Shown here one piece after another: positions 1 through 64,000 of a DNA stretch of 64,000 nucleotides. The DNA is from Patescibacteria group bacterium (GTDB taxonomy: Bacteria > Patescibacteriota > Gracilibacteria > UBA1369 > LOWO2-01-FULL-3). Positions within the stretch are counted from its first letter, which is position 1, and every line of letters starts with the position of its first letter. The stretch lies in contig JBBTQK010000001.1 of NCBI GenBank assembly GCA_038065735.1, positions 25,748 to 89,747 of the forward strand, written 5' to 3'. The notes under the pieces were generated by a model, which had not been told where the DNA came from, did no database searches, and saw only the letters and a program-made list of their open reading frames with translations. The position numbers and the translations under genes are program-made.

Positions 1-57
1 TTTAGAAGATATGACGATATTAACTGGCTCAAACCAAGCGAAGTAAAAAAGATCTAA
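1..57 (+). CDS. 3' end of a CDS truncated by the window edge (…FRRYDDINWLKPSEVKKI*)
   Basis: Open frame 1 ends in TAA at 55-57, 12 nt before the mazG start. Confidence 0.5.
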   Translation, partial: FRRYDDINWLKPSEVKKI

Positions 58-69
58 CAATAGATAAGA

Positions 70-477
70 ATGGCCAAAAAAAACTTTAAAGATTTATGCA
101 AACTTGCTGCTATTTTGAGGTCACCAAAAGGCTGTCCTTGGGATCGCAAACAGACAATTTTGAGCATGATGGAGCATATTCAAGAAGAATCCGAGGAAGT
201 TTGTCAGGCAATCAAAAACGCTGATAACGAGAATTTAAAAGAAGAATTAGGAGATGTGATTTTTCAGATTGTAATGATTGCTCAAATCGCCAAAGAAAAT
301 GGACATTTTGATATGAATGATGTAGTTAGTGGTATCTACAAGAAAATTTATTCCCGTCACACCTGGGTTTTTGGCAAAGATAAAGCCAAGACTCCGGAAG
401 AAGCAAAGGAAATGTGGTTGAAAAATAAAGCCATTGAAAAAGCTAAAAAGTCTAATAGGTCTAAAAAAGCTAAATAA
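70..477 (+). CDS. mazG: MazG-family nucleotide pyrophosphohydrolase (single domain)
   Basis: LRSPKGCPWDRKQT, EESEEV, EELGD and RH.WVF motifs. Confidence 0.92.
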   Translation: MAKKNFKDLCKLAAILRSPKGCPWDRKQTILSMMEHIQEESEEVCQAIKNADNENLKEELGDVIFQIVMIAQIAKENGHFDMNDVVSGIYKKIYSRHTWVFGKDKAKTPEEAKEMWLKNKAIEKAKKSNRSKKAK

Positions 478-486
478 TAAGTAAGA

Positions 487-2151
487 ATGTCAGTTTTAGG
501 TAAAAAATGGATAATAAAAAACACCAATTCTTCAAAAACCATTTTTGAAAGGATTTTAGCAAATCGCGGATTATCCGAAATCGTAGAGATGGAAGATTTT
601 CACGATCCTTTCCTTTTTACCGATATGGCCAAGTCTGTTGAACGTATAAACAAAGCCATTAAAGACCAGGAAAGAATTATTATTTTTGGAGATTACGACG
701 TAGACGGCATCAGTGGTAGCGCAATTCTCGTGAATACTTTAAAAAAACTTAAGGCTAATGTCTCTTTTAGATTACCAAATCGTTCAACTGATGGTTACGG
801 TTTATCAATAAAATTTATTGATGAATTCATTGAAAAAAACATCGGTCTCGTAATCACAGTAGATTGTGGAATTTGTTGTCGCAAAGAAATTCAAAAAGCT
901 AAAGAAAATAATATTGATACTATAATTACCGACCATCACACCATCCCAGATCAGCTCCCGGAAAGCGCTTTTGCCATTCTCCATCCAAAAAATAAAGACA
1001 GCAATTATCCATTTAGTGAATTAACTGGTGCTGGAGTTGCTTTAAAATTGGCTCACGCTTTGATCAAAAATAATTTGCCTGAACACGAGCAGGAAGAATA
1101 TTTGAATTCTTTACTTGATCTTGCAACTCTTGGAACAATAGCTGATCTTGGCTCTCTGCAGGGAGAAAATCGACTTATAGTTCGTCGTGGTTTAAACGCT
1201 TTGAGATCTACTCGTTGGGCTGGTTTAAAACGTTTAAAAGAAATTGCTGGTTTAAAAGCCGGAGAAGAAGTAGACGTGGTTAAAATTGGTTATCAAATTG
1301 CCCCTAGAATTAATGCCGCAGGTAGAATAGGTGATCCTTATACTGCTTTGTTTTTGCTTTTGGGTGAAGAAGATAATGCCCAGATGGGGGATTTGGCTAA
1401 CAAGCTTGAGGAATTAAATCGCAAGCGTCAATTTATGAGTGAAAAAGCTTTTGAAGAAGCTGGAAATTTTGTAACTGATCTTGGAGAAATGCCTACCATT
1501 ATCATTGCCCATAGCCCAGATTGGCATGTGGGAATCTTGGGATTAATTGCCGGTAAATTAGCTGAAAAAAATAGACGCCCGACTATTGTTATGCAGGATT
1601 TAGGAGATACTTTAGTTGCTTCTGCCCGTAGTCCAGTTTTTTTTAATGTCATAGAAGCTATAGCTTCCTGTGGGGAATTTTTAACAAATTTTGGTGGTCA
1701 TGCTCAAGCTGCCGGCTTTAGTTTAAAAAAAGAGAACTTAGAAGCCTTTAAATCTCAAATTACCGCATATTCCAATGAAAAATTAAGTAATATGGAAATC
1801 AGTCCAACACTAGAAATCGATGCTGAAATTTTTGCAGAAGATATGAATTTTGATCTTTTGGATGCTTTAGAAAAGCTCCAACCATTTGGTGTTGATAACC
1901 GCAAACCACTTTTTATTATCAAGAATGTTACTCCGTCTTTTATTTCTCAAGTTGGATCAACCAAAACTCATCTTAAATTCGATGCTCATTCATCGGATAA
2001 AAAATTCCCAGTAATAGCCTTTAGAATGGGGGAATTCAGCACTTTATTAAAAGATAAAAAAAGTATAGACCTTGTCTTTGAAATCGAACGTCATACCTGG
2101 AATAATCGTACTGAACTACAGTTGCACGCACTGGATTTTAACTGTAATTAA
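487..2151 (+). CDS. recJ: Single-stranded DNA exonuclease RecJ
   Basis: GDYDVDG, TVDCG, TDHH, GTIAD, PRINAAGR and GGHAQAAG motifs; C-terminal OB-fold region. Confidence 0.97.
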   Translation: MSVLGKKWIIKNTNSSKTIFERILANRGLSEIVEMEDFHDPFLFTDMAKSVERINKAIKDQERIIIFGDYDVDGISGSAILVNTLKKLKANVSFRLPNRSTDGYGLSIKFIDEFIEKNIGLVITVDCGICCRKEIQKAKENNIDTIITDHHTIPDQLPESAFAILHPKNKDSNYPFSELTGAGVALKLAHALIKNNLPEHEQEEYLNSLLDLATLGTIADLGSLQGENRLIVRRGLNALRSTRWAGLKRLKEIAGLKAGEEVDVVKIGYQIAPRINAAGRIGDPYTALFLLLGEEDNAQMGDLANKLEELNRKRQFMSEKAFEEAGNFVTDLGEMPTIIIAHSPDWHVGILGLIAGKLAEKNRRPTIVMQDLGDTLVASARSPVFFNVIEAIASCGEFLTNFGGHAQAAGFSLKKENLEAFKSQITAYSNEKLSNMEISPTLEIDAEIFAEDMNFDLLDALEKLQPFGVDNRKPLFIIKNVTPSFISQVGSTKTHLKFDAHSSDKKFPVIAFRMGEFSTLLKDKKSIDLVFEIERHTWNNRTELQLHALDFNCN

Positions 2152-2214
2152 ATTCTCTAGGCAAAATATTCTACAAAGTTTATACTCAACCCCTTACTCT
2201 TCTATAAACTATAT

Positions 2215-2243
2215 TTGACATACGTCAAGAAATGTTTTATAAT
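2215..2243 (+). promoter_or_regulatory. Consensus sigma70 promoter for the DHH/NrnA gene
   Basis: TTGACA (2215-2220), 17-nt spacer, TATAAT (2238-2243), 25 nt before the ATG. Confidence 0.85.
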
Positions 2244-2268
2244 GACTAGAAAACAAAATTAAATATTA

Positions 2269-3630
2269 ATGCAAAGCAACAACCAAAAATACATTATAGA
2301 TCTTATAAAGAGGAGTAAAAACATTCTAGTTTTACCTTCTTCGCCTCCAGACGGAGATTCCCTTGGTAGCGCCATCGCCCTATATATAATTCTAAAAAAA
2401 TTAAATAAGGACGTTACGGTTATAGCAAGTGATCCGGTTCCTGAGGTTTATGACTTCCTACCCAGCATAAATATTGTTGGTACCAAGATGATCTCTTCTA
2501 ATGATTTTATTATCACTATTGATTGTAAAAAAATTAAGGTAGACAAGATCAAGAGTGCTATAGAAGACAATAAGGTGAACATTATTATCAGTCCAAAAGA
2601 TGGGCATTTTTCTGAGTCGGATATTTCTTTTAATAAAGGAGAAGTTAGTTTTGATCTCATTATTACAGTTGATACCGCAGAATTATCACAATTAAGAGTT
2701 GTTTACGACAACAATATTGAGATGTTCCAGCAAATTCCTGTTATAAATATCGATCACCATATTTCTAATACTCATTTTGGTAAGATCAATCACGTGGATA
2801 TTATGGCTTCTTCTACAACAGAATTGCTATTCCCTGTTATTGAGCAAATGGCCCAGGAAGAAAATATCAATCTAATCGATGAAGACGTCGCAACTTTACT
2901 TTTAACGGGTATTATCACGGATACAGGCAGTTTCCAGAATGCAAATACCACGCCAAGGTCTTTTGATGTTGCTTCACAACTCATTGCCTACGGCGCGCGT
3001 CAGCAGGAAATTATCCAGTACATCTACAAAACTAAACAATTAAGTCAGTTAAAACTTTGGGGTAGAGTGCTTTCAAAGATTCAAACTGATGAAGAAAATC
3101 ACATTGTTTGGTCTGTAGTAAGCCAACAAGACTTCCGTGACACTGGTAGTAATGAGGATGAAACTGGCGATATTATTGATGAATTAATGACTAACGCTCC
3201 TGGCGCTGAAGTAATTCTCCTTATTAAAGAAAAGAAAAATGGTGTAATTTCTGGAAGTATCCGTACGACAACGTCTGCTGTAGATAGCTCCAAAATCGCT
3301 GAAGTATTTGATGGCGGGGGACACACACAAGCTGCCGGATTTAGACTGGAAAACATTGATCTACGTGAAGCAGAATACAAAATCATTAACGTTGTAAAAG
3401 AATTCCAGCAGAACAGACGTAATGCCATGGCTGCACCTCTTACTACTCCAGCTGAGCCTCTTCCTACTTCAACTGAAACTCCTAAACCTACAAAATCTCC
3501 AAAGCCTCAACAACCTCAGCCAGAAGCCAGTTTTGAAATTAAACCTCCTATCCTAACAGCCCCCATAGAAAAACCTGAGCCAAAAGAAACCGAAATCCAT
3601 CCTGGCGTTACTTATAAATTCGAAGACTAA
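2269..3630 (+). CDS. DHH/DHHA1 phosphoesterase (NrnA-like) with internal insertion and Pro-rich C-terminal tail
   Basis: PDGDSLGS, IDHH, GIITDTGSF and GGGHTQAAG motifs. Confidence 0.9.
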   Translation: MQSNNQKYIIDLIKRSKNILVLPSSPPDGDSLGSAIALYIILKKLNKDVTVIASDPVPEVYDFLPSINIVGTKMISSNDFIITIDCKKIKVDKIKSAIEDNKVNIIISPKDGHFSESDISFNKGEVSFDLIITVDTAELSQLRVVYDNNIEMFQQIPVINIDHHISNTHFGKINHVDIMASSTTELLFPVIEQMAQEENINLIDEDVATLLLTGIITDTGSFQNANTTPRSFDVASQLIAYGARQQEIIQYIYKTKQLSQLKLWGRVLSKIQTDEENHIVWSVVSQQDFRDTGSNEDETGDIIDELMTNAPGAEVILLIKEKKNGVISGSIRTTTSAVDSSKIAEVFDGGGHTQAAGFRLENIDLREAEYKIINVVKEFQQNRRNAMAAPLTTPAEPLPTSTETPKPTKSPKPQQPQPEASFEIKPPILTAPIEKPEPKETEIHPGVTYKFED

Positions 3631-3863
3631 TTATTTGGTGGCATAGTAGGTTGCACTATATTTGGAGCTTGAGTTGGAAAGCCCATATTTCCACTTGGAT
3701 CAATTCCTCCCTCAGTTTCAATATATTCTTCTTCCAATCGATTTTTTTCACCACCCGCAATTAACGAGTAAATAAAACTCGCAACAGCAATTGAGATCAC
3801 TATCAAAGCCGCTACAATTCCAGAAAAATATTTTTTTTCATCACCAGTTTGATATTTTGGCAT
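3627..3863 (-). CDS. Small single-pass membrane protein
   Basis: 78-aa ORF with one hydrophobic helix, co-oriented with upstream genes. Confidence 0.65.
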   Translation of the reverse strand: MPKYQTGDEKKYFSGIVAALIVISIAVASFIYSLIAGGEKNRLEEEYIETEGGIDPSGNMGFPTQAPNIVQPTMPPNN

Positions 3864-3896
3864 AGATTTAATTATATAATTGAGAATTCAAACACT

Positions 3897-5207
3897 TTAA
3901 AACGCTGAAGTATTTCCTTTACGTGTATCCAAAATTACATCTTTTGAACGTTCATATTTAAAAGTGTAGTCAACTTTTGCGCTAAAGTAATAATCCACCG
4001 GTCCTGTACCAACCCCAATACCATCAGTTTCAATTATCAGTTCATCCGGCAGGCTATTTACCATTTCCATACCTTTGCCTTCAATCAAAACATTCTTCAA
4101 AATTTCACTCAATAATTGGCTATAATCTTCACCTTCCGGTAATTCATGATACTTCAAACTATTTAACATAGATTTAATAACTTGCTGAATTTGATAGCCC
4201 AACGGTCCAGGTCCGTATTCTGTATATACAGCCAAAACACGTCCATCTTCTAAATAAATATACCAGTCAACTTTTCTATCCGCTTCAAACAAAACCTCAA
4301 AAGCAGTCAGTCCACCAAGAGTAAACTTTTTAAACTTCGCCGTAGCAAAAGCCGCTTTTAGATTAGTAAAATACTGATCCTCTACTAATTCTCCCTCATT
4401 AGGATCAAGGGTAATTTCAACCACGCCAGTATTGTTATAAATACGGTTTGGTGAGAATTGCAGATACTCTTTGTCTGGTTTAAAAAATACTAAAGAATCT
4501 TTATTCTCAATCAATTTCCAAGTTTTATCATCATATTTTATTATTGCCGGCACAGTTTTGCTCTCAAATTCTCTCCAACTTAAATCCAAAGGAAATGGCT
4601 GCTCTTTGCTATCTTTCACCACCATCATCCTATAAACCAATTCTGCAAAAGCCGCTCTAGTCATAGCTTGATTCGGTAGAAGCTTTCCGTAATCATCAGA
4701 AAAAATCATATTATGGTTGCGAGAATACAAGGCGTAAGGCGCAAACCAGTCATCTTTTTTTACATCAGTATAAACATCAGCACTGACAGATCCAGGCACC
4801 TGCACTTTTGCTGCTAGAATCAACATTTTTAAATTCTCCGCCAAATTTACTGTGTCATGTGGCTTAAATTTCCCATCATCATATCCCTTAATCAAACCCT
4901 GAGTTTTTGCCGCCATCACATAGCCAAAAAACCAATCTTCCTTTTTTACATCTGGAAAAATTACATCAAACTGACCATCAAATTTAATGCCAGTAGCACC
5001 AATAATCATCTTTAAAGCCTCTGCACGAGTCACCAACTTATCAGGAGCAAAAGTCCCATCCGGATAACCCTTCACAATCTGTTTTTCATCCAAAAATTCT
5101 ATCGCTTTATAATTTTTATGATCCTCGGCCACATCTGGAAAACTCGCAGCAAATACACTTGTGCTACTCAAAAGCAAACCCGCAAAAACTAAAAATAATT
5201 TTTTCAT
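3897..5207 (-). CDS. Secreted S-layer homology (SLH) domain protein
   Basis: Signal peptide MKKLF…VFA; three SLH repeats (FPDV…GYPDGTF.P…TRAE); start moved to the ATG at 5207. Confidence 0.9.
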   Translation of the reverse strand: MKKLFLVFAGLLLSSTSVFAASFPDVAEDHKNYKAIEFLDEKQIVKGYPDGTFAPDKLVTRAEALKMIIGATGIKFDGQFDVIFPDVKKEDWFFGYVMAAKTQGLIKGYDDGKFKPHDTVNLAENLKMLILAAKVQVPGSVSADVYTDVKKDDWFAPYALYSRNHNMIFSDDYGKLLPNQAMTRAAFAELVYRMMVVKDSKEQPFPLDLSWREFESKTVPAIIKYDDKTWKLIENKDSLVFFKPDKEYLQFSPNRIYNNTGVVEITLDPNEGELVEDQYFTNLKAAFATAKFKKFTLGGLTAFEVLFEADRKVDWYIYLEDGRVLAVYTEYGPGPLGYQIQQVIKSMLNSLKYHELPEGEDYSQLLSEILKNVLIEGKGMEMVNSLPDELIIETDGIGVGTGPVDYYFSAKVDYTFKYERSKDVILDTRKGNTSAF

Positions 5208-5264
5208 AAGAAAGGAGGGTGATAAAACCCAAACAATATACACTTTCCATTCGCCAAATTCAAT

Positions 5265-6611
5265 TTAATACGCAACCTCTCCAGGAGTGTATTTATCCAA
5301 TTCATCTTCGCCAATTAATTCCACTAATCTTTCTACAACTTGTTCGGTTTTTACAGTTTCCTGCACGCCTTTTGACATGTCGCGGATAATCGCAGTACCT
5401 TCACGCACCTCTGTTAAACCAATCAAGACTGTATAAGGAACTCTAAATTTATTAGCGATTTTTAATTGAATATTAATGGAACCTTTACCAAGCGCACCCA
5501 TAGTTTTGATGCCAGCTTCACGTAATGCTGCGATCAAAGGTAGAGATTTGCGTTTAGCTTCTACGCCTAACTGAGCCACAAAAACATGTAAATCATCTTT
5601 TGAAGGAACTCTGATTTTTTCACGTTTCATATTCGCGATAATACGCTCCACACCAGCCGCAAAACCTACTGCAGGAGTTGGCTGACCACCCATTAATTCC
5701 ATTAGACCATCATATCTACCACCACCACCAATCGCATTTTGCGCACCTTCACTCTTATCCCAAAATTCAAAAACAGTTTTGCTATAGTAATCCAAACCAC
5801 GTACTAATTTTTGATTTTCTACATATTTAATACCAATTTCATCCAAATAACTCTTCAATTCTGCGTGGAAATCCAAAGATTCTTTATCAAGATAATCTTT
5901 CATAATAGGCGCTAGCTCAGCCAGGATTTTGCAATCTTCTTCCTTGCAATCCAAAAGTCTCAAAGGGTTTGTTACAAGTCTCTCCTTACAATTTTCACAA
6001 AGAGATCTTTCTTTTCCAACATAATAATCCTGCAAAACACTCATATATTTTTTGCGAGCCTCAGGTGTACCAATTGTGTTTAACTGTAGCTCAAAAAGGT
6101 GATCAATGCCCAAATCTTCATAGATCTTAAAAGCTAGCTGAATCAACTGCGCATCAAGTGCCGCATCACTTTCACCAATTATCTCAAACCCAAGCTGCCA
6201 AAATTGGCGATATCTACCTTTTTGTGGTCTGTCATAACGGAAATGTGGTTCAAAATAATAAAGCATCACTGGCTGCGGCAGAGTCTGCATTTTATTTTGA
6301 ATGTAAGCCCTCACTACTCCAGCAGTACTCTCTGGTTTTAGCGTCAAACTACGACCTTTTCTATCCTGAAAAGTATACATTTCTTTGGAAACTATATCTG
6401 AAGAATCACCAATACTTCGTTTAAATACCTCTGTAAATTCAAAAATCGGCGTTGAGATACGACGAAAACCCGCCTGACGTGCTCTATGTCTCACCACTTT
6501 TTTAATAAACGTGTGAAATTCATGATCTCCCGGCAAAATATCATGCACACCCTTTGCTGTCTGGAAAGGAGGTACCTGTGGTCCTACTACGTCTTCTCTT
6601 TCGTCGTTCAT
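5265..6611 (-). CDS. hisS: Histidine--tRNA ligase
   Basis: KGVHD, LKPESTA, RYDRPQKGRYRQF, RGLDYY and GGGGRYD motifs; anticodon-binding domain. Confidence 0.97.
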   Translation of the reverse strand: MNDEREDVVGPQVPPFQTAKGVHDILPGDHEFHTFIKKVVRHRARQAGFRRISTPIFEFTEVFKRSIGDSSDIVSKEMYTFQDRKGRSLTLKPESTAGVVRAYIQNKMQTLPQPVMLYYFEPHFRYDRPQKGRYRQFWQLGFEIIGESDAALDAQLIQLAFKIYEDLGIDHLFELQLNTIGTPEARKKYMSVLQDYYVGKERSLCENCKERLVTNPLRLLDCKEEDCKILAELAPIMKDYLDKESLDFHAELKSYLDEIGIKYVENQKLVRGLDYYSKTVFEFWDKSEGAQNAIGGGGRYDGLMELMGGQPTPAVGFAAGVERIIANMKREKIRVPSKDDLHVFVAQLGVEAKRKSLPLIAALREAGIKTMGALGKGSINIQLKIANKFRVPYTVLIGLTEVREGTAIIRDMSKGVQETVKTEQVVERLVELIGEDELDKYTPGEVAY

Positions 6612-6680
6612 AGTAAAAAATTAAAATTATGGCTACGTTTAGAGAATACTTTATTAGATAAGATCTCAAAAGTCCATACT

Positions 6681-6708
6681 AAAAAAGCTCCCCACCAATG
6701 TAGGGAGC
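6681..6708 (-). terminator. Intrinsic terminator after the 6733..7770 ORF
   Basis: Minus strand GCTCCCTAC-ATTG-GTGGGGAGC followed by T6. Confidence 0.8.
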
Positions 6709-6732
6709 CATTTAAACTAAACTTAATTAGAT

Positions 6733-7770
6733 TTATAGCTGAGTCACATAGTCACATCCACCACCACCATTCATGATTGGAGAGTTATTCTTTGCTGTCT
6801 CAAGAGTGAAGCCAAAATTTGCTTCATTACATTCATTTGTTTCTTTGATCTTATTATCAGGATCAAGTTTTACAGAGAATGAATGAAACATATTTTCCGC
6901 AGTACAAACAGTTCCATCACAGGCACCCTGACCAGTACCAAATGGATACATCTTCAAATTTTTCTTCATGAAATCATTAGAGATAAAGACTGTATTTGCT
7001 TTGATTTTTCCAGAATAAAAGACTTTACCATCCATCAACATTTGGATATCAATTAATTGTTTTCCAGCATTTTTATTCTTTAAATAAACTGTGAAATATA
7101 GAGATTTTTCCTTATTCTTCAACTTGATTGCAAAATCTTTAAAACTGAGATCTATCTTTATATCCGCTGGTTGAACAACTGCAAATACATTACCAAAGGC
7201 ATCTTTATTCGAAAATTGAACTACAGTGTCCGGATTTTCAAAAGTGATATGGTTTACATATTCCGCAGTTGAAGAATCTTTTTCTAGAATTCCTAAGCTA
7301 AATTGACCACCAACAAGTGAAGGATTTATAGCTACACTTATAGCAAGACTTTTACTTGTACCGGCTGGGATAACAAAAGGTACAAACAAAGGATTAAATG
7401 TTAACTTTGCTTTACCATTTTGCATGCCATTAGCGCCAGTACCCTGTGAATTTGAGCCTACAAACTCTGCGGAAATATTACCAATCGCAGCATCTGGAAT
7501 AACACCTTTTTTTGTAAGAGTTAGATCTTTAATCTCAACATCTGCTTGTGGTCCAGCTGTGAATTTAAGAATTGTTACGGTTTCAAACGGCCCACCTGCT
7601 AACATTGTTTTACCCTCTGGACTTATTGGATCAACGCTCACTATTACAGAAGGAGTGCTAAGACTTAGTTTGCCTTGAACGTAACTACCTTTCATTGAAA
7701 TACCTGCTGCAATTGCCGCCACTGCTACAACTGCTGCGACTCCGTAGAGCCATGATTTTTTGTTTTCCAT
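6733..7770 (-). CDS. Membrane-anchored or secreted beta-rich protein with CARDB-like C-terminus
   Basis: N-terminal hydrophobic helix; VKLDPDNKIKETNE.N resembles the CARDB end motif. Confidence 0.7.
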   Translation of the reverse strand: MENKKSWLYGVAAVVAVAAIAAGISMKGSYVQGKLSLSTPSVIVSVDPISPEGKTMLAGGPFETVTILKFTAGPQADVEIKDLTLTKKGVIPDAAIGNISAEFVGSNSQGTGANGMQNGKAKLTFNPLFVPFVIPAGTSKSLAISVAINPSLVGGQFSLGILEKDSSTAEYVNHITFENPDTVVQFSNKDAFGNVFAVVQPADIKIDLSFKDFAIKLKNKEKSLYFTVYLKNKNAGKQLIDIQMLMDGKVFYSGKIKANTVFISNDFMKKNLKMYPFGTGQGACDGTVCTAENMFHSFSVKLDPDNKIKETNECNEANFGFTLETAKNNSPIMNGGGGCDYVTQL

Positions 7771-7807
7771 TTTTTATTTTTGTTATTATAACTATACGCA
7801 GTATATT

Positions 7808-8821
7808 TTAACACAAAATATCAAAACTAGCAATCGGTACGATATTAGAGACGCTAAACCCACCTTTTTCTTTCATCCATTTAAAATATGCCGCTGCAGC
7901 GATCATTGCCGCATTATCTGTACAGTATGACATTGATTTTGGATGTCTAAATTTAACTGCTGGAGCAAATTTTCCAAACTTTTCAGTAATTACTTCTCTC
8001 AATCTCTTGTTGGCAGAAACTCCTCCGGCCAAATGCACCTCTTTAACTTCTGGATATTGCTTGTAAGCCATTAGCAATTTTTCACTCAAAACTTCTACCA
8101 CAGCCTCCTGAAAACTCGCCGCCACATCCGCAGTGTTAAAATCATCTTTTTTAACTAAATTTAATACAGAAGTCTTTAAACCGGAAAAACTGAAATCCAA
8201 ACTGCCTTTCTCCAACCATGCTTTTGGGAAATTAAACTTCTTAGAATCTCCTTCTAAAGCTATTTTAGAAATTGCCGGCCCACCTGGATAACCCAGTCCC
8301 AAAATTCTCGCCACTTTATCAAACGCCTCTCCGGCCGCATCGTCCAAAGTTTCTCCCAAAACCTCAAAATCAAAATGACTACGCATCAAATAAAGCTCGT
8401 TATGCCCACCAGAAACCGTCAAAATCAAAATTGGGAATTGCACCTCTTCCTCAACATCCAGCCAATTCGAATAAATGTGCCCACTAATATGTTGCACCGG
8501 AATCAGCGGCTTATTCTTCACGCAAGAAATCACATTTGCCGTCTCCGTCCCAATAATTAACGAACTAATCAGCCCCGGCCCTTTGGTCGCTGCAATCGCA
8601 TCAATATCATCCCAGTTACAACTAGACGTCTCCAAAGCTTCTTCCAAAACCGGCAACATTTTAAGTACATGCTCTCGCGCCGCCACCTCTGGCACTACGC
8701 CTCCCGTTTTTGCATGCAAATCTATCTGCGAAGCAATCACATTCGCCAAAACCTTACGGCCATTTTCCACAATCGCCACAGCCGTCTCATCACAAGATGT
8801 CTCAATCGCCAAAATTTTCAT
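7808..8821 (-). CDS. tsaD: tRNA t6A threonylcarbamoyltransferase TsaD
   Basis: IETSCDET, GGVVPEVAAREH, HISGH, DDAAGEAFDKVA and TDNAAMI motifs. Confidence 0.97.
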   Translation of the reverse strand: MKILAIETSCDETAVAIVENGRKVLANVIASQIDLHAKTGGVVPEVAAREHVLKMLPVLEEALETSSCNWDDIDAIAATKGPGLISSLIIGTETANVISCVKNKPLIPVQHISGHIYSNWLDVEEEVQFPILILTVSGGHNELYLMRSHFDFEVLGETLDDAAGEAFDKVARILGLGYPGGPAISKIALEGDSKKFNFPKAWLEKGSLDFSFSGLKTSVLNLVKKDDFNTADVAASFQEAVVEVLSEKLLMAYKQYPEVKEVHLAGGVSANKRLREVITEKFGKFAPAVKFRHPKSMSYCTDNAAMIAAAAYFKWMKEKGGFSVSNIVPIASFDILC

Positions 8822-8858
8822 GCGCCTATGCTAGCTAGATCACTTAAAAGATTCAATA

Positions 8859-9497
8859 TTAATCGCCAATTTGACCTTCAGCTCTTTTAGAAGGTGCCTG
8901 TGGCTTGTCTTCACCGTAAACAATTTGAACATTACTTACCCCTTCCAATCCTTTACTTAATAACTGGCTTAAAGGCATTGGAGCACCTATCTCGTGTGGC
9001 CAAAGTCCTTTTAAACGGTCTGGACATATATAGTTTTTACGGGTTACAACTCTGTCTAAATCACCAGCTCTAAGTGTTAACTTTACACTCTTTTCTCCCG
9101 CTTCAATTTTCCTTCTTGCTTCGACTATTCTTTCTCCAATCATGTAAACCGCTCCGCTTGATATTAAAGCACTTTTTTCGATACCTTTTCCCTTGTTTAC
9201 TTTAAAATTCAAAGGCACAACTGTTAAATAATCTGCAGGAACGAGCCCTCGTGGGCCCTCCGCTAAATTAACTACACTTGATATCCTTAGGGATTTGCTT
9301 AATCCTTCTGCAAGTTGTTGCACATCACTACCATATTTTACACTCTCTCCGTTTCGAGTTCTCAACAAAGTGCTTGTTACATTCTCACTCAGTTGCCCAT
9401 TATCGTACAGGGCCATAAACTGTCTTGTGATTCTTTCTGCACCAGCAAAAGGTTCTGCTGCATCTGGTTGTTCATCTTTACCAACTACTTCAGCCAT
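8859..9497 (-). CDS. Hypothetical protein
   Basis: 212-aa ORF filling the gap; no recognisable motif. Confidence 0.7.
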   Translation of the reverse strand: MAEVVGKDEQPDAAEPFAGAERITRQFMALYDNGQLSENVTSTLLRTRNGESVKYGSDVQQLAEGLSKSLRISSVVNLAEGPRGLVPADYLTVVPLNFKVNKGKGIEKSALISSGAVYMIGERIVEARRKIEAGEKSVKLTLRAGDLDRVVTRKNYICPDRLKGLWPHEIGAPMPLSQLLSKGLEGVSNVQIVYGEDKPQAPSKRAEGQIGD

Positions 9498-9622
9498 AAA
9501 AATAAATTAATTTTAAGATAGCACTATACCTTAATACCTGAAATTTGCAAGTGCCTAAGCCTACTTCTGTCAAAAAGCCTTCTTTTCCTGTATAATATAG
9601 GCAAAACAAAACCAAATTTTTC

Positions 9623-10975
9623 ATGAAAGCGACTTCCATCGAAATTATCGAGATTCTCAAAAAAGCTGGGCATGAGGCTTATTGGGCGGGTGGTTGCGTG
9701 CGCGATATGTTGATTGGTGTTGAGCCTAAGGATTTTGACATTGTGACTTCTGCCAAACCTGAAGAAATAGAAAATTTACTCGAGCATACTATTCCGATTG
9801 GCAAACAGTTTGGTGTAATTTTAGCGATTAAAAATAATCATCATTTTGAAATTGCCACTTTCCGCTCAGATGGGGGATACAGTGATGGCCGTCGTCCGGA
9901 TGCAGTAGAATTTAAAACTGCTAAAGAAGACGCTCTCCGTCGAGATTTTACGATCAACGGCATGTTTTACGATCCAACCAAAGACGAAATTATTGATTAT
10001 ATTAAAGGCCAGGAAGACCTCCGCGATAAGCTAATTCGCTTTATTGGCGATCCCGAAAAACGCATTTTAGAAGATCATTTGAGAATTTTACGTGCGGTAC
10101 GTTTTAAGAATACTTTGGGCATGCAATATCATCCTGAAACTTATCAGGCAATCAAAAAACATGCGCATTTAGTGAAGAATATTTCCTCCGAACGAGTTGC
10201 TGACGAACTCAATAAAATGATTATGAGTAGCCATCCAGCTCAGGCTTTTGAAGATCTTTTTGAAATCGGCGCGCTTGAAATTCTCATACCAGAACTTTGC
10301 AAATTAAAAGGTCTTGCCCAGCCACTTATGTATCACAAAGAAGGGGATGTTTGGGACCATGCCTTAGCCGCTTTGAGTGCTTTGACTGATGAAGAAATCG
10401 ATCCAAATCCATTGCCGGCTGAACCGCCAACTTTGGCTTTAAAATGGGCAACTTTGATGCACGACATCGGTAAATATGACACCTTTATGCAGGATGAAGA
10501 AAGAATTCGTTATGATAAACATGCAGAGGTTGGTGCAGACATCGCTAGTAAAATTTTAAATCGCCTCAAATTCCCAAAAAAGACAGTTGATCGTGTGCAT
10601 TGGCTTATCGAACATCACATGATGGTTGTGCCACTTATGGAAATGAATGCTGGCCGTCGTCGACACTGGTTTTTGCAACCAGGTTTTGAAGAATTGTTAG
10701 AAGTTTACCGCGCCGATGCCGCCGGTACTCAACCAATTGGTTTGGAGGAATATGACAAAATCAAAAAACTATATAGAAGTGAAATCGCCAAGTTGAAATT
10801 GATGCCAAAACAGCTACTTAGTGGCAAAGAAATTATGGAAATTTTGAACATCAAAGAAGGCCAGAAAGTAGGCGAAATCCTTGCTCAAATCAAAGAAAAA
10901 CAGCTCGATGGAGAATTGAAAACTAAAAAAGCCGCTATTGCCTTTGTGCAAAATATTCCCAATTTAACAGATTAG
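9623..10975 (+). CDS. cca: CCA-adding tRNA nucleotidyltransferase (class II) with HD region
   Basis: GGCVRD, DFDI, RRDFTING, EDHLRILR and HDIGK motifs. Confidence 0.92.
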   Translation: MKATSIEIIEILKKAGHEAYWAGGCVRDMLIGVEPKDFDIVTSAKPEEIENLLEHTIPIGKQFGVILAIKNNHHFEIATFRSDGGYSDGRRPDAVEFKTAKEDALRRDFTINGMFYDPTKDEIIDYIKGQEDLRDKLIRFIGDPEKRILEDHLRILRAVRFKNTLGMQYHPETYQAIKKHAHLVKNISSERVADELNKMIMSSHPAQAFEDLFEIGALEILIPELCKLKGLAQPLMYHKEGDVWDHALAALSALTDEEIDPNPLPAEPPTLALKWATLMHDIGKYDTFMQDEERIRYDKHAEVGADIASKILNRLKFPKKTVDRVHWLIEHHMMVVPLMEMNAGRRRHWFLQPGFEELLEVYRADAAGTQPIGLEEYDKIKKLYRSEIAKLKLMPKQLLSGKEIMEILNIKEGQKVGEILAQIKEKQLDGELKTKKAAIAFVQNIPNLTD

Positions 10976-11060
10976 AATCTTGGGGCGCCCCAGAATTTAC
11001 AGATTACAAACTTGGGACGTCCCAAGTTTTACAGATTAGGACTCTTGGATATCCCATCGG
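10967..11060. repeat. Three tandem 32-bp imperfect repeats with palindromic cores
   Basis: ACAGATTA at 10967, 10999 and 11031; cores TGGGGCGCCCCA (10981-10992), AAACTTGGGACGTCCCAAGTTT (11008-11029) and a degenerate third copy. Confidence 0.85.
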
Positions 11061-11068
11061 TTAAAGAC

Positions 11069-12466
11069 TTACCCCCTCTCCAGCAAGCAAACGCACTCAA
11101 TATGATAAGTCTGTGGAAACATATCCACGGCCTTAATTCTCTTTAGCTTATAGCCAAATTCCCCCAACCAAGCACAATCTCTCGCTAGAGTTGCTGGATT
11201 ACAGGAAACATAAATAATCTGCTCCGCGCCAAATTCATTCATTTTTGCAATCATACCCTCAGTTAAACCAGCTCTTGGCGGATCCACCACTATTAAAGAC
11301 GGAAATTCTTTTAAAGTATTCAGCACCTTCCCAACATCCCCACAATAAAAATCCGTATTAAATATTTTATTCGCACGAGCATTTTCCTCAGCCGCTTTAA
11401 TTGCTTCTGGATTTAATTCAATCCCCATCACACGCTCCACGTGTTTGGCCAAAAATAGCCCAATTGTTCCCGTCCCACAAAATAAATCCAATGCCAGCTT
11501 ATGCTGCTTAGCCAAGCCAAATTCCACCACTTGACTATACAGGATTTCCGCCTGTTTTGTGTTCACCTGAAAAAACGCCTGCGGCAAAATTTCAAACACC
11601 AACTCATCACCGTTCGCCAAAATCATTTTTTCCGTCAAAGTCTTTTTACCATGCATCAAAGTCTCCACAATCCTATTTGGCGAACCTCTTTTACTAATCT
11701 GCTGTGACCAATAAAAAGAAGTAATCTTCTTTTCTCCATCCGGATCCTCAATCTTCAACAATTCCTCAACTAAAACTTTCAAAACAACTTTAAAATCCTC
11801 CGGCACGTGATTATTTGTCACCAAATTTATCATCATTTCTCCAGTCCTTTTGCCTTCACGAATATATAACGAACGCAGAAATCCCTCGAGAGTCGTAACC
11901 CTAAACGGCTTCCAGCCATGTTCTAAAACAAATTCCCTAACCTTATTTAAAATCAAAACTGAAAAACGAGACTCCAAAAAACATTCCTCCACATCCATAA
12001 TATCATATCGTCTTTCTGGCATGTGCAAGCCCAAAGTCTGCTGCATATTGGCATCATGACCAAAACTAAACTCCATTTTGTTTCTGTAAAAATAGCTGTC
12101 CTCGCATCCAATAATTTCCTCAACCGGCGGATTATAAATTTTCCCAATTCTCTCAAAAGAATCAATTACATGCTGCTTTTTGAAGGCCAACTGCTGCTCA
12201 TAAGGCATAAACTGAAACTGACAGCCTCCACACACGCCAAAATGCTTACAAACTGGCTTTAAGCGATCTTTAGCCGGCTCTACAACTTCCACCAACTGAG
12301 CTTCCGCAAAATTACTTTTAATCTTCGTCAAAGCCGCCTTTACCTTGTCTCCAGGCATAGTTCCAGCCACAAACACGCTTAATCCCTCAAATTTCCCCAA
12401 ACCAGCCCCACCAAACGCGATGGTATAAATCTCCAACTCAATAATCTGGCCTTTTTTAAGCTGCAT
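11069..12466 (-). CDS. rlmD: 23S rRNA m5U1939 methyltransferase RlmD
   Basis: TRAM domain, C…CGGC iron-sulfur motif, AFFQVN, DLFCGTG, DPPRAG, YVSCNP and DMFPQT. Confidence 0.95.
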   Translation of the reverse strand: MQLKKGQIIELEIYTIAFGGAGLGKFEGLSVFVAGTMPGDKVKAALTKIKSNFAEAQLVEVVEPAKDRLKPVCKHFGVCGGCQFQFMPYEQQLAFKKQHVIDSFERIGKIYNPPVEEIIGCEDSYFYRNKMEFSFGHDANMQQTLGLHMPERRYDIMDVEECFLESRFSVLILNKVREFVLEHGWKPFRVTTLEGFLRSLYIREGKRTGEMMINLVTNNHVPEDFKVVLKVLVEELLKIEDPDGEKKITSFYWSQQISKRGSPNRIVETLMHGKKTLTEKMILANGDELVFEILPQAFFQVNTKQAEILYSQVVEFGLAKQHKLALDLFCGTGTIGLFLAKHVERVMGIELNPEAIKAAEENARANKIFNTDFYCGDVGKVLNTLKEFPSLIVVDPPRAGLTEGMIAKMNEFGAEQIIYVSCNPATLARDCAWLGEFGYKLKRIKAVDMFPQTYHIECVCLLERG

Positions 12467-12509
12467 AGCGCAGATTTTAGCAGAAAACTAAGAATTGACT
12501 ATCTTTTCT

Positions 12510-13361
12510 CTATTCCTTAATCTGTTCTACTCTTTTTCTATATGCATCTAAATCGATTACGTCAGCATTTTTAGTCGGCAATTTTCTCAAACCAAATTTG
12601 CCGGATTTTTCTTCATCGGCTACATAACTCAACTCCGGGAAAGCCGTTTGAAATAGGGTAAACGCTTCATCTTTTTTTTCTTCTGTCTCCAACTTATTCA
12701 AATGATTCACTTCAAACTCTTTATATAAAGTGTGAAAATCATGTTTGTAATATAAATCATAAATTCTTAGAATACCTTTTTGCAAATCGCCATTTTTATC
12801 AAAGACCTCGGCAAATTCCTTAAAACTCTCCATGGCTTTCTCATAACCATGTTCAATGTCTTCATCTCCTTCTCCCTTAAACCAAAGTTCCACATAGCTC
12901 TCAGTTAATTGCTCATTCATTATATTTTTCTTGTCATGGGCAAATTCATGTGCCATCACGTGCGCCAAACGTCTCATTGGGTGCATCATCATCACTGGAT
13001 CAATATAAATTCCATCTTCTTTGGCTTCTCCCACCTGATTTCCAGGCAATTTTTCAAAGTGAATTTCCTCAAGTTTAATATCATGTCTACTACCAAAATA
13101 GCCTTCAACAACTTTCAAAGCCCCTTCTAGATTTTCATAAGCTTTCACTGGGTCTTCGACTTTTACTCCGGCAATTTCAACTTGGTCAATATTGTCATTA
13201 GCCTCACGAGCTTCTTCCACCTGACCAAGAATATCAAAAACTTCTACAGCGGTAGGTTTTTTGCTCCCACCAAATTTTCTGTTTACCACCTCATCTCCTG
13301 ACTCTGCTCCTAATTCTGCACCTGATTTTACTCCTCTTGGAGGTTGACCCTGATATAGCAT
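12510..13361 (-). CDS. Putative zincin-like metallopeptidase
   Basis: HEFAH (HExxH) with a downstream Glu; likely start is the ATG at 13361. Confidence 0.6.
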   Translation of the reverse strand: MLYQGQPPRGVKSGAELGAESGDEVVNRKFGGSKKPTAVEVFDILGQVEEAREANDNIDQVEIAGVKVEDPVKAYENLEGALKVVEGYFGSRHDIKLEEIHFEKLPGNQVGEAKEDGIYIDPVMMMHPMRRLAHVMAHEFAHDKKNIMNEQLTESYVELWFKGEGDEDIEHGYEKAMESFKEFAEVFDKNGDLQKGILRIYDLYYKHDFHTLYKEFEVNHLNKLETEEKKDEAFTLFQTAFPELSYVADEEKSGKFGLRKLPTKNADVIDLDAYRKRVEQIKE

Positions 13362-13419
13362 AAAAATTCTATTTAAATTTAATAGAATATTATAGCACAA
13401 ACAGGGCTTAAAATAAAGC

Positions 13420-14763
13420 TTAAGCCGTAAATAGAATGTTGTAAATCAACCACACGTTCAAAGCCGCGATAAATAATCCAACGAGCATCGCCAATAATTT
13501 GATAAACCAGCCATTCGCAAACATTCCCATTTTCTTTTTATCACTGGTAAACATAATGAGTGGAAAAACCGCAAATGGTAGCTGAATACTCAAGACTACC
13601 TGGCTTAAAATCAACAGTTTAGCGAGTCCAGATCCTCCATATAAAGTTACCACAAAAATTGCTGGAATAATGGCCAAAACACGAGTGATCATACGTCTCA
13701 ACCAAGGCTTAATTCTCAAGTTTAAAAATCCTTCCATTACTATCTGACCAGCTAAAGTCGCTGTAATTGTAGAATTCTGACCTGATGCCAGCAAAGCCAC
13801 CGCAAAAATAGTACTTGCAAAACCCGCCCCCAAAAGTGGAGTTAATAGATTATAAGCCTGATCAATTTCTGCTACATCGCCAATTCCTCTTGTGTAAAAA
13901 GTTGCTGCCGCAACAACCAAAATCGCTGCATTCACAAAGAAAGCAATAATCAAAGCCACGGTAGAATCTATCGTTGAGAATTTAACTGCCTCTCTCTTGC
14001 CCTCTTCTGTTTCTGAATAATTACGAGTTTGTACTATTGCAGAATGTAGATATAGGTTGTGAGGCATGACTGTTGCACCCAAAATACCAACCGCTATATA
14101 CATAATTTCCTTATTGGTAAACAATTCCTTCACCGGGATAAAACCCTTAAGCATTGGGAATAATTCAGGTTTTGAGAATATAATTTCCAAACCAAAACAA
14201 ACCACCACCGTTCCAACTAGCGTAATAACTAAAGCTTCCAGATATCTAAACCCTTTTTGTTGAAGCATGAGCAAAACAAGCACATCCAGCGCCGTAATGA
14301 CCACACCTACAACTAGCGGCAATCCAAATAACAGATTCAAAGCTATCGCGGAACCAATTACTTCCGCCAAATCACAAGCCGTAATCATAATTTCAGCCAT
14401 TATCCACAAAACAAAATTCATCCATTTTGGGAAGGTATCTCTACACGACTGAGCTAAATCCCTACCTGAAACTATTCCCAATTTTGCTGATAAATGCTGA
14501 AGTAGAATCGCAAATAAATTAGATAGCAGAATTACAAATAGTAAAGTGTAGCCAAATTTTGACCCACCAGCTAAATCCGTAGCCCAATTACCTGGATCCA
14601 TATATCCAACCGCAACCATATAACCCGGGCCGGAAAAAGCCAAAAGCTTCCTCCAAAAAGACATACTCTTTGGCACCGGAATAGATTTATGTACTTCTTC
14701 TAAACTTTTATGGGGACTTTCTCCCCTCCAGCCAAATGACTCTAATAAATTTTTGTGGGTCAT
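13420..14763 (-). CDS. mntH: Nramp-family Mn2+/Fe2+ transporter MntH
   Basis: DPGNW and MPHNLYLHS motifs; about 11 TM helices. Confidence 0.96.
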   Translation of the reverse strand: MTHKNLLESFGWRGESPHKSLEEVHKSIPVPKSMSFWRKLLAFSGPGYMVAVGYMDPGNWATDLAGGSKFGYTLLFVILLSNLFAILLQHLSAKLGIVSGRDLAQSCRDTFPKWMNFVLWIMAEIMITACDLAEVIGSAIALNLLFGLPLVVGVVITALDVLVLLMLQQKGFRYLEALVITLVGTVVVCFGLEIIFSKPELFPMLKGFIPVKELFTNKEIMYIAVGILGATVMPHNLYLHSAIVQTRNYSETEEGKREAVKFSTIDSTVALIIAFFVNAAILVVAAATFYTRGIGDVAEIDQAYNLLTPLLGAGFASTIFAVALLASGQNSTITATLAGQIVMEGFLNLRIKPWLRRMITRVLAIIPAIFVVTLYGGSGLAKLLILSQVVLSIQLPFAVFPLIMFTSDKKKMGMFANGWFIKLLAMLVGLFIAALNVWLIYNILFTA

Positions 14764-14765
14764 AA

Positions 14766-16916
14766 TTAAGACTTACCTGTTCCCTCAAATTTCTCTCTAA
14801 AAAACCATTTAATCACATTCCAATTGTTGTCTCGAGGTAACAAAGTATAGGCATGATTCTCATTTTCACATCCAGGTGCTGGCTTTTTTGCAGCCTTTGC
14901 TTCTTCAACTAATTTTTGGCAGTTTTCAGTCGTAATATATGGCGGAACATAAAGCACATTTCCAGATGACATTACATCGTTCGACTTAATATCGTAATTT
15001 TGATAACGGAAATAATAAAGAATAGCCTCATCCAAACTGATATCAGTTTCGGTCTGATTTAAAACCGTTTTTGCCATTTCATAAATTGTATCTGCATCAC
15101 CAAATCCAAAATTTCTCGCCTTAGTCTGCAAAGCTTCGATAATCATCTGCTGTCTCTCCGCACGTGCAAAATCAGATGAAGTATGTCGCGTACGCGCCAA
15201 TCTCAAGGCTTCTTTACCACCTAAATGATAATCTCCAGGTTCATAATGCAAAGTCCCTTGTTTACCATTATCAATTGTCACATAAGTTGGATCCACCACA
15301 GCTTTATCCAAATGCACATCCACACCTCCCAACAAATCAATTACATCAATAAAGGCATACATATCAATCAAAATATATTTATCCAATTCATAACCGGTTA
15401 AATCACTCAAAACTTTTTTTAGCTCAGGCATGCCATAAAAATGAGCATAGGCATTTATTTTTCTACCATTGTAATGCAAATCTCTTGGCACACTTATCAT
15501 TTTGATATCTCCACGATCCTCATCAATATGTGCAAAAATCATGGTGTCAATTAAACTGCCGTGCTTACCAGCAATCAAGATATTAAAATCATTATCCCCA
15601 TTTACAACTTCATCCCCATATTCGGGGATGTCGTCAGGTATCTCTAGAGTTTTTTTTTTGGCCTCCGGTTCAAAGAAGAGGAGGTTTTGTGCATTTGTGC
15701 CGTCTGGATTTACTATATTTATGACTCCGGTGGTTTTTTCTATGACTATAGAATTTAGCGCTTGGCCATCCTTATTTAAGAGATCAAAGTAATATCTGTC
15801 TTCATCTTCTCTATATTTCTCAGCCACTTTTAAGCCATTTTCAGATAAGAGAAGTTTAAATCCATCATCTTTAATAGTTCTTTGCATATCAGCCAAAGCC
15901 TGGTCAACTTTCTTTTCAATAAAAGTTTTAGTATTTAATTTTTGTAAGAATGGAACAAGCCCTTTACCAATATCATTTGTCTTTACTGCAACTTTATCAT
16001 TGCTCTTATCAACCAAATTTATCTCCAAAGTTTTGCTATCCAAAACAATTTCACCTACTAATTCATCAGTTTTATTCATCACAGAATAGCTGATTTTCCC
16101 ATCTTTCTGGACGAATTCAGTCTTTAAGTTAATACCCAATTTTATAACACTTTCATCAATTATTGCGGCATTTATAGCATCTCCAATCTGTTTTTGTTTA
16201 GAATTAATTGCTCTGGCAGACTTTAATAGAGAATCTTTATTATTACTCAAAAAACTCTGAGCCTCGGCAACGAACTTTTCACTTGTTTCAGACTTAATTT
16301 CAATGTCTTTATCCATAGTTTTTTGCCACAATTTTCCATCTTCTTTTGCAATATAATATGTCACCAAAGTTTCCTTACCTGGTCCAAGAATTTTGACCAA
16401 AATAGAGCTGTCGTCTTCAAATTGATCTGACAAACTCAATCCAACCTGTCCCAAATAAGCTGCGAAATTTTCTCCTTTAAGAGCTGTAATATAATTTATA
16501 TTTTTAGCTAAAGTGTCTTCTGTAACTTTGTTTGAAGCCAAATAATCAACATAACTAAAGAGAGCTAACTGTAATTCATCTTTATTTTTATCCGCATTTT
16601 CTGCTTCTCCATCATCCTCCTCTATCTGGCCAAAATTAGCATAATCAGATTTTGGCATTCTCAAAAAATCTCTAACTTCACCCAAATCCTTACTTACTAA
16701 TGTGTAAGATTCTTTTATCTGTCCAATCTCTGTAATCAACGAACTATCCTTACTACTTAAAAAACTAAATGTCCCAAAAGCGCTTTCTATACGTAAATAC
16801 TGCACAATCAAAAGTAGTGACAAACCACCAATAACCAAGTTGCGCTTAGTCATATATTTTTTAAATCGGCTCTGTTTTGGAACCTCGGCCTCTGTCTTAT
16901 TTTTATCTTTTGACAT
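14766..16916 (-). CDS. LCP (LytR-CpsA-Psr) family protein with large N-terminal extracellular region
   Basis: DTMIF…SVPRD…KIN, LARTRH.SSDFARAERQQ motifs; N-terminal TM helix. Confidence 0.9.
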   Translation of the reverse strand: MSKDKNKTEAEVPKQSRFKKYMTKRNLVIGGLSLLLIVQYLRIESAFGTFSFLSSKDSSLITEIGQIKESYTLVSKDLGEVRDFLRMPKSDYANFGQIEEDDGEAENADKNKDELQLALFSYVDYLASNKVTEDTLAKNINYITALKGENFAAYLGQVGLSLSDQFEDDSSILVKILGPGKETLVTYYIAKEDGKLWQKTMDKDIEIKSETSEKFVAEAQSFLSNNKDSLLKSARAINSKQKQIGDAINAAIIDESVIKLGINLKTEFVQKDGKISYSVMNKTDELVGEIVLDSKTLEINLVDKSNDKVAVKTNDIGKGLVPFLQKLNTKTFIEKKVDQALADMQRTIKDDGFKLLLSENGLKVAEKYREDEDRYYFDLLNKDGQALNSIVIEKTTGVINIVNPDGTNAQNLLFFEPEAKKKTLEIPDDIPEYGDEVVNGDNDFNILIAGKHGSLIDTMIFAHIDEDRGDIKMISVPRDLHYNGRKINAYAHFYGMPELKKVLSDLTGYELDKYILIDMYAFIDVIDLLGGVDVHLDKAVVDPTYVTIDNGKQGTLHYEPGDYHLGGKEALRLARTRHTSSDFARAERQQMIIEALQTKARNFGFGDADTIYEMAKTVLNQTETDISLDEAILYYFRYQNYDIKSNDVMSSGNVLYVPPYITTENCQKLVEEAKAAKKPAPGCENENHAYTLLPRDNNWNVIKWFFREKFEGTGKS

Positions 16917-17048
16917 TTTATTTTCTAAGGAATGTTTGAGGGTAGAACTGCAGAATTCTAGTGAAACTACCCAAATAAATCAAATCATATTTCTGACTAT
17001 TGCATTTTTTGTCATCATCAGCTAAATTTTCCTAGCTAATTTGAATGA

Positions 17049-17124
17049 GCGGGTGTCGTATAATGGCTCATTACTATAGCCTTCCAAGCTGTAGACACGG
17101 GTTCGATTCCCGTCACCCGCTCCA
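17049..17124 (+). tRNA. tRNA-Gly (anticodon TCC)
   Basis: Acceptor GCGGGTG/CACCCGC, anticodon loop CT-TCC-AA, T arm ACGGG-TTCGATT-CCCGT, U73 and encoded CCA. Confidence 0.97.
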
Positions 17125-17841
17125 AACATCTCTGAAGTTTGAAAACGCCATGCTTACAACATCGGTTGTTTCTGGTACGTCATCCAATTTAGCCCGACCA
17201 TGGAGAAGTCCAGAGTCCTCTCCTATATAAGCATTGCTAAAAACGACGAAATCGCCAGCCCTAAGCTTAAAACGGAGAATACGATCACCAATAAACTTTA
17301 CGAAATCATTCATTAAATCATGAGGACCATTAGTAGAATTAAGGAATAAATCCACCATAGTTTCAAGATCAAAAACCGTGTTTCGTGATTTTGCTATATC
17401 CATCCACGGGGATAAATATTGGGCTAGATTATCTCTCTTAGAGAAGAATTCTAGTAATGCAGGACGAAGTACTGCTCTATCACCAAAACAGGTCTCGGCA
17501 GATATTCTTGGTCCACCCACTGTTTCAAGAGTTGTATATTTTTGCTCGGTTACCTGATAATCCGAATGGAAGAAAAACGGTTGATTGGCATCCACTCCAT
17601 GGATTTTTCTCTTTTCAAGTCCTGCGGTGACCAATCCCATATTCCTAAATATCAAAAGTCCGGTCTTATCCACTATTCTTTCAAGTTCAACGGCGGCACC
17701 TAGATCTCTATCTATTATAGTTCTGACATGATCTCTGGGCGTTGTGTCTATTGGTTCTATAGCCAGGCCAAGTGATGGGTATCTCTGGCTATGATCATTT
17801 TTCAAAACTTCAGTTTTGTATCCTTCAAAAATATCGGTCAC
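17113..17841 (-). CDS. TauD/TfdA-like Fe(II)/2-oxoglutarate dioxygenase
   Basis: HSD (HxD), T.F.D, GDFVVFSN and LLHGR motifs; GTG start. Confidence 0.7.
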   Translation of the reverse strand: MTDIFEGYKTEVLKNDHSQRYPSLGLAIEPIDTTPRDHVRTIIDRDLGAAVELERIVDKTGLLIFRNMGLVTAGLEKRKIHGVDANQPFFFHSDYQVTEQKYTTLETVGGPRISAETCFGDRAVLRPALLEFFSKRDNLAQYLSPWMDIAKSRNTVFDLETMVDLFLNSTNGPHDLMNDFVKFIGDRILRFKLRAGDFVVFSNAYIGEDSGLLHGRAKLDDVPETTDVVSMAFSNFRDVWSG

Positions 17842-18028
17842 AATCTTGTATTAAGCTCTAAAGAGCGGAATTCTATCAAATTAACCTCACAAAGCAAACA
17901 TATTAGCAGGCACAAATCCTGAATTTATACCCCACAACCAAACTTCTGCCGTCGTCACGGTAGCAAAAAGAGTTAAGTAAACCACGTCATTCATTGTAAA
18001 TTTGGCTTCTTTGAGGTATAATTAACAG

Positions 18029-18817
18029 ATGGCAGAAACAAAAGAAATAACAAAAAGTGAGATTTTAGCTGATATCGAAATTGATGGGAAACCAGCTCAT
18101 ATTTTGAGAATTGCACCCGATGATTTTTCTGATCAGGACCTTGTTGAACACGCCAGAAATCTTGCCGAGACCAATGCTACTCCAAGAACAGATATTCCAG
18201 ACTCAGCCCAAAAACAAAAGGCACGTGAAACGATATTTAGGATAAGAGAAGCAATGCTAAAAATACCTCTCTTAAAAAAGTTAGCTGCTACCGATGCAAC
18301 TTTAGATGCATTTTACCCTGATACAAGCGCAGAAGAACATTTTAAGTGGTACAGTAAAAGGGGCTCAGTTGAAAAAGGTGACCAAGGTAGTTTTACTCGT
18401 AGAATGTCTCAAGGTCGAGTTTTTGGTATAGAAATGGATGGTAGAATCGCTGCTGTAATGGCGTACGACGACGTAGGAAAAACACAAGATGGTAGACCAG
18501 TGCTGGAATTTTCTAAAGGATCAACTTTGGATCAATACAAAGGCAAAAAACTCAATCCAAACTTAATGAAATTTATGGCTGAATATCTGCAAAATAACGG
18601 TGAAAAACCAATTTGGTACGGCTCTTCAGTAAATCCAAAACTTTTAGGTAATATGCAAACAAGAGGTTGGCATATTACTGAGATGAATGCTGCAGACGAA
18701 CCTGTCCAACTTGCTTACCAAAGAATGCCAGAATATATTGATCAAACAATGATTCCTCAAGGTTATAAAGCCTTTTACGTAGATCCAAAAGTCGATAACA
18801 TTGATTGGGGAGTTTAA
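18029..18817 (+). CDS. Putative GNAT-fold acetyltransferase
   Basis: STLDQYKGKKLN resembles GNAT motif A, preceded by beta strands. Confidence 0.55.
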   Translation: MAETKEITKSEILADIEIDGKPAHILRIAPDDFSDQDLVEHARNLAETNATPRTDIPDSAQKQKARETIFRIREAMLKIPLLKKLAATDATLDAFYPDTSAEEHFKWYSKRGSVEKGDQGSFTRRMSQGRVFGIEMDGRIAAVMAYDDVGKTQDGRPVLEFSKGSTLDQYKGKKLNPNLMKFMAEYLQNNGEKPIWYGSSVNPKLLGNMQTRGWHITEMNAADEPVQLAYQRMPEYIDQTMIPQGYKAFYVDPKVDNIDWGV

Positions 18818-18818
18818 A

Positions 18819-20120
18819 TTACTTATCCAAGACCTCCAAGGGATTGAGGGGCTGAGGATTTTTGCCTTTTATCTGACAGGTTGTTTTATCATAGTAAGGT
18901 TCAAATTCTTTGTAATTTTGAACCATTCTCTCCCATTCACCCGGGGCAATATTAATACAGGTTTTTGCAGGATAAACATAAAATGAACCAGTGGAAATAT
19001 TTAATTCTTTATCATCTCTTTCTATAGTGAGATAAGTTTTAAATTTTTCAGAATACTTTTCGTAAATTGGCATCACAAAATTTGCTTCAACTTCTGCAAT
19101 TGGTTGGAATTCTTCTGGAGTTAAAATAATCATTTTTGTCGGATACTTATACATTGCAACAGCATCACCGTGTACGTACAAATCAAGTGATGGAAGGTAA
19201 AGCACACCATGGTTCCATACGCTTAGTCTAATTGCTGGGATATTCAGATTATGTAGCATTCCCTGCAGGAAAATTGTTGGTTCCTGACAGCCAATAACCC
19301 TTTCATCATAAATTCTTCTAAGGCTTAAAGGGTAAGAATTCCAATAGCTGATTGGTGGTTGTACGGTTTTTCCATCAAGATAAACATCCCAAGGGTATTC
19401 ATCATTTGCATGGAAAAAATTTTTCTGACCCCATGAAACTATTTTCTCTACGGCCTGTCTTTGTGTTTTTGCTCCTGCGGCAATTTTGCGAGCGATATTA
19501 TATTGTTGATAACTGGATTCTTCTACAACTGTATTTGGTTCTGGTACTGAAATCTGATGATAAACATTTACCATATTTGGAAGTTCTGGACGACCCTCAT
19601 AAGCATTTACTGAATAGTCGTTAACACTGTCGTTTTGAATGAATATTTTTGCGATTTGAGCTGATTCCATATCCTTCAGTGACCAGGGGAGTCCGGCATT
19701 TTTTTCTGTCCATAAGCCATTAGCTACATTGACTATAAACATTTTAGTGCCCGATTGTGGCAGAGTATATTGCTCAAAAAGGCTTTCAATAATATTTATT
19801 TTCTCCTCATTTTTAAGTATTGGACTATATTTTTTTTCAACTAAAAATTTGGCTAAAAGATCATGTCCTGTAATGATTTTACCGGTAACTTTATTCTTCG
19901 CTTTAATGTTCAGCAGCTCTTGACGTAGACCTAAAAGCGAATCATACGAATCTAGAATTTTAAGTAAGTCTTGAGGCTTAGCTTTTACTGTCGCAGCAGT
20001 GGTCTTTTTCAAATTTAATTCTCCAAAAGTTAACTGACCGTTATTAGATTTATAAATCTTAAATCCACCATAAATTGCCACACTCATAATTACTGCTGAA
20101 ACTATGATCTTCCTATACAT
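18819..20120 (-). CDS. Membrane-anchored transglutaminase-like (Cys-His-Asp) protein
   Basis: N-terminal TM helix; GCQE…LHNLNIPA…NHGV…VHGD pattern. Confidence 0.6.
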   Translation of the reverse strand: MYRKIIVSAVIMSVAIYGGFKIYKSNNGQLTFGELNLKKTTAATVKAKPQDLLKILDSYDSLLGLRQELLNIKAKNKVTGKIITGHDLLAKFLVEKKYSPILKNEEKINIIESLFEQYTLPQSGTKMFIVNVANGLWTEKNAGLPWSLKDMESAQIAKIFIQNDSVNDYSVNAYEGRPELPNMVNVYHQISVPEPNTVVEESSYQQYNIARKIAAGAKTQRQAVEKIVSWGQKNFFHANDEYPWDVYLDGKTVQPPISYWNSYPLSLRRIYDERVIGCQEPTIFLQGMLHNLNIPAIRLSVWNHGVLYLPSLDLYVHGDAVAMYKYPTKMIILTPEEFQPIAEVEANFVMPIYEKYSEKFKTYLTIERDDKELNISTGSFYVYPAKTCINIAPGEWERMVQNYKEFEPYYDKTTCQIKGKNPQPLNPLEVLDK

Positions 20121-20173
20121 GCGGGTAAAATTTTAAATATTCACATTCTGCCAAACTTAGTTACAATACTACT

Positions 20174-20587
20174 ATGAACTATTGGATCATAAAAAGCGAG
20201 CCTGCGACTTATTCTTGGGATAATCTCGTTAAGGACAAAAAGACTTTTTGGAATGGTGTACGCAACTACATGGCCCGCAATAATCTGGCAAAGATGAAGG
20301 TTGGCGATTTGGCTTTCTTTTATCATTCAGGCGATGAACGTCAGATTGTTGGGATTGCCCGTATTATTAAAGAAGCATATCCGGACCCTTCAGCCGATGA
20401 TCCACGTTGGGTGATGGTTGATGTTGAAGCAGTGAAACCAGTCACTAAACCAGTAGAATTAAAACTAATTAAAGAAATTCCAGAACTTAAAAATATCCAT
20501 TTAGTTCGACAGGGCCGACTCTCCGTGAGTGAGATAAATAAAAAAGAATTTGATGTTATTTTAACGCTCGCGCAGACAACTCTTTAA
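20174..20587 (+). CDS. EVE domain protein
   Basis: YWIIKSEP, WNGVRNYMARN, FFYHS and RLSV motifs. Confidence 0.95.
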   Translation: MNYWIIKSEPATYSWDNLVKDKKTFWNGVRNYMARNNLAKMKVGDLAFFYHSGDERQIVGIARIIKEAYPDPSADDPRWVMVDVEAVKPVTKPVELKLIKEIPELKNIHLVRQGRLSVSEINKKEFDVILTLAQTTL

Positions 20588-20608
20588 TAGATAGAAATTC
20601 CTAATTTC

Positions 20609-20637
20609 TTGACAGTTTTTTTGTTTGCGTATAGAAT
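20609..20637 (+). promoter_or_regulatory. sigma70 promoter of the yerC-his operon
   Basis: TTGACA (20609-20614), 17-nt spacer, TAGAAT (20632-20637). Confidence 0.8.
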
Positions 20638-20643
20638 CTGGAC

Positions 20644-20661
20644 GTTTTAACACGTTAATAC
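20644..20661. promoter_or_regulatory. Palindromic operator, candidate YerC/HisR binding site
   Basis: GTTTTAAC-AC-GTTAATAC dyad over the predicted transcription start; resembles my recollection of the Firmicute HisR motif TTTANYNNRNTAAA. Confidence 0.65.
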
Positions 20662-20667
20662 AGTAAT

Positions 20668-20955
20668 ATGTTCGAGCAAGAATTGAAAAATAAGGAAATG
20701 AAAGAGCTTTTTAAGGCAATTACTTCTCTTAAAACAGAAGACGATTGCAAAAAGTTTTTTCGTGATCTTTGCACTTTTGCCGAATTAAAATCTATGTCAG
20801 AGCGTTGGCAGGTTGCCAAACAGGTAGAGCAAAAAATTTCATATAGAAAAATCGCTAAAAATACAGGTTCAAGCACAGCTACAATAACTCGCGTTGCCCA
20901 CTGGGTTCATCATGGCATGGGAGGTTATAAGTTGATTTTGGATCGTATGAAATAA
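20668..20955 (+). CDS. TrpR-like YerC/YecD repressor (HisR-like)
   Basis: FFRDLCT..EL..MSERWQVA and SYRKIA..TGSSTATITRV helix-turn-helix; first gene of the his operon. Confidence 0.92.
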   Translation: MFEQELKNKEMKELFKAITSLKTEDDCKKFFRDLCTFAELKSMSERWQVAKQVEQKISYRKIAKNTGSSTATITRVAHWVHHGMGGYKLILDRMK

Positions 20956-20978
20956 GCGCTTCAAAATAAGTTTATAAC

Positions 20979-21008
20979 AATCCCACCAAATAAGATGGGA
21001 TTTTTTTT
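20979..21008 (+). terminator. Intrinsic terminator (attenuator) between yerC and hisG
   Basis: AATCCCA-10 nt-TGGGATT running into a T8 tract, 11 nt before the hisG ATG. Confidence 0.7.
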
Positions 21009-21019
21009 ATTTAAAATTT

Positions 21020-21628
21020 ATGAATAACATACGCATCGCAATTCAGTCCAAGGGTAAACTCGCCCAGCCAAGTATCGATTTTCTTAAATCACTAGGCTTG
21101 GAATTTGATCTCGCTAACAGATCATGTTTGGTTAAATGCAAGAATGCTCCAGCCGAAATACTTTTTATTCGTGACGACGACATCCCTCAATATGTTGAGA
21201 AGGGAATCGCCGATTTAGGCATCGTTGGTGAGAATATTCTTTACGAAAATAATGCTCAGTTGCAGGTAGTAAAAAAGCTTGGATTTGGCCGCTGTAATCT
21301 AGTTATTGCTGTCCCTAATAAATCCAAGATTTCTGATATTAGTCAACTTTGCGATAAAAATATTGCGACTTCTTTTCCAAATCTTCTTAAGAATTTCTTA
21401 AAACGTGAAAACATCTCTGCGAACGTAATTAAACTCAAAGGTGCCGTAGAAATTGCTCCAAGAGTGAATCTTTCTGATGCGATTTGCGACCTTTGTGAAA
21501 CCGGAAAAACGCTTAAGGAAAACAAATTACGCCAGTTGGATAACATCCTTTGCTCAGAGGCAATTCTCGTAAAATCCCCATTTATCAATCGACCAAACAA
21601 CAAAATTCTCAATCAATTACTAAACTAA
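21020..21628 (+). CDS. hisG: ATP phosphoribosyltransferase, short form
   Basis: IAIQSKG, RDDDIP, DLGIVG, GAVEIAP and DLCETGKTL motifs; no C-terminal regulatory domain. Confidence 0.95.
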   Translation: MNNIRIAIQSKGKLAQPSIDFLKSLGLEFDLANRSCLVKCKNAPAEILFIRDDDIPQYVEKGIADLGIVGENILYENNAQLQVVKKLGFGRCNLVIAVPNKSKISDISQLCDKNIATSFPNLLKNFLKRENISANVIKLKGAVEIAPRVNLSDAICDLCETGKTLKENKLRQLDNILCSEAILVKSPFINRPNNKILNQLLN

Positions 21629-21632
21629 TTAT

Positions 21633-22913
21633 ATGCAAATTCTAAGCACTAAAGACTGGAGTTTAAAAGAAATAATGATTTTCATTAGGCAGAAACGCAG
21701 CCAAAAAACTGATTGCGAAGCTATTGTAAAAAACATTATTTCAAAAATTAGACAAGAAGGCGACGAGGGTATTATTGAACTAACAAAAAAGTTTGATGGC
21801 GTAGAATTAAAAACTCTCACCGTCGCTCAAGCAGAAATAAAAGAAGCTTATTCTCAAATCGATAAGCCAACTTTGACCGCACTAAAAAGGGCCAAATCAA
21901 ATATCACTACTTTTCACAAAACAACTTTTACTGCAAAAGAAAAAATCGTCCAAACCGAACCGGGTGTGAAAATTTGGCGTGAATTCAGACCAATTGAAAA
22001 AGTTGGTTTATACATACCGGGCGGCAAAGCTTCTTATCCTTCCACTGTTTTAATGCTGTCCATTCCAGCAAAGTTAGCATGCTGTGGAGAGGTGATTTTA
22101 TGCACTCCTCCAGATAAGAATGGCAAAGTTTCTGCTAATATTTTAGTCGCTGCAGATCTATGTGGTGTGAAGAAAATTTACAAAGTTGGTGGCGCACAAG
22201 CAATCGCTGCCATGGCTTACGGTACCCAAACAATTCCAAGAGTTTACAAGATTTTTGGCCCAGGAAATCAGTTTGTTACTACTGCAAAAATGCTTTGTTA
22301 TGGACAGGTTGATATTGATATGCCAGCTGGCCCATCTGAGGTTGCCGTGATTGCTGATAAAAAAGCCAAAATTAATTGGGTTGCCGCAGATCTTTTGTCA
22401 CAGCTCGAACACGGTGAAGATTCTCAAGCAATTTTGTTTACTTCTGATCTCAAATTTGCCGAAAAAGTAATTGGCGAAATGCAAAGTCAGACCACTAAAC
22501 TGAGCCGTAAACAAATCATCGAAAAGGCTTTTTCTAAAAGTTTTGCCGTGATTTACAAATCCGAATCTGAGCTTTACCAACTGGTCAATGATTATGCTCC
22601 TGAGCATTTGGAAATCATCAGCAAAGATGAGCAAGAAATTCTCAAAAATATTAACAATGTGGGCTCAGTTTTCTTAGGAGAATATAGCTCCGAACCCCTT
22701 GGAGACTACATTACTGGCGCTAACCACACCTTGCCGACTTCCGAATTTGCCAAGATGTTTTCACCACTTTCTACAGACTCTTTTGGCAAGATGATTCAAA
22801 TCCAAAAAGTGAGTAAAAAAGGCATCACCAGCCTCAAAAATTCTGTCGAAACTCTTGCACTTTCTGAAGGATTGGACGCCCACAAAAATTCTATCAGTAT
22901 TCGTTTTACTTAA
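21633..22913 (+). CDS. hisD: Histidinol dehydrogenase
   Basis: GLYIPGG, GPGNQFV, DMPAGPSE, APEHL and GANHTLPT motifs. Confidence 0.97.
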   Translation: MQILSTKDWSLKEIMIFIRQKRSQKTDCEAIVKNIISKIRQEGDEGIIELTKKFDGVELKTLTVAQAEIKEAYSQIDKPTLTALKRAKSNITTFHKTTFTAKEKIVQTEPGVKIWREFRPIEKVGLYIPGGKASYPSTVLMLSIPAKLACCGEVILCTPPDKNGKVSANILVAADLCGVKKIYKVGGAQAIAAMAYGTQTIPRVYKIFGPGNQFVTTAKMLCYGQVDIDMPAGPSEVAVIADKKAKINWVAADLLSQLEHGEDSQAILFTSDLKFAEKVIGEMQSQTTKLSRKQIIEKAFSKSFAVIYKSESELYQLVNDYAPEHLEIISKDEQEILKNINNVGSVFLGEYSSEPLGDYITGANHTLPTSEFAKMFSPLSTDSFGKMIQIQKVSKKGITSLKNSVETLALSEGLDAHKNSISIRFT

Positions 22914-22917
22914 ATTT

Positions 22918-23946
22918 ATGATTAAGAATTTAGTCAAAAAATCAGTCTTAAATCTCAAGCCATATATTTGCGCTCGCCACCTCTACAAAGAGGGGATTCT
23001 CCTTGATGCTAACGAGAATTCCTTCGGCAGCGTGGTCGGCAAAAACTTAAATCGCTACCCGGATCCAGAGTGCCAATCACTCAAAACTAAATTGGCAGAA
23101 GTTTTAAATGTTAAAGTCGAAAACCTGCTTATTGGCTCTGGATCAGATGAAATCATCGATCTATTAATGCGAGTTTTTTTAGAAAAAAATGACGAGGTGA
23201 TTTTACTTGAACCAACATATGGCATGTATAGAGTCGCCGCAGAAATCAATGAATCCAAAATCAAAGTCTGTAATTTAGATGAGAATTTTCAGATCAATTT
23301 GGCAGAATTAAACAAAACGATGACTAATAAATCCAAATTAATTTTTTGTGCTTCACCAAATAACCCAACTGGTAATTTACTCAAAAAATCAGATCTACTA
23401 AGCATCTGTAAAACCTTTAAAGGATTGTTGATTATTGATGAGGCTTACATCGATTTTGCCGCTAAAGAATCAGTAATAAACGAACTAAATAACTTCCCAA
23501 ATTTAGTAGTTCTGCGTACTTTTTCCAAAGCCTGGGGTCTAGCTGGATTACGTGTTGGTTATGCAATTGCTAACCCTGAAATTATCAATTTTCTCCGCAA
23601 AGTTAAGCCACCATATAACATTAATACACTTTCTGCCAATTTAGTTTTAGCCGCTTTAAATAAGCCAAAAAAACTAAATGAATTTATCAAAAAGATCCAA
23701 AAAGAAAAAACAAATCTCATTCTGCAACTCAAAAAACTCAGCTTCGAAATCTATCCATCCGACGCAAATTTTATTCTGCTAAAAAGTCCAAAAGCCCAAT
23801 ATATCTGCCGAAAACTCGCTACTGACTTCAAAATTATCATTCGTGATTTTTCTGACAAGCCAGGCTTAAAAAACTGTTTTCGTATCACTATTGGTACTGC
23901 AGCACAAAACAAACTACTCATAAATTCTCTTAAAAAAATTATATGA
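22918..23946 (+). CDS. hisC: Histidinol-phosphate aminotransferase
   Basis: LDANEN, NRYPD, PNNPTG, DEAY and RTFSKAWGLAGLRVG motifs; start at ATG 22918. Confidence 0.96.
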   Translation: MIKNLVKKSVLNLKPYICARHLYKEGILLDANENSFGSVVGKNLNRYPDPECQSLKTKLAEVLNVKVENLLIGSGSDEIIDLLMRVFLEKNDEVILLEPTYGMYRVAAEINESKIKVCNLDENFQINLAELNKTMTNKSKLIFCASPNNPTGNLLKKSDLLSICKTFKGLLIIDEAYIDFAAKESVINELNNFPNLVVLRTFSKAWGLAGLRVGYAIANPEIINFLRKVKPPYNINTLSANLVLAALNKPKKLNEFIKKIQKEKTNLILQLKKLSFEIYPSDANFILLKSPKAQYICRKLATDFKIIIRDFSDKPGLKNCFRITIGTAAQNKLLINSLKKII

Positions 23947-24551
23947 AACAGCGTCAACCCAACACGAAACGCACTGCCAAAAACAAGCGCACAACTAATG
24001 AAACAAGTGTCAGAATATCTCTAAATCTTGATGGCACAGGCAAATCCGACATTCAAACAGGTATAGGATTTTTTGATCATATGTTGGATCAATTAGCTAA
24101 ACATTCACTCATTGATCTCAAAATCAAAGCTCAGGGTGATCTACAAATTGACGAACACCACACAATTGAAGATGTTGCTTTGACTCTTGGACAAGCCCTA
24201 AATAAGGGTTTAGCCAAACGTCAGGGGATTAACCGTTATGGTTTTTTGCTCCCCATGGATGAAACATTGGTAGAAGTTGCTATCGATCTCGCTGGTCGCC
24301 CGTATCTGGTTTTTAATGCCAAATTTAAACGTGAATACGTGGGAGATTTTCCAACCGAGATGATGGAACATTTTTTCTATTCTTTGGCTTATTCATTAGG
24401 TGCAACTATCCATATCAATCTGAAATACGGCAAAAACGAGCATCACAAAATCGAAGCAATTTTTAAATGTTTTGCGCGTGCCTTGAGAATGGCCATTGCC
24501 AAAGATCCGCAACTAAATAACTCAATACCATCAACCAAAGGAATATTATGA
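23943..24551 (+). CDS. hisB: Imidazoleglycerol-phosphate dehydratase (monofunctional)
   Basis: DEHHTIED, NEHHKIEA and PSTKG motifs; no N-terminal HAD phosphatase domain. Confidence 0.96.
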   Translation: MKQRQPNTKRTAKNKRTTNETSVRISLNLDGTGKSDIQTGIGFFDHMLDQLAKHSLIDLKIKAQGDLQIDEHHTIEDVALTLGQALNKGLAKRQGINRYGFLLPMDETLVEVAIDLAGRPYLVFNAKFKREYVGDFPTEMMEHFFYSLAYSLGATIHINLKYGKNEHHKIEAIFKCFARALRMAIAKDPQLNNSIPSTKGIL

Positions 24552-25138
24552 TAGGAATAATCGATTATGGCGCGGGCAACTTACAAAGTGTAAAGAACGC
24601 TCTACAAGCCATCAAACAACCATTTAGGGTCATTACTAACTTTGCGGAATTTAACTCTGTGGACAAAATAATTTTGCCAGGAGTTGGAGCTGCTGCTTTT
24701 GCGATGCAACAACTCAAAAAGCAGAATTTAATCACCGCCATTCAAAAAACTAAAAAACCTTTTTTGGGAATTTGTCTTGGCTTACAGCTTTTGGCAGAGT
24801 TTTCTGAAGAAGGACAAACCGCCTGTTTAGGCCTCATTAAAGGCAATATTAAAAGATTTTCAGAGGACTTGAAAGTTCCTCAAATTGGCTGGAATAAAGT
24901 CAAAACGATCAATAAAACTCCGCTAACTGATGGACTGAATCCCGAAAATTATTTCTATTTTGTTAACTCTTATTATCTCGAATTTTCTAAACAATATGCA
25001 ATTGCTACTGCCGATTATATCGAAACTTTTACTTCCATTCTTAAATATAAAAATTTCTACGCTACACAGTTTCACCCTGAGAGATCAGGCAAAATTGGCC
25101 TTCAACTACTTTCTAATTTCTGCAACAAATGCAAATAA
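24548..25138 (+). CDS. hisH: Imidazole glycerol phosphate synthase glutaminase subunit
   Basis: DYGAGN, PGVG, GICLGLQ and QFHPE motifs. Confidence 0.96.
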   Translation: MIGIIDYGAGNLQSVKNALQAIKQPFRVITNFAEFNSVDKIILPGVGAAAFAMQQLKKQNLITAIQKTKKPFLGICLGLQLLAEFSEEGQTACLGLIKGNIKRFSEDLKVPQIGWNKVKTINKTPLTDGLNPENYFYFVNSYYLEFSKQYAIATADYIETFTSILKYKNFYATQFHPERSGKIGLQLLSNFCNKCK

Positions 25139-26607
25139 TCCCAGCAATTGACATCATCAATGGTCAATGTGTCCGACTCACAAAAGGTGATTTTAATTCT
25201 CAAACTAGTTATTCCAACGATCCTCTGACTCTAGCCAAAAATTTTGCCAAACAAAATATCGATTTTTTACATATTGTTGATCTTGATGGCGCGAGATTTC
25301 AAAAATCCTGCAATCAAAAACTTATTCTACAGATTGCCAAAACAATTAATAAACCAGTAGAAGTTGGTGGGGGAATAAGGTCTCTAGAAAGCGCCGAAAT
25401 GTACCTGAGAAATGGAGTCAGCCGCATAATTCTAGGCACCAAAGCCATTGAAAACAAAAGTTTTCTGAAATTTTTACTTAAAAAATATGGCCCAGAAAAA
25501 ATAATTCTTGGATTAGATGTTAAAAATAATCAACTTGGTATTAACGGCTGGCAGAATTTTAATTCTCAAAAAAACGTCTTTGAATTTGCTAAAGAAATTA
25601 AAAAAATGGGAGTCAAAACAGTTGTAGTTACAGATATAAATAAAGATGGGACCCTCACTACTCCAAATTTTAAACTTTTCCAAAAAATCCAAAATCTTGG
25701 CTTAAACGTCATAGCTTCCGGCGGAGTTTCTACTCTAAATTCTCTACAGAAACTCAAAAAACTAAATATCACAGGCGCAATTATTGGCAAAGCTCTCTAC
25801 GAAAATAAACTCGATCTCAGCGAGGTTGTAAAAACCTTCACACCAAAATCTAATCTCACTAAACGTATCATTCCTTGTTTAGACATCATTGAAGACAAAG
25901 TAGTAAAAGGTGTGAATTTCCAGAAAATGCAGGTCATCGGTGACGCCGTAAAAATTGCTCAAAAATATTATCAGCAAGGTGCTGACGAGCTGGTTTTCCT
26001 AGATATTAAAGCCACAAAAGATAATAAAAAAACAATCATTGAAACCGTTAAAAAAATCGCCGCAAAAATATTTATTCCATTTACAGTTGGTGGCGGTATT
26101 AGTTCTCTCAGCAGAATTAAAAAAATTCTCAGAGCGGGTGCAGACAAAGTTTCCCTCAACACAGCCGCCGTTTTAAATCCCCAACTAATCAATAGAGCCG
26201 CCAAACAATTCGGATCTCAAGCCATAGTTATTGCAATTGATGTCAAAAAAGAAGATCAAACTTATCAGGTCTACATCAAAGCCGGCACTCAAAAAGCCAA
26301 TCTAGAAGCCGTTTCTTGGGCTAAAACAGTCGCGAAACTCGGAGCTGGTGAAATTCTTCTCACTTCTATTGATAGAGACGGCACAAAAAAAGGTTATGAC
26401 ATTGAGCTACTAAATAAAATCTCAAAAGCAGTAAATATTCCTGTAATTGCCTCTGGTGGAGCTGGTAGCAAAAACGATATCAAAGCAGCTCTAACACAAG
26501 GCCAAGCCGATGCCGTCTTAGCGGCAAGTATTTTTCATCAAAAAAAAGTCACCATCAAGTCACTTAAAAATTATTTATTTAAATCCAATTTACCAATACG
26601 TTTATGA
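25129..26607 (+). CDS. hisA/hisF: HisA-HisF fusion protein
   Basis: N-half IIPAID…G.CVRL..G, HIVDLDGA, DGTL (HisA); C-half KRIIPCLD..VVKG, ADELVFLDI, TSIDRDGT (HisF); one open frame. Confidence 0.93.
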   Translation: MQIIPAIDIINGQCVRLTKGDFNSQTSYSNDPLTLAKNFAKQNIDFLHIVDLDGARFQKSCNQKLILQIAKTINKPVEVGGGIRSLESAEMYLRNGVSRIILGTKAIENKSFLKFLLKKYGPEKIILGLDVKNNQLGINGWQNFNSQKNVFEFAKEIKKMGVKTVVVTDINKDGTLTTPNFKLFQKIQNLGLNVIASGGVSTLNSLQKLKKLNITGAIIGKALYENKLDLSEVVKTFTPKSNLTKRIIPCLDIIEDKVVKGVNFQKMQVIGDAVKIAQKYYQQGADELVFLDIKATKDNKKTIIETVKKIAAKIFIPFTVGGGISSLSRIKKILRAGADKVSLNTAAVLNPQLINRAAKQFGSQAIVIAIDVKKEDQTYQVYIKAGTQKANLEAVSWAKTVAKLGAGEILLTSIDRDGTKKGYDIELLNKISKAVNIPVIASGGAGSKNDIKAALTQGQADAVLAASIFHQKKVTIKSLKNYLFKSNLPIRL

Positions 26608-27203
26608 ACGATCTAATCAAAGAAATCGACTGGCAAAAAGTAAATGACCTAATTCCAGCCGTAATCCAAGACGCTAATACAAGCCAAATTCTCATGCTCG
26701 GCTATATGGACTCAGTAGCCCTAGCCAGAACTTTAAAAACCAAAAAAATCTGGTTTTTTAGCCGTAGTAAAAATCGTCTATGGATGAAAGGTGAAACCAG
26801 TAACGACATTCTTAAACTCAAAAATATCGCTTTAGACTGCGATAATGACACTCTCCTTATACAAGCTGAACCCCAAGGTCCGACCTGTCACACCAGTAAT
26901 ATTTCCTGCTTCGCAAATTCACAAGAAAATATTTTTAACGAACTCTACGAAGTCATCAATTCTCGCAAGCAGGAATCTCCAAAAACTTCTTACACCAGCT
27001 TTTTAATGAATAAAGGTCTCAAAAAAATCTGTGCCAAAATCGCTGAAGAATCGAAAGAAGTTATCAAAGCCGCCAACCAAGAAACCGATAAACGATTGAT
27101 TGAGGAAAGCGTCGATGTCCTCTACCACTTGTTTGTTTTGCTAAACTATAAAGACCTGAAAATTCAGGATCTAATTAAGGAAATTAGAAAACGTAGAAAA
27201 TAA
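26604..27203 (+). CDS. hisIE: Bifunctional PR-AMP cyclohydrolase / PR-ATP pyrophosphatase
   Basis: LWMKGETS, DCDND, PTCHT…SCF, SYT, KIAEE and D.LYH motifs. Confidence 0.96.
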   Translation: MNDLIKEIDWQKVNDLIPAVIQDANTSQILMLGYMDSVALARTLKTKKIWFFSRSKNRLWMKGETSNDILKLKNIALDCDNDTLLIQAEPQGPTCHTSNISCFANSQENIFNELYEVINSRKQESPKTSYTSFLMNKGLKKICAKIAEESKEVIKAANQETDKRLIEESVDVLYHLFVLLNYKDLKIQDLIKEIRKRRK

Positions 27204-27217
27204 ACAATCTAATATTC

Positions 27218-27940
27218 TCAAATTCCCAACTCGTGTAACCGTTGTTTAATCCAGGGTTTGATCTGCGCAATTGGACCCAAGAACTTTAGCTTTGTGGCCA
27301 TTAATAGAATTCCAACCTCATCTTCAGAATTTCTAGGGCCATCTTGAACTACATCCAATAATGAATCTGTCAAAATTGGATTGCGAAAACGACCACTAAG
27401 CAAAACGTTATCTTTAGCCGCTTGTCTTGGCCCAGAAGTCCATGAACCAAAAGTATCATGCATAGCCAAGGTTCCCCCTTGTACTAATTTTGGCAACCAA
27501 AGATCTAAATCCCTTTCTACAGATTTTCTATCATGTGAGCCATCAATAAAAAGTAAATCAACTTCATCAGGACAAGCTGCAAGAGCCGCTCTACTTGTAG
27601 AATTAGCCACAACAGGGACAACTAAATCGTTTAATCCCATTCTTGCCATATTCGCATCAAAATTAGCCTTTATATCTAAATGGTCACCACTACTTCTACT
27701 TCTATGGTGTTCTGCAGATCCATCAAAATGATCAACTGCATGTACAGGCACTCCGCCACCTATCCTGCTCCCTAAACCAAGAAACGCCGTAGATCTGCCC
27801 ATGTAGGAACCAACCTCTACTATTCCTTGTTTAGCTTGTGCTGCTAACTGATATAACCTTGCACCTTCAAACAAGGTCACTTGCCCGGGAACACTGTGTG
27901 CCTCCGTTAAATCCCTATGAATAACATCTAGTCTAGCCAT
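27218..27940 (-). CDS. Class I SAM-dependent methyltransferase (Methyltransf_24-like)
   Basis: VEVGSYMGRST, LLFIDGSH and MHD motifs. Confidence 0.85.
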   Translation of the reverse strand: MARLDVIHRDLTEAHSVPGQVTLFEGARLYQLAAQAKQGIVEVGSYMGRSTAFLGLGSRIGGGVPVHAVDHFDGSAEHHRSRSSGDHLDIKANFDANMARMGLNDLVVPVVANSTSRAALAACPDEVDLLFIDGSHDRKSVERDLDLWLPKLVQGGTLAMHDTFGSWTSGPRQAAKDNVLLSGRFRNPILTDSLLDVVQDGPRNSEDEVGILLMATKLKFLGPIAQIKPWIKQRLHELGI

Positions 27941-27967
27941 TTTAATTTTTAAAAGGCCACATTCTAG

Positions 27968-29086
27968 CTAATGTGAATGACTATGTCCATGCAAATCTTT
28001 TGGAGCATCTTTACTCAAGAATAAAGCTGCGAAGAAAGTGGTGATTGGTACTGCCAAAACCAAACCAATACTGCCAACTAAAGTCGCGATAATTTGTTCT
28101 GCCACGAATTCATAATTCAAAACTTCTATAAACGCCCTGGACCTATCAATAAATAACAACAAAAGCGGCATATATGATCCTGCGTAAATCAGAACAAGCG
28201 TATTCACCATAGAAGAAATATGATCCCGCCCAACTCTCATCGCACTTGCAAACAATTCCCAAAATCCCATTTTTTTATTAGCCGACTTCAATTCCTGCAC
28301 TACAGAAGCCTGTGAAATAGTTACATCATCCAAAATTCCCAAAATTCCAATAATCATGCCGGCCACAACTAAACCGCGTACATCTATATTCATAAGCGTA
28401 TCTAGCTTCAAAAAATTAATTTCTTCAGATGACAATCCACTCAAATTTCCAATACCAGCAAAATATTTAGCCATCAGTCCTATTCCAATCAAAGTAACAA
28501 TCGTAGAAACTCCAGCAATCGTCGTCTTTTTATTAATTCCATGACCAAGATAAAAAGTCGCAGGCACAATCACTAAAATTCCCATAACTGCAGCCCAAAT
28601 CGCACTGCCCCCAGCCAAAATACTCGGTAAAATAATCTTAAAAATAACCCAAAAACTAAAAACCATTCCAATCAATGATCCAGCCCCTTGGTTTCCAGTA
28701 ATCGCCAAAACCAACACCACAAAAACTACAAATAACCAAAGCAAAACATTTTGTCTTTGGAAATCTAAAATATAATAAAAAGTTTCCCCATTCTCACTAG
28801 TATAACCTGTTAAAATAACCTTATCCCCAGCCTTAAACTCGCGAGGTACACTAAGAACACTGGAATCCTCAGTCACATCAATATTATGTCCGGCATTCTC
28901 ACCTTCATTAAATTGCACTTCCAAAACCTGCGTATCTGTATCTGGTGACTCCGAAACAATTTTCACAATTTCTGCCTTATAATTGACGGCATTCTCAGGT
29001 GATTCATTCTTTTCAGAAATCGGAAAAAATACAAACAACAAAACTACCACAACCAGCGCCACCAAATTATAAATTATTTTTTTCAT
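27968..29086 (-). CDS. YibE/F family membrane protein
   Basis: GILDDVTISQ, GRDHISSMVNTLVLIYAG motifs; multiple TM helices; His-rich tail. Confidence 0.92.
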   Translation of the reverse strand: MKKIIYNLVALVVVVLLFVFFPISEKNESPENAVNYKAEIVKIVSESPDTDTQVLEVQFNEGENAGHNIDVTEDSSVLSVPREFKAGDKVILTGYTSENGETFYYILDFQRQNVLLWLFVVFVVLVLAITGNQGAGSLIGMVFSFWVIFKIILPSILAGGSAIWAAVMGILVIVPATFYLGHGINKKTTIAGVSTIVTLIGIGLMAKYFAGIGNLSGLSSEEINFLKLDTLMNIDVRGLVVAGMIIGILGILDDVTISQASVVQELKSANKKMGFWELFASAMRVGRDHISSMVNTLVLIYAGSYMPLLLLFIDRSRAFIEVLNYEFVAEQIIATLVGSIGLVLAVPITTFFAALFLSKDAPKDLHGHSHSH

Positions 29087-29144
29087 GAGTTTTTAATAAA
29101 TTCTCCACTAATTTACTCCTTAAAAATCTTTTTACAAATTTCGC

Positions 29145-29172
29145 TGTAAGAATATAATGCAAGGCACGTCTA
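29145..29172 (+). promoter_or_regulatory. Candidate autoregulatory ECF-type promoter
   Basis: TGTAAG, 16-nt spacer, CGTCTA immediately upstream of the ECF sigma gene. Confidence 0.45.
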
Positions 29173-29184
29173 ACTATACGCTTC

Positions 29185-29712
29185 ATGAATTGGAACAACC
29201 CAAAAAACGACTTTCTCGATTCATACGAAAAGTACTCTGATGCAATCTTCAGACATTGTTACTTTAGAATGAATAACAGAGAAAGGGCCAAAGAGCTAAT
29301 GCAGGATGCGTTTATGAAGACTTGGGAATATATCTCAAAAGGAAATATAATTGAAAACATTAGAGCTTTCCTCTACAGAACGGCAAATAACCTCATCATT
29401 GATGACGCACGTAAGAAAAAAGAAGCTTCTCTTGAAGAATTAAACGAGAAAGGATTTCAACCAAGCTACGATAAGCAAGATGAGATAAAAGTGCATATCG
29501 AATACACTAAAATCATGAGCGTCATCAATAAATTACCATCAAATCACAGAGACCTAATAATAATGCGTTATGTAGACGAACTCTCTCCAAAAGAAATCGC
29601 CCACGTAGTACAGGAATCAGAAAACGCTGTATCGGTGCGTCTAAACCGATCTATCAAGAAACTAAGAGATTTAATCAAATATAATAACTCACCTCACAAT
29701 GAAATCGAATAA
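29185..29712 (+). CDS. ECF RNA polymerase sigma factor
   Basis: Region 2 (AKELMQDAFMKTW, FLYRTANNLIID) and region 4 (EIA…V.VRL.R). Confidence 0.93.
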   Translation: MNWNNPKNDFLDSYEKYSDAIFRHCYFRMNNRERAKELMQDAFMKTWEYISKGNIIENIRAFLYRTANNLIIDDARKKKEASLEELNEKGFQPSYDKQDEIKVHIEYTKIMSVINKLPSNHRDLIIMRYVDELSPKEIAHVVQESENAVSVRLNRSIKKLRDLIKYNNSPHNEIE

Positions 29713-30724
29713 TCGTGACCCCAGAGGGATGTTCGAGAATTCTAAGGACATCAATCTTACTAAATCAGAGAAACAAGAGGGTAGAGACATTCTCGCGAGA
29801 TTTATTGATGCAAATCCTGTAGAAAAATCGGAACACTCACATAATAGAGCCAGCATTTTTAAAAACCTATTTAATGTTTTTTTAAAGCCAATGCCGGCGT
29901 TCTTTGCCCTTTTATTACTCGTTACTGGTGGTACTAGTCTTGCAGCAGAATACAGCGTGCCAGGAGACCTCTTATACCCCGTCAAAATTCACGTTAACGA
30001 AGAAGTTCGTAGCGCGCTGGCTTTTTCTGAGGAATCAAAAGCTTATATTGCTTTAGATAGAGCAGAAGAACGTCTCGAAGAGGCTGAAGTTTTAGCTGTA
30101 AAAGGTAAGTTAACTCCAGAAGTTCGTATTGATCTTGAGGTCAGATTTACTAGACACCTGGAGCAGGCCCAAAAAAGAGCGGCTACGGCAAAAATCAATT
30201 CTGATATTAAAGCCAAACTTTATGTACATGAAGAGACCTTAACAAAAATATCTAATACTCAACAAGAACCAGTCAAAGTTGAAATCGATGCCTTAAATAC
30301 AAGAATTAGGGGCCAACTCAGAGATTCTAAAAAATCAGATGCTCCTGTGAATAGTGAAACTCACAACTCTAGGAGAAATAGTGATAAAGTCGACGACCTT
30401 GAGAGTGTCGTCAGGCTCAAATCAAGAGCTGATGTAAAAATAGAAATAAAGAAGAGGGATCATACTGACTCAGAAGAAGAAGTAGAAGAAAAAGAAGAAA
30501 CTGAAGCAGTTGATCAAGAAGTTCATGGAGAATCCGTTGAAGAATCTCGCCGTGATCCTGTCCCCCTTGCCCTCCCAGAAACAATTCTAAACGAGCCGGT
30601 TCAGACTATTCTTCCAGTTAGAACCATTATCCCAGTTGAGACTCTATTATTACCAACCAGAATCCTACTTCCAACTAGGACCATACTACCAACTAGAACT
30701 CTACTTCCCGTCAGAGGGCTCTAG
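29699..30724 (+). CDS. Putative membrane anti-sigma factor (DUF5667-like)
   Basis: Overlaps the sigma gene; one TM helix then SVPGDLLYPVK…E and ERLEEA motifs. Confidence 0.75.
   Translation: MKSNNRDPRGMFENSKDINLTKSEKQEGRDILARFIDANPVEKSEHSHNRASIFKNLFNVFLKPMPAFFALLLLVTGGTSLAAEYSVPGDLLYPVKIHVNEEVRSALAFSEESKAYIALDRAEERLEEAEVLAVKGKLTPEVRIDLEVRFTRHLEQAQKRAATAKINSDIKAKLYVHEETLTKISNTQQEPVKVEIDALNTRIRGQLRDSKKSDAPVNSETHNSRRNSDKVDDLESVVRLKSRADVKIEIKKRDHTDSEEEVEEKEETEAVDQEVHGESVEESRRDPVPLALPETILNEPVQTILPVRTIIPVETLLLPTRILLPTRTILPTRTLLPVRGL
30599..30715 (+). repeat. Degenerate 18-bp coding tandem repeat, about 6 units of (R/E/Q)T(I/L)LP(T/V)
   Basis: QTILPV RTIIPV ETLLLPT RILLPT RTILPT RTLLPV. Confidence 0.8.
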
Positions 30725-30732
30725 CAGCCAAC

Positions 30733-32142
30733 TTATTCTTCGAAGGGTATATCAACTTCCTCCCCGTAAAATGGGATGTGTACATCGTTGTATCCGTTTT
30801 CTCCCAAGGCTTTTGAGAATGCTTCCAATTGAGTTTGCTCACCATGCACCAAAAAAATCTTCTTTAAACTCTTAATTCTAGTTATGTAATCCAGCAAATC
30901 ACTTCTATCCGCATGTCCCGAAAAAGCATCCATGACATAAACGCTGGCTTTTACCTGATGTGAATCACCAAAAATATTTACACTTTTGTTGCCATCTACA
31001 AGTTTTCTGCCCAAAGTTTCTTCAGCCTGATAACCAACAATCAAAACAGTATTTCGTGGGTCTTCGATGTTATTTTTTAGATGATGTAGAATTCTACCGT
31101 GCTCACACATACCTGAAGCCGCAATAATAATCATTGGGCCTTGTTTTTCGTTTAGAGACTTGGATTCCTCAACGTCACGTGTATATTTTAATTCTCCAAA
31201 ACCAAATGGATTGTCCCCGTGTTCCACAAATTCATCAAAAACTTTCTTATCAAAACACTCCGGATGCGCCCTAAACACCTCTGTTAAATTACCAGCCAAA
31301 GGACTATCCACATAAATTGGAATAGCCGGAATCATGTTTTTCTTATTCAAAACATTCAAATGATAAACAACTTCCTGTGCACGTTCCAAAGCAAAAGCCG
31401 GAATAATTAATTTACCACCTTTTTTACAAACTTCGTTAACCACGACCGCTAGGTCATTATCCACTGTATCCAAATTAGCATGCAAACGATTACCATACGT
31501 ACATTCTGTAATCAAAATGTCAGTCTCTGGAATTGGCTGTGGATCCCGCAAAATTGGTAGTCCTCTACGTCCCAAATCTCCGGTAAAACAAAATCTTAAA
31601 TATTTTTTAGATTTTTTGTCATGCAGTACAAGGTGAGTCAGCGCAGAACCCAAAATATGTCCCGCATCATAAAAACAGGCTACCACGCCTTCGGCGACTA
31701 CAAAACTTTGTTCATAATTAACTGATTGGAACATCTTCAAGGTTTCCTCAGCATCAGCCAGCGTGTACAAGGGTTCTAATTTTTCTACATCTTTATTTTT
31801 CTTTTTTTTCTTAAGCCATTTAACTTCACTTTCCTGAATAAAAGCACTATCCGCCAACATGAAATTTGTTAGATCGCGAGTTGCATGAGTACAGTAAATT
31901 GGTCCTTTAAAACCCTGTTTTACAAGTACTGGCAAATCTCCACTATGATCCATATGTGCATGTGAAAGAATCACACAGTCCACTTCTTTTGGATCAAATT
32001 TTAGGTGTAAATTTTTTTCATCAGATTCCTTACGCTTACCCTGAAACATACCGCAATCCAGGAGGATTTTTTTACCATTAATTGTTAGCAAATGCTTTGA
32101 ACCGGTTACTTCACCAGCTGCTCCGGCAAATTTAATTTTCAT
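30733..32142 (-). CDS. MBL-fold beta-CASP ribonuclease
   Basis: SHAHMDHSG, AGHILGS, ECTYG and FSGHAD…VHGE motifs. Confidence 0.93.
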   Translation of the reverse strand: MKIKFAGAAGEVTGSKHLLTINGKKILLDCGMFQGKRKESDEKNLHLKFDPKEVDCVILSHAHMDHSGDLPVLVKQGFKGPIYCTHATRDLTNFMLADSAFIQESEVKWLKKKKKNKDVEKLEPLYTLADAEETLKMFQSVNYEQSFVVAEGVVACFYDAGHILGSALTHLVLHDKKSKKYLRFCFTGDLGRRGLPILRDPQPIPETDILITECTYGNRLHANLDTVDNDLAVVVNEVCKKGGKLIIPAFALERAQEVVYHLNVLNKKNMIPAIPIYVDSPLAGNLTEVFRAHPECFDKKVFDEFVEHGDNPFGFGELKYTRDVEESKSLNEKQGPMIIIAASGMCEHGRILHHLKNNIEDPRNTVLIVGYQAEETLGRKLVDGNKSVNIFGDSHQVKASVYVMDAFSGHADRSDLLDYITRIKSLKKIFLVHGEQTQLEAFSKALGENGYNDVHIPFYGEEVDIPFEE

Positions 32143-32152
32143 GAAAGAGAGG

Positions 32153-33286
32153 TTATTTTGGATCTATTATAACAACTTTATTCCTAATCATCGATTGAAT
32201 TTCTTCACTATAATCTCCATAGCCAATAAATCTTTCAATCCACTCTTTACTTTCTTCTTCTGTCATTAATCTGGATTGAGAATTTGCGCTCTTCATAGGG
32301 ATTAATTGCACTTCACTACTACCGTCTTCTTTTAAAGTAATTCCTATAGCCAATTCCTCCTGAGTAGCCTTGGACCAATATTGATCAAACACAAAATTTC
32401 CAAGAGAATAAAAAATAAATTTATCTTTATAGATCTCAAAATTTTGTACCACATGAGGATGATGACCAATCACAAAATCCGCTCCGGCATCGACAAAGTC
32501 GTGACCCGGATCAACTTGCATAGCGCTGTTCGCACTGTTTTTATACTCAATTCCCCAATGTACTGAAACAATCACGTAATCCACATGTGCATCCAATCTC
32601 CTAATCATTTCCAACGCATCTTCGAGATCTAATTTATGCGTAATATCCTGGAAACACGCAAAGGCGTATTTTTTTTCGCCAATTTCACCATAATAAATAC
32701 TTTCTGGATCGGCTTCACTTGGATGTCCACACCAGCCTAGTTCGCTTTGTTCCAAAGCGGTGATTGTGCTATCACGACCTTTTGATCCTTGGTCTAAAGC
32801 ATGATTGTTAGAAATCGACAACACATCAAATCCACTATTTTTTAAGAATGGGGCAATGTCTTCATTAAAACTAAAAACCATCGCAGTTCCACCACTTTTA
32901 CCTTTGCCACTAATTGGACCTTCTAGGTTTCCAAACACAACATCCGCTTGCGGGAATAGGCCCTTCGGGCCTGTTTCAAACTTTGCAAAAAGATAATCAA
33001 GGCCACCATTCCTATCGGCCATTGTACGTACGTATCGGCCCAACATCATATCTCCAAAAGCCAGAATTTTAAAATCTGCATTTTCTTCTTCCTCAATGTC
33101 TTCAATTTCAATTTTCTCAATATCATCTTCGGTTTTTTCAGCCGTTTTAACTGCCATCTGTTTTATAGCCACAGGCTGTGCTCCAGTCAAATTCATCGCA
33201 TCTGTAAAAACCAACTTGCCACTTTGAATCTGGTACATGACCACGCCAGCCAAAACAAGCCCAAAAAAAATAGTAAATTTCTTCAT
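32153..33286 (-). CDS. CapA/PGA_cap family metallophosphoesterase
   Basis: GDMML, NLEGP, NNHALD, HWG.EY, GHHPHV and YSLGNFVFDQ motifs. Confidence 0.92.
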   Translation of the reverse strand: MKKFTIFFGLVLAGVVMYQIQSGKLVFTDAMNLTGAQPVAIKQMAVKTAEKTEDDIEKIEIEDIEEEENADFKILAFGDMMLGRYVRTMADRNGGLDYLFAKFETGPKGLFPQADVVFGNLEGPISGKGKSGGTAMVFSFNEDIAPFLKNSGFDVLSISNNHALDQGSKGRDSTITALEQSELGWCGHPSEADPESIYYGEIGEKKYAFACFQDITHKLDLEDALEMIRRLDAHVDYVIVSVHWGIEYKNSANSAMQVDPGHDFVDAGADFVIGHHPHVVQNFEIYKDKFIFYSLGNFVFDQYWSKATQEELAIGITLKEDGSSEVQLIPMKSANSQSRLMTEEESKEWIERFIGYGDYSEEIQSMIRNKVVIIDPK

Positions 33287-33287
33287 A

Positions 33288-33545
33288 TTAATTTAAAAGC
33301 AATTCGTCCAATTTCCCCATAGCATCCAATGCTTTCAAATCATCAAAACTGCCAATATGACGAGAATTAACAAAAACCTGCGGTGTATCTGAACGATCTC
33401 CAGATTTAGCAAGCATTTCAGCCTCCAATTCCTTATCCTGATCAATAACTTTTTCATCAAAAGCAACGTTTTTTGACTTCAACATTTCTCTGCATTGAGC
33501 CGAAAATGGACAATAACTTTTAGTATAAATCACAACTTCAGCCAT
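33288..33545 (-). CDS. Glutaredoxin (Grx3-like, CPFS active site)
   Basis: YTKSYCPFS and TPQVFV..RHIG motifs; start at ATG 33545. Confidence 0.88.
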   Translation of the reverse strand: MAEVVIYTKSYCPFSAQCREMLKSKNVAFDEKVIDQDKELEAEMLAKSGDRSDTPQVFVNSRHIGSFDDLKALDAMGKLDELLLN

Positions 33546-33614
33546 AAAATTTCTGATTAACGAATAAATTGGATAAAAGCTAACAGATAGCGTAGCAAAA
33601 TGCAATTTTGTGGA

Positions 33615-34085
33615 CTACTCGTGGTGGTATTCTTTTCCATTAATTATGCAGAATCCTCTATAAATCTGTTCCAGCAAAAACAATCTCACCATTTGATGAG
33701 TGAACGTCATTTTTGACAGCGCAATTGTTGCATTGGCCTTCTTTTTTACTTCTTCACTAAGCCCAAACGGGCCACCAATAACAAAAACCACCTCTCTTCC
33801 TTCATCCACATACTTCTCCAAAAATCCCGCAAATTCCACCGAATTCATTTCCCGCCCTTTTTCATCCAACAAAATCACCACCTCATCTTTTTGTAAATTC
33901 TGAAGAATTTGTTTCCCCTCAAAATCTTTGCAATGCTCACGCGTAAACGCCTTGCTCGCCGCAACTTCTTTTAAGGTTACGATTTCCAGCTTCGCAAAAG
34001 CCTTTAGTCTTTTAACTAGCTCTGCCAGGCCTTCTTCAATATATTTATCTTTTGTCTTCCCAACCTGAATAATTCTGATTTTCAT
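33615..34085 (-). CDS. rlmH: 23S rRNA m3-pseudouridine1915 methyltransferase RlmH
   Basis: MKIRII.VGK, FVIGGPFG, MTFTHQ and EQIYR…YH motifs; start at ATG 34085. Confidence 0.95.
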   Translation of the reverse strand: MKIRIIQVGKTKDKYIEEGLAELVKRLKAFAKLEIVTLKEVAASKAFTREHCKDFEGKQILQNLQKDEVVILLDEKGREMNSVEFAGFLEKYVDEGREVVFVIGGPFGLSEEVKKKANATIALSKMTFTHQMVRLFLLEQIYRGFCIINGKEYHHE

Positions 34086-35077
34086 AACATCGATATTAAC
34101 ACTTTTTGCTTTTTCTCCAACCACTTCGGATCTCTAAACTTTTCAACAATCATATCAATCTCATATTTTGGATCATTTTCATCAGCATGTTTTTTTATTT
34201 TCCAAAATCTCGGTTCCAAGTTCTCATTCTCAATTAGCCCTAAATGAGCCAGCCTTTCATGAGCCTCGCACAACGCCACAATTTTTTCGGGATCATGCAC
34301 TCCATACATCGCAAACCTATCTGTATGATGCAAAATCTCACTTGGCTTATTACATCCAGGAAAGGCACAAGTTCCATTAGTTTTATGCAAAACATGCCGC
34401 TCAATTTTAACCGGAAGATGTCTCGATGTCGCCTCAACTGCCTCTGGTTTGGTTGATTCTAGTTTTTGCTTTCTTAATTCTAAAAATTCTTTCATCAGGG
34501 TATTGAAATCTCCGCTACCTTTTAGTTTATTAAGCTGATCAGCTATTTCCGGATCCAACTCCATTGTAATGGTAGCTTTTACAGATTGAAATTCTGGGAC
34601 GTCCCAAGTTTCTAATCTCTTAGACTCCTTGTTAATTTCTTTAACGTAAGTTCTTAAGGTGTGATTACTCATCTGACTAGCTTTCTCAGCCCAAAAACTC
34701 GCATTTTCTTCATTAACTATACTTGCAACAGGCCTAACAGCATTTAATCCTTTTTCTTCAACGACTTTTAGTAACTCAGGCTTATCTTCTATTTTCTTCA
34801 AAACCCACAAAGCCTCATTCACTGTATGCTGGCTCATCCCAGCCAACTGCCTCGCATAATCATAGATGTTCTCAAATCCTTTTTTCTTCCAAATTTGTTG
34901 TTTTTCAATTTCAGGCAAAAGCAAAACACACTTGCGCATCCGAAGCTAAGGCGAAGTGTCGCGCGGAGTACGCGACCACTCCTTGGCATTGCGCCCATAT
35001 TCTGAAAATTTTTGATGCAGAATTTTCCATGAATTATCTCCCAATATTTTTAAATCTGAACTCTTATTTTGAAGCAT
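34082..35077 (-). pseudogene. HNH endonuclease domain gene interrupted by a 36-bp in-frame insert containing TAG; the downstream part 34082..34939 is open
   Basis: CAFPGC…HH…LCEAHERLAH HNH motif; frame continues upstream to ATG 35077 (MLQN…YGRNAKEW) except for one TAG inside the insert. Confidence 0.75.
34940..34975. mobile_element. 36-bp GC-rich REP-like miniature insertion
   Basis: Minus strand TCGCGTACTCCGCGCGACACTTCGCCTTAGCTTCGG in AT-rich context; GTCGCG/CGCGAC hairpin; possible GG duplication at the ends. Confidence 0.6.
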
Positions 35078-35270
35078 ATATTTTTGTTAATTTTTGTAAC
35101 TATATTTTCTACTTTTGGCCAAGAAATAAAAGTCAAAATTCCAATTTAAGGCTGACAAAAAGCAATAAGTATTGGTGAGTATGCACTCACTAGGCTCGCG
35201 AATAAAAAACCTCTTGGCAAAAAATTATCAATAAACTTTGCTATCAAAAAACTTGTGTTACTATCCTTGC

Positions 35271-35717
35271 ATGACTTCAGAAAACAAAATCGAAATCTAC
35301 ACAGATGGCAGCTGCCTCGGCAACCCCGGTCCCGGCGGGTGGGGAGCAATAATTTTTCACAACAACGAAAAAATAATTCTATCCGGCAACGACAAAGCCA
35401 CCACCAACAACAGAATGGAAATGATGGGCATGATTGGCGCACTACAGTGGCTTCACGAAAACCCACAACTCAAAGACCACCTCCAAAATCAAAAAATCAT
35501 TTTTTACAGCGACTCAAACCTACTGATTCAAACCCTCAACCAAGGCTGGAAACGCAAAGCCAACCTAGACCTCTGGGCCAAAATCGACAAACACCGAGCT
35601 TGGCTCGATATTAACTGGACTTGGGTCAAAGCCCACGCCAAAAACAAATTCAACAACGAAGTCGACGTTATCGCGGTCAGCGAATCAAGGAAGTTAGTAT
35701 CAGATAAAGATATTTAA
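35271..35717 (+). CDS. rnhA: Ribonuclease HI
   Basis: YTDGSCLGNPGPGGWG, TTNNRME, SDS and WVKAH…N..VD motifs. Confidence 0.96.
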   Translation: MTSENKIEIYTDGSCLGNPGPGGWGAIIFHNNEKIILSGNDKATTNNRMEMMGMIGALQWLHENPQLKDHLQNQKIIFYSDSNLLIQTLNQGWKRKANLDLWAKIDKHRAWLDINWTWVKAHAKNKFNNEVDVIAVSESRKLVSDKDI

Positions 35718-36007
35718 CGATAACGCTCTTGAGGTGCTAAACTCCATGACCCTGCCTTTATACAATTACAAGCTGCATCACTTGTGTTCTTGCATATCGA
35801 CTCAGTTTTGGAAGTTGGTTTCATACGCCTACTAAGCTGCTCTTTGCTAAGCCTCTCGTATGTTGTATTGGTTTCCACATACGGGCAACTTACCGTATCC
35901 TTGCCACCTAGTCTGTGAGACATGATTTTAAACTTCACTTTTTGGCCGTCACCATTTGCTCCATCGCAAGTTCCTTCCGATTTTGTTCTGAAAATTTCCA
36001 TACTCAT
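35714..36007 (-). CDS. Small Cys-containing hypothetical protein
   Basis: Open frame with five Cys; likely start is the ATG at 36007. Confidence 0.5.
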   Translation of the reverse strand: MSMEIFRTKSEGTCDGANGDGQKVKFKIMSHRLGGKDTVSCPYVETNTTYERLSKEQLSRRMKPTSKTESICKNTSDAACNCIKAGSWSLAPQERYR

Positions 36008-36137
36008 AAATAATATATTACTTTTAAAGAATGTAATAATGAGCACGTCAAGCAGTTTTGTCAAGAAAGCGTCTGAGTCAAGTACATCCACTATGCCCTA
36101 AAACATAATGAATCATAAAATTCACTAAACTAAAAAA

Positions 36138-36443
36138 CTAAACCAACTTCCCCTTAATCTTGTCTTTTGAAACGAAACCAAGGGATTTATCAACCACCTC
36201 GCCGTCTTTGAAGAAAAGCAAACTTGGGATGCTCATAATTCCGTATTTTTCGGCTGTGGCAGGGGAGGCATCTATATCAAGTTTTCCGAATGTCCATTTA
36301 CCCTCAAATTCCGCGGCCAATTCATCAATAATTGGCGCAAGCATCTTGCAAGGTCCACACCATTCAGCAAAAAAATCTACCAAAACAGGCCCCTTGGCCT
36401 TTAGCACTTCTTCCTCAAAATTCTCATCTGTAAATATCTGCAT
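36138..36443 (-). CDS. trxA: Thioredoxin
   Basis: WCGPC active site, SIP cis-Pro motif. Confidence 0.97.
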   Translation of the reverse strand: MQIFTDENFEEEVLKAKGPVLVDFFAEWCGPCKMLAPIIDELAAEFEGKWTFGKLDIDASPATAEKYGIMSIPSLLFFKDGEVVDKSLGFVSKDKIKGKLV

Positions 36444-36458
36444 ATGTTTAAATTAAAT

Positions 36459-37742
36459 TTACCCTAGTGTAGCATTTTTAAAAATTTCCTCAACTTGTTT
36501 ATGCCACGCTTCTACTTCTACCGCATGTGCAACTCCCGCAAAAGATTTTCTCAAAATTCTCAAATATGGCAGCTTACGAATCGCATACTGATAAGGAGAA
36601 TGACGCAAATCGCGCTTGTCCTTAAAGCAAGGATCCTTCACAAAATGTAAATTCACCAACGCCTGATTAATTTCCTGAATTTTATCCTGCAATTTATCTT
36701 CCGGCTTGCCCTGTTCAATAATAATTTTATAGAAAAATGTCTCGTATTTTTCCACAGACGAACCCTGGCCAGCCCCAGTCTTAGCCTGAACACCACCTTG
36801 TTGCCATCTCGGTAGAATACAAAACGCCACAATATTTTTGCTTGGCACGGCGTACATCACCCAACGAATAAAACTGTCTTTCACCGCTTCATCTTTGGCG
36901 ATTCCATAAAAAGTCTGCCCATCATCACACATATCCTTGAAAATCTGCATTTTTTTCTTAAAATTTTCATCCTGAAAAATAAAACTTTCCACCTCACCAG
37001 CAAGCTCCTTATCCATTTTTTTGATTTCTTTCAAAGCAACCCCTTTACCTTCTTTCATGTTATAAGCCAATTTCAACAAAGTCGCCGCGTGAAACTGTAC
37101 AAAAGCCTCCTTTAAAACTCCATTCACCACTTTTTCATACATTCCACCAAGCAAACCGTCCATCTTTTCCTGGAATAGCTCATAGTCGTTGCCGAGCTGT
37201 GAAATAAGAATAGTACTACCGTCATCCATCACAATCTTTAACTGGTAATCCATCTCATCAAACTCATAATAATTCACAAAATTAAACTGAATACTAAAAG
37301 CATCCTGTTTAGGCGGAATCACCAATAAACTACCTTCATATAACCTTAACTTTGCATTAGATTTACTGATCAACTTCGTGAATTTACTCATTCTCTCAAA
37401 ATGTCCTTCAAACTCAGCCTTCAATTTGCCCATCTTCATAAAAAGCGCATCCATCAAAAACTCATTACGCGCCTTGTAAATATCCACTACAACCTGATCA
37501 AACTGTGTGCCAGTATCTGCCAAAGTATATTTTTCCTTGTTAAACGTGACGAAAAATATTTTTTCATCTCTATAGTAGAACTCTTTAATTTCAGAAAAAT
37601 TAATAAGCTCACCTTTGTCGGTTGCGCCTTTACCTTTGAGGCGAAAACCCTTGCCGTAAATAATAACTTCTCCTTCTTTATCAACCATGACCCTATTCGA
37701 AAAATTGGCCTTTTGATAACGAAGATTGTAGGAAACTTCCAT
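36459..37742 (-). CDS. Hypothetical cytoplasmic protein (possible tandem PH-like domains)
   Basis: 427-aa ORF upstream of trxA; beta-rich repeats in the N-half. Confidence 0.75.
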   Translation of the reverse strand: MEVSYNLRYQKANFSNRVMVDKEGEVIIYGKGFRLKGKGATDKGELINFSEIKEFYYRDEKIFFVTFNKEKYTLADTGTQFDQVVVDIYKARNEFLMDALFMKMGKLKAEFEGHFERMSKFTKLISKSNAKLRLYEGSLLVIPPKQDAFSIQFNFVNYYEFDEMDYQLKIVMDDGSTILISQLGNDYELFQEKMDGLLGGMYEKVVNGVLKEAFVQFHAATLLKLAYNMKEGKGVALKEIKKMDKELAGEVESFIFQDENFKKKMQIFKDMCDDGQTFYGIAKDEAVKDSFIRWVMYAVPSKNIVAFCILPRWQQGGVQAKTGAGQGSSVEKYETFFYKIIIEQGKPEDKLQDKIQEINQALVNLHFVKDPCFKDKRDLRHSPYQYAIRKLPYLRILRKSFAGVAHAVEVEAWHKQVEEIFKNATLG

Positions 37743-37783
37743 TGGACTAGATTGAAACTGGGGCTAATTTAGCTTTATTAAAG

Positions 37784-40700
37784 TTGAGAGTCAAGCCAAA
37801 AGATGATACGATTCGACAACAAAAACGTTATAATCGACGTAAGAATAAAAATCACTCATCCACTATGGTCTTTTCAAAAAAATCTATCTTTGTATCTACC
37901 GCAGGCACTTTTTTTATATTCTTCGCTTTATTTTTTGTGAATAACATCGCGCCAAGCGCGACTACAAAAACCCTAACTATTTCCGACGAAAATATAATCA
38001 CTATCGGCTCACACCAATTCGCTTCTGAACTCATGATTCAGGCTCCTTACAAGGCTATGGACGTTTTTATTTCTGAAGAATTAGAATCCGATTTCACGTT
38101 CACTTCAGTTGGTGGTTCATGGCAGGAAATAACTCCCGAAGGTACGCACTTAGAAGCTGAAATCAGAACACAAAGTGACGGCGAGTGGTCTTCATGGACA
38201 GAACTTGAAGAAGAGGAGGATGCGTTTGCTACAGCTGACGCTGGTTCGCAAGCAAAATACGCCATGGCCTCAACAAATGGTGCGCAAAAAATTCAATATA
38301 AATTTGTTTTGTATGGAGATGGTAATAGAGTCCCAGTCGTAAAAAATGTTGAGTGGACTTTTATTAATGCTGCAAAAAATCCTCGTCCAAAGGCCAGTAT
38401 TCAGCCAAAATTCGCTGCTGCAACCACTGCAACCGCCGAAGGCAATAATAATCTCCTACTAATGGCTTTAGAAACCAGTAATCTCGCTGGCGTTGTTTCC
38501 CGTAATTCATGGGGCGCAAACGAGTCACTTCGTTATATGGATGATAATACCCTAGAACCGGTTTTAGTTGACGTAACCGATTCTGAATTCTACGAAAAAT
38601 ATAAAGACGAGCTTCGATTCTCAAAAGTTGTAGAAGGCGACGAAAATGGCAATAAATATCTTTGGCCCCTTCAATATCCCGAAAAAGTTAAAAAATTTGT
38701 GATTCATCACACCGCAACAACTTCCAATTTAGATAATCCCGAACAGGCAATTCGCGATATTTACTATTATCACACTGTAAGTAGAGGTTGGGGTGATATT
38801 GGATATAACTATGTAGTAGATCAACAAGGCACGGTTTATGAGGGACGTTTTGGTGGAGAAGGTGTGATCGGCGCGCATTCTGGGCCTGGTAATAATGGGT
38901 CAATTGGTATCGCTATGCTTGGTAATTATCAGGACAATCCGATTCCTGAGGAAACCATTGTTAAACTCAGTCAGTTTATTTATAAGAAAGCCAAAATCCA
39001 TGGGATAGCCGCCGAAGGCGTCTCAACGTTTCGCGGCAAAAATATGGCTAACATTTTTGGTCATCGTGACATCATGAGCACAGCCTGTCCGGGAGAATTC
39101 TTATATCAAAAAATTCCTGTAATAAGAAGTCTGGCTTCTGAACGCTTTAATTTGAAAGATAAATTTGTTAAAGACTACGACTTCCAAGACCAGTCCGAAA
39201 TTTATTATTTAGAAATGAAACCTGAACAAACTCTCGATGTCAGTTTAAAATTGCAAAATATTGGTAAAGTCGCCTGGGATAATCAGACTTATTTAGAATT
39301 AGAAGAAATGGACGATTTTATGGGTGTGGTTAGTTTTCCAGGTAAAGCTGCGAGTAAGCTCGCAATGATCTCAGAATCCAGTGTCCAATCTGGAGACAGC
39401 GCCACTTTTAATTTTCAGATTAAATCTCACTCCAAAGCAAAAACTGTTTATTTGAATTTAAAACCTGTTATTAACGGCACAAATTCTACCTCAGACGAAT
39501 TAGTAATTCCTTTAAATATCGAGCAACCAGTCTACAAATATGAACTGGTGGAAATGCAAAAACCGGCTTCTCTAATTAAGGCTGGAACTAGTTTAAATGG
39601 TTCAATCAAGCTAAAAAATAACGGGAACGTTTCGTGGTCAAATTCTACAATCAGCCTAAAAAGTTACACTTTTGAAATAGAGGCCAAGTTACAGGAATCA
39701 GAAGTTCGCCCCGGCGAAACTGGAACATTCAGTTATTCATTCGACGCACCAGATTTTGCCGGTTACTACAAAGAAATTTTTTCTCCTCAAATGACTGGAG
39801 CAACCTGGATTTCCAAAGATGAATTAAGTTTTGATCTCACTGTTTACGAACGCGAATATCATGGCGAACTTCTCTCAAAAGATTCTTCTAAAGAATGGGA
39901 ACAGGGCAAAAATTACACACTGTCAGTCAACATCCGCAATATTGGTATAAAAAGTTGGTCTGTAAATGACCTAAAAGCATCAGTAGTTAGACAAAAAGGT
40001 CTAAGCATGAAAAATCTAAAAATGGTTCCTGCAACTGTTCAGCCTGGCGAAACATCTACCATGAGTTTTACTGTAGCAATAGCCGCTGATCAGGAATTAA
40101 GTGAGAATGTTTTATTGGTGCGCCCTTTAATTAATGGCAAGCGCGTGACCACCAAACCTCTATACTTCCAGTACAAAATTACTGAGGCTAAATTACAAAC
40201 CCAGCCTGACGAAGCACAAGATCAAATCAGAATTAAATTAGGCTTCACAGGTGAACCTGAAATCACTGCTAACGGTACTTTTGATGTTTATGCCGGTAAT
40301 AATTTGCTAACTACTTTGAGTGCTGGCGACACTGTTGCCGTGAGCCGCGATGGCGATAAATACCGCTTGCAGGCCGAAGATTCTAATTTCCTTGAGTCAG
40401 ACTTTCCACGTTTTATTCCAAAAACTAATGCCATTCTTAAAATCAAAAATTTTGAGCACCGTCCAAGTTGGAATCAAGATTTAAACGACAATGAATATCG
40501 CGGCAATTTGGAAGTTAGAACTGTCGAAGGCACGCTCATTGTAATCAATGAGCTATATCTAGAAGATTATCTAAAAGGTTTAGGCGAAGTTTCCAACAGC
40601 GAGCATACAGAAAAAATTAAAGCCATCATGGTTGCGGCTCGCAGTTATGCAGAATTCTACATTAAAATCGACGAAAAATTCCCGGGCAAACCATATAATC

Positions 40701-41074
40701 TCGATGACAATCCAGACGTTAGTCAAAAATATCTAGGTTACGGTTTAGAAAAACGCGCTCCAAACATCGCCGAAGCCATCGACGAAACCAAAGGTGAAGT
40801 TATCTACTATGAAGGAAAATTAGTGAAAACTCCTTACTTTAATTTGAGTGATGGAATGCGCACAAAGAGCGCAAAAGAAGTTTGGGGCTGGACCACCACG
40901 CCTTACTTAGTCAGCGTAGATGATTCAAGCTGTACCACAAGTAGTGGAACCTTTTCCGGTCACGGTGTAGGCTTAAGCGGTTGTGGCGCCAAAGGCATGG
41001 CCGAATCCGGCAAAACCTACCAGGAAATCTTAAAACACTATTACACCGGCATTACGATTGAGGATTTATATTAA
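37784..41074 (+). CDS. Multidomain peptidoglycan hydrolase: Amidase_2, Ig-like repeats and SpoIID/LytB
   Basis: VIHHTA…WGDIGYN…GAH…GHRD..STACPG; three N.G...W Ig-like repeats; LEDYLKG..E…AARSYA…GHGVGLS..GA…IL.HYY; start uncertain. Confidence 0.9.
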   Translation: MRVKPKDDTIRQQKRYNRRKNKNHSSTMVFSKKSIFVSTAGTFFIFFALFFVNNIAPSATTKTLTISDENIITIGSHQFASELMIQAPYKAMDVFISEELESDFTFTSVGGSWQEITPEGTHLEAEIRTQSDGEWSSWTELEEEEDAFATADAGSQAKYAMASTNGAQKIQYKFVLYGDGNRVPVVKNVEWTFINAAKNPRPKASIQPKFAAATTATAEGNNNLLLMALETSNLAGVVSRNSWGANESLRYMDDNTLEPVLVDVTDSEFYEKYKDELRFSKVVEGDENGNKYLWPLQYPEKVKKFVIHHTATTSNLDNPEQAIRDIYYYHTVSRGWGDIGYNYVVDQQGTVYEGRFGGEGVIGAHSGPGNNGSIGIAMLGNYQDNPIPEETIVKLSQFIYKKAKIHGIAAEGVSTFRGKNMANIFGHRDIMSTACPGEFLYQKIPVIRSLASERFNLKDKFVKDYDFQDQSEIYYLEMKPEQTLDVSLKLQNIGKVAWDNQTYLELEEMDDFMGVVSFPGKAASKLAMISESSVQSGDSATFNFQIKSHSKAKTVYLNLKPVINGTNSTSDELVIPLNIEQPVYKYELVEMQKPASLIKAGTSLNGSIKLKNNGNVSWSNSTISLKSYTFEIEAKLQESEVRPGETGTFSYSFDAPDFAGYYKEIFSPQMTGATWISKDELSFDLTVYEREYHGELLSKDSSKEWEQGKNYTLSVNIRNIGIKSWSVNDLKASVVRQKGLSMKNLKMVPATVQPGETSTMSFTVAIAADQELSENVLLVRPLINGKRVTTKPLYFQYKITEAKLQTQPDEAQDQIRIKLGFTGEPEITANGTFDVYAGNNLLTTLSAGDTVAVSRDGDKYRLQAEDSNFLESDFPRFIPKTNAILKIKNFEHRPSWNQDLNDNEYRGNLEVRTVEGTLIVINELYLEDYLKGLGEVSNSEHTEKIKAIMVAARSYAEFYIKIDEKFPGKPYNLDDNPDVSQKYLGYGLEKRAPNIAEAIDETKGEVIYYEGKLVKTPYFNLSDGMRTKSAKEVWGWTTTPYLVSVDDSSCTTSSGTFSGHGVGLSGCGAKGMAESGKTYQEILKHYYTGITIEDLY

Positions 41075-41077
41075 AAT

Positions 41078-41704
41078 ATGATTTTAGCTATCAATACAGC
41101 TTCGTCTCAGACTGCAATTGCTTTGTTGGATTCTGTTCCAGGGAATGTAAATCTTATCGCTGAGCAAACTTGGCCATCTCAAAATCGTGAAGCCGAGACT
41201 TTGATGCCAAATATTAACGAATTATTGCAGAAAAATAATAAAACTTTTGCTGATATCAAAGAAGTTTACGTGGTCAAAGGCCCCGGCTCTTTTACGGGTC
41301 TACGTGTTGGAATCACCGTTGCAAATACCATCGCTTTCCTAAATAAATGCGATCTTTTTGGTATTAGTACTTTTGAATATTGGCATGTCAGTAACGGTTT
41401 ACCGTTACTTGTGTTCGCCGGTTCCGGAGCGGTTTATTTGAATTTGGATTCTGGCGCTGAACCTAAAATCATCAATTGCTCAGACCTTTATGAAGAATTA
41501 AAAAAACTAAATATTAAAGAAGTTTTCGGCGATATTACTTCTGCCCAAAAAGAATTCTTAAAAGACATAAGATTTATAGAAACTAAAGAATCTTTCGGCG
41601 AAATAATGGCTAAAGCTATCTCAAAAAACTCTGCTAAATCAGTCAAAATCATCGAACCGGTTTACATCAAAGAACCCAGCATCACTCAAATTAAGAAGCC
41701 TTAA
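41078..41704 (+). CDS. tsaB: t6A biosynthesis protein TsaB
   Basis: ILAINTA and GPGSFTGLRVG motifs. Confidence 0.93.
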   Translation: MILAINTASSQTAIALLDSVPGNVNLIAEQTWPSQNREAETLMPNINELLQKNNKTFADIKEVYVVKGPGSFTGLRVGITVANTIAFLNKCDLFGISTFEYWHVSNGLPLLVFAGSGAVYLNLDSGAEPKIINCSDLYEELKKLNIKEVFGDITSAQKEFLKDIRFIETKESFGEIMAKAISKNSAKSVKIIEPVYIKEPSITQIKKP

Positions 41705-41715
41705 CAAATCATCCC

Positions 41716-42366
41716 ATGCTCTACATCGTTTCAACCCCAATCGGTAATCTGGAAGACATCACTCTCCGCGCCATCCGCACACTCAAGGAAGTCGATTATA
41801 TAGCGGCTGAAGACACGCGCCACGCCCAGATTCTGCTTAAAAAATATGAAATAAATACGCCAGTTACCAGCTATCATTCTTACACCAATAACTCCAAACT
41901 TGAGCATATCGTTCAGCTCCTCAAAGACGGCAAAAATATCGCTCTCATCTCTGATGCTGGCACGCCTGGTATTTCTGATCCAGCCTACAGTCTGATTACC
42001 AGAGCTATCGCAGAAGACATCAAAATTTGTCCAATTCCAGGGCCATCTGCAGTTTTGTCTGCGCTTGTAATGTCGGGTAAGGCCATGCACCATTTCTTGT
42101 ATCTTGGCTTCCTTCCATTAAAAAAAGGTCGTCAAACTTTGCTCAAAAAACTTGCCGACGAGGAGGAAACAATTGTAATTTACGAATCTCCGCATCGCAT
42201 TCTAAGAACTCTAAATGATCTCCTAACTTATCTCGGTGATCGCGATATCGCCATTTGCCGTGAGATCACTAAAATTTATGAAGAAGCCTTACGCTGTAAA
42301 ATCTCCGACGCCATTGCCCACTTTACAAAAACCAAACCAAGAGGGGAGTTTGTGCTGGTGATTTAA
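41716..42366 (+). CDS. rsmI: 16S rRNA C1402 2'-O-methyltransferase RsmI
   Basis: TPIGNLEDIT.RA, AEDTR, SDAGTPGISDP, YESPHR and REITK motifs. Confidence 0.97.
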   Translation: MLYIVSTPIGNLEDITLRAIRTLKEVDYIAAEDTRHAQILLKKYEINTPVTSYHSYTNNSKLEHIVQLLKDGKNIALISDAGTPGISDPAYSLITRAIAEDIKICPIPGPSAVLSALVMSGKAMHHFLYLGFLPLKKGRQTLLKKLADEEETIVIYESPHRILRTLNDLLTYLGDRDIAICREITKIYEEALRCKISDAIAHFTKTKPRGEFVLVI

Positions 42367-42383
42367 GTCAAACCGCCGAAAAT

Positions 42384-43526
42384 CTAAGGCAAAACATCAT
42401 CAACCCAGCTCGCGTCTCCAGCACTTCTCAAAACATCATCCACCGGTGGGTAGGAATCAATTCTACCAATCACACCCGCCGTCACCGTAGTTTGCAAAGT
42501 TAACTCCTTAAATTCACCAGGAAATTCTTCTGCTGCCGCCTCAGACAAACCAACAGTCAACAAAATAGTCACCGTCGGATGCGTCTGAAATTCATGTTCA
42601 GCATAAGCCTTATAAGGATCCTCCAAAGGGTTAATAATAAACTTCAAATTTTTGATAGTACTTTTAATCGGCGAAGTTGGAATAAACTGGCTTTGATTAA
42701 CTTTAAAATCATCTTCTAAATCTGTGTTTTGTGGCAGACTGATGCCGTTTAACTCAAGGTAATCCTGCGCATCGCTACCCATATCCGTAATAAATTTATA
42801 TTTAATAAACTCTGCAATTACCGCGGCATCATCCTCGCAGCTATAATCCTCAGTGCATTTAAAAACATCAACTATTCCATTCTGATCCAAGTCCTCGCCT
42901 TTCATTCTCACCATTGCCAAAGCATAGTCATCGCCAGACATTAATCGCCTGCCAATAATAGTTTTTTGCGTCCCTGCACTATCTATCAAATATAATTCAC
43001 TCACAATATTTTTATTTAGTGGATCACATTTTCCAACTTCATTTCCAATCACGTCATCACAAAAAGCATCCGCATCATCAACATCGCCACTATATGGATT
43101 TTGACCAGTATTTAGATCACTTGAATGGCTGTAATATATCTCACAATCCAGACTCACATCTGCCGGATATGAACATTCTATACCCAAATCTTCGGGATTA
43201 GTTGCCGCACCATATTGGCTCTTGCCCGGGTCAAAAAACCTGCTCGCATAAACACCATAATTGATTCCATAATACTTAGGCTCATCGCCGTCCTGCACTA
43301 CATTTATACTGTAATATTCTTCATAATCAACTGTGCCTGCCTGAATTTCATTTGTTAATTGTTGCAGAATTGTGCGCGCATCAGCGTATAAACTATTTGT
43401 AACCGAAGAAGTTTTTTCCAAGCGTACGATGTCCACCAAAACTCTACTAGACAACATAATCGCCAGCGTAAAAATACTGACTGCAATTAGAATCTCCACT
43501 AATGTAAAACCTTTTCTTATTTTCAT
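42384..43526 (-). CDS. Type IV minor pilin / pseudopilin (PilW/PulJ-like)
   Basis: Class III signal KG-FTLVEIL. Confidence 0.88.
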   Translation of the reverse strand: MKIRKGFTLVEILIAVSIFTLAIMLSSRVLVDIVRLEKTSSVTNSLYADARTILQQLTNEIQAGTVDYEEYYSINVVQDGDEPKYYGINYGVYASRFFDPGKSQYGAATNPEDLGIECSYPADVSLDCEIYYSHSSDLNTGQNPYSGDVDDADAFCDDVIGNEVGKCDPLNKNIVSELYLIDSAGTQKTIIGRRLMSGDDYALAMVRMKGEDLDQNGIVDVFKCTEDYSCEDDAAVIAEFIKYKFITDMGSDAQDYLELNGISLPQNTDLEDDFKVNQSQFIPTSPIKSTIKNLKFIINPLEDPYKAYAEHEFQTHPTVTILLTVGLSEAAAEEFPGEFKELTLQTTVTAGVIGRIDSYPPVDDVLRSAGDASWVDDVLP

Positions 43527-44161
43527 TCTCTATAATTATAAATAACTGCTTCACGGCTTAATGTACGGGTTTTTGACCCATCCTCCCATTGAATATTTAC
43601 CCTATAACTCGCTAGGTCATCAGTAACTTCTACAAAATAAATTTCTCTAAAATAACCAGACGCTTTAGCTCCGGAAATCGCTGTCGCGGACGCCGCCAAA
43701 TATTTAATTTTTTCTACCTCGGCTGTATCAGGATCATCAACATTTGTTTCTTTTAAATACAGAGTATACGGCAGAATATTGTCCGACTCAGAAGTACTAT
43801 CCAAATTTAGCCCACTGCCACCAACGGATTCTAACTTCCACCCTTCTACAGTTTGCACAATAAATCTTTCCTCACTAGCTACTTTAACAGAGCAAACATC
43901 ATCACTATCATCATCCAATGACAGCCAGCAATTTTTATCCTTCGGGAATTTTAACCAGTTTGTATCGCGAATCATTTTTACACCTTCCAGGCCTTCTGTA
44001 GCCAAATTTTCGGCCACCAAATAATCACGCGAAACCAGAGTAGAAGAAACCGCATTTTGAATAATACTACCCAAAACCAAAACACCAGTTGTTAAAACTG
44101 AAATCGCAAGTAGGGCTTCAGTTAGGGCTAAACCGGCTGTGTTTTTAATTCTCGCAATCAT
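43523..44161 (-). CDS. Type IV minor pilin (PilV-like)
   Basis: AG-LALTEAL prepilin-like signal; A..LA.EGLE.V..IRDTNW motif. Confidence 0.8.
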   Translation of the reverse strand: MIARIKNTAGLALTEALLAISVLTTGVLVLGSIIQNAVSSTLVSRDYLVAENLATEGLEGVKMIRDTNWLKFPKDKNCWLSLDDDSDDVCSVKVASEERFIVQTVEGWKLESVGGSGLNLDSTSESDNILPYTLYLKETNVDDPDTAEVEKIKYLAASATAISGAKASGYFREIYFVEVTDDLASYRVNIQWEDGSKTRTLSREAVIYNYRE

Positions 44162-44170
44162 TAGAACTTA

Positions 44171-44812
44171 TTAAGCATTTGTATCGCAAACAGTTAAGTC
44201 ATCATATTCTTCCGCCAGTCCAGAAATCTGAAAAATCACTATATATTTTTTGATTTTATTTTCGTTGCCAGTGACTTCCAGGCTGATGCATTTATCTTCT
44301 TTTAAGATCTCGTCATTGCTAACTAAGACATCTTTACGCATCGTCAAATTGCCGCTACCAGACTCATAAAAAAGTGCTATTGGCATCCCGATTGCGTCAG
44401 CCTTCATATCCAAAACTCTGAGATTAAAATCCTGGTCCGCACAATTGAAATTCTGATCAGTGTCACTACAATCAAATTCCTTTTCCCAAAGTGCCACGTC
44501 AAATTTAGTATCGCCTTCGGCGGTTTTAGCATCATATTCTAGAATTTTATCGCCGATATCCGCAAAGGCCACAACTTTTTTTGCGTCTATATATACACCG
44601 TAATATTTTGGCACTTCATCATTTGTCGATTTATTGGTAATTGCAAAAGAACGTGCAGTGCGAATTGCCGAAATAGTTTTTTTGTACTGACTCAAATAGT
44701 TAAAAGTGCTGGTAGAATTTAAATAGCTTGAGGCTGCAATAGTTCCCAAGATTGCGAGTAAGAAAACAACTAAAAGAATTTCAGGAAGTGTGAAGCCTTT
44801 AACATTTTTCAT
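44171..44812 (-). CDS. Type IV minor pilin (FimT/GspH-like)
   Basis: Class III signal KG-FTLPEIL. Confidence 0.88.
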   Translation of the reverse strand: MKNVKGFTLPEILLVVFLLAILGTIAASSYLNSTSTFNYLSQYKKTISAIRTARSFAITNKSTNDEVPKYYGVYIDAKKVVAFADIGDKILEYDAKTAEGDTKFDVALWEKEFDCSDTDQNFNCADQDFNLRVLDMKADAIGMPIALFYESGSGNLTMRKDVLVSNDEILKEDKCISLEVTGNENKIKKYIVIFQISGLAEEYDDLTVCDTNA

Positions 44813-44856
44813 AATCTGATTATAATGTGCCTATAAAAAATTGCTAACAAAAATCT

Positions 44857-45063
44857 TTAGGACTCTTTTTGAGCATCTTTAATATGATTCATATCGAGTA
44901 AGTCTAAATCCAGGATTTCAATTCCGAATAATTGATTATCCTTTGTATAATCTATATTCACATTTTCATCTGCAGTTATTGTCGTTAAAGGATAATATTT
45001 TCCGTTTTTTGGCAGAAGGTATATGTATGCTGCGTTAGCTTCTTTATCAATTGTGATTTTCAT
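44857..45063 (-). CDS. DUF2283 family protein
   Basis: MKITIDKEANAAYIYL…NIDY…GIEILD; start at ATG 45063. Confidence 0.8.
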   Translation of the reverse strand: MKITIDKEANAAYIYLLPKNGKYYPLTTITADENVNIDYTKDNQLFGIEILDLDLLDMNHIKDAQKES

Positions 45064-45067
45064 AAAT

Positions 45068-45481
45068 TTAGTCAATATTTTTAATGATTTTTTCAATTTC
45101 TTGTTTTAAATTTAGTGGAAAGAATATAGTTAATTTATGTTCTTCTCTTTCTTCCCAATTTTTACTAGCTTCTATCAAAATCTCTAAGTAAATTTCAAGA
45201 TTCTTCACATCATCTTTCAAGGGTAGATCCGAATGTACAAGTACAATATCTTTATTATCGATCCAATTTAAATCATTAAAGAGATCCCAAAGTGCATCCC
45301 AGTTATGTCCGAAATAGTCAGGAAATTTCAAAGATTTCTCTAATATATCGAATAATTTTTCTTTATTCCCTATGTCTTTTGGAACGATTCCTATAACTGA
45401 ATTTTTAATTTGATAATCATGAATATTTTCTACAAATTTTAGGAATGTGATATCTAATTTCTTATTATTCATTTTTAACAT
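45068..45481 (-). CDS. Barstar-family (RNase inhibitor) immunity protein
   Basis: LKFPDYFGHNWDALWDLFND motif; start uncertain. Confidence 0.88.
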   Translation of the reverse strand: MLKMNNKKLDITFLKFVENIHDYQIKNSVIGIVPKDIGNKEKLFDILEKSLKFPDYFGHNWDALWDLFNDLNWIDNKDIVLVHSDLPLKDDVKNLEIYLEILIEASKNWEEREEHKLTIFFPLNLKQEIEKIIKNID

Positions 45482-45483
45482 AT

Positions 45484-46032
45484 TTAGCTTCTTGGCCAAG
45501 GCTTTTTAATATAATTCTCTATTTCCGTTTGAGTTTCAAATTTAATTACCGATTTCTCTTTTAGAAAAGGATCTTGCTCATCGAATAGAATAAGTTCATG
45601 GTTTTTACAAAAATTAAAAAGATTTTTTGATAATTTTTCAAGATTTACAAGTTTGCTGTCAATTTTTTTATAGCCTTTATAAAAGTTCAATGCATCAAGA
45701 ACTTTTTCTCCTTTTTCAACGACAAAACTGCCCAAAATAAAAAAATCATTGTATCCATAAGCAAAATCATTTTTCTCTACTTCATCTGGGGTAATTTCAA
45801 ATCTCACTTCATCATATGGCAAAAGTATTTTATTGAATACTGATTCAGCTTCATTAAAGTTAATTTTTTTGTCTATTAGCTCGAATTTAAAAACAGGAGA
45901 TTTAATATGTCCTTTTTTAGCTTTTTGATCAAAAGAATTAATATATTTATATATCGATCTCAAATTCTCAATTGGTAAGAAGGATGGTATATTGAGCATT
46001 TCTTCAGTAAAATAAAAAATTCTTTTAATCAT
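45484..46032 (-). CDS. Putative cognate immunity protein of the Rhs toxin
   Basis: Very AT-rich ORF starting 5 nt after the Rhs stop. Confidence 0.7.
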   Translation of the reverse strand: MIKRIFYFTEEMLNIPSFLPIENLRSIYKYINSFDQKAKKGHIKSPVFKFELIDKKINFNEAESVFNKILLPYDEVRFEITPDEVEKNDFAYGYNDFFILGSFVVEKGEKVLDALNFYKGYKKIDSKLVNLEKLSKNLFNFCKNHELILFDEQDPFLKEKSVIKFETQTEIENYIKKPWPRS

Positions 46033-46037
46033 AATAT

Positions 46038-49000
46038 TTATTTAATTTTAACTTTTAATTTAGAAAAAACTTTACCTTTACTTTGTTTTACTAATTTTTT
46101 AGCCATTTTATCTGCCCATTTGGTTCCTGTACGTTCTATAATGACCGGTTTGACCTTAGAGTTTTTAACAGCGCTAAACGATCTATTATTTACTACTACA
46201 TTTCTATTCCCAACACGAGAATAATTTATTGGTACCTCTTTAGGAGACATTTTTCCACTTTTGAGATTTCCAATAACCTCTTTTACACTTTTACCAGCTA
46301 AAGTTCCATCTTTTGAGAACTTTAGACTGACACTGGGTTGCATCATATGTAACTCTTTTATTTCTCCGGCTTTTGCTGTATTGGTTGTTCTGCTAAGCCC
46401 CGCCCTCCCCTTTAATAGTGAGGCTACGATAGCCCAATTAACACTTGTCTCTATCATGGACTTAACGTCTATTCCATAATCACCTAAATCCAGTTGTATG
46501 GAATTTCCAGATTCATCTATAGGCCCAGAAGATGAATTCGCAGAGGGAGTATAATTCGATCCTAAAACACAATCCCCACTACAACCGTTATCAAAACTAT
46601 AGTCCGTTGGGTTAAATAGAGAAAATGTCTCCCCAGTTGGATCAATATACTTCAGCGGATTATTCCTTACATAACTGTACTTATTCAAGCTCTGTGGGTC
46701 GTTTAGATCGCCTTCCCAAGGGTCCTGGCTGATAAAACGACCAAGCTGAGGGTTGTAGTAGCGGGCGCTGTAATAATATAAGCCAGTATCGGCATCTAAT
46801 TCTTTACCAGTAAATTTATAATTATTCTTATAGCTGGTAGTTGTATTATCAACACGGATCTCGCCAAAAGGATAATAATCAACAGCTTCGATTACTGTGC
46901 CGTTTTCGTCAGTTTCTAGGTTGGCTCCACCAAGATGGTCGCCGTGGTGGTAAATGGTTTTTGTAACAAGAGTGCCGGGTGTTGGCTGAGGGGTGGTTGG
47001 TAGTGGTGTTGGAATTGGTGCGGGTACAGTGGCAGGACTAATGGATTTTATATTATCAAGCTTACCCATGCCCCAGAACTCGACTAAGGTAATTTTATTA
47101 ATCGTAGTTCCTGATACAACTTTTGAGAAATCTGCCTGTAGATCACGTGTAACTTTTTGCCATGTACCATTCTTTAAATTTTTATCTAAAAGAACATACA
47201 CTTTAGGGCTTGTTGGACTATTGAAATTGGTATTATCTAATGTGCTGTATACTAAATATCTTTCCCCCTGATTAGTATCAAAAGTTAATCTTATAGTCAT
47301 ATTACCTGTAAAATTCATTTCCCAGCTAAAGATTTTCCCAATAACATCATCCCAGTTTTTACCATCTTCTTTTGTAAATTTAAAATTTGGATTGGAGGTA
47401 GAATAAGTTCCGCCTAAGTTAATTACTTTACTTTGTTTCGTTTGATCATAAATATTTGTAACTTTCCCAATAGTACTACTCGGCTTCCATCCTAAGACAT
47501 CTCCATCCTCGGCATCTTCATACACCGTTTCAACTTGTGTAGGAGCAGGAGTAGGTGTTGGAGCAGGAGCTGGAGCTGCCACTGCTGGACCAGTTTCAAT
47601 ACTGGCTATTTGAAGATCGCCTGCATAAATATGCCTACTAACTTTGTCATTTCTTAATTCATAAAATTTATTTACGTAAATAGCCCAGTATGTGTTATCA
47701 GCCTTTTTAACTCTTTCATCAGTATGGTCATATGTATATTTAATTGTTTTACCTCCACCTGCAGATTCAATTAGGCGGTCTTTGTAATCCCATTTTAAAG
47801 TTTGTTTACCATCACTTGTTAAATTACCATTTTTATCATATACAAAGTTTGTTGTACCAATTGTTGTGACTGCATGAGGAGTAGCATAAGAAGTCCCACC
47901 GTTCCCGGCGTAGCTATAAGCGCCTTGGCCGGTTTTAGAGGTAATATTACCAAGCGAATTATATTGAAAATTCTGAGTGAATTTTTGATTATTACTCGTT
48001 GCAGTGATAATGGCAGATTTGAGTCGATAAAGATTATCGTAGCCAAATTCAGCTAATTTTGCAGTTTGGCCTGGAGAAACATCTATTAATTTTGTGATAT
48101 CTCCAACTTTGTCATAGGTATAAGTTAAAGACTGAAGTTGCACTGGCGTTGTGCCTGTTTTATTAAGAGTCGTGATTTTATCTGTTAACCTATAAAACTT
48201 ACTCGCATCAAATTTATTTGTCGTGACTGTGTTATTTGCTAACTCAATTTTTTCTATTTCTTGAGTCGGAGAATAGATAATATTTTTTACAATATCTTTG
48301 TTAGCGTGTTTAACTGATTTTAGTTTTGCAGCAGTGTTGTAAGTGTAATTAGTTGTATTATTATCAGGATAGAATATGCTCAGTGGATTACTTAAAAAAT
48401 CATAGGTAAATTGTGTTTTATATTCTTTACCATCGATTTGTCGGCTTTCAATGGCTATATCACCAAGTGGATTATAAATATATTTTGTCGTAGTATTTCC
48501 ATGAACAGCGGAGCATAAAAGCCCTAAACCCCATGCACAGTTGTCATAGGTATAAAGAGTTTCGACACCAGCCTGTCCGGTAAAATCTTCTGTAATTACT
48601 CTATTTAATTTATCGTAACTATAATTTGTTGTTTGACCGTTTGCATCAACTTCAGATTTTAAATTGTTAGCATCATCGTATGAAAATGAATATTTGCCAT
48701 AGGTTGTATCACTGGTAGCATGTAAGTCTTGAGCACTAAGTTTTCTACCTAAACCATCATATGAAAAATATTGGATGTTACTTAAAGAATCAGTAAGCTT
48801 AGTGATATTACCTAAACCATTATATTGATATTCAGTTTTGTAACTATTTCCTTCGTTATATTCTAAAACTTTAACTAAATTACCGTAAGCATCAGCAAAG
48901 AAATCTTTAGTATTATTTTCAGCATCTTTGATTGTTGTTTTCCAGTCATCATAAGTGTAAGAAGTAGATCCAAGAATATTCTGTATTAAAGTTGCCCTAC

Positions 49001-52000
49001 CTAGGGCATCATAAGAATATTTAATATATAAATTATCATTACTTGTAGCTGAAGTTTTAGTTTCGCCATCTGAAGTATACGGCAGGGATTCTTTTTCTAT
49101 CTGGCCTGATCCGTTATATTTAAAATCTTTTACAGAGTAAACATTAGGATCTTCTATTAAATTCCTGGATTGAATCATTCTACCGAGTCCATCAAAATAC
49201 AGTGTATTTATTGGACCTTTCACTCCATCAACTTTTGAAACTTTTTTGATGGAAACTGGCGCAGTATCTGTATAAGAATATGAGCTATAGCTAACTAAAT
49301 TTATTGGATTAACTGGATTTGGTATTTTTATTTCTTTTATTCTGTCCAAACCATCGTAAGTATTCTCAAATTTATTACCATTTAAATCTTGATACTGTTT
49401 TACTTGTCCAGAGGTATAATCATAAGTGAAATTCTCTGATTGGTTTAAAGCGTTTGTGATTTTAGCAGGATAAAGGTTTGAGCTGTCATATGTGTAAGAA
49501 GTTGTGTTTCCCAGACCATCAGACTCTTGTGTTAATAGGCCAAAACTATTGTAAGTTTTATTTATATTTGTGTATTTACTACCCGATTGCCAGAAACTTT
49601 GCTGAGTGAGATTACCTTTTGTAGCAGAATAAAGAGAAAGGCCATCGTAGATATTTTTCGTTTCCTTTATTGTTACGGAATTTTGGTCTTTGACCGTTTC
49701 TAAAGCAGGAAGAGTCAGTATTTTTTTAGAATCCTGAGCATAGGCAATACTAGTTGTAAATTTATCTGAGCCAATATCGCCAGTTATTTCTCCTAGTGTA
49801 GAGGCACTGATTTCGCCTAATGAAGTCGATTGAGTTAAGTTACCAAAAGTATCGTAAATATATTGCTCCGCATTGCTCTTGTAGCCTGTGTTGCCATCGT
49901 AAATTGAATTCACAACTTGGGATAACTGAACTAAATTACAGTCAGTTCCTAAAGTCACATTTCCCCAGCGTTGAAAGTTTTTATAAAAGAGTTTGTTGGT
50001 TTTGTCATATTTTTCACTCAAATAGACTTGGCCTATTTTGCCAGGTAGATCGAGAGTTTCCCCCACGGCAGTATCATTTGTGTCACCTTGGTGGTAATAG
50101 ATTTTATTTACTCCGAGATCGTCCTTGATCGTTATGTCATGAAACCCAGAAAACTTTCTGTCTAAAGGGTTTTTATAATAGTATTTCCCTCCAGCGTATT
50201 CGTAAGATGTTGTAATTGCTGAATTTACATTATCATTTAAAGTTATCTCGGAAATGAGGAAGAGCTTGAAAGGTAATTTAGAATTTTTACCTTTATTGGT
50301 GCCTTTGTCATAATGCGTTGATTGATATTTAACTTTAAAATTTCCGCCGGTATTTTTAGTATAAGAACTTAAAAGATCTGGATTATCATTTACCTCGTTA
50401 GGGGTAGTATCGTCTAAAGTATAGATAATATTTTTTCCCAAATAATCGTTTCTATATAAAAAATCGATTAAACCATCTCCATTAAAATCTGCTACTCTAA
50501 GCCCGTGATCTATGTTTGCATAATTAGATGTAAAAGGTTGTGGAACCACATACTGTTTATTTATCAACCACTCAGTTCCATTATTTATATATACTTCGTT
50601 GTAAGTCGTGTTAGATGAAGGATAGTAATATATGTCAATTAAGCCATCCCCATTCACGTCCTCCAAACTTGATCCAGTGGCTATTGCCCCATTTGCATCA
50701 AAAGCATCATTAGGATCGTCCTCCGCAAAGGGTCTGGGAATATTAAAAGCGCTACTTTTGTACCAAGTTGTTCCATTATTTATATAAGTTGCTCTACTAT
50801 CATAGTCATAATTATAGAAATGCAAGATATCAACAAGTCCATCGTTATTAACATCTGCCACAACCGTTCCAGGATATCTTAGATCTATGGGTATAGTGTT
50901 GTAACCAAGATCCCACCCGGTATTATCTCCCCTGTTCAATAAAACATGATTATAGTAAAGGTAGTTGTTATCTGGCAGTATGCTGCTGCTTAATATATCC
51001 GTCAGATTGTCGCCATCAACATCTGCAAGCATTACTCCATTATCTTCGCCGGTTTCTTTGGTCACAAAGGTAAGTTTTGCCGGAAAAAGAAATTTAGAGT
51101 CTAAAGTCCAACCAGTACCATCTCCTTTGTTGATATACACACCTTGTGTTACTACATATCCATTTTTATCGCCTATAGCCTGAATTAGGTCAATCAATCC
51201 ATCACCATTAACATCCGCAGTACGAACACCCAAGTCTAAATCATTTTTATCAGTGAAATAAAGTGGGAAAATAATTTTTGTATCCAAGTTCCAGCCAGTC
51301 CCGTCTCCCTTATTAATATAAACTTTTTTATCAGATCCTTCTTTTGCATAAACTATATCTGGCAAAGTATCTCCGTTTACATCAAATATTTGCGTAGCAA
51401 GATAGTCTTTAGAGCCACTTCCCAAGTTAATAGGTATCAGATTTAAATTTTCCGATAATGTCTTCCAATTCCCGTCATTTTTTTGGTATTCAAATTTTTC
51501 AGTAGGCTTAGTTACTACAACCCCATTAGTATCGCTTCCGGATTCGGTAATTCCAGATAGAAGAGGTTTTGCTAAATTATCTCCAATAGAATAAGCAAAA
51601 TTATATTTTTTGTATGAAGAATCTAATGAGTTGGTAATCTTGAGTTCCGAAATCAAGTAATTACACATCACAGCAAAGCCAGTGCTGTATGTGGTTATAT
51701 GATCATCTCTATATTTAGTAGAAAATGTCATGGTAAAAATTCCATCGTTAGAGCCGTTCCCAGTGTATTTAATTTTATTAGGATAAAGCTGCTCTATATC
51801 TTTAAAGTATTCATATTTAATAAAGTTATCATTCGTATCCCTAACTTCTTCGAGCATCCATTTATAAATTTGATTTCCGCCATAGGTCGAACCTATTTGC
51901 TTAGATTTATCGTTGATCCCAAATTTGTAAATAGTACCATCTTTATCAGTTACTTCCCAAAAATCTCCAGTTTTATATTCATATTTAAGCATACTACCGT

Positions 52001-52706
52001 CATCAATTTTTGCTCCGTATTGACCATGTTTTGAATCAGTTAAACTGATATCTTTTAGTTCTCCACTCAAAGAAGATGAAAAATAATTTTTAAAATACAT
52101 TTTATTTACTCCATCTTTATTAACACGCTCAATGTAAGGGATATTTAATGACCATCCGTAACCAAAAATGCCATCATCTCTGGTATTTTGACTATTATAG
52201 CTAAGCCTTAAGTCTGGCTGCAGACCATCTCTACCAGGTGGCACTACAAGAGGATATTCAAGAGTAAGCGCCCCAGAAACATTGTCAGCTTTTAGTTGGA
52301 TATTTTCACCTTTTGTTTCTGTTGTACCAATTTTTTGGCTTACACTATTAAATTGCTGATTTTTTGTCTCAGGAAGTTTTTCTAATATATTTTCATCTGA
52401 GTCGATAGGCTTAACCGTGTCCAAAGTATCTACTGGCAAATCCCCATCCGGCTGAATATCCAGATCAGAATTCTCAGGTGGAAGAATGTTCCTTGAAGGT
52501 AATTCAAGAGTTTCTTGATTAGTTTGGCTTGGATCTATTGGACTAGCGGGCAAAATTGAGGAATCTCTAGTGAGAATAGGAGCACTGTCGGCGGGAGAGT
52601 TCGATGTAGTGGTGGCATTTGCAGCCGGCTCTGCAGCAAAAACATTTCCAATGGAAGAGAATAAAATCAGGAAAGTTAAACAACTAACCAGTGTTTTTTT
52701 TATCAT
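46038..52706 (-). CDS. Sec-exported Rhs/YD-repeat polymorphic toxin (SpvB-like N-terminus, FG-GAP/VCBS repeats, RHS core, C-terminal toxin)
   Basis: Signal peptide; PPGRDGLQPDL.LSYNS…G.GW; repeated DVNGDGL.D; YD repeats; FTGKELD..TGLYYY.ARYY and NNPLKYIDPTG. Confidence 0.93.
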   Translation of the reverse strand: MIKKTLVSCLTFLILFSSIGNVFAAEPAANATTTSNSPADSAPILTRDSSILPASPIDPSQTNQETLELPSRNILPPENSDLDIQPDGDLPVDTLDTVKPIDSDENILEKLPETKNQQFNSVSQKIGTTETKGENIQLKADNVSGALTLEYPLVVPPGRDGLQPDLRLSYNSQNTRDDGIFGYGWSLNIPYIERVNKDGVNKMYFKNYFSSSLSGELKDISLTDSKHGQYGAKIDDGSMLKYEYKTGDFWEVTDKDGTIYKFGINDKSKQIGSTYGGNQIYKWMLEEVRDTNDNFIKYEYFKDIEQLYPNKIKYTGNGSNDGIFTMTFSTKYRDDHITTYSTGFAVMCNYLISELKITNSLDSSYKKYNFAYSIGDNLAKPLLSGITESGSDTNGVVVTKPTEKFEYQKNDGNWKTLSENLNLIPINLGSGSKDYLATQIFDVNGDTLPDIVYAKEGSDKKVYINKGDGTGWNLDTKIIFPLYFTDKNDLDLGVRTADVNGDGLIDLIQAIGDKNGYVVTQGVYINKGDGTGWTLDSKFLFPAKLTFVTKETGEDNGVMLADVDGDNLTDILSSSILPDNNYLYYNHVLLNRGDNTGWDLGYNTIPIDLRYPGTVVADVNNDGLVDILHFYNYDYDSRATYINNGTTWYKSSAFNIPRPFAEDDPNDAFDANGAIATGSSLEDVNGDGLIDIYYYPSSNTTYNEVYINNGTEWLINKQYVVPQPFTSNYANIDHGLRVADFNGDGLIDFLYRNDYLGKNIIYTLDDTTPNEVNDNPDLLSSYTKNTGGNFKVKYQSTHYDKGTNKGKNSKLPFKLFLISEITLNDNVNSAITTSYEYAGGKYYYKNPLDRKFSGFHDITIKDDLGVNKIYYHQGDTNDTAVGETLDLPGKIGQVYLSEKYDKTNKLFYKNFQRWGNVTLGTDCNLVQLSQVVNSIYDGNTGYKSNAEQYIYDTFGNLTQSTSLGEISASTLGEITGDIGSDKFTTSIAYAQDSKKILTLPALETVKDQNSVTIKETKNIYDGLSLYSATKGNLTQQSFWQSGSKYTNINKTYNSFGLLTQESDGLGNTTSYTYDSSNLYPAKITNALNQSENFTYDYTSGQVKQYQDLNGNKFENTYDGLDRIKEIKIPNPVNPINLVSYSSYSYTDTAPVSIKKVSKVDGVKGPINTLYFDGLGRMIQSRNLIEDPNVYSVKDFKYNGSGQIEKESLPYTSDGETKTSATSNDNLYIKYSYDALGRATLIQNILGSTSYTYDDWKTTIKDAENNTKDFFADAYGNLVKVLEYNEGNSYKTEYQYNGLGNITKLTDSLSNIQYFSYDGLGRKLSAQDLHATSDTTYGKYSFSYDDANNLKSEVDANGQTTNYSYDKLNRVITEDFTGQAGVETLYTYDNCAWGLGLLCSAVHGNTTTKYIYNPLGDIAIESRQIDGKEYKTQFTYDFLSNPLSIFYPDNNTTNYTYNTAAKLKSVKHANKDIVKNIIYSPTQEIEKIELANNTVTTNKFDASKFYRLTDKITTLNKTGTTPVQLQSLTYTYDKVGDITKLIDVSPGQTAKLAEFGYDNLYRLKSAIITATSNNQKFTQNFQYNSLGNITSKTGQGAYSYAGNGGTSYATPHAVTTIGTTNFVYDKNGNLTSDGKQTLKWDYKDRLIESAGGGKTIKYTYDHTDERVKKADNTYWAIYVNKFYELRNDKVSRHIYAGDLQIASIETGPAVAAPAPAPTPTPAPTQVETVYEDAEDGDVLGWKPSSTIGKVTNIYDQTKQSKVINLGGTYSTSNPNFKFTKEDGKNWDDVIGKIFSWEMNFTGNMTIRLTFDTNQGERYLVYSTLDNTNFNSPTSPKVYVLLDKNLKNGTWQKVTRDLQADFSKVVSGTTINKITLVEFWGMGKLDNIKSISPATVPAPIPTPLPTTPQPTPGTLVTKTIYHHGDHLGGANLETDENGTVIEAVDYYPFGEIRVDNTTTSYKNNYKFTGKELDADTGLYYYSARYYNPQLGRFISQDPWEGDLNDPQSLNKYSYVRNNPLKYIDPTGETFSLFNPTDYSFDNGCSGDCVLGSNYTPSANSSSGPIDESGNSIQLDLGDYGIDVKSMIETSVNWAIVASLLKGRAGLSRTTNTAKAGEIKELHMMQPSVSLKFSKDGTLAGKSVKEVIGNLKSGKMSPKEVPINYSRVGNRNVVVNNRSFSAVKNSKVKPVIIERTGTKWADKMAKKLVKQSKGKVFSKLKVKIK

Positions 52707-52853
52707 GCTGTGATTTTAGAAAGCCTAGGAGGCACTGTACTACCCAAATATATATTCTGGCAATAAGATTTGAAAATTTGGCGATTAAGGCTAATTTAAA
52801 GATTTACTATAAGTAGACTTTTAATTATTATACGGATAGCATATTCCAATTTA

Positions 52854-54131
52854 ATGAAACAAAATTTGCAAAATTCTCGTCCTAAGAATTCTGGTTTCAT
52901 TGCCATTATTGCTCTTGGCGTTTTGGGTTTATTGTCAATTTTTGGCTTAATAGTCTACGGAATCGTCGTCGACACTTATTCTGGTGTCAGATCCAGCAAT
53001 AATTATTATGCTGCCAGAGATTTATCCGACTCCGTTATCGAAAATTTATTATTCAAACTAAATTCCCACGAACCCGGCTGGAACTTTGATGTGGAATGCA
53101 ACTACACCGGCGGTAGAGGGACCACTGCAAATGGAGCTGGTACAAACGGTGAAAATCCCACCAGTTCCACCGATACTCAAGCCTGCACCGACATGGGCCT
53201 AGACGCCTTAGCCGGCAACAAAGAAGTAAAAGTTGTAGTAGAAGTTAAAGGCAGACCGGATGATGATGAAACGTTACTTAGTGAAAAATGCAAAACAAGT
53301 ACAGGAAACTTTAATAGCTCTTGTTATGTGATTCCTTTTGCTGGCACCGGCACGGCCGCAAAAAAATGCACAGCCTATGAGCCCTTTGCTGACAACGACA
53401 AATATGTAAATTCCAATTTGATTGGTGGAATTAATGACTTAGATCACGCCGATTATGCTTGCAACTGGAATAAACTCACCTTTGGCAGCAGTTTAACTGA
53501 TAGGGTAGCGATCCCTTTATTTTACGAAGATGAAAACGAGGAAGTAGTAAATCCCTTTAAAGACGGTGATGGTGAAAATTTTATTTTAAGAATTAGAACT
53601 CCCTGTATAGATGGCAGCGAAGTTTGCGACGCTACTGAAAGGTATAAATTAGATGATACAGAAGACGGCAACGACATCGTCGTTCAATGGCAGCTCAACG
53701 GAGAATGTGAAGGTGAAGGACCTTGTGGGTTGGTAGCTTATGTAGATGAGGATTTCTATTCAGCAATAGATGAAATTATACTAAATACATTTCTTTTAAA
53801 CCCTTCAAGGCAATTTATTATTTTATCTAATGGTGATAGTGGTTTTGATATAAATTCAAATGATGAAGCCTATCTCTTTCCATACCTTTCTTACCAATCT
53901 AAATTAGAACTAATGGATAAACCAATTTTTACCCTTTTCCTAAGCGATAAACTAATCGATGAAGGTGGTAAAAATATCCCATATCTTGAATATCAAATAT
54001 TAACAGATTTACCTATTGGAGGATCTCAAACCATGCTTAAGGCCACAGCTCTTATAGATGGTAATGCCTTTATTAAGACTCTTTGGAAAGAAGAGCAAAA
54101 ACCGCTTATTGACTTTGCAATACAGAATTAG
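52854..54131 (+). CDS. PilX/GspK-like minor pilin
   Basis: SG-FIAIIAL hydrophobic N-terminus lacking Glu5, then a Cys-rich extracellular domain. Confidence 0.7.
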   Translation: MKQNLQNSRPKNSGFIAIIALGVLGLLSIFGLIVYGIVVDTYSGVRSSNNYYAARDLSDSVIENLLFKLNSHEPGWNFDVECNYTGGRGTTANGAGTNGENPTSSTDTQACTDMGLDALAGNKEVKVVVEVKGRPDDDETLLSEKCKTSTGNFNSSCYVIPFAGTGTAAKKCTAYEPFADNDKYVNSNLIGGINDLDHADYACNWNKLTFGSSLTDRVAIPLFYEDENEEVVNPFKDGDGENFILRIRTPCIDGSEVCDATERYKLDDTEDGNDIVVQWQLNGECEGEGPCGLVAYVDEDFYSAIDEIILNTFLLNPSRQFIILSNGDSGFDINSNDEAYLFPYLSYQSKLELMDKPIFTLFLSDKLIDEGGKNIPYLEYQILTDLPIGGSQTMLKATALIDGNAFIKTLWKEEQKPLIDFAIQN

Positions 54132-54183
54132 CTTGACTTTTGGGGGCTATCATGGCTTATAATATAACATCTTAATAAAATTT

Positions 54184-56592
54184 ATGAGCAAACCAATATC
54201 TGAGTCAGCTTCACGAGGTATAGATAATGGGGGAAGGGTTGAAGGTAAAAAAGAATCTGCATTAGAGGTTTTTAGTAGAGCAGGTCGATTTGTGAGTAAA
54301 TTAGCCACGGGTGCCTGGACTAGAAAAATTGGTACAGCCGCTTTATTAGTTGCGGGTGGTTGTAATCTTGAAGATCCTAACTATAAAGTGCAGGAACCTC
54401 CAAAAGCTCGCCCAGCCAGCGTTGCTACGCAGCAAGGTGCTTTAAATGTAGAGAGCTTTGCCAACCTTGGCCCTGAAGCAAGAATGGCTTGGATGGAAAA
54501 AATGGAGGATGGTTCTAGTATTGAACCGATAAACTTAAATGAATGTCCTCACGAAGGGAAAAATTATAAAATTTTTGGAGCAGATAACAAGTTCGGACTC
54601 TTTTATACTCAAGAAGGTGGAACTGCTGAAGAACTTTTATCAGCTGATCCTACATTAGCAGCTTCAGTTAAAAAAGTTCCAATACCGGATGATGTCTATT
54701 CATCAGGAATTTTATTTAAAGATGAAACTGGTCAATCTAAACTTATCGTTGCCGAACAATCAGGCTCAACCCTTGTAACAGATGTAGAGGTAGATCAAAA
54801 TGGAGGAATTTTATATACAGGTGAATTAGAATTGTATCTACAATCTAATGGAGCTCCTGTATCCGGTCAGGGACTACGTTATGCTCCTGATATCGACGGT
54901 AATCCAAGGATGTTTTACAATGTATTGCAAAAATCATACCTTCTAGATCTTCAAACTGGTATAGCCACTGAAACTGGCCTTGATGCTGAACATATGCCAA
55001 CTTGTGGCAATCCTTTCATCACTCCCGACGGTCTAGCAGTTGCTTCTTTAGGTTCTGTGGTTGCAGGTAAGGTTCAATGTAAAGTTGCCGTTGGAGAGGG
55101 ACTTGAAGGCTTAGCCAACGATCCTATTATGATATCTGGTATAGTTGGTAGTGTTACTGATGCTACGATTATTAAGGGTGAAAAGGGAGAAGATATTGTA
55201 ACTTTTGGTAGAGAAATAGGTGGTGTAAAAAGCGTCCACGGTAGAGAGATTCTTCCAGATGAACCAACTGACGGTACAGATGCAACAGACGCAACCGATG
55301 CAACGGAAGGCACTGACACAACAGATGGAACTGCAACTGACGGAACGACTGGTACTGACACTACTGATGGAACAGACGCAACGGACGGAACAACTACTGG
55401 GATAGATGTAACTGATGGCACAGAAGGAACCGACTCTACTGATGCTGCAGCTGGAACTGATACAACCGACGCAACAGATGGAACTGCAACAGACGGTACA
55501 ACTGGCACTGACACTACTGATACAACTGATGTTACGGATAGTACTGATTCTACTGATGGCACAGCGGGTACAGATACAACAGACGCAACCGATGCTACGG
55601 AAGGCATTGACACAACAGATAGTACGGACGGTACAGCGGGTACGGATACGACAGACAGTACCGATAGTACGGACGGAACTACTGGCACCGATACCACGGA
55701 TTCAACCGACAATACAGATAGCACGGACGGAACAGGTGGCACAGATACAACAGACGCAACCGATGGTACCGACAGCACTGACGGTACAGTTGAACCATCT
55801 TGTGAAGTTGATGAAAATGGAGATTTCACAGTCAAGGTTGGTGGTAAAGAAGTTAAAGTTTGTAAGGGAGTAATTCTTCCAGAAAATGATGTTGGACAAA
55901 AAAGATTTGAAGTTGAATTGGAAGGTACCGAAGAATATGAAATTTTGATAAAAGCTTTGACCGATAAAGACGGCCAAAATAGCGATATAATCGTTAATGC
56001 TCAGCTTAAACCGGGCAAAAAAGTTCTATTAACTTGTGATCAATTCCCAGATGTTTCAATGGTTTGTGAATATTCTGATCCAATGGCTTTAGAATCAACT
56101 ACGGTAGACAAAAATGGTCATAAGCTTGAATGGAAATGGCTTGGTGGAGCGCACACTGGTAGTTCAGCAAGTTTAACTGAAACGACACAAGTTGATGCCG
56201 ATACTCTAGAAATAGTTGGATACCTAAAGAAAAATGAAACTGAATATCTTCTATTAAATAAATTACAAGGATCTGAAAGAGGAGATTCATTCGAAACTAT
56301 TACAATTAAAATTGATAAGAATAGTGCCGGTAAAAGAATCAGATTCAGTACTATAGATGGTGAATGGACGGATCTAGAAGAAATTCCAACGGATGGAACT
56401 GATGCAACCGACAGTACTGATAATACAGATACTACGGACATTAGCGATAGCACTGATGCAACAGATCAAGAAATCCCAACAGTTAACAACGGCGGAGGTG
56501 AATCATGTGATATTGGGAATGAAGGTGATCCAGCTATTCTAGCTTTGATTTTGGCAGCAATTGCGGCACTTAATAGAAGAAGACGAGTTTAA
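54184..56592 (+). CDS. Surface protein with Thr/Asp-rich repeats, internal lipobox-like signal and MYXO-CTERM-like C-terminus
   Basis: AALLVAGGC near residue 60; TDxTDx repeats; GGGESC…ILALILAAIAALNRRRRV. Confidence 0.85.
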   Translation: MSKPISESASRGIDNGGRVEGKKESALEVFSRAGRFVSKLATGAWTRKIGTAALLVAGGCNLEDPNYKVQEPPKARPASVATQQGALNVESFANLGPEARMAWMEKMEDGSSIEPINLNECPHEGKNYKIFGADNKFGLFYTQEGGTAEELLSADPTLAASVKKVPIPDDVYSSGILFKDETGQSKLIVAEQSGSTLVTDVEVDQNGGILYTGELELYLQSNGAPVSGQGLRYAPDIDGNPRMFYNVLQKSYLLDLQTGIATETGLDAEHMPTCGNPFITPDGLAVASLGSVVAGKVQCKVAVGEGLEGLANDPIMISGIVGSVTDATIIKGEKGEDIVTFGREIGGVKSVHGREILPDEPTDGTDATDATDATEGTDTTDGTATDGTTGTDTTDGTDATDGTTTGIDVTDGTEGTDSTDAAAGTDTTDATDGTATDGTTGTDTTDTTDVTDSTDSTDGTAGTDTTDATDATEGIDTTDSTDGTAGTDTTDSTDSTDGTTGTDTTDSTDNTDSTDGTGGTDTTDATDGTDSTDGTVEPSCEVDENGDFTVKVGGKEVKVCKGVILPENDVGQKRFEVELEGTEEYEILIKALTDKDGQNSDIIVNAQLKPGKKVLLTCDQFPDVSMVCEYSDPMALESTTVDKNGHKLEWKWLGGAHTGSSASLTETTQVDADTLEIVGYLKKNETEYLLLNKLQGSERGDSFETITIKIDKNSAGKRIRFSTIDGEWTDLEEIPTDGTDATDSTDNTDTTDISDSTDATDQEIPTVNNGGGESCDIGNEGDPAILALILAAIAALNRRRRV
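55261..55790 (+). repeat. Degenerate 9-bp coding repeat (TD[ATGS])n, about 175 codons, with a short second block at about 56388-56466
   Basis: ACNGAY-NNN periodicity with strongly varied third codon positions. Confidence 0.9.
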
Positions 56593-56612
56593 TTGATGAG
56601 ATTATAAAAAAC

Positions 56613-56650
56613 CAAAAAAATAGATAGTCTCTATGGACTATCTGCTTTTG
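56613..56650. terminator. Bidirectional terminator between convergent genes
   Basis: AGATAGTC-TCTATG-GACTATCT hairpin, A-tract on the left and short T-run on the right. Confidence 0.7.
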
Positions 56651-56679
56651 ATATCTCAAACAAAAACTTCAATACTCTA

Positions 56680-57234
56680 TTAGTTCATTGGAGGTATTTC
56701 TTCCAGTTCACCTTCAAAATTTCCATTACCGCTCACATCAAACTTTATTTCCTTACCAGTATCATCCATAACGTAAACAGCCTCAACAGGAGGCTTATTC
56801 TGATTATTAAATTCGACTTCCAAAACATTGCCCAACCCTTCCTGTATAGTTACAACCTGCTCATCAATAAAATCATTATTTTTTCCTATAAACTGAAGTG
56901 TCATATTCTTACCTGGCACTAAATTAGCAGTATGTAGACGGACCTTATTATTTTCAACCTTTTCTACTAGGCTAACATCACCAAATTCCAAAAATGTCCT
57001 CTTAGTCTCAGCAGAAACATCTCCAGCTGTATCATGGCTTCCACTATCTGCTGAAGAACAAGCCGCAATTAAAGCAGACATAATGGCAGCCCACTTACTA
57101 GGTCTATTGGCAATACCATCAACACTTCGATCCAATTGGTGGTCTGTCTCTAAACCAGCTTCAATATCATTTTTGAAGCCTTCTACTCGAGGTAAACCTG
57201 GTTGATTTTCACTATTTGTGCCCATATTCATAAA
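56680..57234 (-). CDS. Hypothetical protein with internal lipobox-like signal
   Basis: KWAAIMSALIAAC-SS after a polar extension of about 45 aa; start uncertain. Confidence 0.7.
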   Translation of the reverse strand, partial: FMNMGTNSENQPGLPRVEGFKNDIEAGLETDHQLDRSVDGIANRPSKWAAIMSALIAACSSADSGSHDTAGDVSAETKRTFLEFGDVSLVEKVENNKVRLHTANLVPGKNMTLQFIGKNNDFIDEQVVTIQEGLGNVLEVEFNNQNKPPVEAVYVMDDTGKEIKFDVSGNGNFEGELEEIPPMN

Positions 57235-57314
57235 TTTATCTACAACAAAACTATACCTTTTAGAGATAGAAGGCAAGGGAATTTATACCCGATTTAAGAT
57301 GGTAAGCTGGTATG

Positions 57315-57342
57315 TTGACTAATTTAAATAAAGTGATACAAT
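57315..57342 (+). promoter_or_regulatory. Probable sigma70 promoter
   Basis: TTGACT, 16-nt spacer, TACAAT with extended TG. Confidence 0.5.
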
Positions 57343-57412
57343 GAAAGACTATAACCATTGACCTTCTTAGAAAGAATAAGTAAACTGCACGAAGTTAATT
57401 TTTCAATAAAAT

Positions 57413-58228
57413 ATGGCTAATCCAGAAATCGAGCTAGAAGACGTACAGGCAGTACCAACAGCTTCACCAACCCTTACTGATACTGTTGATAGTACCAATA
57501 GTGCTGCAAACAGGATTTGCCAGGATGTGCCGCTTGCAACAATAAAAGGAGACATAGGTAAAGCAGTAAGCGCTTCACAGGGTGATTGTGAGAAAAGCCT
57601 ACCAATCCAAGTAAACGCAGACTGTCCAGCAGAAGAAACAACTTTAACTTCTAATGTTGAACTTCATGGCCAGGATGCGACACTACTATTCTACCCTGAT
57701 GGAAAAATAGATGTAAAAGAGGGGAAAGCTGCTATAAAAGGCAAAGGTGAACCTTGTATTGATCAATTACCTGGTTCTTTAACTGCTCTAGGTGTGCATA
57801 TAGATGCGGAAAAAGAAGATGGTAATGTTAATGTAAGATTTAATATTGAAGAACAAGCAGATGGAGCTAAATTTATCAGAGTATATGTTTTTGAAGGTAG
57901 AGCAAAAATTACACCACAGGATGGTGTAACAAGAGAATTATCTGTAAACGAACAAATACTCATTTCTCAAGATGGCACTATAATTCAAGCACCTAGTTCC
58001 AAAGAACAGTTAGAGGGTGCAGGTGCTATAGATTCAGAAAATATTGTGGAATCTGAGCAAGTTTATGGCGATGTAGTAGGAGCTCTTAATAGTACTGTTG
58101 GACAACGAGACGGAGGTTGCGAAACAGTAAAAACAAGTCCAGCAAATATTCCAGGTAGTCTTGTACTTGGAGCTGCAATTCTAGGAGCAGTTGTAATTAA
58201 AAAAATACAAAGTGTTGTTCAAAGATAA
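57413..58228 (+). CDS. FecR-like domain protein with MYXO-CTERM-like C-terminal anchor
   Basis: RFNIE…RVYVFEGRAKI…L...EQ FecR-like strands; DGGC…PGSLVLGAAILGAVVIKK. Confidence 0.65.
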   Translation: MANPEIELEDVQAVPTASPTLTDTVDSTNSAANRICQDVPLATIKGDIGKAVSASQGDCEKSLPIQVNADCPAEETTLTSNVELHGQDATLLFYPDGKIDVKEGKAAIKGKGEPCIDQLPGSLTALGVHIDAEKEDGNVNVRFNIEEQADGAKFIRVYVFEGRAKITPQDGVTRELSVNEQILISQDGTIIQAPSSKEQLEGAGAIDSENIVESEQVYGDVVGALNSTVGQRDGGCETVKTSPANIPGSLVLGAAILGAVVIKKIQSVVQR

Positions 58229-58244
58229 ATAGGCCATTGGCCAC

Positions 58245-58733
58245 TTATCGATTTATCCTTTTAGGAATCCCTTTAGGCATTTCTGGCAAAGGTCTCCATT
58301 TTGTAACCTCGCAGTCTCTAATATCATTATTCAAAAGGTTTATAATTTTGATAGAACCTACGATATCTTGTACCACAAAGCTTAAATCTAATGAATCAGG
58401 GTCATCATGGCTCAGAACTCTCATTTCTTCATGAAGAATTTTCCCTTCCGTATCCTCCCATATCACTTCAACTGGGTTGTGCTCCTTATAGTCATGAGAA
58501 AGATCAAATTGAGTTCGGCTCAATCTAATCATTGTTAAATCATTGCTTTCTGGTCCAATATGTGAACAAAACTCTTCATCTCCCCGAGGCTGCGGATTCG
58601 AGCACGCCGCCACCAAAGCCGCGATCAAAGATGCAATTCGGCCAGGCATTCTAAAGCCATTTGACCTGGTTTCCAAATGGGTTGGTTGATCTAAAACCGG
58701 TAAAACATCTGATTTTCCGCCTTCTGCTGACAT
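58245..58733 (-). CDS. Hypothetical protein with internal lipobox-like signal
   Basis: RIASLIAALVAAC-S after a polar extension of about 30 aa. Confidence 0.7.
   Translation of the reverse strand: MSAEGGKSDVLPVLDQPTHLETRSNGFRMPGRIASLIAALVAACSNPQPRGDEEFCSHIGPESNDLTMIRLSRTQFDLSHDYKEHNPVEVIWEDTEGKILHEEMRVLSHDDPDSLDLSFVVQDIVGSIKIINLLNNDIRDCEVTKWRPLPEMPKGIPKRINR

Positions 58734-64000: not shown

Follow-up and report, generated by a model that had tools for sequence, protein, structure and literature searches.

A TrpR-family repressor gene as the probable histidine-sensing leader of its own operon in a Patescibacteria group bacterium

Classical attenuation works with throw-away leader peptides, and the repressor and the attenuator are separate devices, as in trp with TrpR and trpL. 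Termination can also be controlled by proteins that act on RNA, such as PyrR and TRAP; in the Bacillus pyr operon, pyrR is the first gene, attenuators lie between the cistrons, and the PyrR protein binds the RNA. At rph-pyrE, a ribosome that reaches a stop codon near the terminator suppresses termination, the signal being the UTP-dependent speed of the polymerase. In this E. coli attenuator, translation of the 3' end of a functional full-length gene governs the attenuator before the next gene, as the available part of PMC2784333 describes. For the histidine genes, the available part of PMC9413887 reports RNA attenuators with His leader peptides only for lineages without HisR and T-boxes, and the phylum of the present host lies outside its coverage. 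Here we analyze a window, meaning the whole stretch of 64,000 nucleotides, in which a cluster of His codons near the end of a repressor gene precedes a conserved RNA switch and a terminator. From this order we infer that the same gene, hisR, probably both represses the his operon and serves as its histidine-sensing attenuator leader.

The operon lies on the forward strand, and its first cistron is hisR (20668-20955), a 95-codon ORF for a YerC/TrpR-family repressor whose proposed second role is that of a leader ORF. Pfam places it in Trp_repressor (PF01371, E 1.3e-26), the closest solved structures match its product over the full length (3FRW, 3KOR and 3G1C; E 2.7e-21 to 2.7e-19), and relatives of the ORF are annotated YerC/YecD in their source records. 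Protein names point to a Peregrinibacteria-like member of the candidate phyla radiation with a small genome. In the available part of PMC9413887, 3G1C is handled as HisR. By sequence, hisR is a HisR/YerC orthologue of the TrpR family. Upstream lies a sigma-70-like promoter at 20609-20637 (TTGACA, 17 nt, TAGAAT; a consensus match only), which agrees with the consensus at 11 of 12 positions and is the top site of a promoter scan over 20100-21700, and most relatives have a comparable TTGACA/TAtAAT layout upstream of hisR. Directly after the -10 box we find a putative HisR-type operator, GTTTTAACACGTTAATAC (TTTTA-N6-TAATA, 20644-20661), with 9 of 10 core positions matching (shuffle p 0.03). It fits the consensus operator given in the available part of PMC9413887 (TTTA-N6-TAAA), where histidine is also shown in vitro to be the co-repressor of Ruminococcus gnavus HisR. 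Among relatives with a terminator and a His cluster, 38/52 have, in the 100 nt before hisR, an operator core that matches at 9 or more of 10 positions, compared with 8/37 of the relatives without a terminator.

The genes regulated are hisG (short form), hisD, hisC, hisB, hisH, a hisA-hisF fusion and hisIE, which together span 21020-27203 on the forward strand (Pfam, ORFs). Pfam identifies the ORF next after hisR as HisG; its ATG, at 21020, is 11 nt beyond the end of the terminator U run (21008), and the promoter scan found no promoter-like site between the terminator and hisG. A separate hisG promoter inside the hairpin was considered and rejected, no -35/-10 pair being found by scan or by eye. 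In relatives with hisR directly upstream of hisS or hisG and with a terminator, the median distance from U run to start codon is 23 nt and 30 of 38 loci stay within 40 nt, so a second promoter has no room and transcription must pass the terminator.

There are exactly three His codons in hisR, CAC at 20899-20901 and CAT CAT at 20908-20910 and 20911-20913, all on the forward strand within 20899-20913 and forming the pattern H-x-x-H-H. This codon count confirms the first-pass annotation, made from the letters alone, which had noticed that all His codons of the ORF, three in number, cluster there; we propose them as the sensing codons. The ORF list and the sequence give RVAHWVHHGMGGYKLILDRMK as the C-terminal end before the stop. 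In solved Firmicute HisR-like proteins the three positions are occupied by R, N/Q and Y/W, and His is therefore no family-wide requirement of the protein at these sites.

The RNA that follows can form two mutually exclusive helices, 20981-20988 being common to both. The 5' arm of the antiterminator (segment 2) occupies 20913-20942, within the coding sequence (codons G-M-G-G-Y-K-L-I-L-D), and the 3' arm (segment 3) occupies 20960-20988, its last 10 nt being the 5' arm of the terminator; the stop codon TAA (20953-20955) lies in the loop of this hairpin. The predicted intrinsic terminator (segments 3:4, 20979-21008) consists of AAUCCCA (20979-20985), a 10-nt loop, UGGGAUU (20996-21002) and the U run, with a hairpin dG of -7.5 kcal/mol; all of these elements are on the forward strand. 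The same structures had been described in the first-pass annotation, and they hold up: the pairing of 20924-20942 with 20960-20978 at 18 of 19 positions was reproduced by hand (three G.U pairs, one G x A at 20934/20968), the helix extensions UGGGA/UCCCA (20918-20922/20981-20985) and UGG/CCA (20913-20915/20986-20988) are identical in the RNAfold minimum free energy (MFE) structure, and the sequence contains the terminator with its U run before hisG, its left arm sequestered by the helix. A simple terminator scan missed this site because its loop of 10 nt exceeds 8 nt. Over 21001-41000 that scan returned 17 terminator-like sites against 15.1 in shuffles, and it is therefore uninformative on how commonly the organism uses intrinsic terminators. 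A search of sequencing runs for this sequence listed eight DNA runs and zero RNA runs.

Folding of 20890-21015 had been suggested as a check on this structure, and here the outcome was divided. Folded alone, the hairpin 20913-20988 is the MFE structure of 20905-20992 (-23.8 kcal/mol, z -3.50, none of 200 dinucleotide shuffles as good), but the equilibrium fold of the full stretch is unexceptional (z just -1.72, 13 of 200 shuffles equally good). A candidate segment 1, or anti-antiterminator, lies in the coding sequence at 20861-20905 (forward strand) and, on ribosome-free RNA, is predicted to pair with the 5' arm of the antiterminator; with this pairing included, 20860-21002 has an MFE of -36.7 kcal/mol (z -2.72). 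In relatives, cognate segment 1 pairings average -20.4 against -19.2 for non-cognate ones (124 of 10,000 permutations), a weak indication of the classical four-segment attenuator layout that such a pairing would create.

Partition functions computed with ribosome masks show how these helices might respond to translation. In the window, the terminator probability is 0.01-0.05 with the ribosome A site on the first His codon, and it is 0.90-0.92 when the A site is moved to the HH pair or to the stop codon, and also when the ribosome is left out; with the mask at the hisR stop it remains 0.92. For the window, this bears out the suggestion that the first of the three His codons could matter most. 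With a ribosome on HH the prediction favors termination here, yet no other feature is as specific to leader-type genes as HH. Equilibrium mask scans found a switch dependent on ribosome position in just 27 of 55 loci and a flat profile in 28, and in 24 of those 28 the terminator is predicted at any ribosome position. In the main subfamily the nucleotides whose pairing is critical are found just 1-10 nt downstream of the final His codon. The share of the terminator arm that pairs with coding sequence in the pre-terminator fold is a measure that discriminates poorly, its median being 0.67, compared with 0.43 when the coding sequence is shuffled.

Several of these features are those of the enterobacterial his and trp attenuators: an intrinsic terminator directly before the biosynthetic genes, an alternative hairpin that uses the left arm of the terminator, cognate codons just upstream of the antiterminator arm with a stop codon within the switch region, and possibly a segment 1 that pairs with segment 2 on RNA free of ribosomes. 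The differences are in the leader itself. The enterobacterial leaders are dedicated peptides of 14-30 residues, whereas hisR encodes a 95-residue DNA-binding repressor with a function of its own; as a PF01371 protein with solved homologues, its 95-aa product is not a short dedicated leader peptide lacking any other function. In addition, the enterobacterial his leader has a run of 7 His codons and hisR has only 3, in H-x-x-H-H, and the regulatory codons of hisR would also be residues of a folded protein. Searched over 20000-22000, Rfam returned no family at gathering score, and neither His_leader (RF00514) nor T-box gave a match at E up to 10; Trp_leader (E 0.57, 20.1 bits, gathering 41) and Phe_leader (E 2.5, 20.4 bits, gathering 55) were sub-threshold. 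A T-box-like reading of GGGUGG was rejected, given the missing Rfam T-box match and a U of UGGN that is not conserved.

The locus also resembles the Bacillus pyr operon, in that a regulator gene comes first and an intercistronic switch between terminator and antiterminator comes after it, but in pyr the protein binds RNA, whereas hisR has a DNA operator and its switch lies in its own coding sequence together with cognate codons. With E. coli rph-pyrE it shares control of a downstream attenuator by 3'-end translation of a full-length gene (available part of PMC2784333). Unlike in rph-pyrE, the hisR stop codon is 24 nt before the 5' arm of the terminator (20979) and inside the antiterminator loop, so that a ribosome reaching the stop should favor termination; moreover, the signal would be a specific amino acid, and rph is no regulator of pyrE. 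The HisR (YerC) regulons of Firmicutes, Actinobacteria and others, as set out in the available part of PMC9413887, have the same protein family, operator type, autoregulation and linkage to his genes, and the ribosome-mediated logic of the hisR switch matches the description of attenuation in that text. Unlike in the lineages treated there, HisR and attenuator are combined in one ORF. A literature search, mostly outside subscription journals and limited to the available part of PMC9413887, found no published report of hisR, or of any repressor ORF, as an attenuator leader.

Comparison with relatives argues that the hairpin is conserved as RNA. The duplex between a coding arm and its own post-stop segment averages -23.8 kcal/mol, against -15.6 with the segments of other loci (43 loci, 0/10,000 permutations); a repeat of the test gave -26.2 against -16.5 (36 loci, 0/10,000), and a control segment pair showed no difference. 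RNAalifold on a MAFFT alignment recovers a helix GGNGG/CCNCC in which the wobble base of a Gly codon and its partner change jointly in 12 sequences. This helix is 90.3% paired, compared with 84.3% in shuffles and 47-62% when slid, and it holds 15 double-change cells where 5.2 are expected (0/500). Taken together, these comparisons mark the antiterminator as a genuine structure that covaries. In one family (L007, L048, L049, L058, L059) the hairpin adjoins the terminator, and the overlap is slight or absent.

Our survey of relatives covered 105 loci in Patescibacteria, with a terminator taken as ≤-7 kcal/mol and a His cluster as at least two His within 3 codons in the last 25 codons, thresholds that were set after inspection of the data. 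Terminator and His cluster occur together in 55 loci (co-occurrence 55/12/4/34), and a terminator lies 20-30 nt after the hisR stop in nearly all relatives in which hisR precedes his genes. An alignment of yerC-hisG junctions had been proposed as a further check, and it shows both a C-terminal His cluster in 38 of 38 his-linked relatives with a terminator and hisR directly upstream of hisS or hisG, and the covarying hairpin (0/10,000 permutations). The cluster is found in 0 of 3 hisR copies that are divergent from his genes and in 0 of 2 that follow hisIE; in L130, hisR abuts hisG with neither terminator nor His cluster. Attenuation is supported because the presence of His codons at the 5' edge of the hairpin tracks the leader arrangement across relatives. 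The module of hisR, hairpin and terminator is also found before genes outside his, radical-SAM genes among them. TrpR-type paralogues located upstream of trpE (L019, L100) combine terminator-like hairpins with tails that have no Trp codons, so a layout of repressor, terminator and operon can exist without cognate codons, and another TrpR-like paralogue (L098) has a WW tail and a terminator.

These comparisons also bear on a different account, which we consider unlikely but worth weighing: the terminator could be constitutive and partly leaky, setting the ratio of hisR to his-enzyme mRNA, while the hairpin at the stop codon tunes its efficiency or stabilizes the 3' end of hisR, perhaps in a way that depends on coupling and not on histidine, and the His residues would be features of the protein. 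In agreement with this, the first and third His of the motif H-W-x-H-H are frequent in copies without a terminator (21/38 and 17/38), and part of the motif is therefore a protein feature. The middle His behaves differently, being present in 47 of the 67 loci that have a terminator and in 5 of the 38 that have none, and both terminator and HH pair are missing from hisR copies that diverge from his genes, follow them or abut them; a leaky terminator does not explain why the pair is absent from his-linked copies that are unable to act as leaders. Nor does it explain how Firmicute HisR proteins manage without these residues, or why the ORF body is free of His: upstream of the last 25 codons, 54 of 55 genes that have both terminator and cluster contain zero His codons, against 22 of 38 genes that have no terminator. 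Overall, His is the most depleted residue in the ORF body and the most enriched in the tail.

Phylogeny can be read in favor of a leaky terminator as well, since correction for it leaves no significant association: of just five independent pairs on well-supported branches, 2.7 run the same way, 0 run opposite and 2.3 show no change (sign test p 0.25), a test that is underpowered because the 75-column protein yields a poorly resolved tree. The association between terminator and His cluster is largely vertical inheritance. What a leaky terminator leaves unexplained is that His clusters reappear in C-terminal tails exactly where the core His have been lost. L087 and L018 are without core His (AAWLNGG and AAWLNDG), yet end in PHHIR and AHHAH, and the His-rich tail is followed by a compact stop-proximal alternative hairpin and a terminator before hisG. 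HH or HHH is found in the C-terminal tails of a further six loci (L016, L092, L120, L125, L128, L131), 18-25 nt upstream of the coding arm that pairs with the left arm of the terminator. The 24 of 55 loci that fold to the terminator at any ribosome position, the module before non-his genes, and the trpR-trpE junctions without Trp codons agree with a leaky terminator.

We regard it as improbable that the hairpin is instead the binding site of a trans-acting termination factor. If this factor were HisR acting on RNA, a regulator gene directly upstream of the attenuator would have a parallel in the Bacillus pyrR-pyrP junction, but proteins of the TrpR family bind DNA, and the locus has a DNA operator that fits. 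If it were uncharged tRNA-His, in a T-box-like manner, the conserved GGNGG would be superficially like part of the T-box motif, but Rfam returned no T-box match at E up to 10 and no family at gathering score, the element is inside coding sequence where a specifier domain has no room, and the U of the UGGN tRNA-acceptor-binding motif is not conserved in the alignment. A coincidence of AT-rich sequence, with no regulatory role for hairpin and His codons, would suit the unexceptional fold of 20890-21015 but is barely credible given a z of -3.5 for the hairpin itself and a structure that is conserved and covarying in dozens of genomes and many families.

Under the preferred reading, in which hisR is both repressor and leader, the his operon would be transcribed from the single promoter at 20609-20637 and controlled at two layers. 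Family membership and the conserved operator suggest that HisR binds at 20644-20661 and represses its own operon. The final ~40 codons of hisR would act as a ribosome-mediated transcription attenuator. A ribosome following RNA polymerase undelayed would cover the coding arm (20913-20942), and the terminator at 20979-21008 would then form and stop transcription after hisR. When charged tRNA-His is scarce, the ribosome would wait at the His codons, in the window chiefly at the first (20899-20901), leaving the coding arm free to pair with 20960-20988 and to sequester the left arm of the terminator, and polymerase would read into hisG. A gene of 95 codons may in this way monitor two signals, free histidine by means of its protein product and the charging of tRNA-His by means of its own translation. 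The first-pass annotation had likewise read one ORF as the source of both repression and attenuation, and the analysis supports it, all elements being present and conserved together and read-through presumably responding to histidine.

Used in this way, hisR would likely be a new variant of ribosome-mediated attenuation. We give slightly less than an even chance to the broader idea that in Patescibacteria the transcription factor ORF itself is the attenuator sensor and has been rebuilt at least twice, with the core-motif His and, once or more, with His-rich C-terminal tails and new hairpins, an arrangement that may extend to radical-SAM targets and to other amino acids (L098). The hisR switch is a small, portable element for coupled in vitro systems, and it suggests that hidden attenuators should be sought by inspecting the 3' ends of first-cistron genes besides 5' leaders. 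If the dual role is true, a folded protein with a function of its own can harbor regulatory codons, and selection would act jointly on its residues, on synonymous sites through RNA pairing, and on keeping the rest of the ORF free of that codon. It would also mean that, in a phylum with hardly any studies of gene regulation, repressor and attenuator have been compressed into one small gene, an economical solution for genomes of 1-1.5 Mb.

The his operon of the window is preceded by a forward-strand sigma-70-like promoter (TTGACA at 20609-20614, 17 nt, TAGAAT at 20632-20637; 11/12 matches) and opens with hisR, a forward-strand ORF of 95 codons (20668-20955; Pfam Trp_repressor PF01371, E 1.3e-26), separated by a 64-nt spacer (between 20955 and 21020) from hisG, which starts at 21020 on the same strand. 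The genes after hisR encode, by Pfam, HisG, histidinol dehydrogenase, a class I/II aminotransferase, IGPD, a glutamine amidotransferase, a fused HisA/HisF, and a bifunctional HisIE. hisA and hisF are apparently one fused 492-aa ORF (25129-26607, forward strand) with two His_biosynth stretches (Pfam). Upstream of the operon are a gene for an EVE-domain protein (20174-20587, forward; PF01878, E 4e-50) and a 433-aa reverse-strand ORF (18819-20120) that, like a 262-aa ORF at 18029-18817, has no Pfam match. In relatives, the usual order is hisR, a HisRS-like gene, and hisG, or hisR followed directly by hisG. About 20 relatives, including L002 (1857-3161), have this 430-aa HisRS-like gene, which carries an anticodon-binding domain (Pfam), between hisR and a short-form hisG. 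It is absent from the window’s his operon, where HisG is 202 aa, and a search of the window’s genome yielded a single HisRS homologue (window 5319-6560, reverse), 29% identical to the operon-type gene.

The window’s assembly is 1.41 Mb, and the names given to its near relatives suggest genomes of Peregrinibacteria, Gracilibacteria, and Parcubacteria type. Homologues of hisR occur in 24/41 close relatives (E <=1e-3), 83/205 genomes from the order (E <=1e-10), and 69/401 genomes in a phylum-wide sample (E <=1e-12). Of 133 loci collected, we analysed the 105 that had a complete ORF, a 3' flank of 100 nt or more, and a score against the query of 70 bits or more. Loci with weaker paralogues, with ORFs truncated at contig ends (e.g., L013, L018, L091), or with too short a flank (L008, L076) were dropped. 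A second, distant TrpR-family paralogue lies on another contig of the window’s genome (L029, G000:C4:18621-18878, reverse; 29% identity to the query, E 3e-8).

The solved chains nearest to the window’s HisR are 3FRW, 3KOR, and 3G1C (E 2.7e-21 to 2.7e-19, full length). A comparative and experimental study (PMC9413887) gives the name HisR to this TrpR-family branch, to which YerC of Bacillus subtilis belongs; HisR is described there as repressing his genes, with the operator consensus TTTA-N6-TAAA, and DNA binding of one member was stimulated by histidine in vitro. A candidate operator of this type, GTTTTAACACGTTAATAC, lies directly after the -10 box (20644-20661), and most relatives have a near-perfect GTTTTAayryrTTAAAAC at the same place. 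A core match of 9/10 or better in the 100 nt before hisR is present in 38/52 loci with both a terminator and a His cluster, 4/12 with a terminator only, and 8/37 without a terminator. Family membership and the conserved operator suggest that the hisR product represses the his operon.

Between hisR and hisG lies a predicted terminator (AAUCCCA, 10-nt loop, UGGGAUU, U run to 21008), and in nearly all relatives with hisR before his genes a hairpin with a U run begins 20-30 nt past the hisR stop. In the 38 loci where hisR immediately precedes a his gene and a terminator is present, the U run ends a median of 23 nt ahead of the next start codon (range 9-137; <=40 nt in 30/38), and 11 nt ahead of it in the window. 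Since this gap leaves no space for a second promoter, transcription of the his genes has to pass the terminator. In the window the gap consists of 11 A/U-rich nucleotides only (ATTTAAAATTT, 21009-21019), in which no evident Shine-Dalgarno sequence for hisG was seen; translation initiation of hisG might also feel the terminator hairpin in full-length transcripts.

The window’s hisR, which ends in ...RVAHWVHHGMGGYKLILDRMK*, has three His codons in all, at 20899-20901 (His-1) and 20908-20913 (the HH pair), forming an H-x-x-H-H motif. Across the 105 loci, 55 of those with a terminator have a His cluster and 12 do not, against 4 and 34 of those without (Fisher p 4e-13, inflated by shared ancestry, and with definitions set after the data were viewed). 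Independent contrasts on well-supported branches number only 5 (2.7 concordant, 0 discordant, 2.3 unchanged; p 0.25). The His cluster occurs in 38/38 his-linked, leader-position copies with a terminator. His-linked copies outside the leader arrangement serve as natural experiments, more telling than raw counts: those divergent from hisS-hisG (L066, L075, L081) read HWLKH, DWMKN, and RWLTH, those downstream of hisIE (L073, L086) read QWLNH and AWLKD, and L130, 3 nt from hisG, reads RWLNK, all without a terminator.

Could the histidines simply be features of the protein? The first motif position is His in 48/67 loci with and 21/38 without a terminator, the middle position in 47/67 and 5/38, and the third in 52/67 and 17/38; from these counts, two of the three histidines are partly protein features, apparently co-opted, and it is the HH pair that is specific to the leader arrangement. 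In HisR-like structures from Firmicutes, the three positions are R, N/Q, and Y/W. Histidine is lacking before the last 25 codons in 54/55 genes with a terminator and cluster, 8/12 with a terminator only, and 22/38 without a terminator (mean 0.09 His with vs. 0.76 without a terminator). It is the most depleted residue of the ORF body (log2 ratio -2.9) and, a negligible Cys count aside, the most enriched in the tail. Such avoidance in the body would not be predicted by a purely protein-level role of the motif.

The pairings proposed in the first-pass annotation for an antiterminator are exact at every base and equal the RNAfold minimum free energy structure of 20905-20992 (-23.8 kcal/mol, z -3.5, 0/200 shuffles equally stable; the longer stretch 20890-21015 has a z-score of just -1.72). 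The 5' arm is coding (codons G-x-G-G-Y-K-L...), the 3' arm lies beyond the stop codon, and the end of this long hairpin, 20981-20988, is the left arm of the terminator. In an alignment-free test, duplex energies of each locus’s coding arm with its own vs. other loci’s post-stop segments averaged -23.8 vs. -15.6 kcal/mol (43 non-redundant of 49 loci; 0/10,000 permutations), and -26.2 vs. -16.5 in a repeat (36 of 44 loci; 0/10,000), while a control segment pair gave no own-vs-other difference (3595/10,000). RNAalifold on a MAFFT alignment of 36 loci yields a base helix GGNGG/CCNCC, in which the Gly-codon wobble pairs are C-G (10), U-A (8), U-G (6), G-C (2), A-U (1), and G-U (1). Its cells are paired in 90.3% vs. 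84.3% when shuffled (0/500) and 47-62% with the partner slid, and double-change cells number 15 vs. 5.2 expected (0/500). CCNCC doubles as the terminator left arm in most loci (e.g., L002, L003, L008). On this comparative evidence, the alternative hairpin across the hisR stop is a real structure.

Partition functions were computed for the transcript up to the terminator right arm while barring a ribosome footprint from pairing; the footprint reached from 15 nt upstream of the first A-site base to 8-14 nt downstream of it. In the window, the terminator probability is 0.92 with no ribosome, 0.01-0.05 with the A site on His-1 (20899), 0.90-0.92 on either codon of the HH pair, and 0.92 with a ribosome at the stop codon; these predictions fit the earlier guess that His-1 is the critical codon. 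In the ribosome-free structure, the coding sequence 20861-20905 pairs with the antiterminator 5' arm (z -2.72), a pairing that resembles the 1:2 pairing of trp; its covariation over relatives is weak (124/10,000 permutations). The HH pair lies 6-9 nt before the helix base, about the spacing at which, in frameshift sites, a structure meets the entrance of the decoding ribosome; a ribosome on the HH pair might permit the helix. Scanning the mask over 55 loci gave a switch in 27 and a flat profile in 28 (24 of them always terminator). Among 24 definable loci, the switch codon lies -3 to +2 codons from the last clustered His in 16 and past the first in 17. The scan, from an equilibrium model blind to folding order, offers moderate support for attenuation.

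His clusters also occur elsewhere in the tail. L087 and L018 are without the core His (AAWLNGG, AAWLNDG) and end in ...PRPHHIR* and ...AKAHHAH*, respectively; right past the stop, GGGCAU...AUGCCC competes with the terminator GCCCUUG...CGAGGGC-U6 before hisG, a compact layout of the classical attenuator kind. A second subfamily (ARISKWL...) has HH or HHH in tails of 10-20 residues (L016, L017, L092, L120, L125, L128, L131), and in several of its loci tail codons 18-25 nt past the His codons pair with the terminator left arm, for instance GGGAAAAGG and CCUCUUCCC in both L120 and L125, or CGGGGAAGGGCU and AGCCCCUUUCCG in L128, where hisG follows.

Several observations weaken the case for an attenuator. 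The module of hisR, hairpin, and terminator also precedes genes with no evident histidine link, including radical-SAM or SPASM enzymes (L036, L042, L068, L069, L017; SPASM or 4Fe-4S domains are present in several), a peptidase M15 (L005), a GNAT (L092), and an AstE/AspA-like protein (L071). L077 adds a long aminotransferase whose hisC-like match is partial. In one family (L007, L048, L049, L058, L059), the hairpin adjoins the terminator with hardly any overlap. More distant TrpR-type paralogues lie directly upstream of trpE (anthranilate synthase; Pfam) in L019, L027, L096, L097, and L100, and in L019 and L100 a terminator-like hairpin starts a few nt from the stop codon of a tail without Trp codons. 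In L027, L096, and L097 a TGTACTGGTGAATCGATACA-like palindrome follows, resembling the TrpR operator given in PMC9413887. A TrpR-like paralogue, L098, ends in ...KNWWQENYSRSRC* with two adjoining Trp codons; downstream of it come a strong terminator and a radical-SAM/SPASM gene (2367-3578). The locus may be a Trp-codon counterpart of the His arrangement, or it may be something quite different.

The hisR module shares its logic with his and trp leader-peptide attenuation, but lacks one defining trait of that class, a short dedicated peptide; no Rfam match at the gathering score was found at the window’s element. In rph-pyrE of E. coli, termination is suppressed once the ribosome reaches the stop codon, and rph is not known to be a regulator. 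This system is the nearest precedent for a full-length gene as leader (PMC2784333). His-leader attenuators are reported just in lineages without HisR, according to the available part of PMC9413887, and we found no description of a repressor ORF as attenuator leader of its own operon in literature of which our coverage is incomplete. The ORF, its three His codons, the pairings, and the terminator overlap in the first-pass annotation were all confirmed, and comparison among relatives backs its interpretation of hisR as a His-sensing leader. In our judgment, hisR is probably a HisR repressor gene into which ribosome-mediated attenuation has been built, and would represent a variant of that mechanism.
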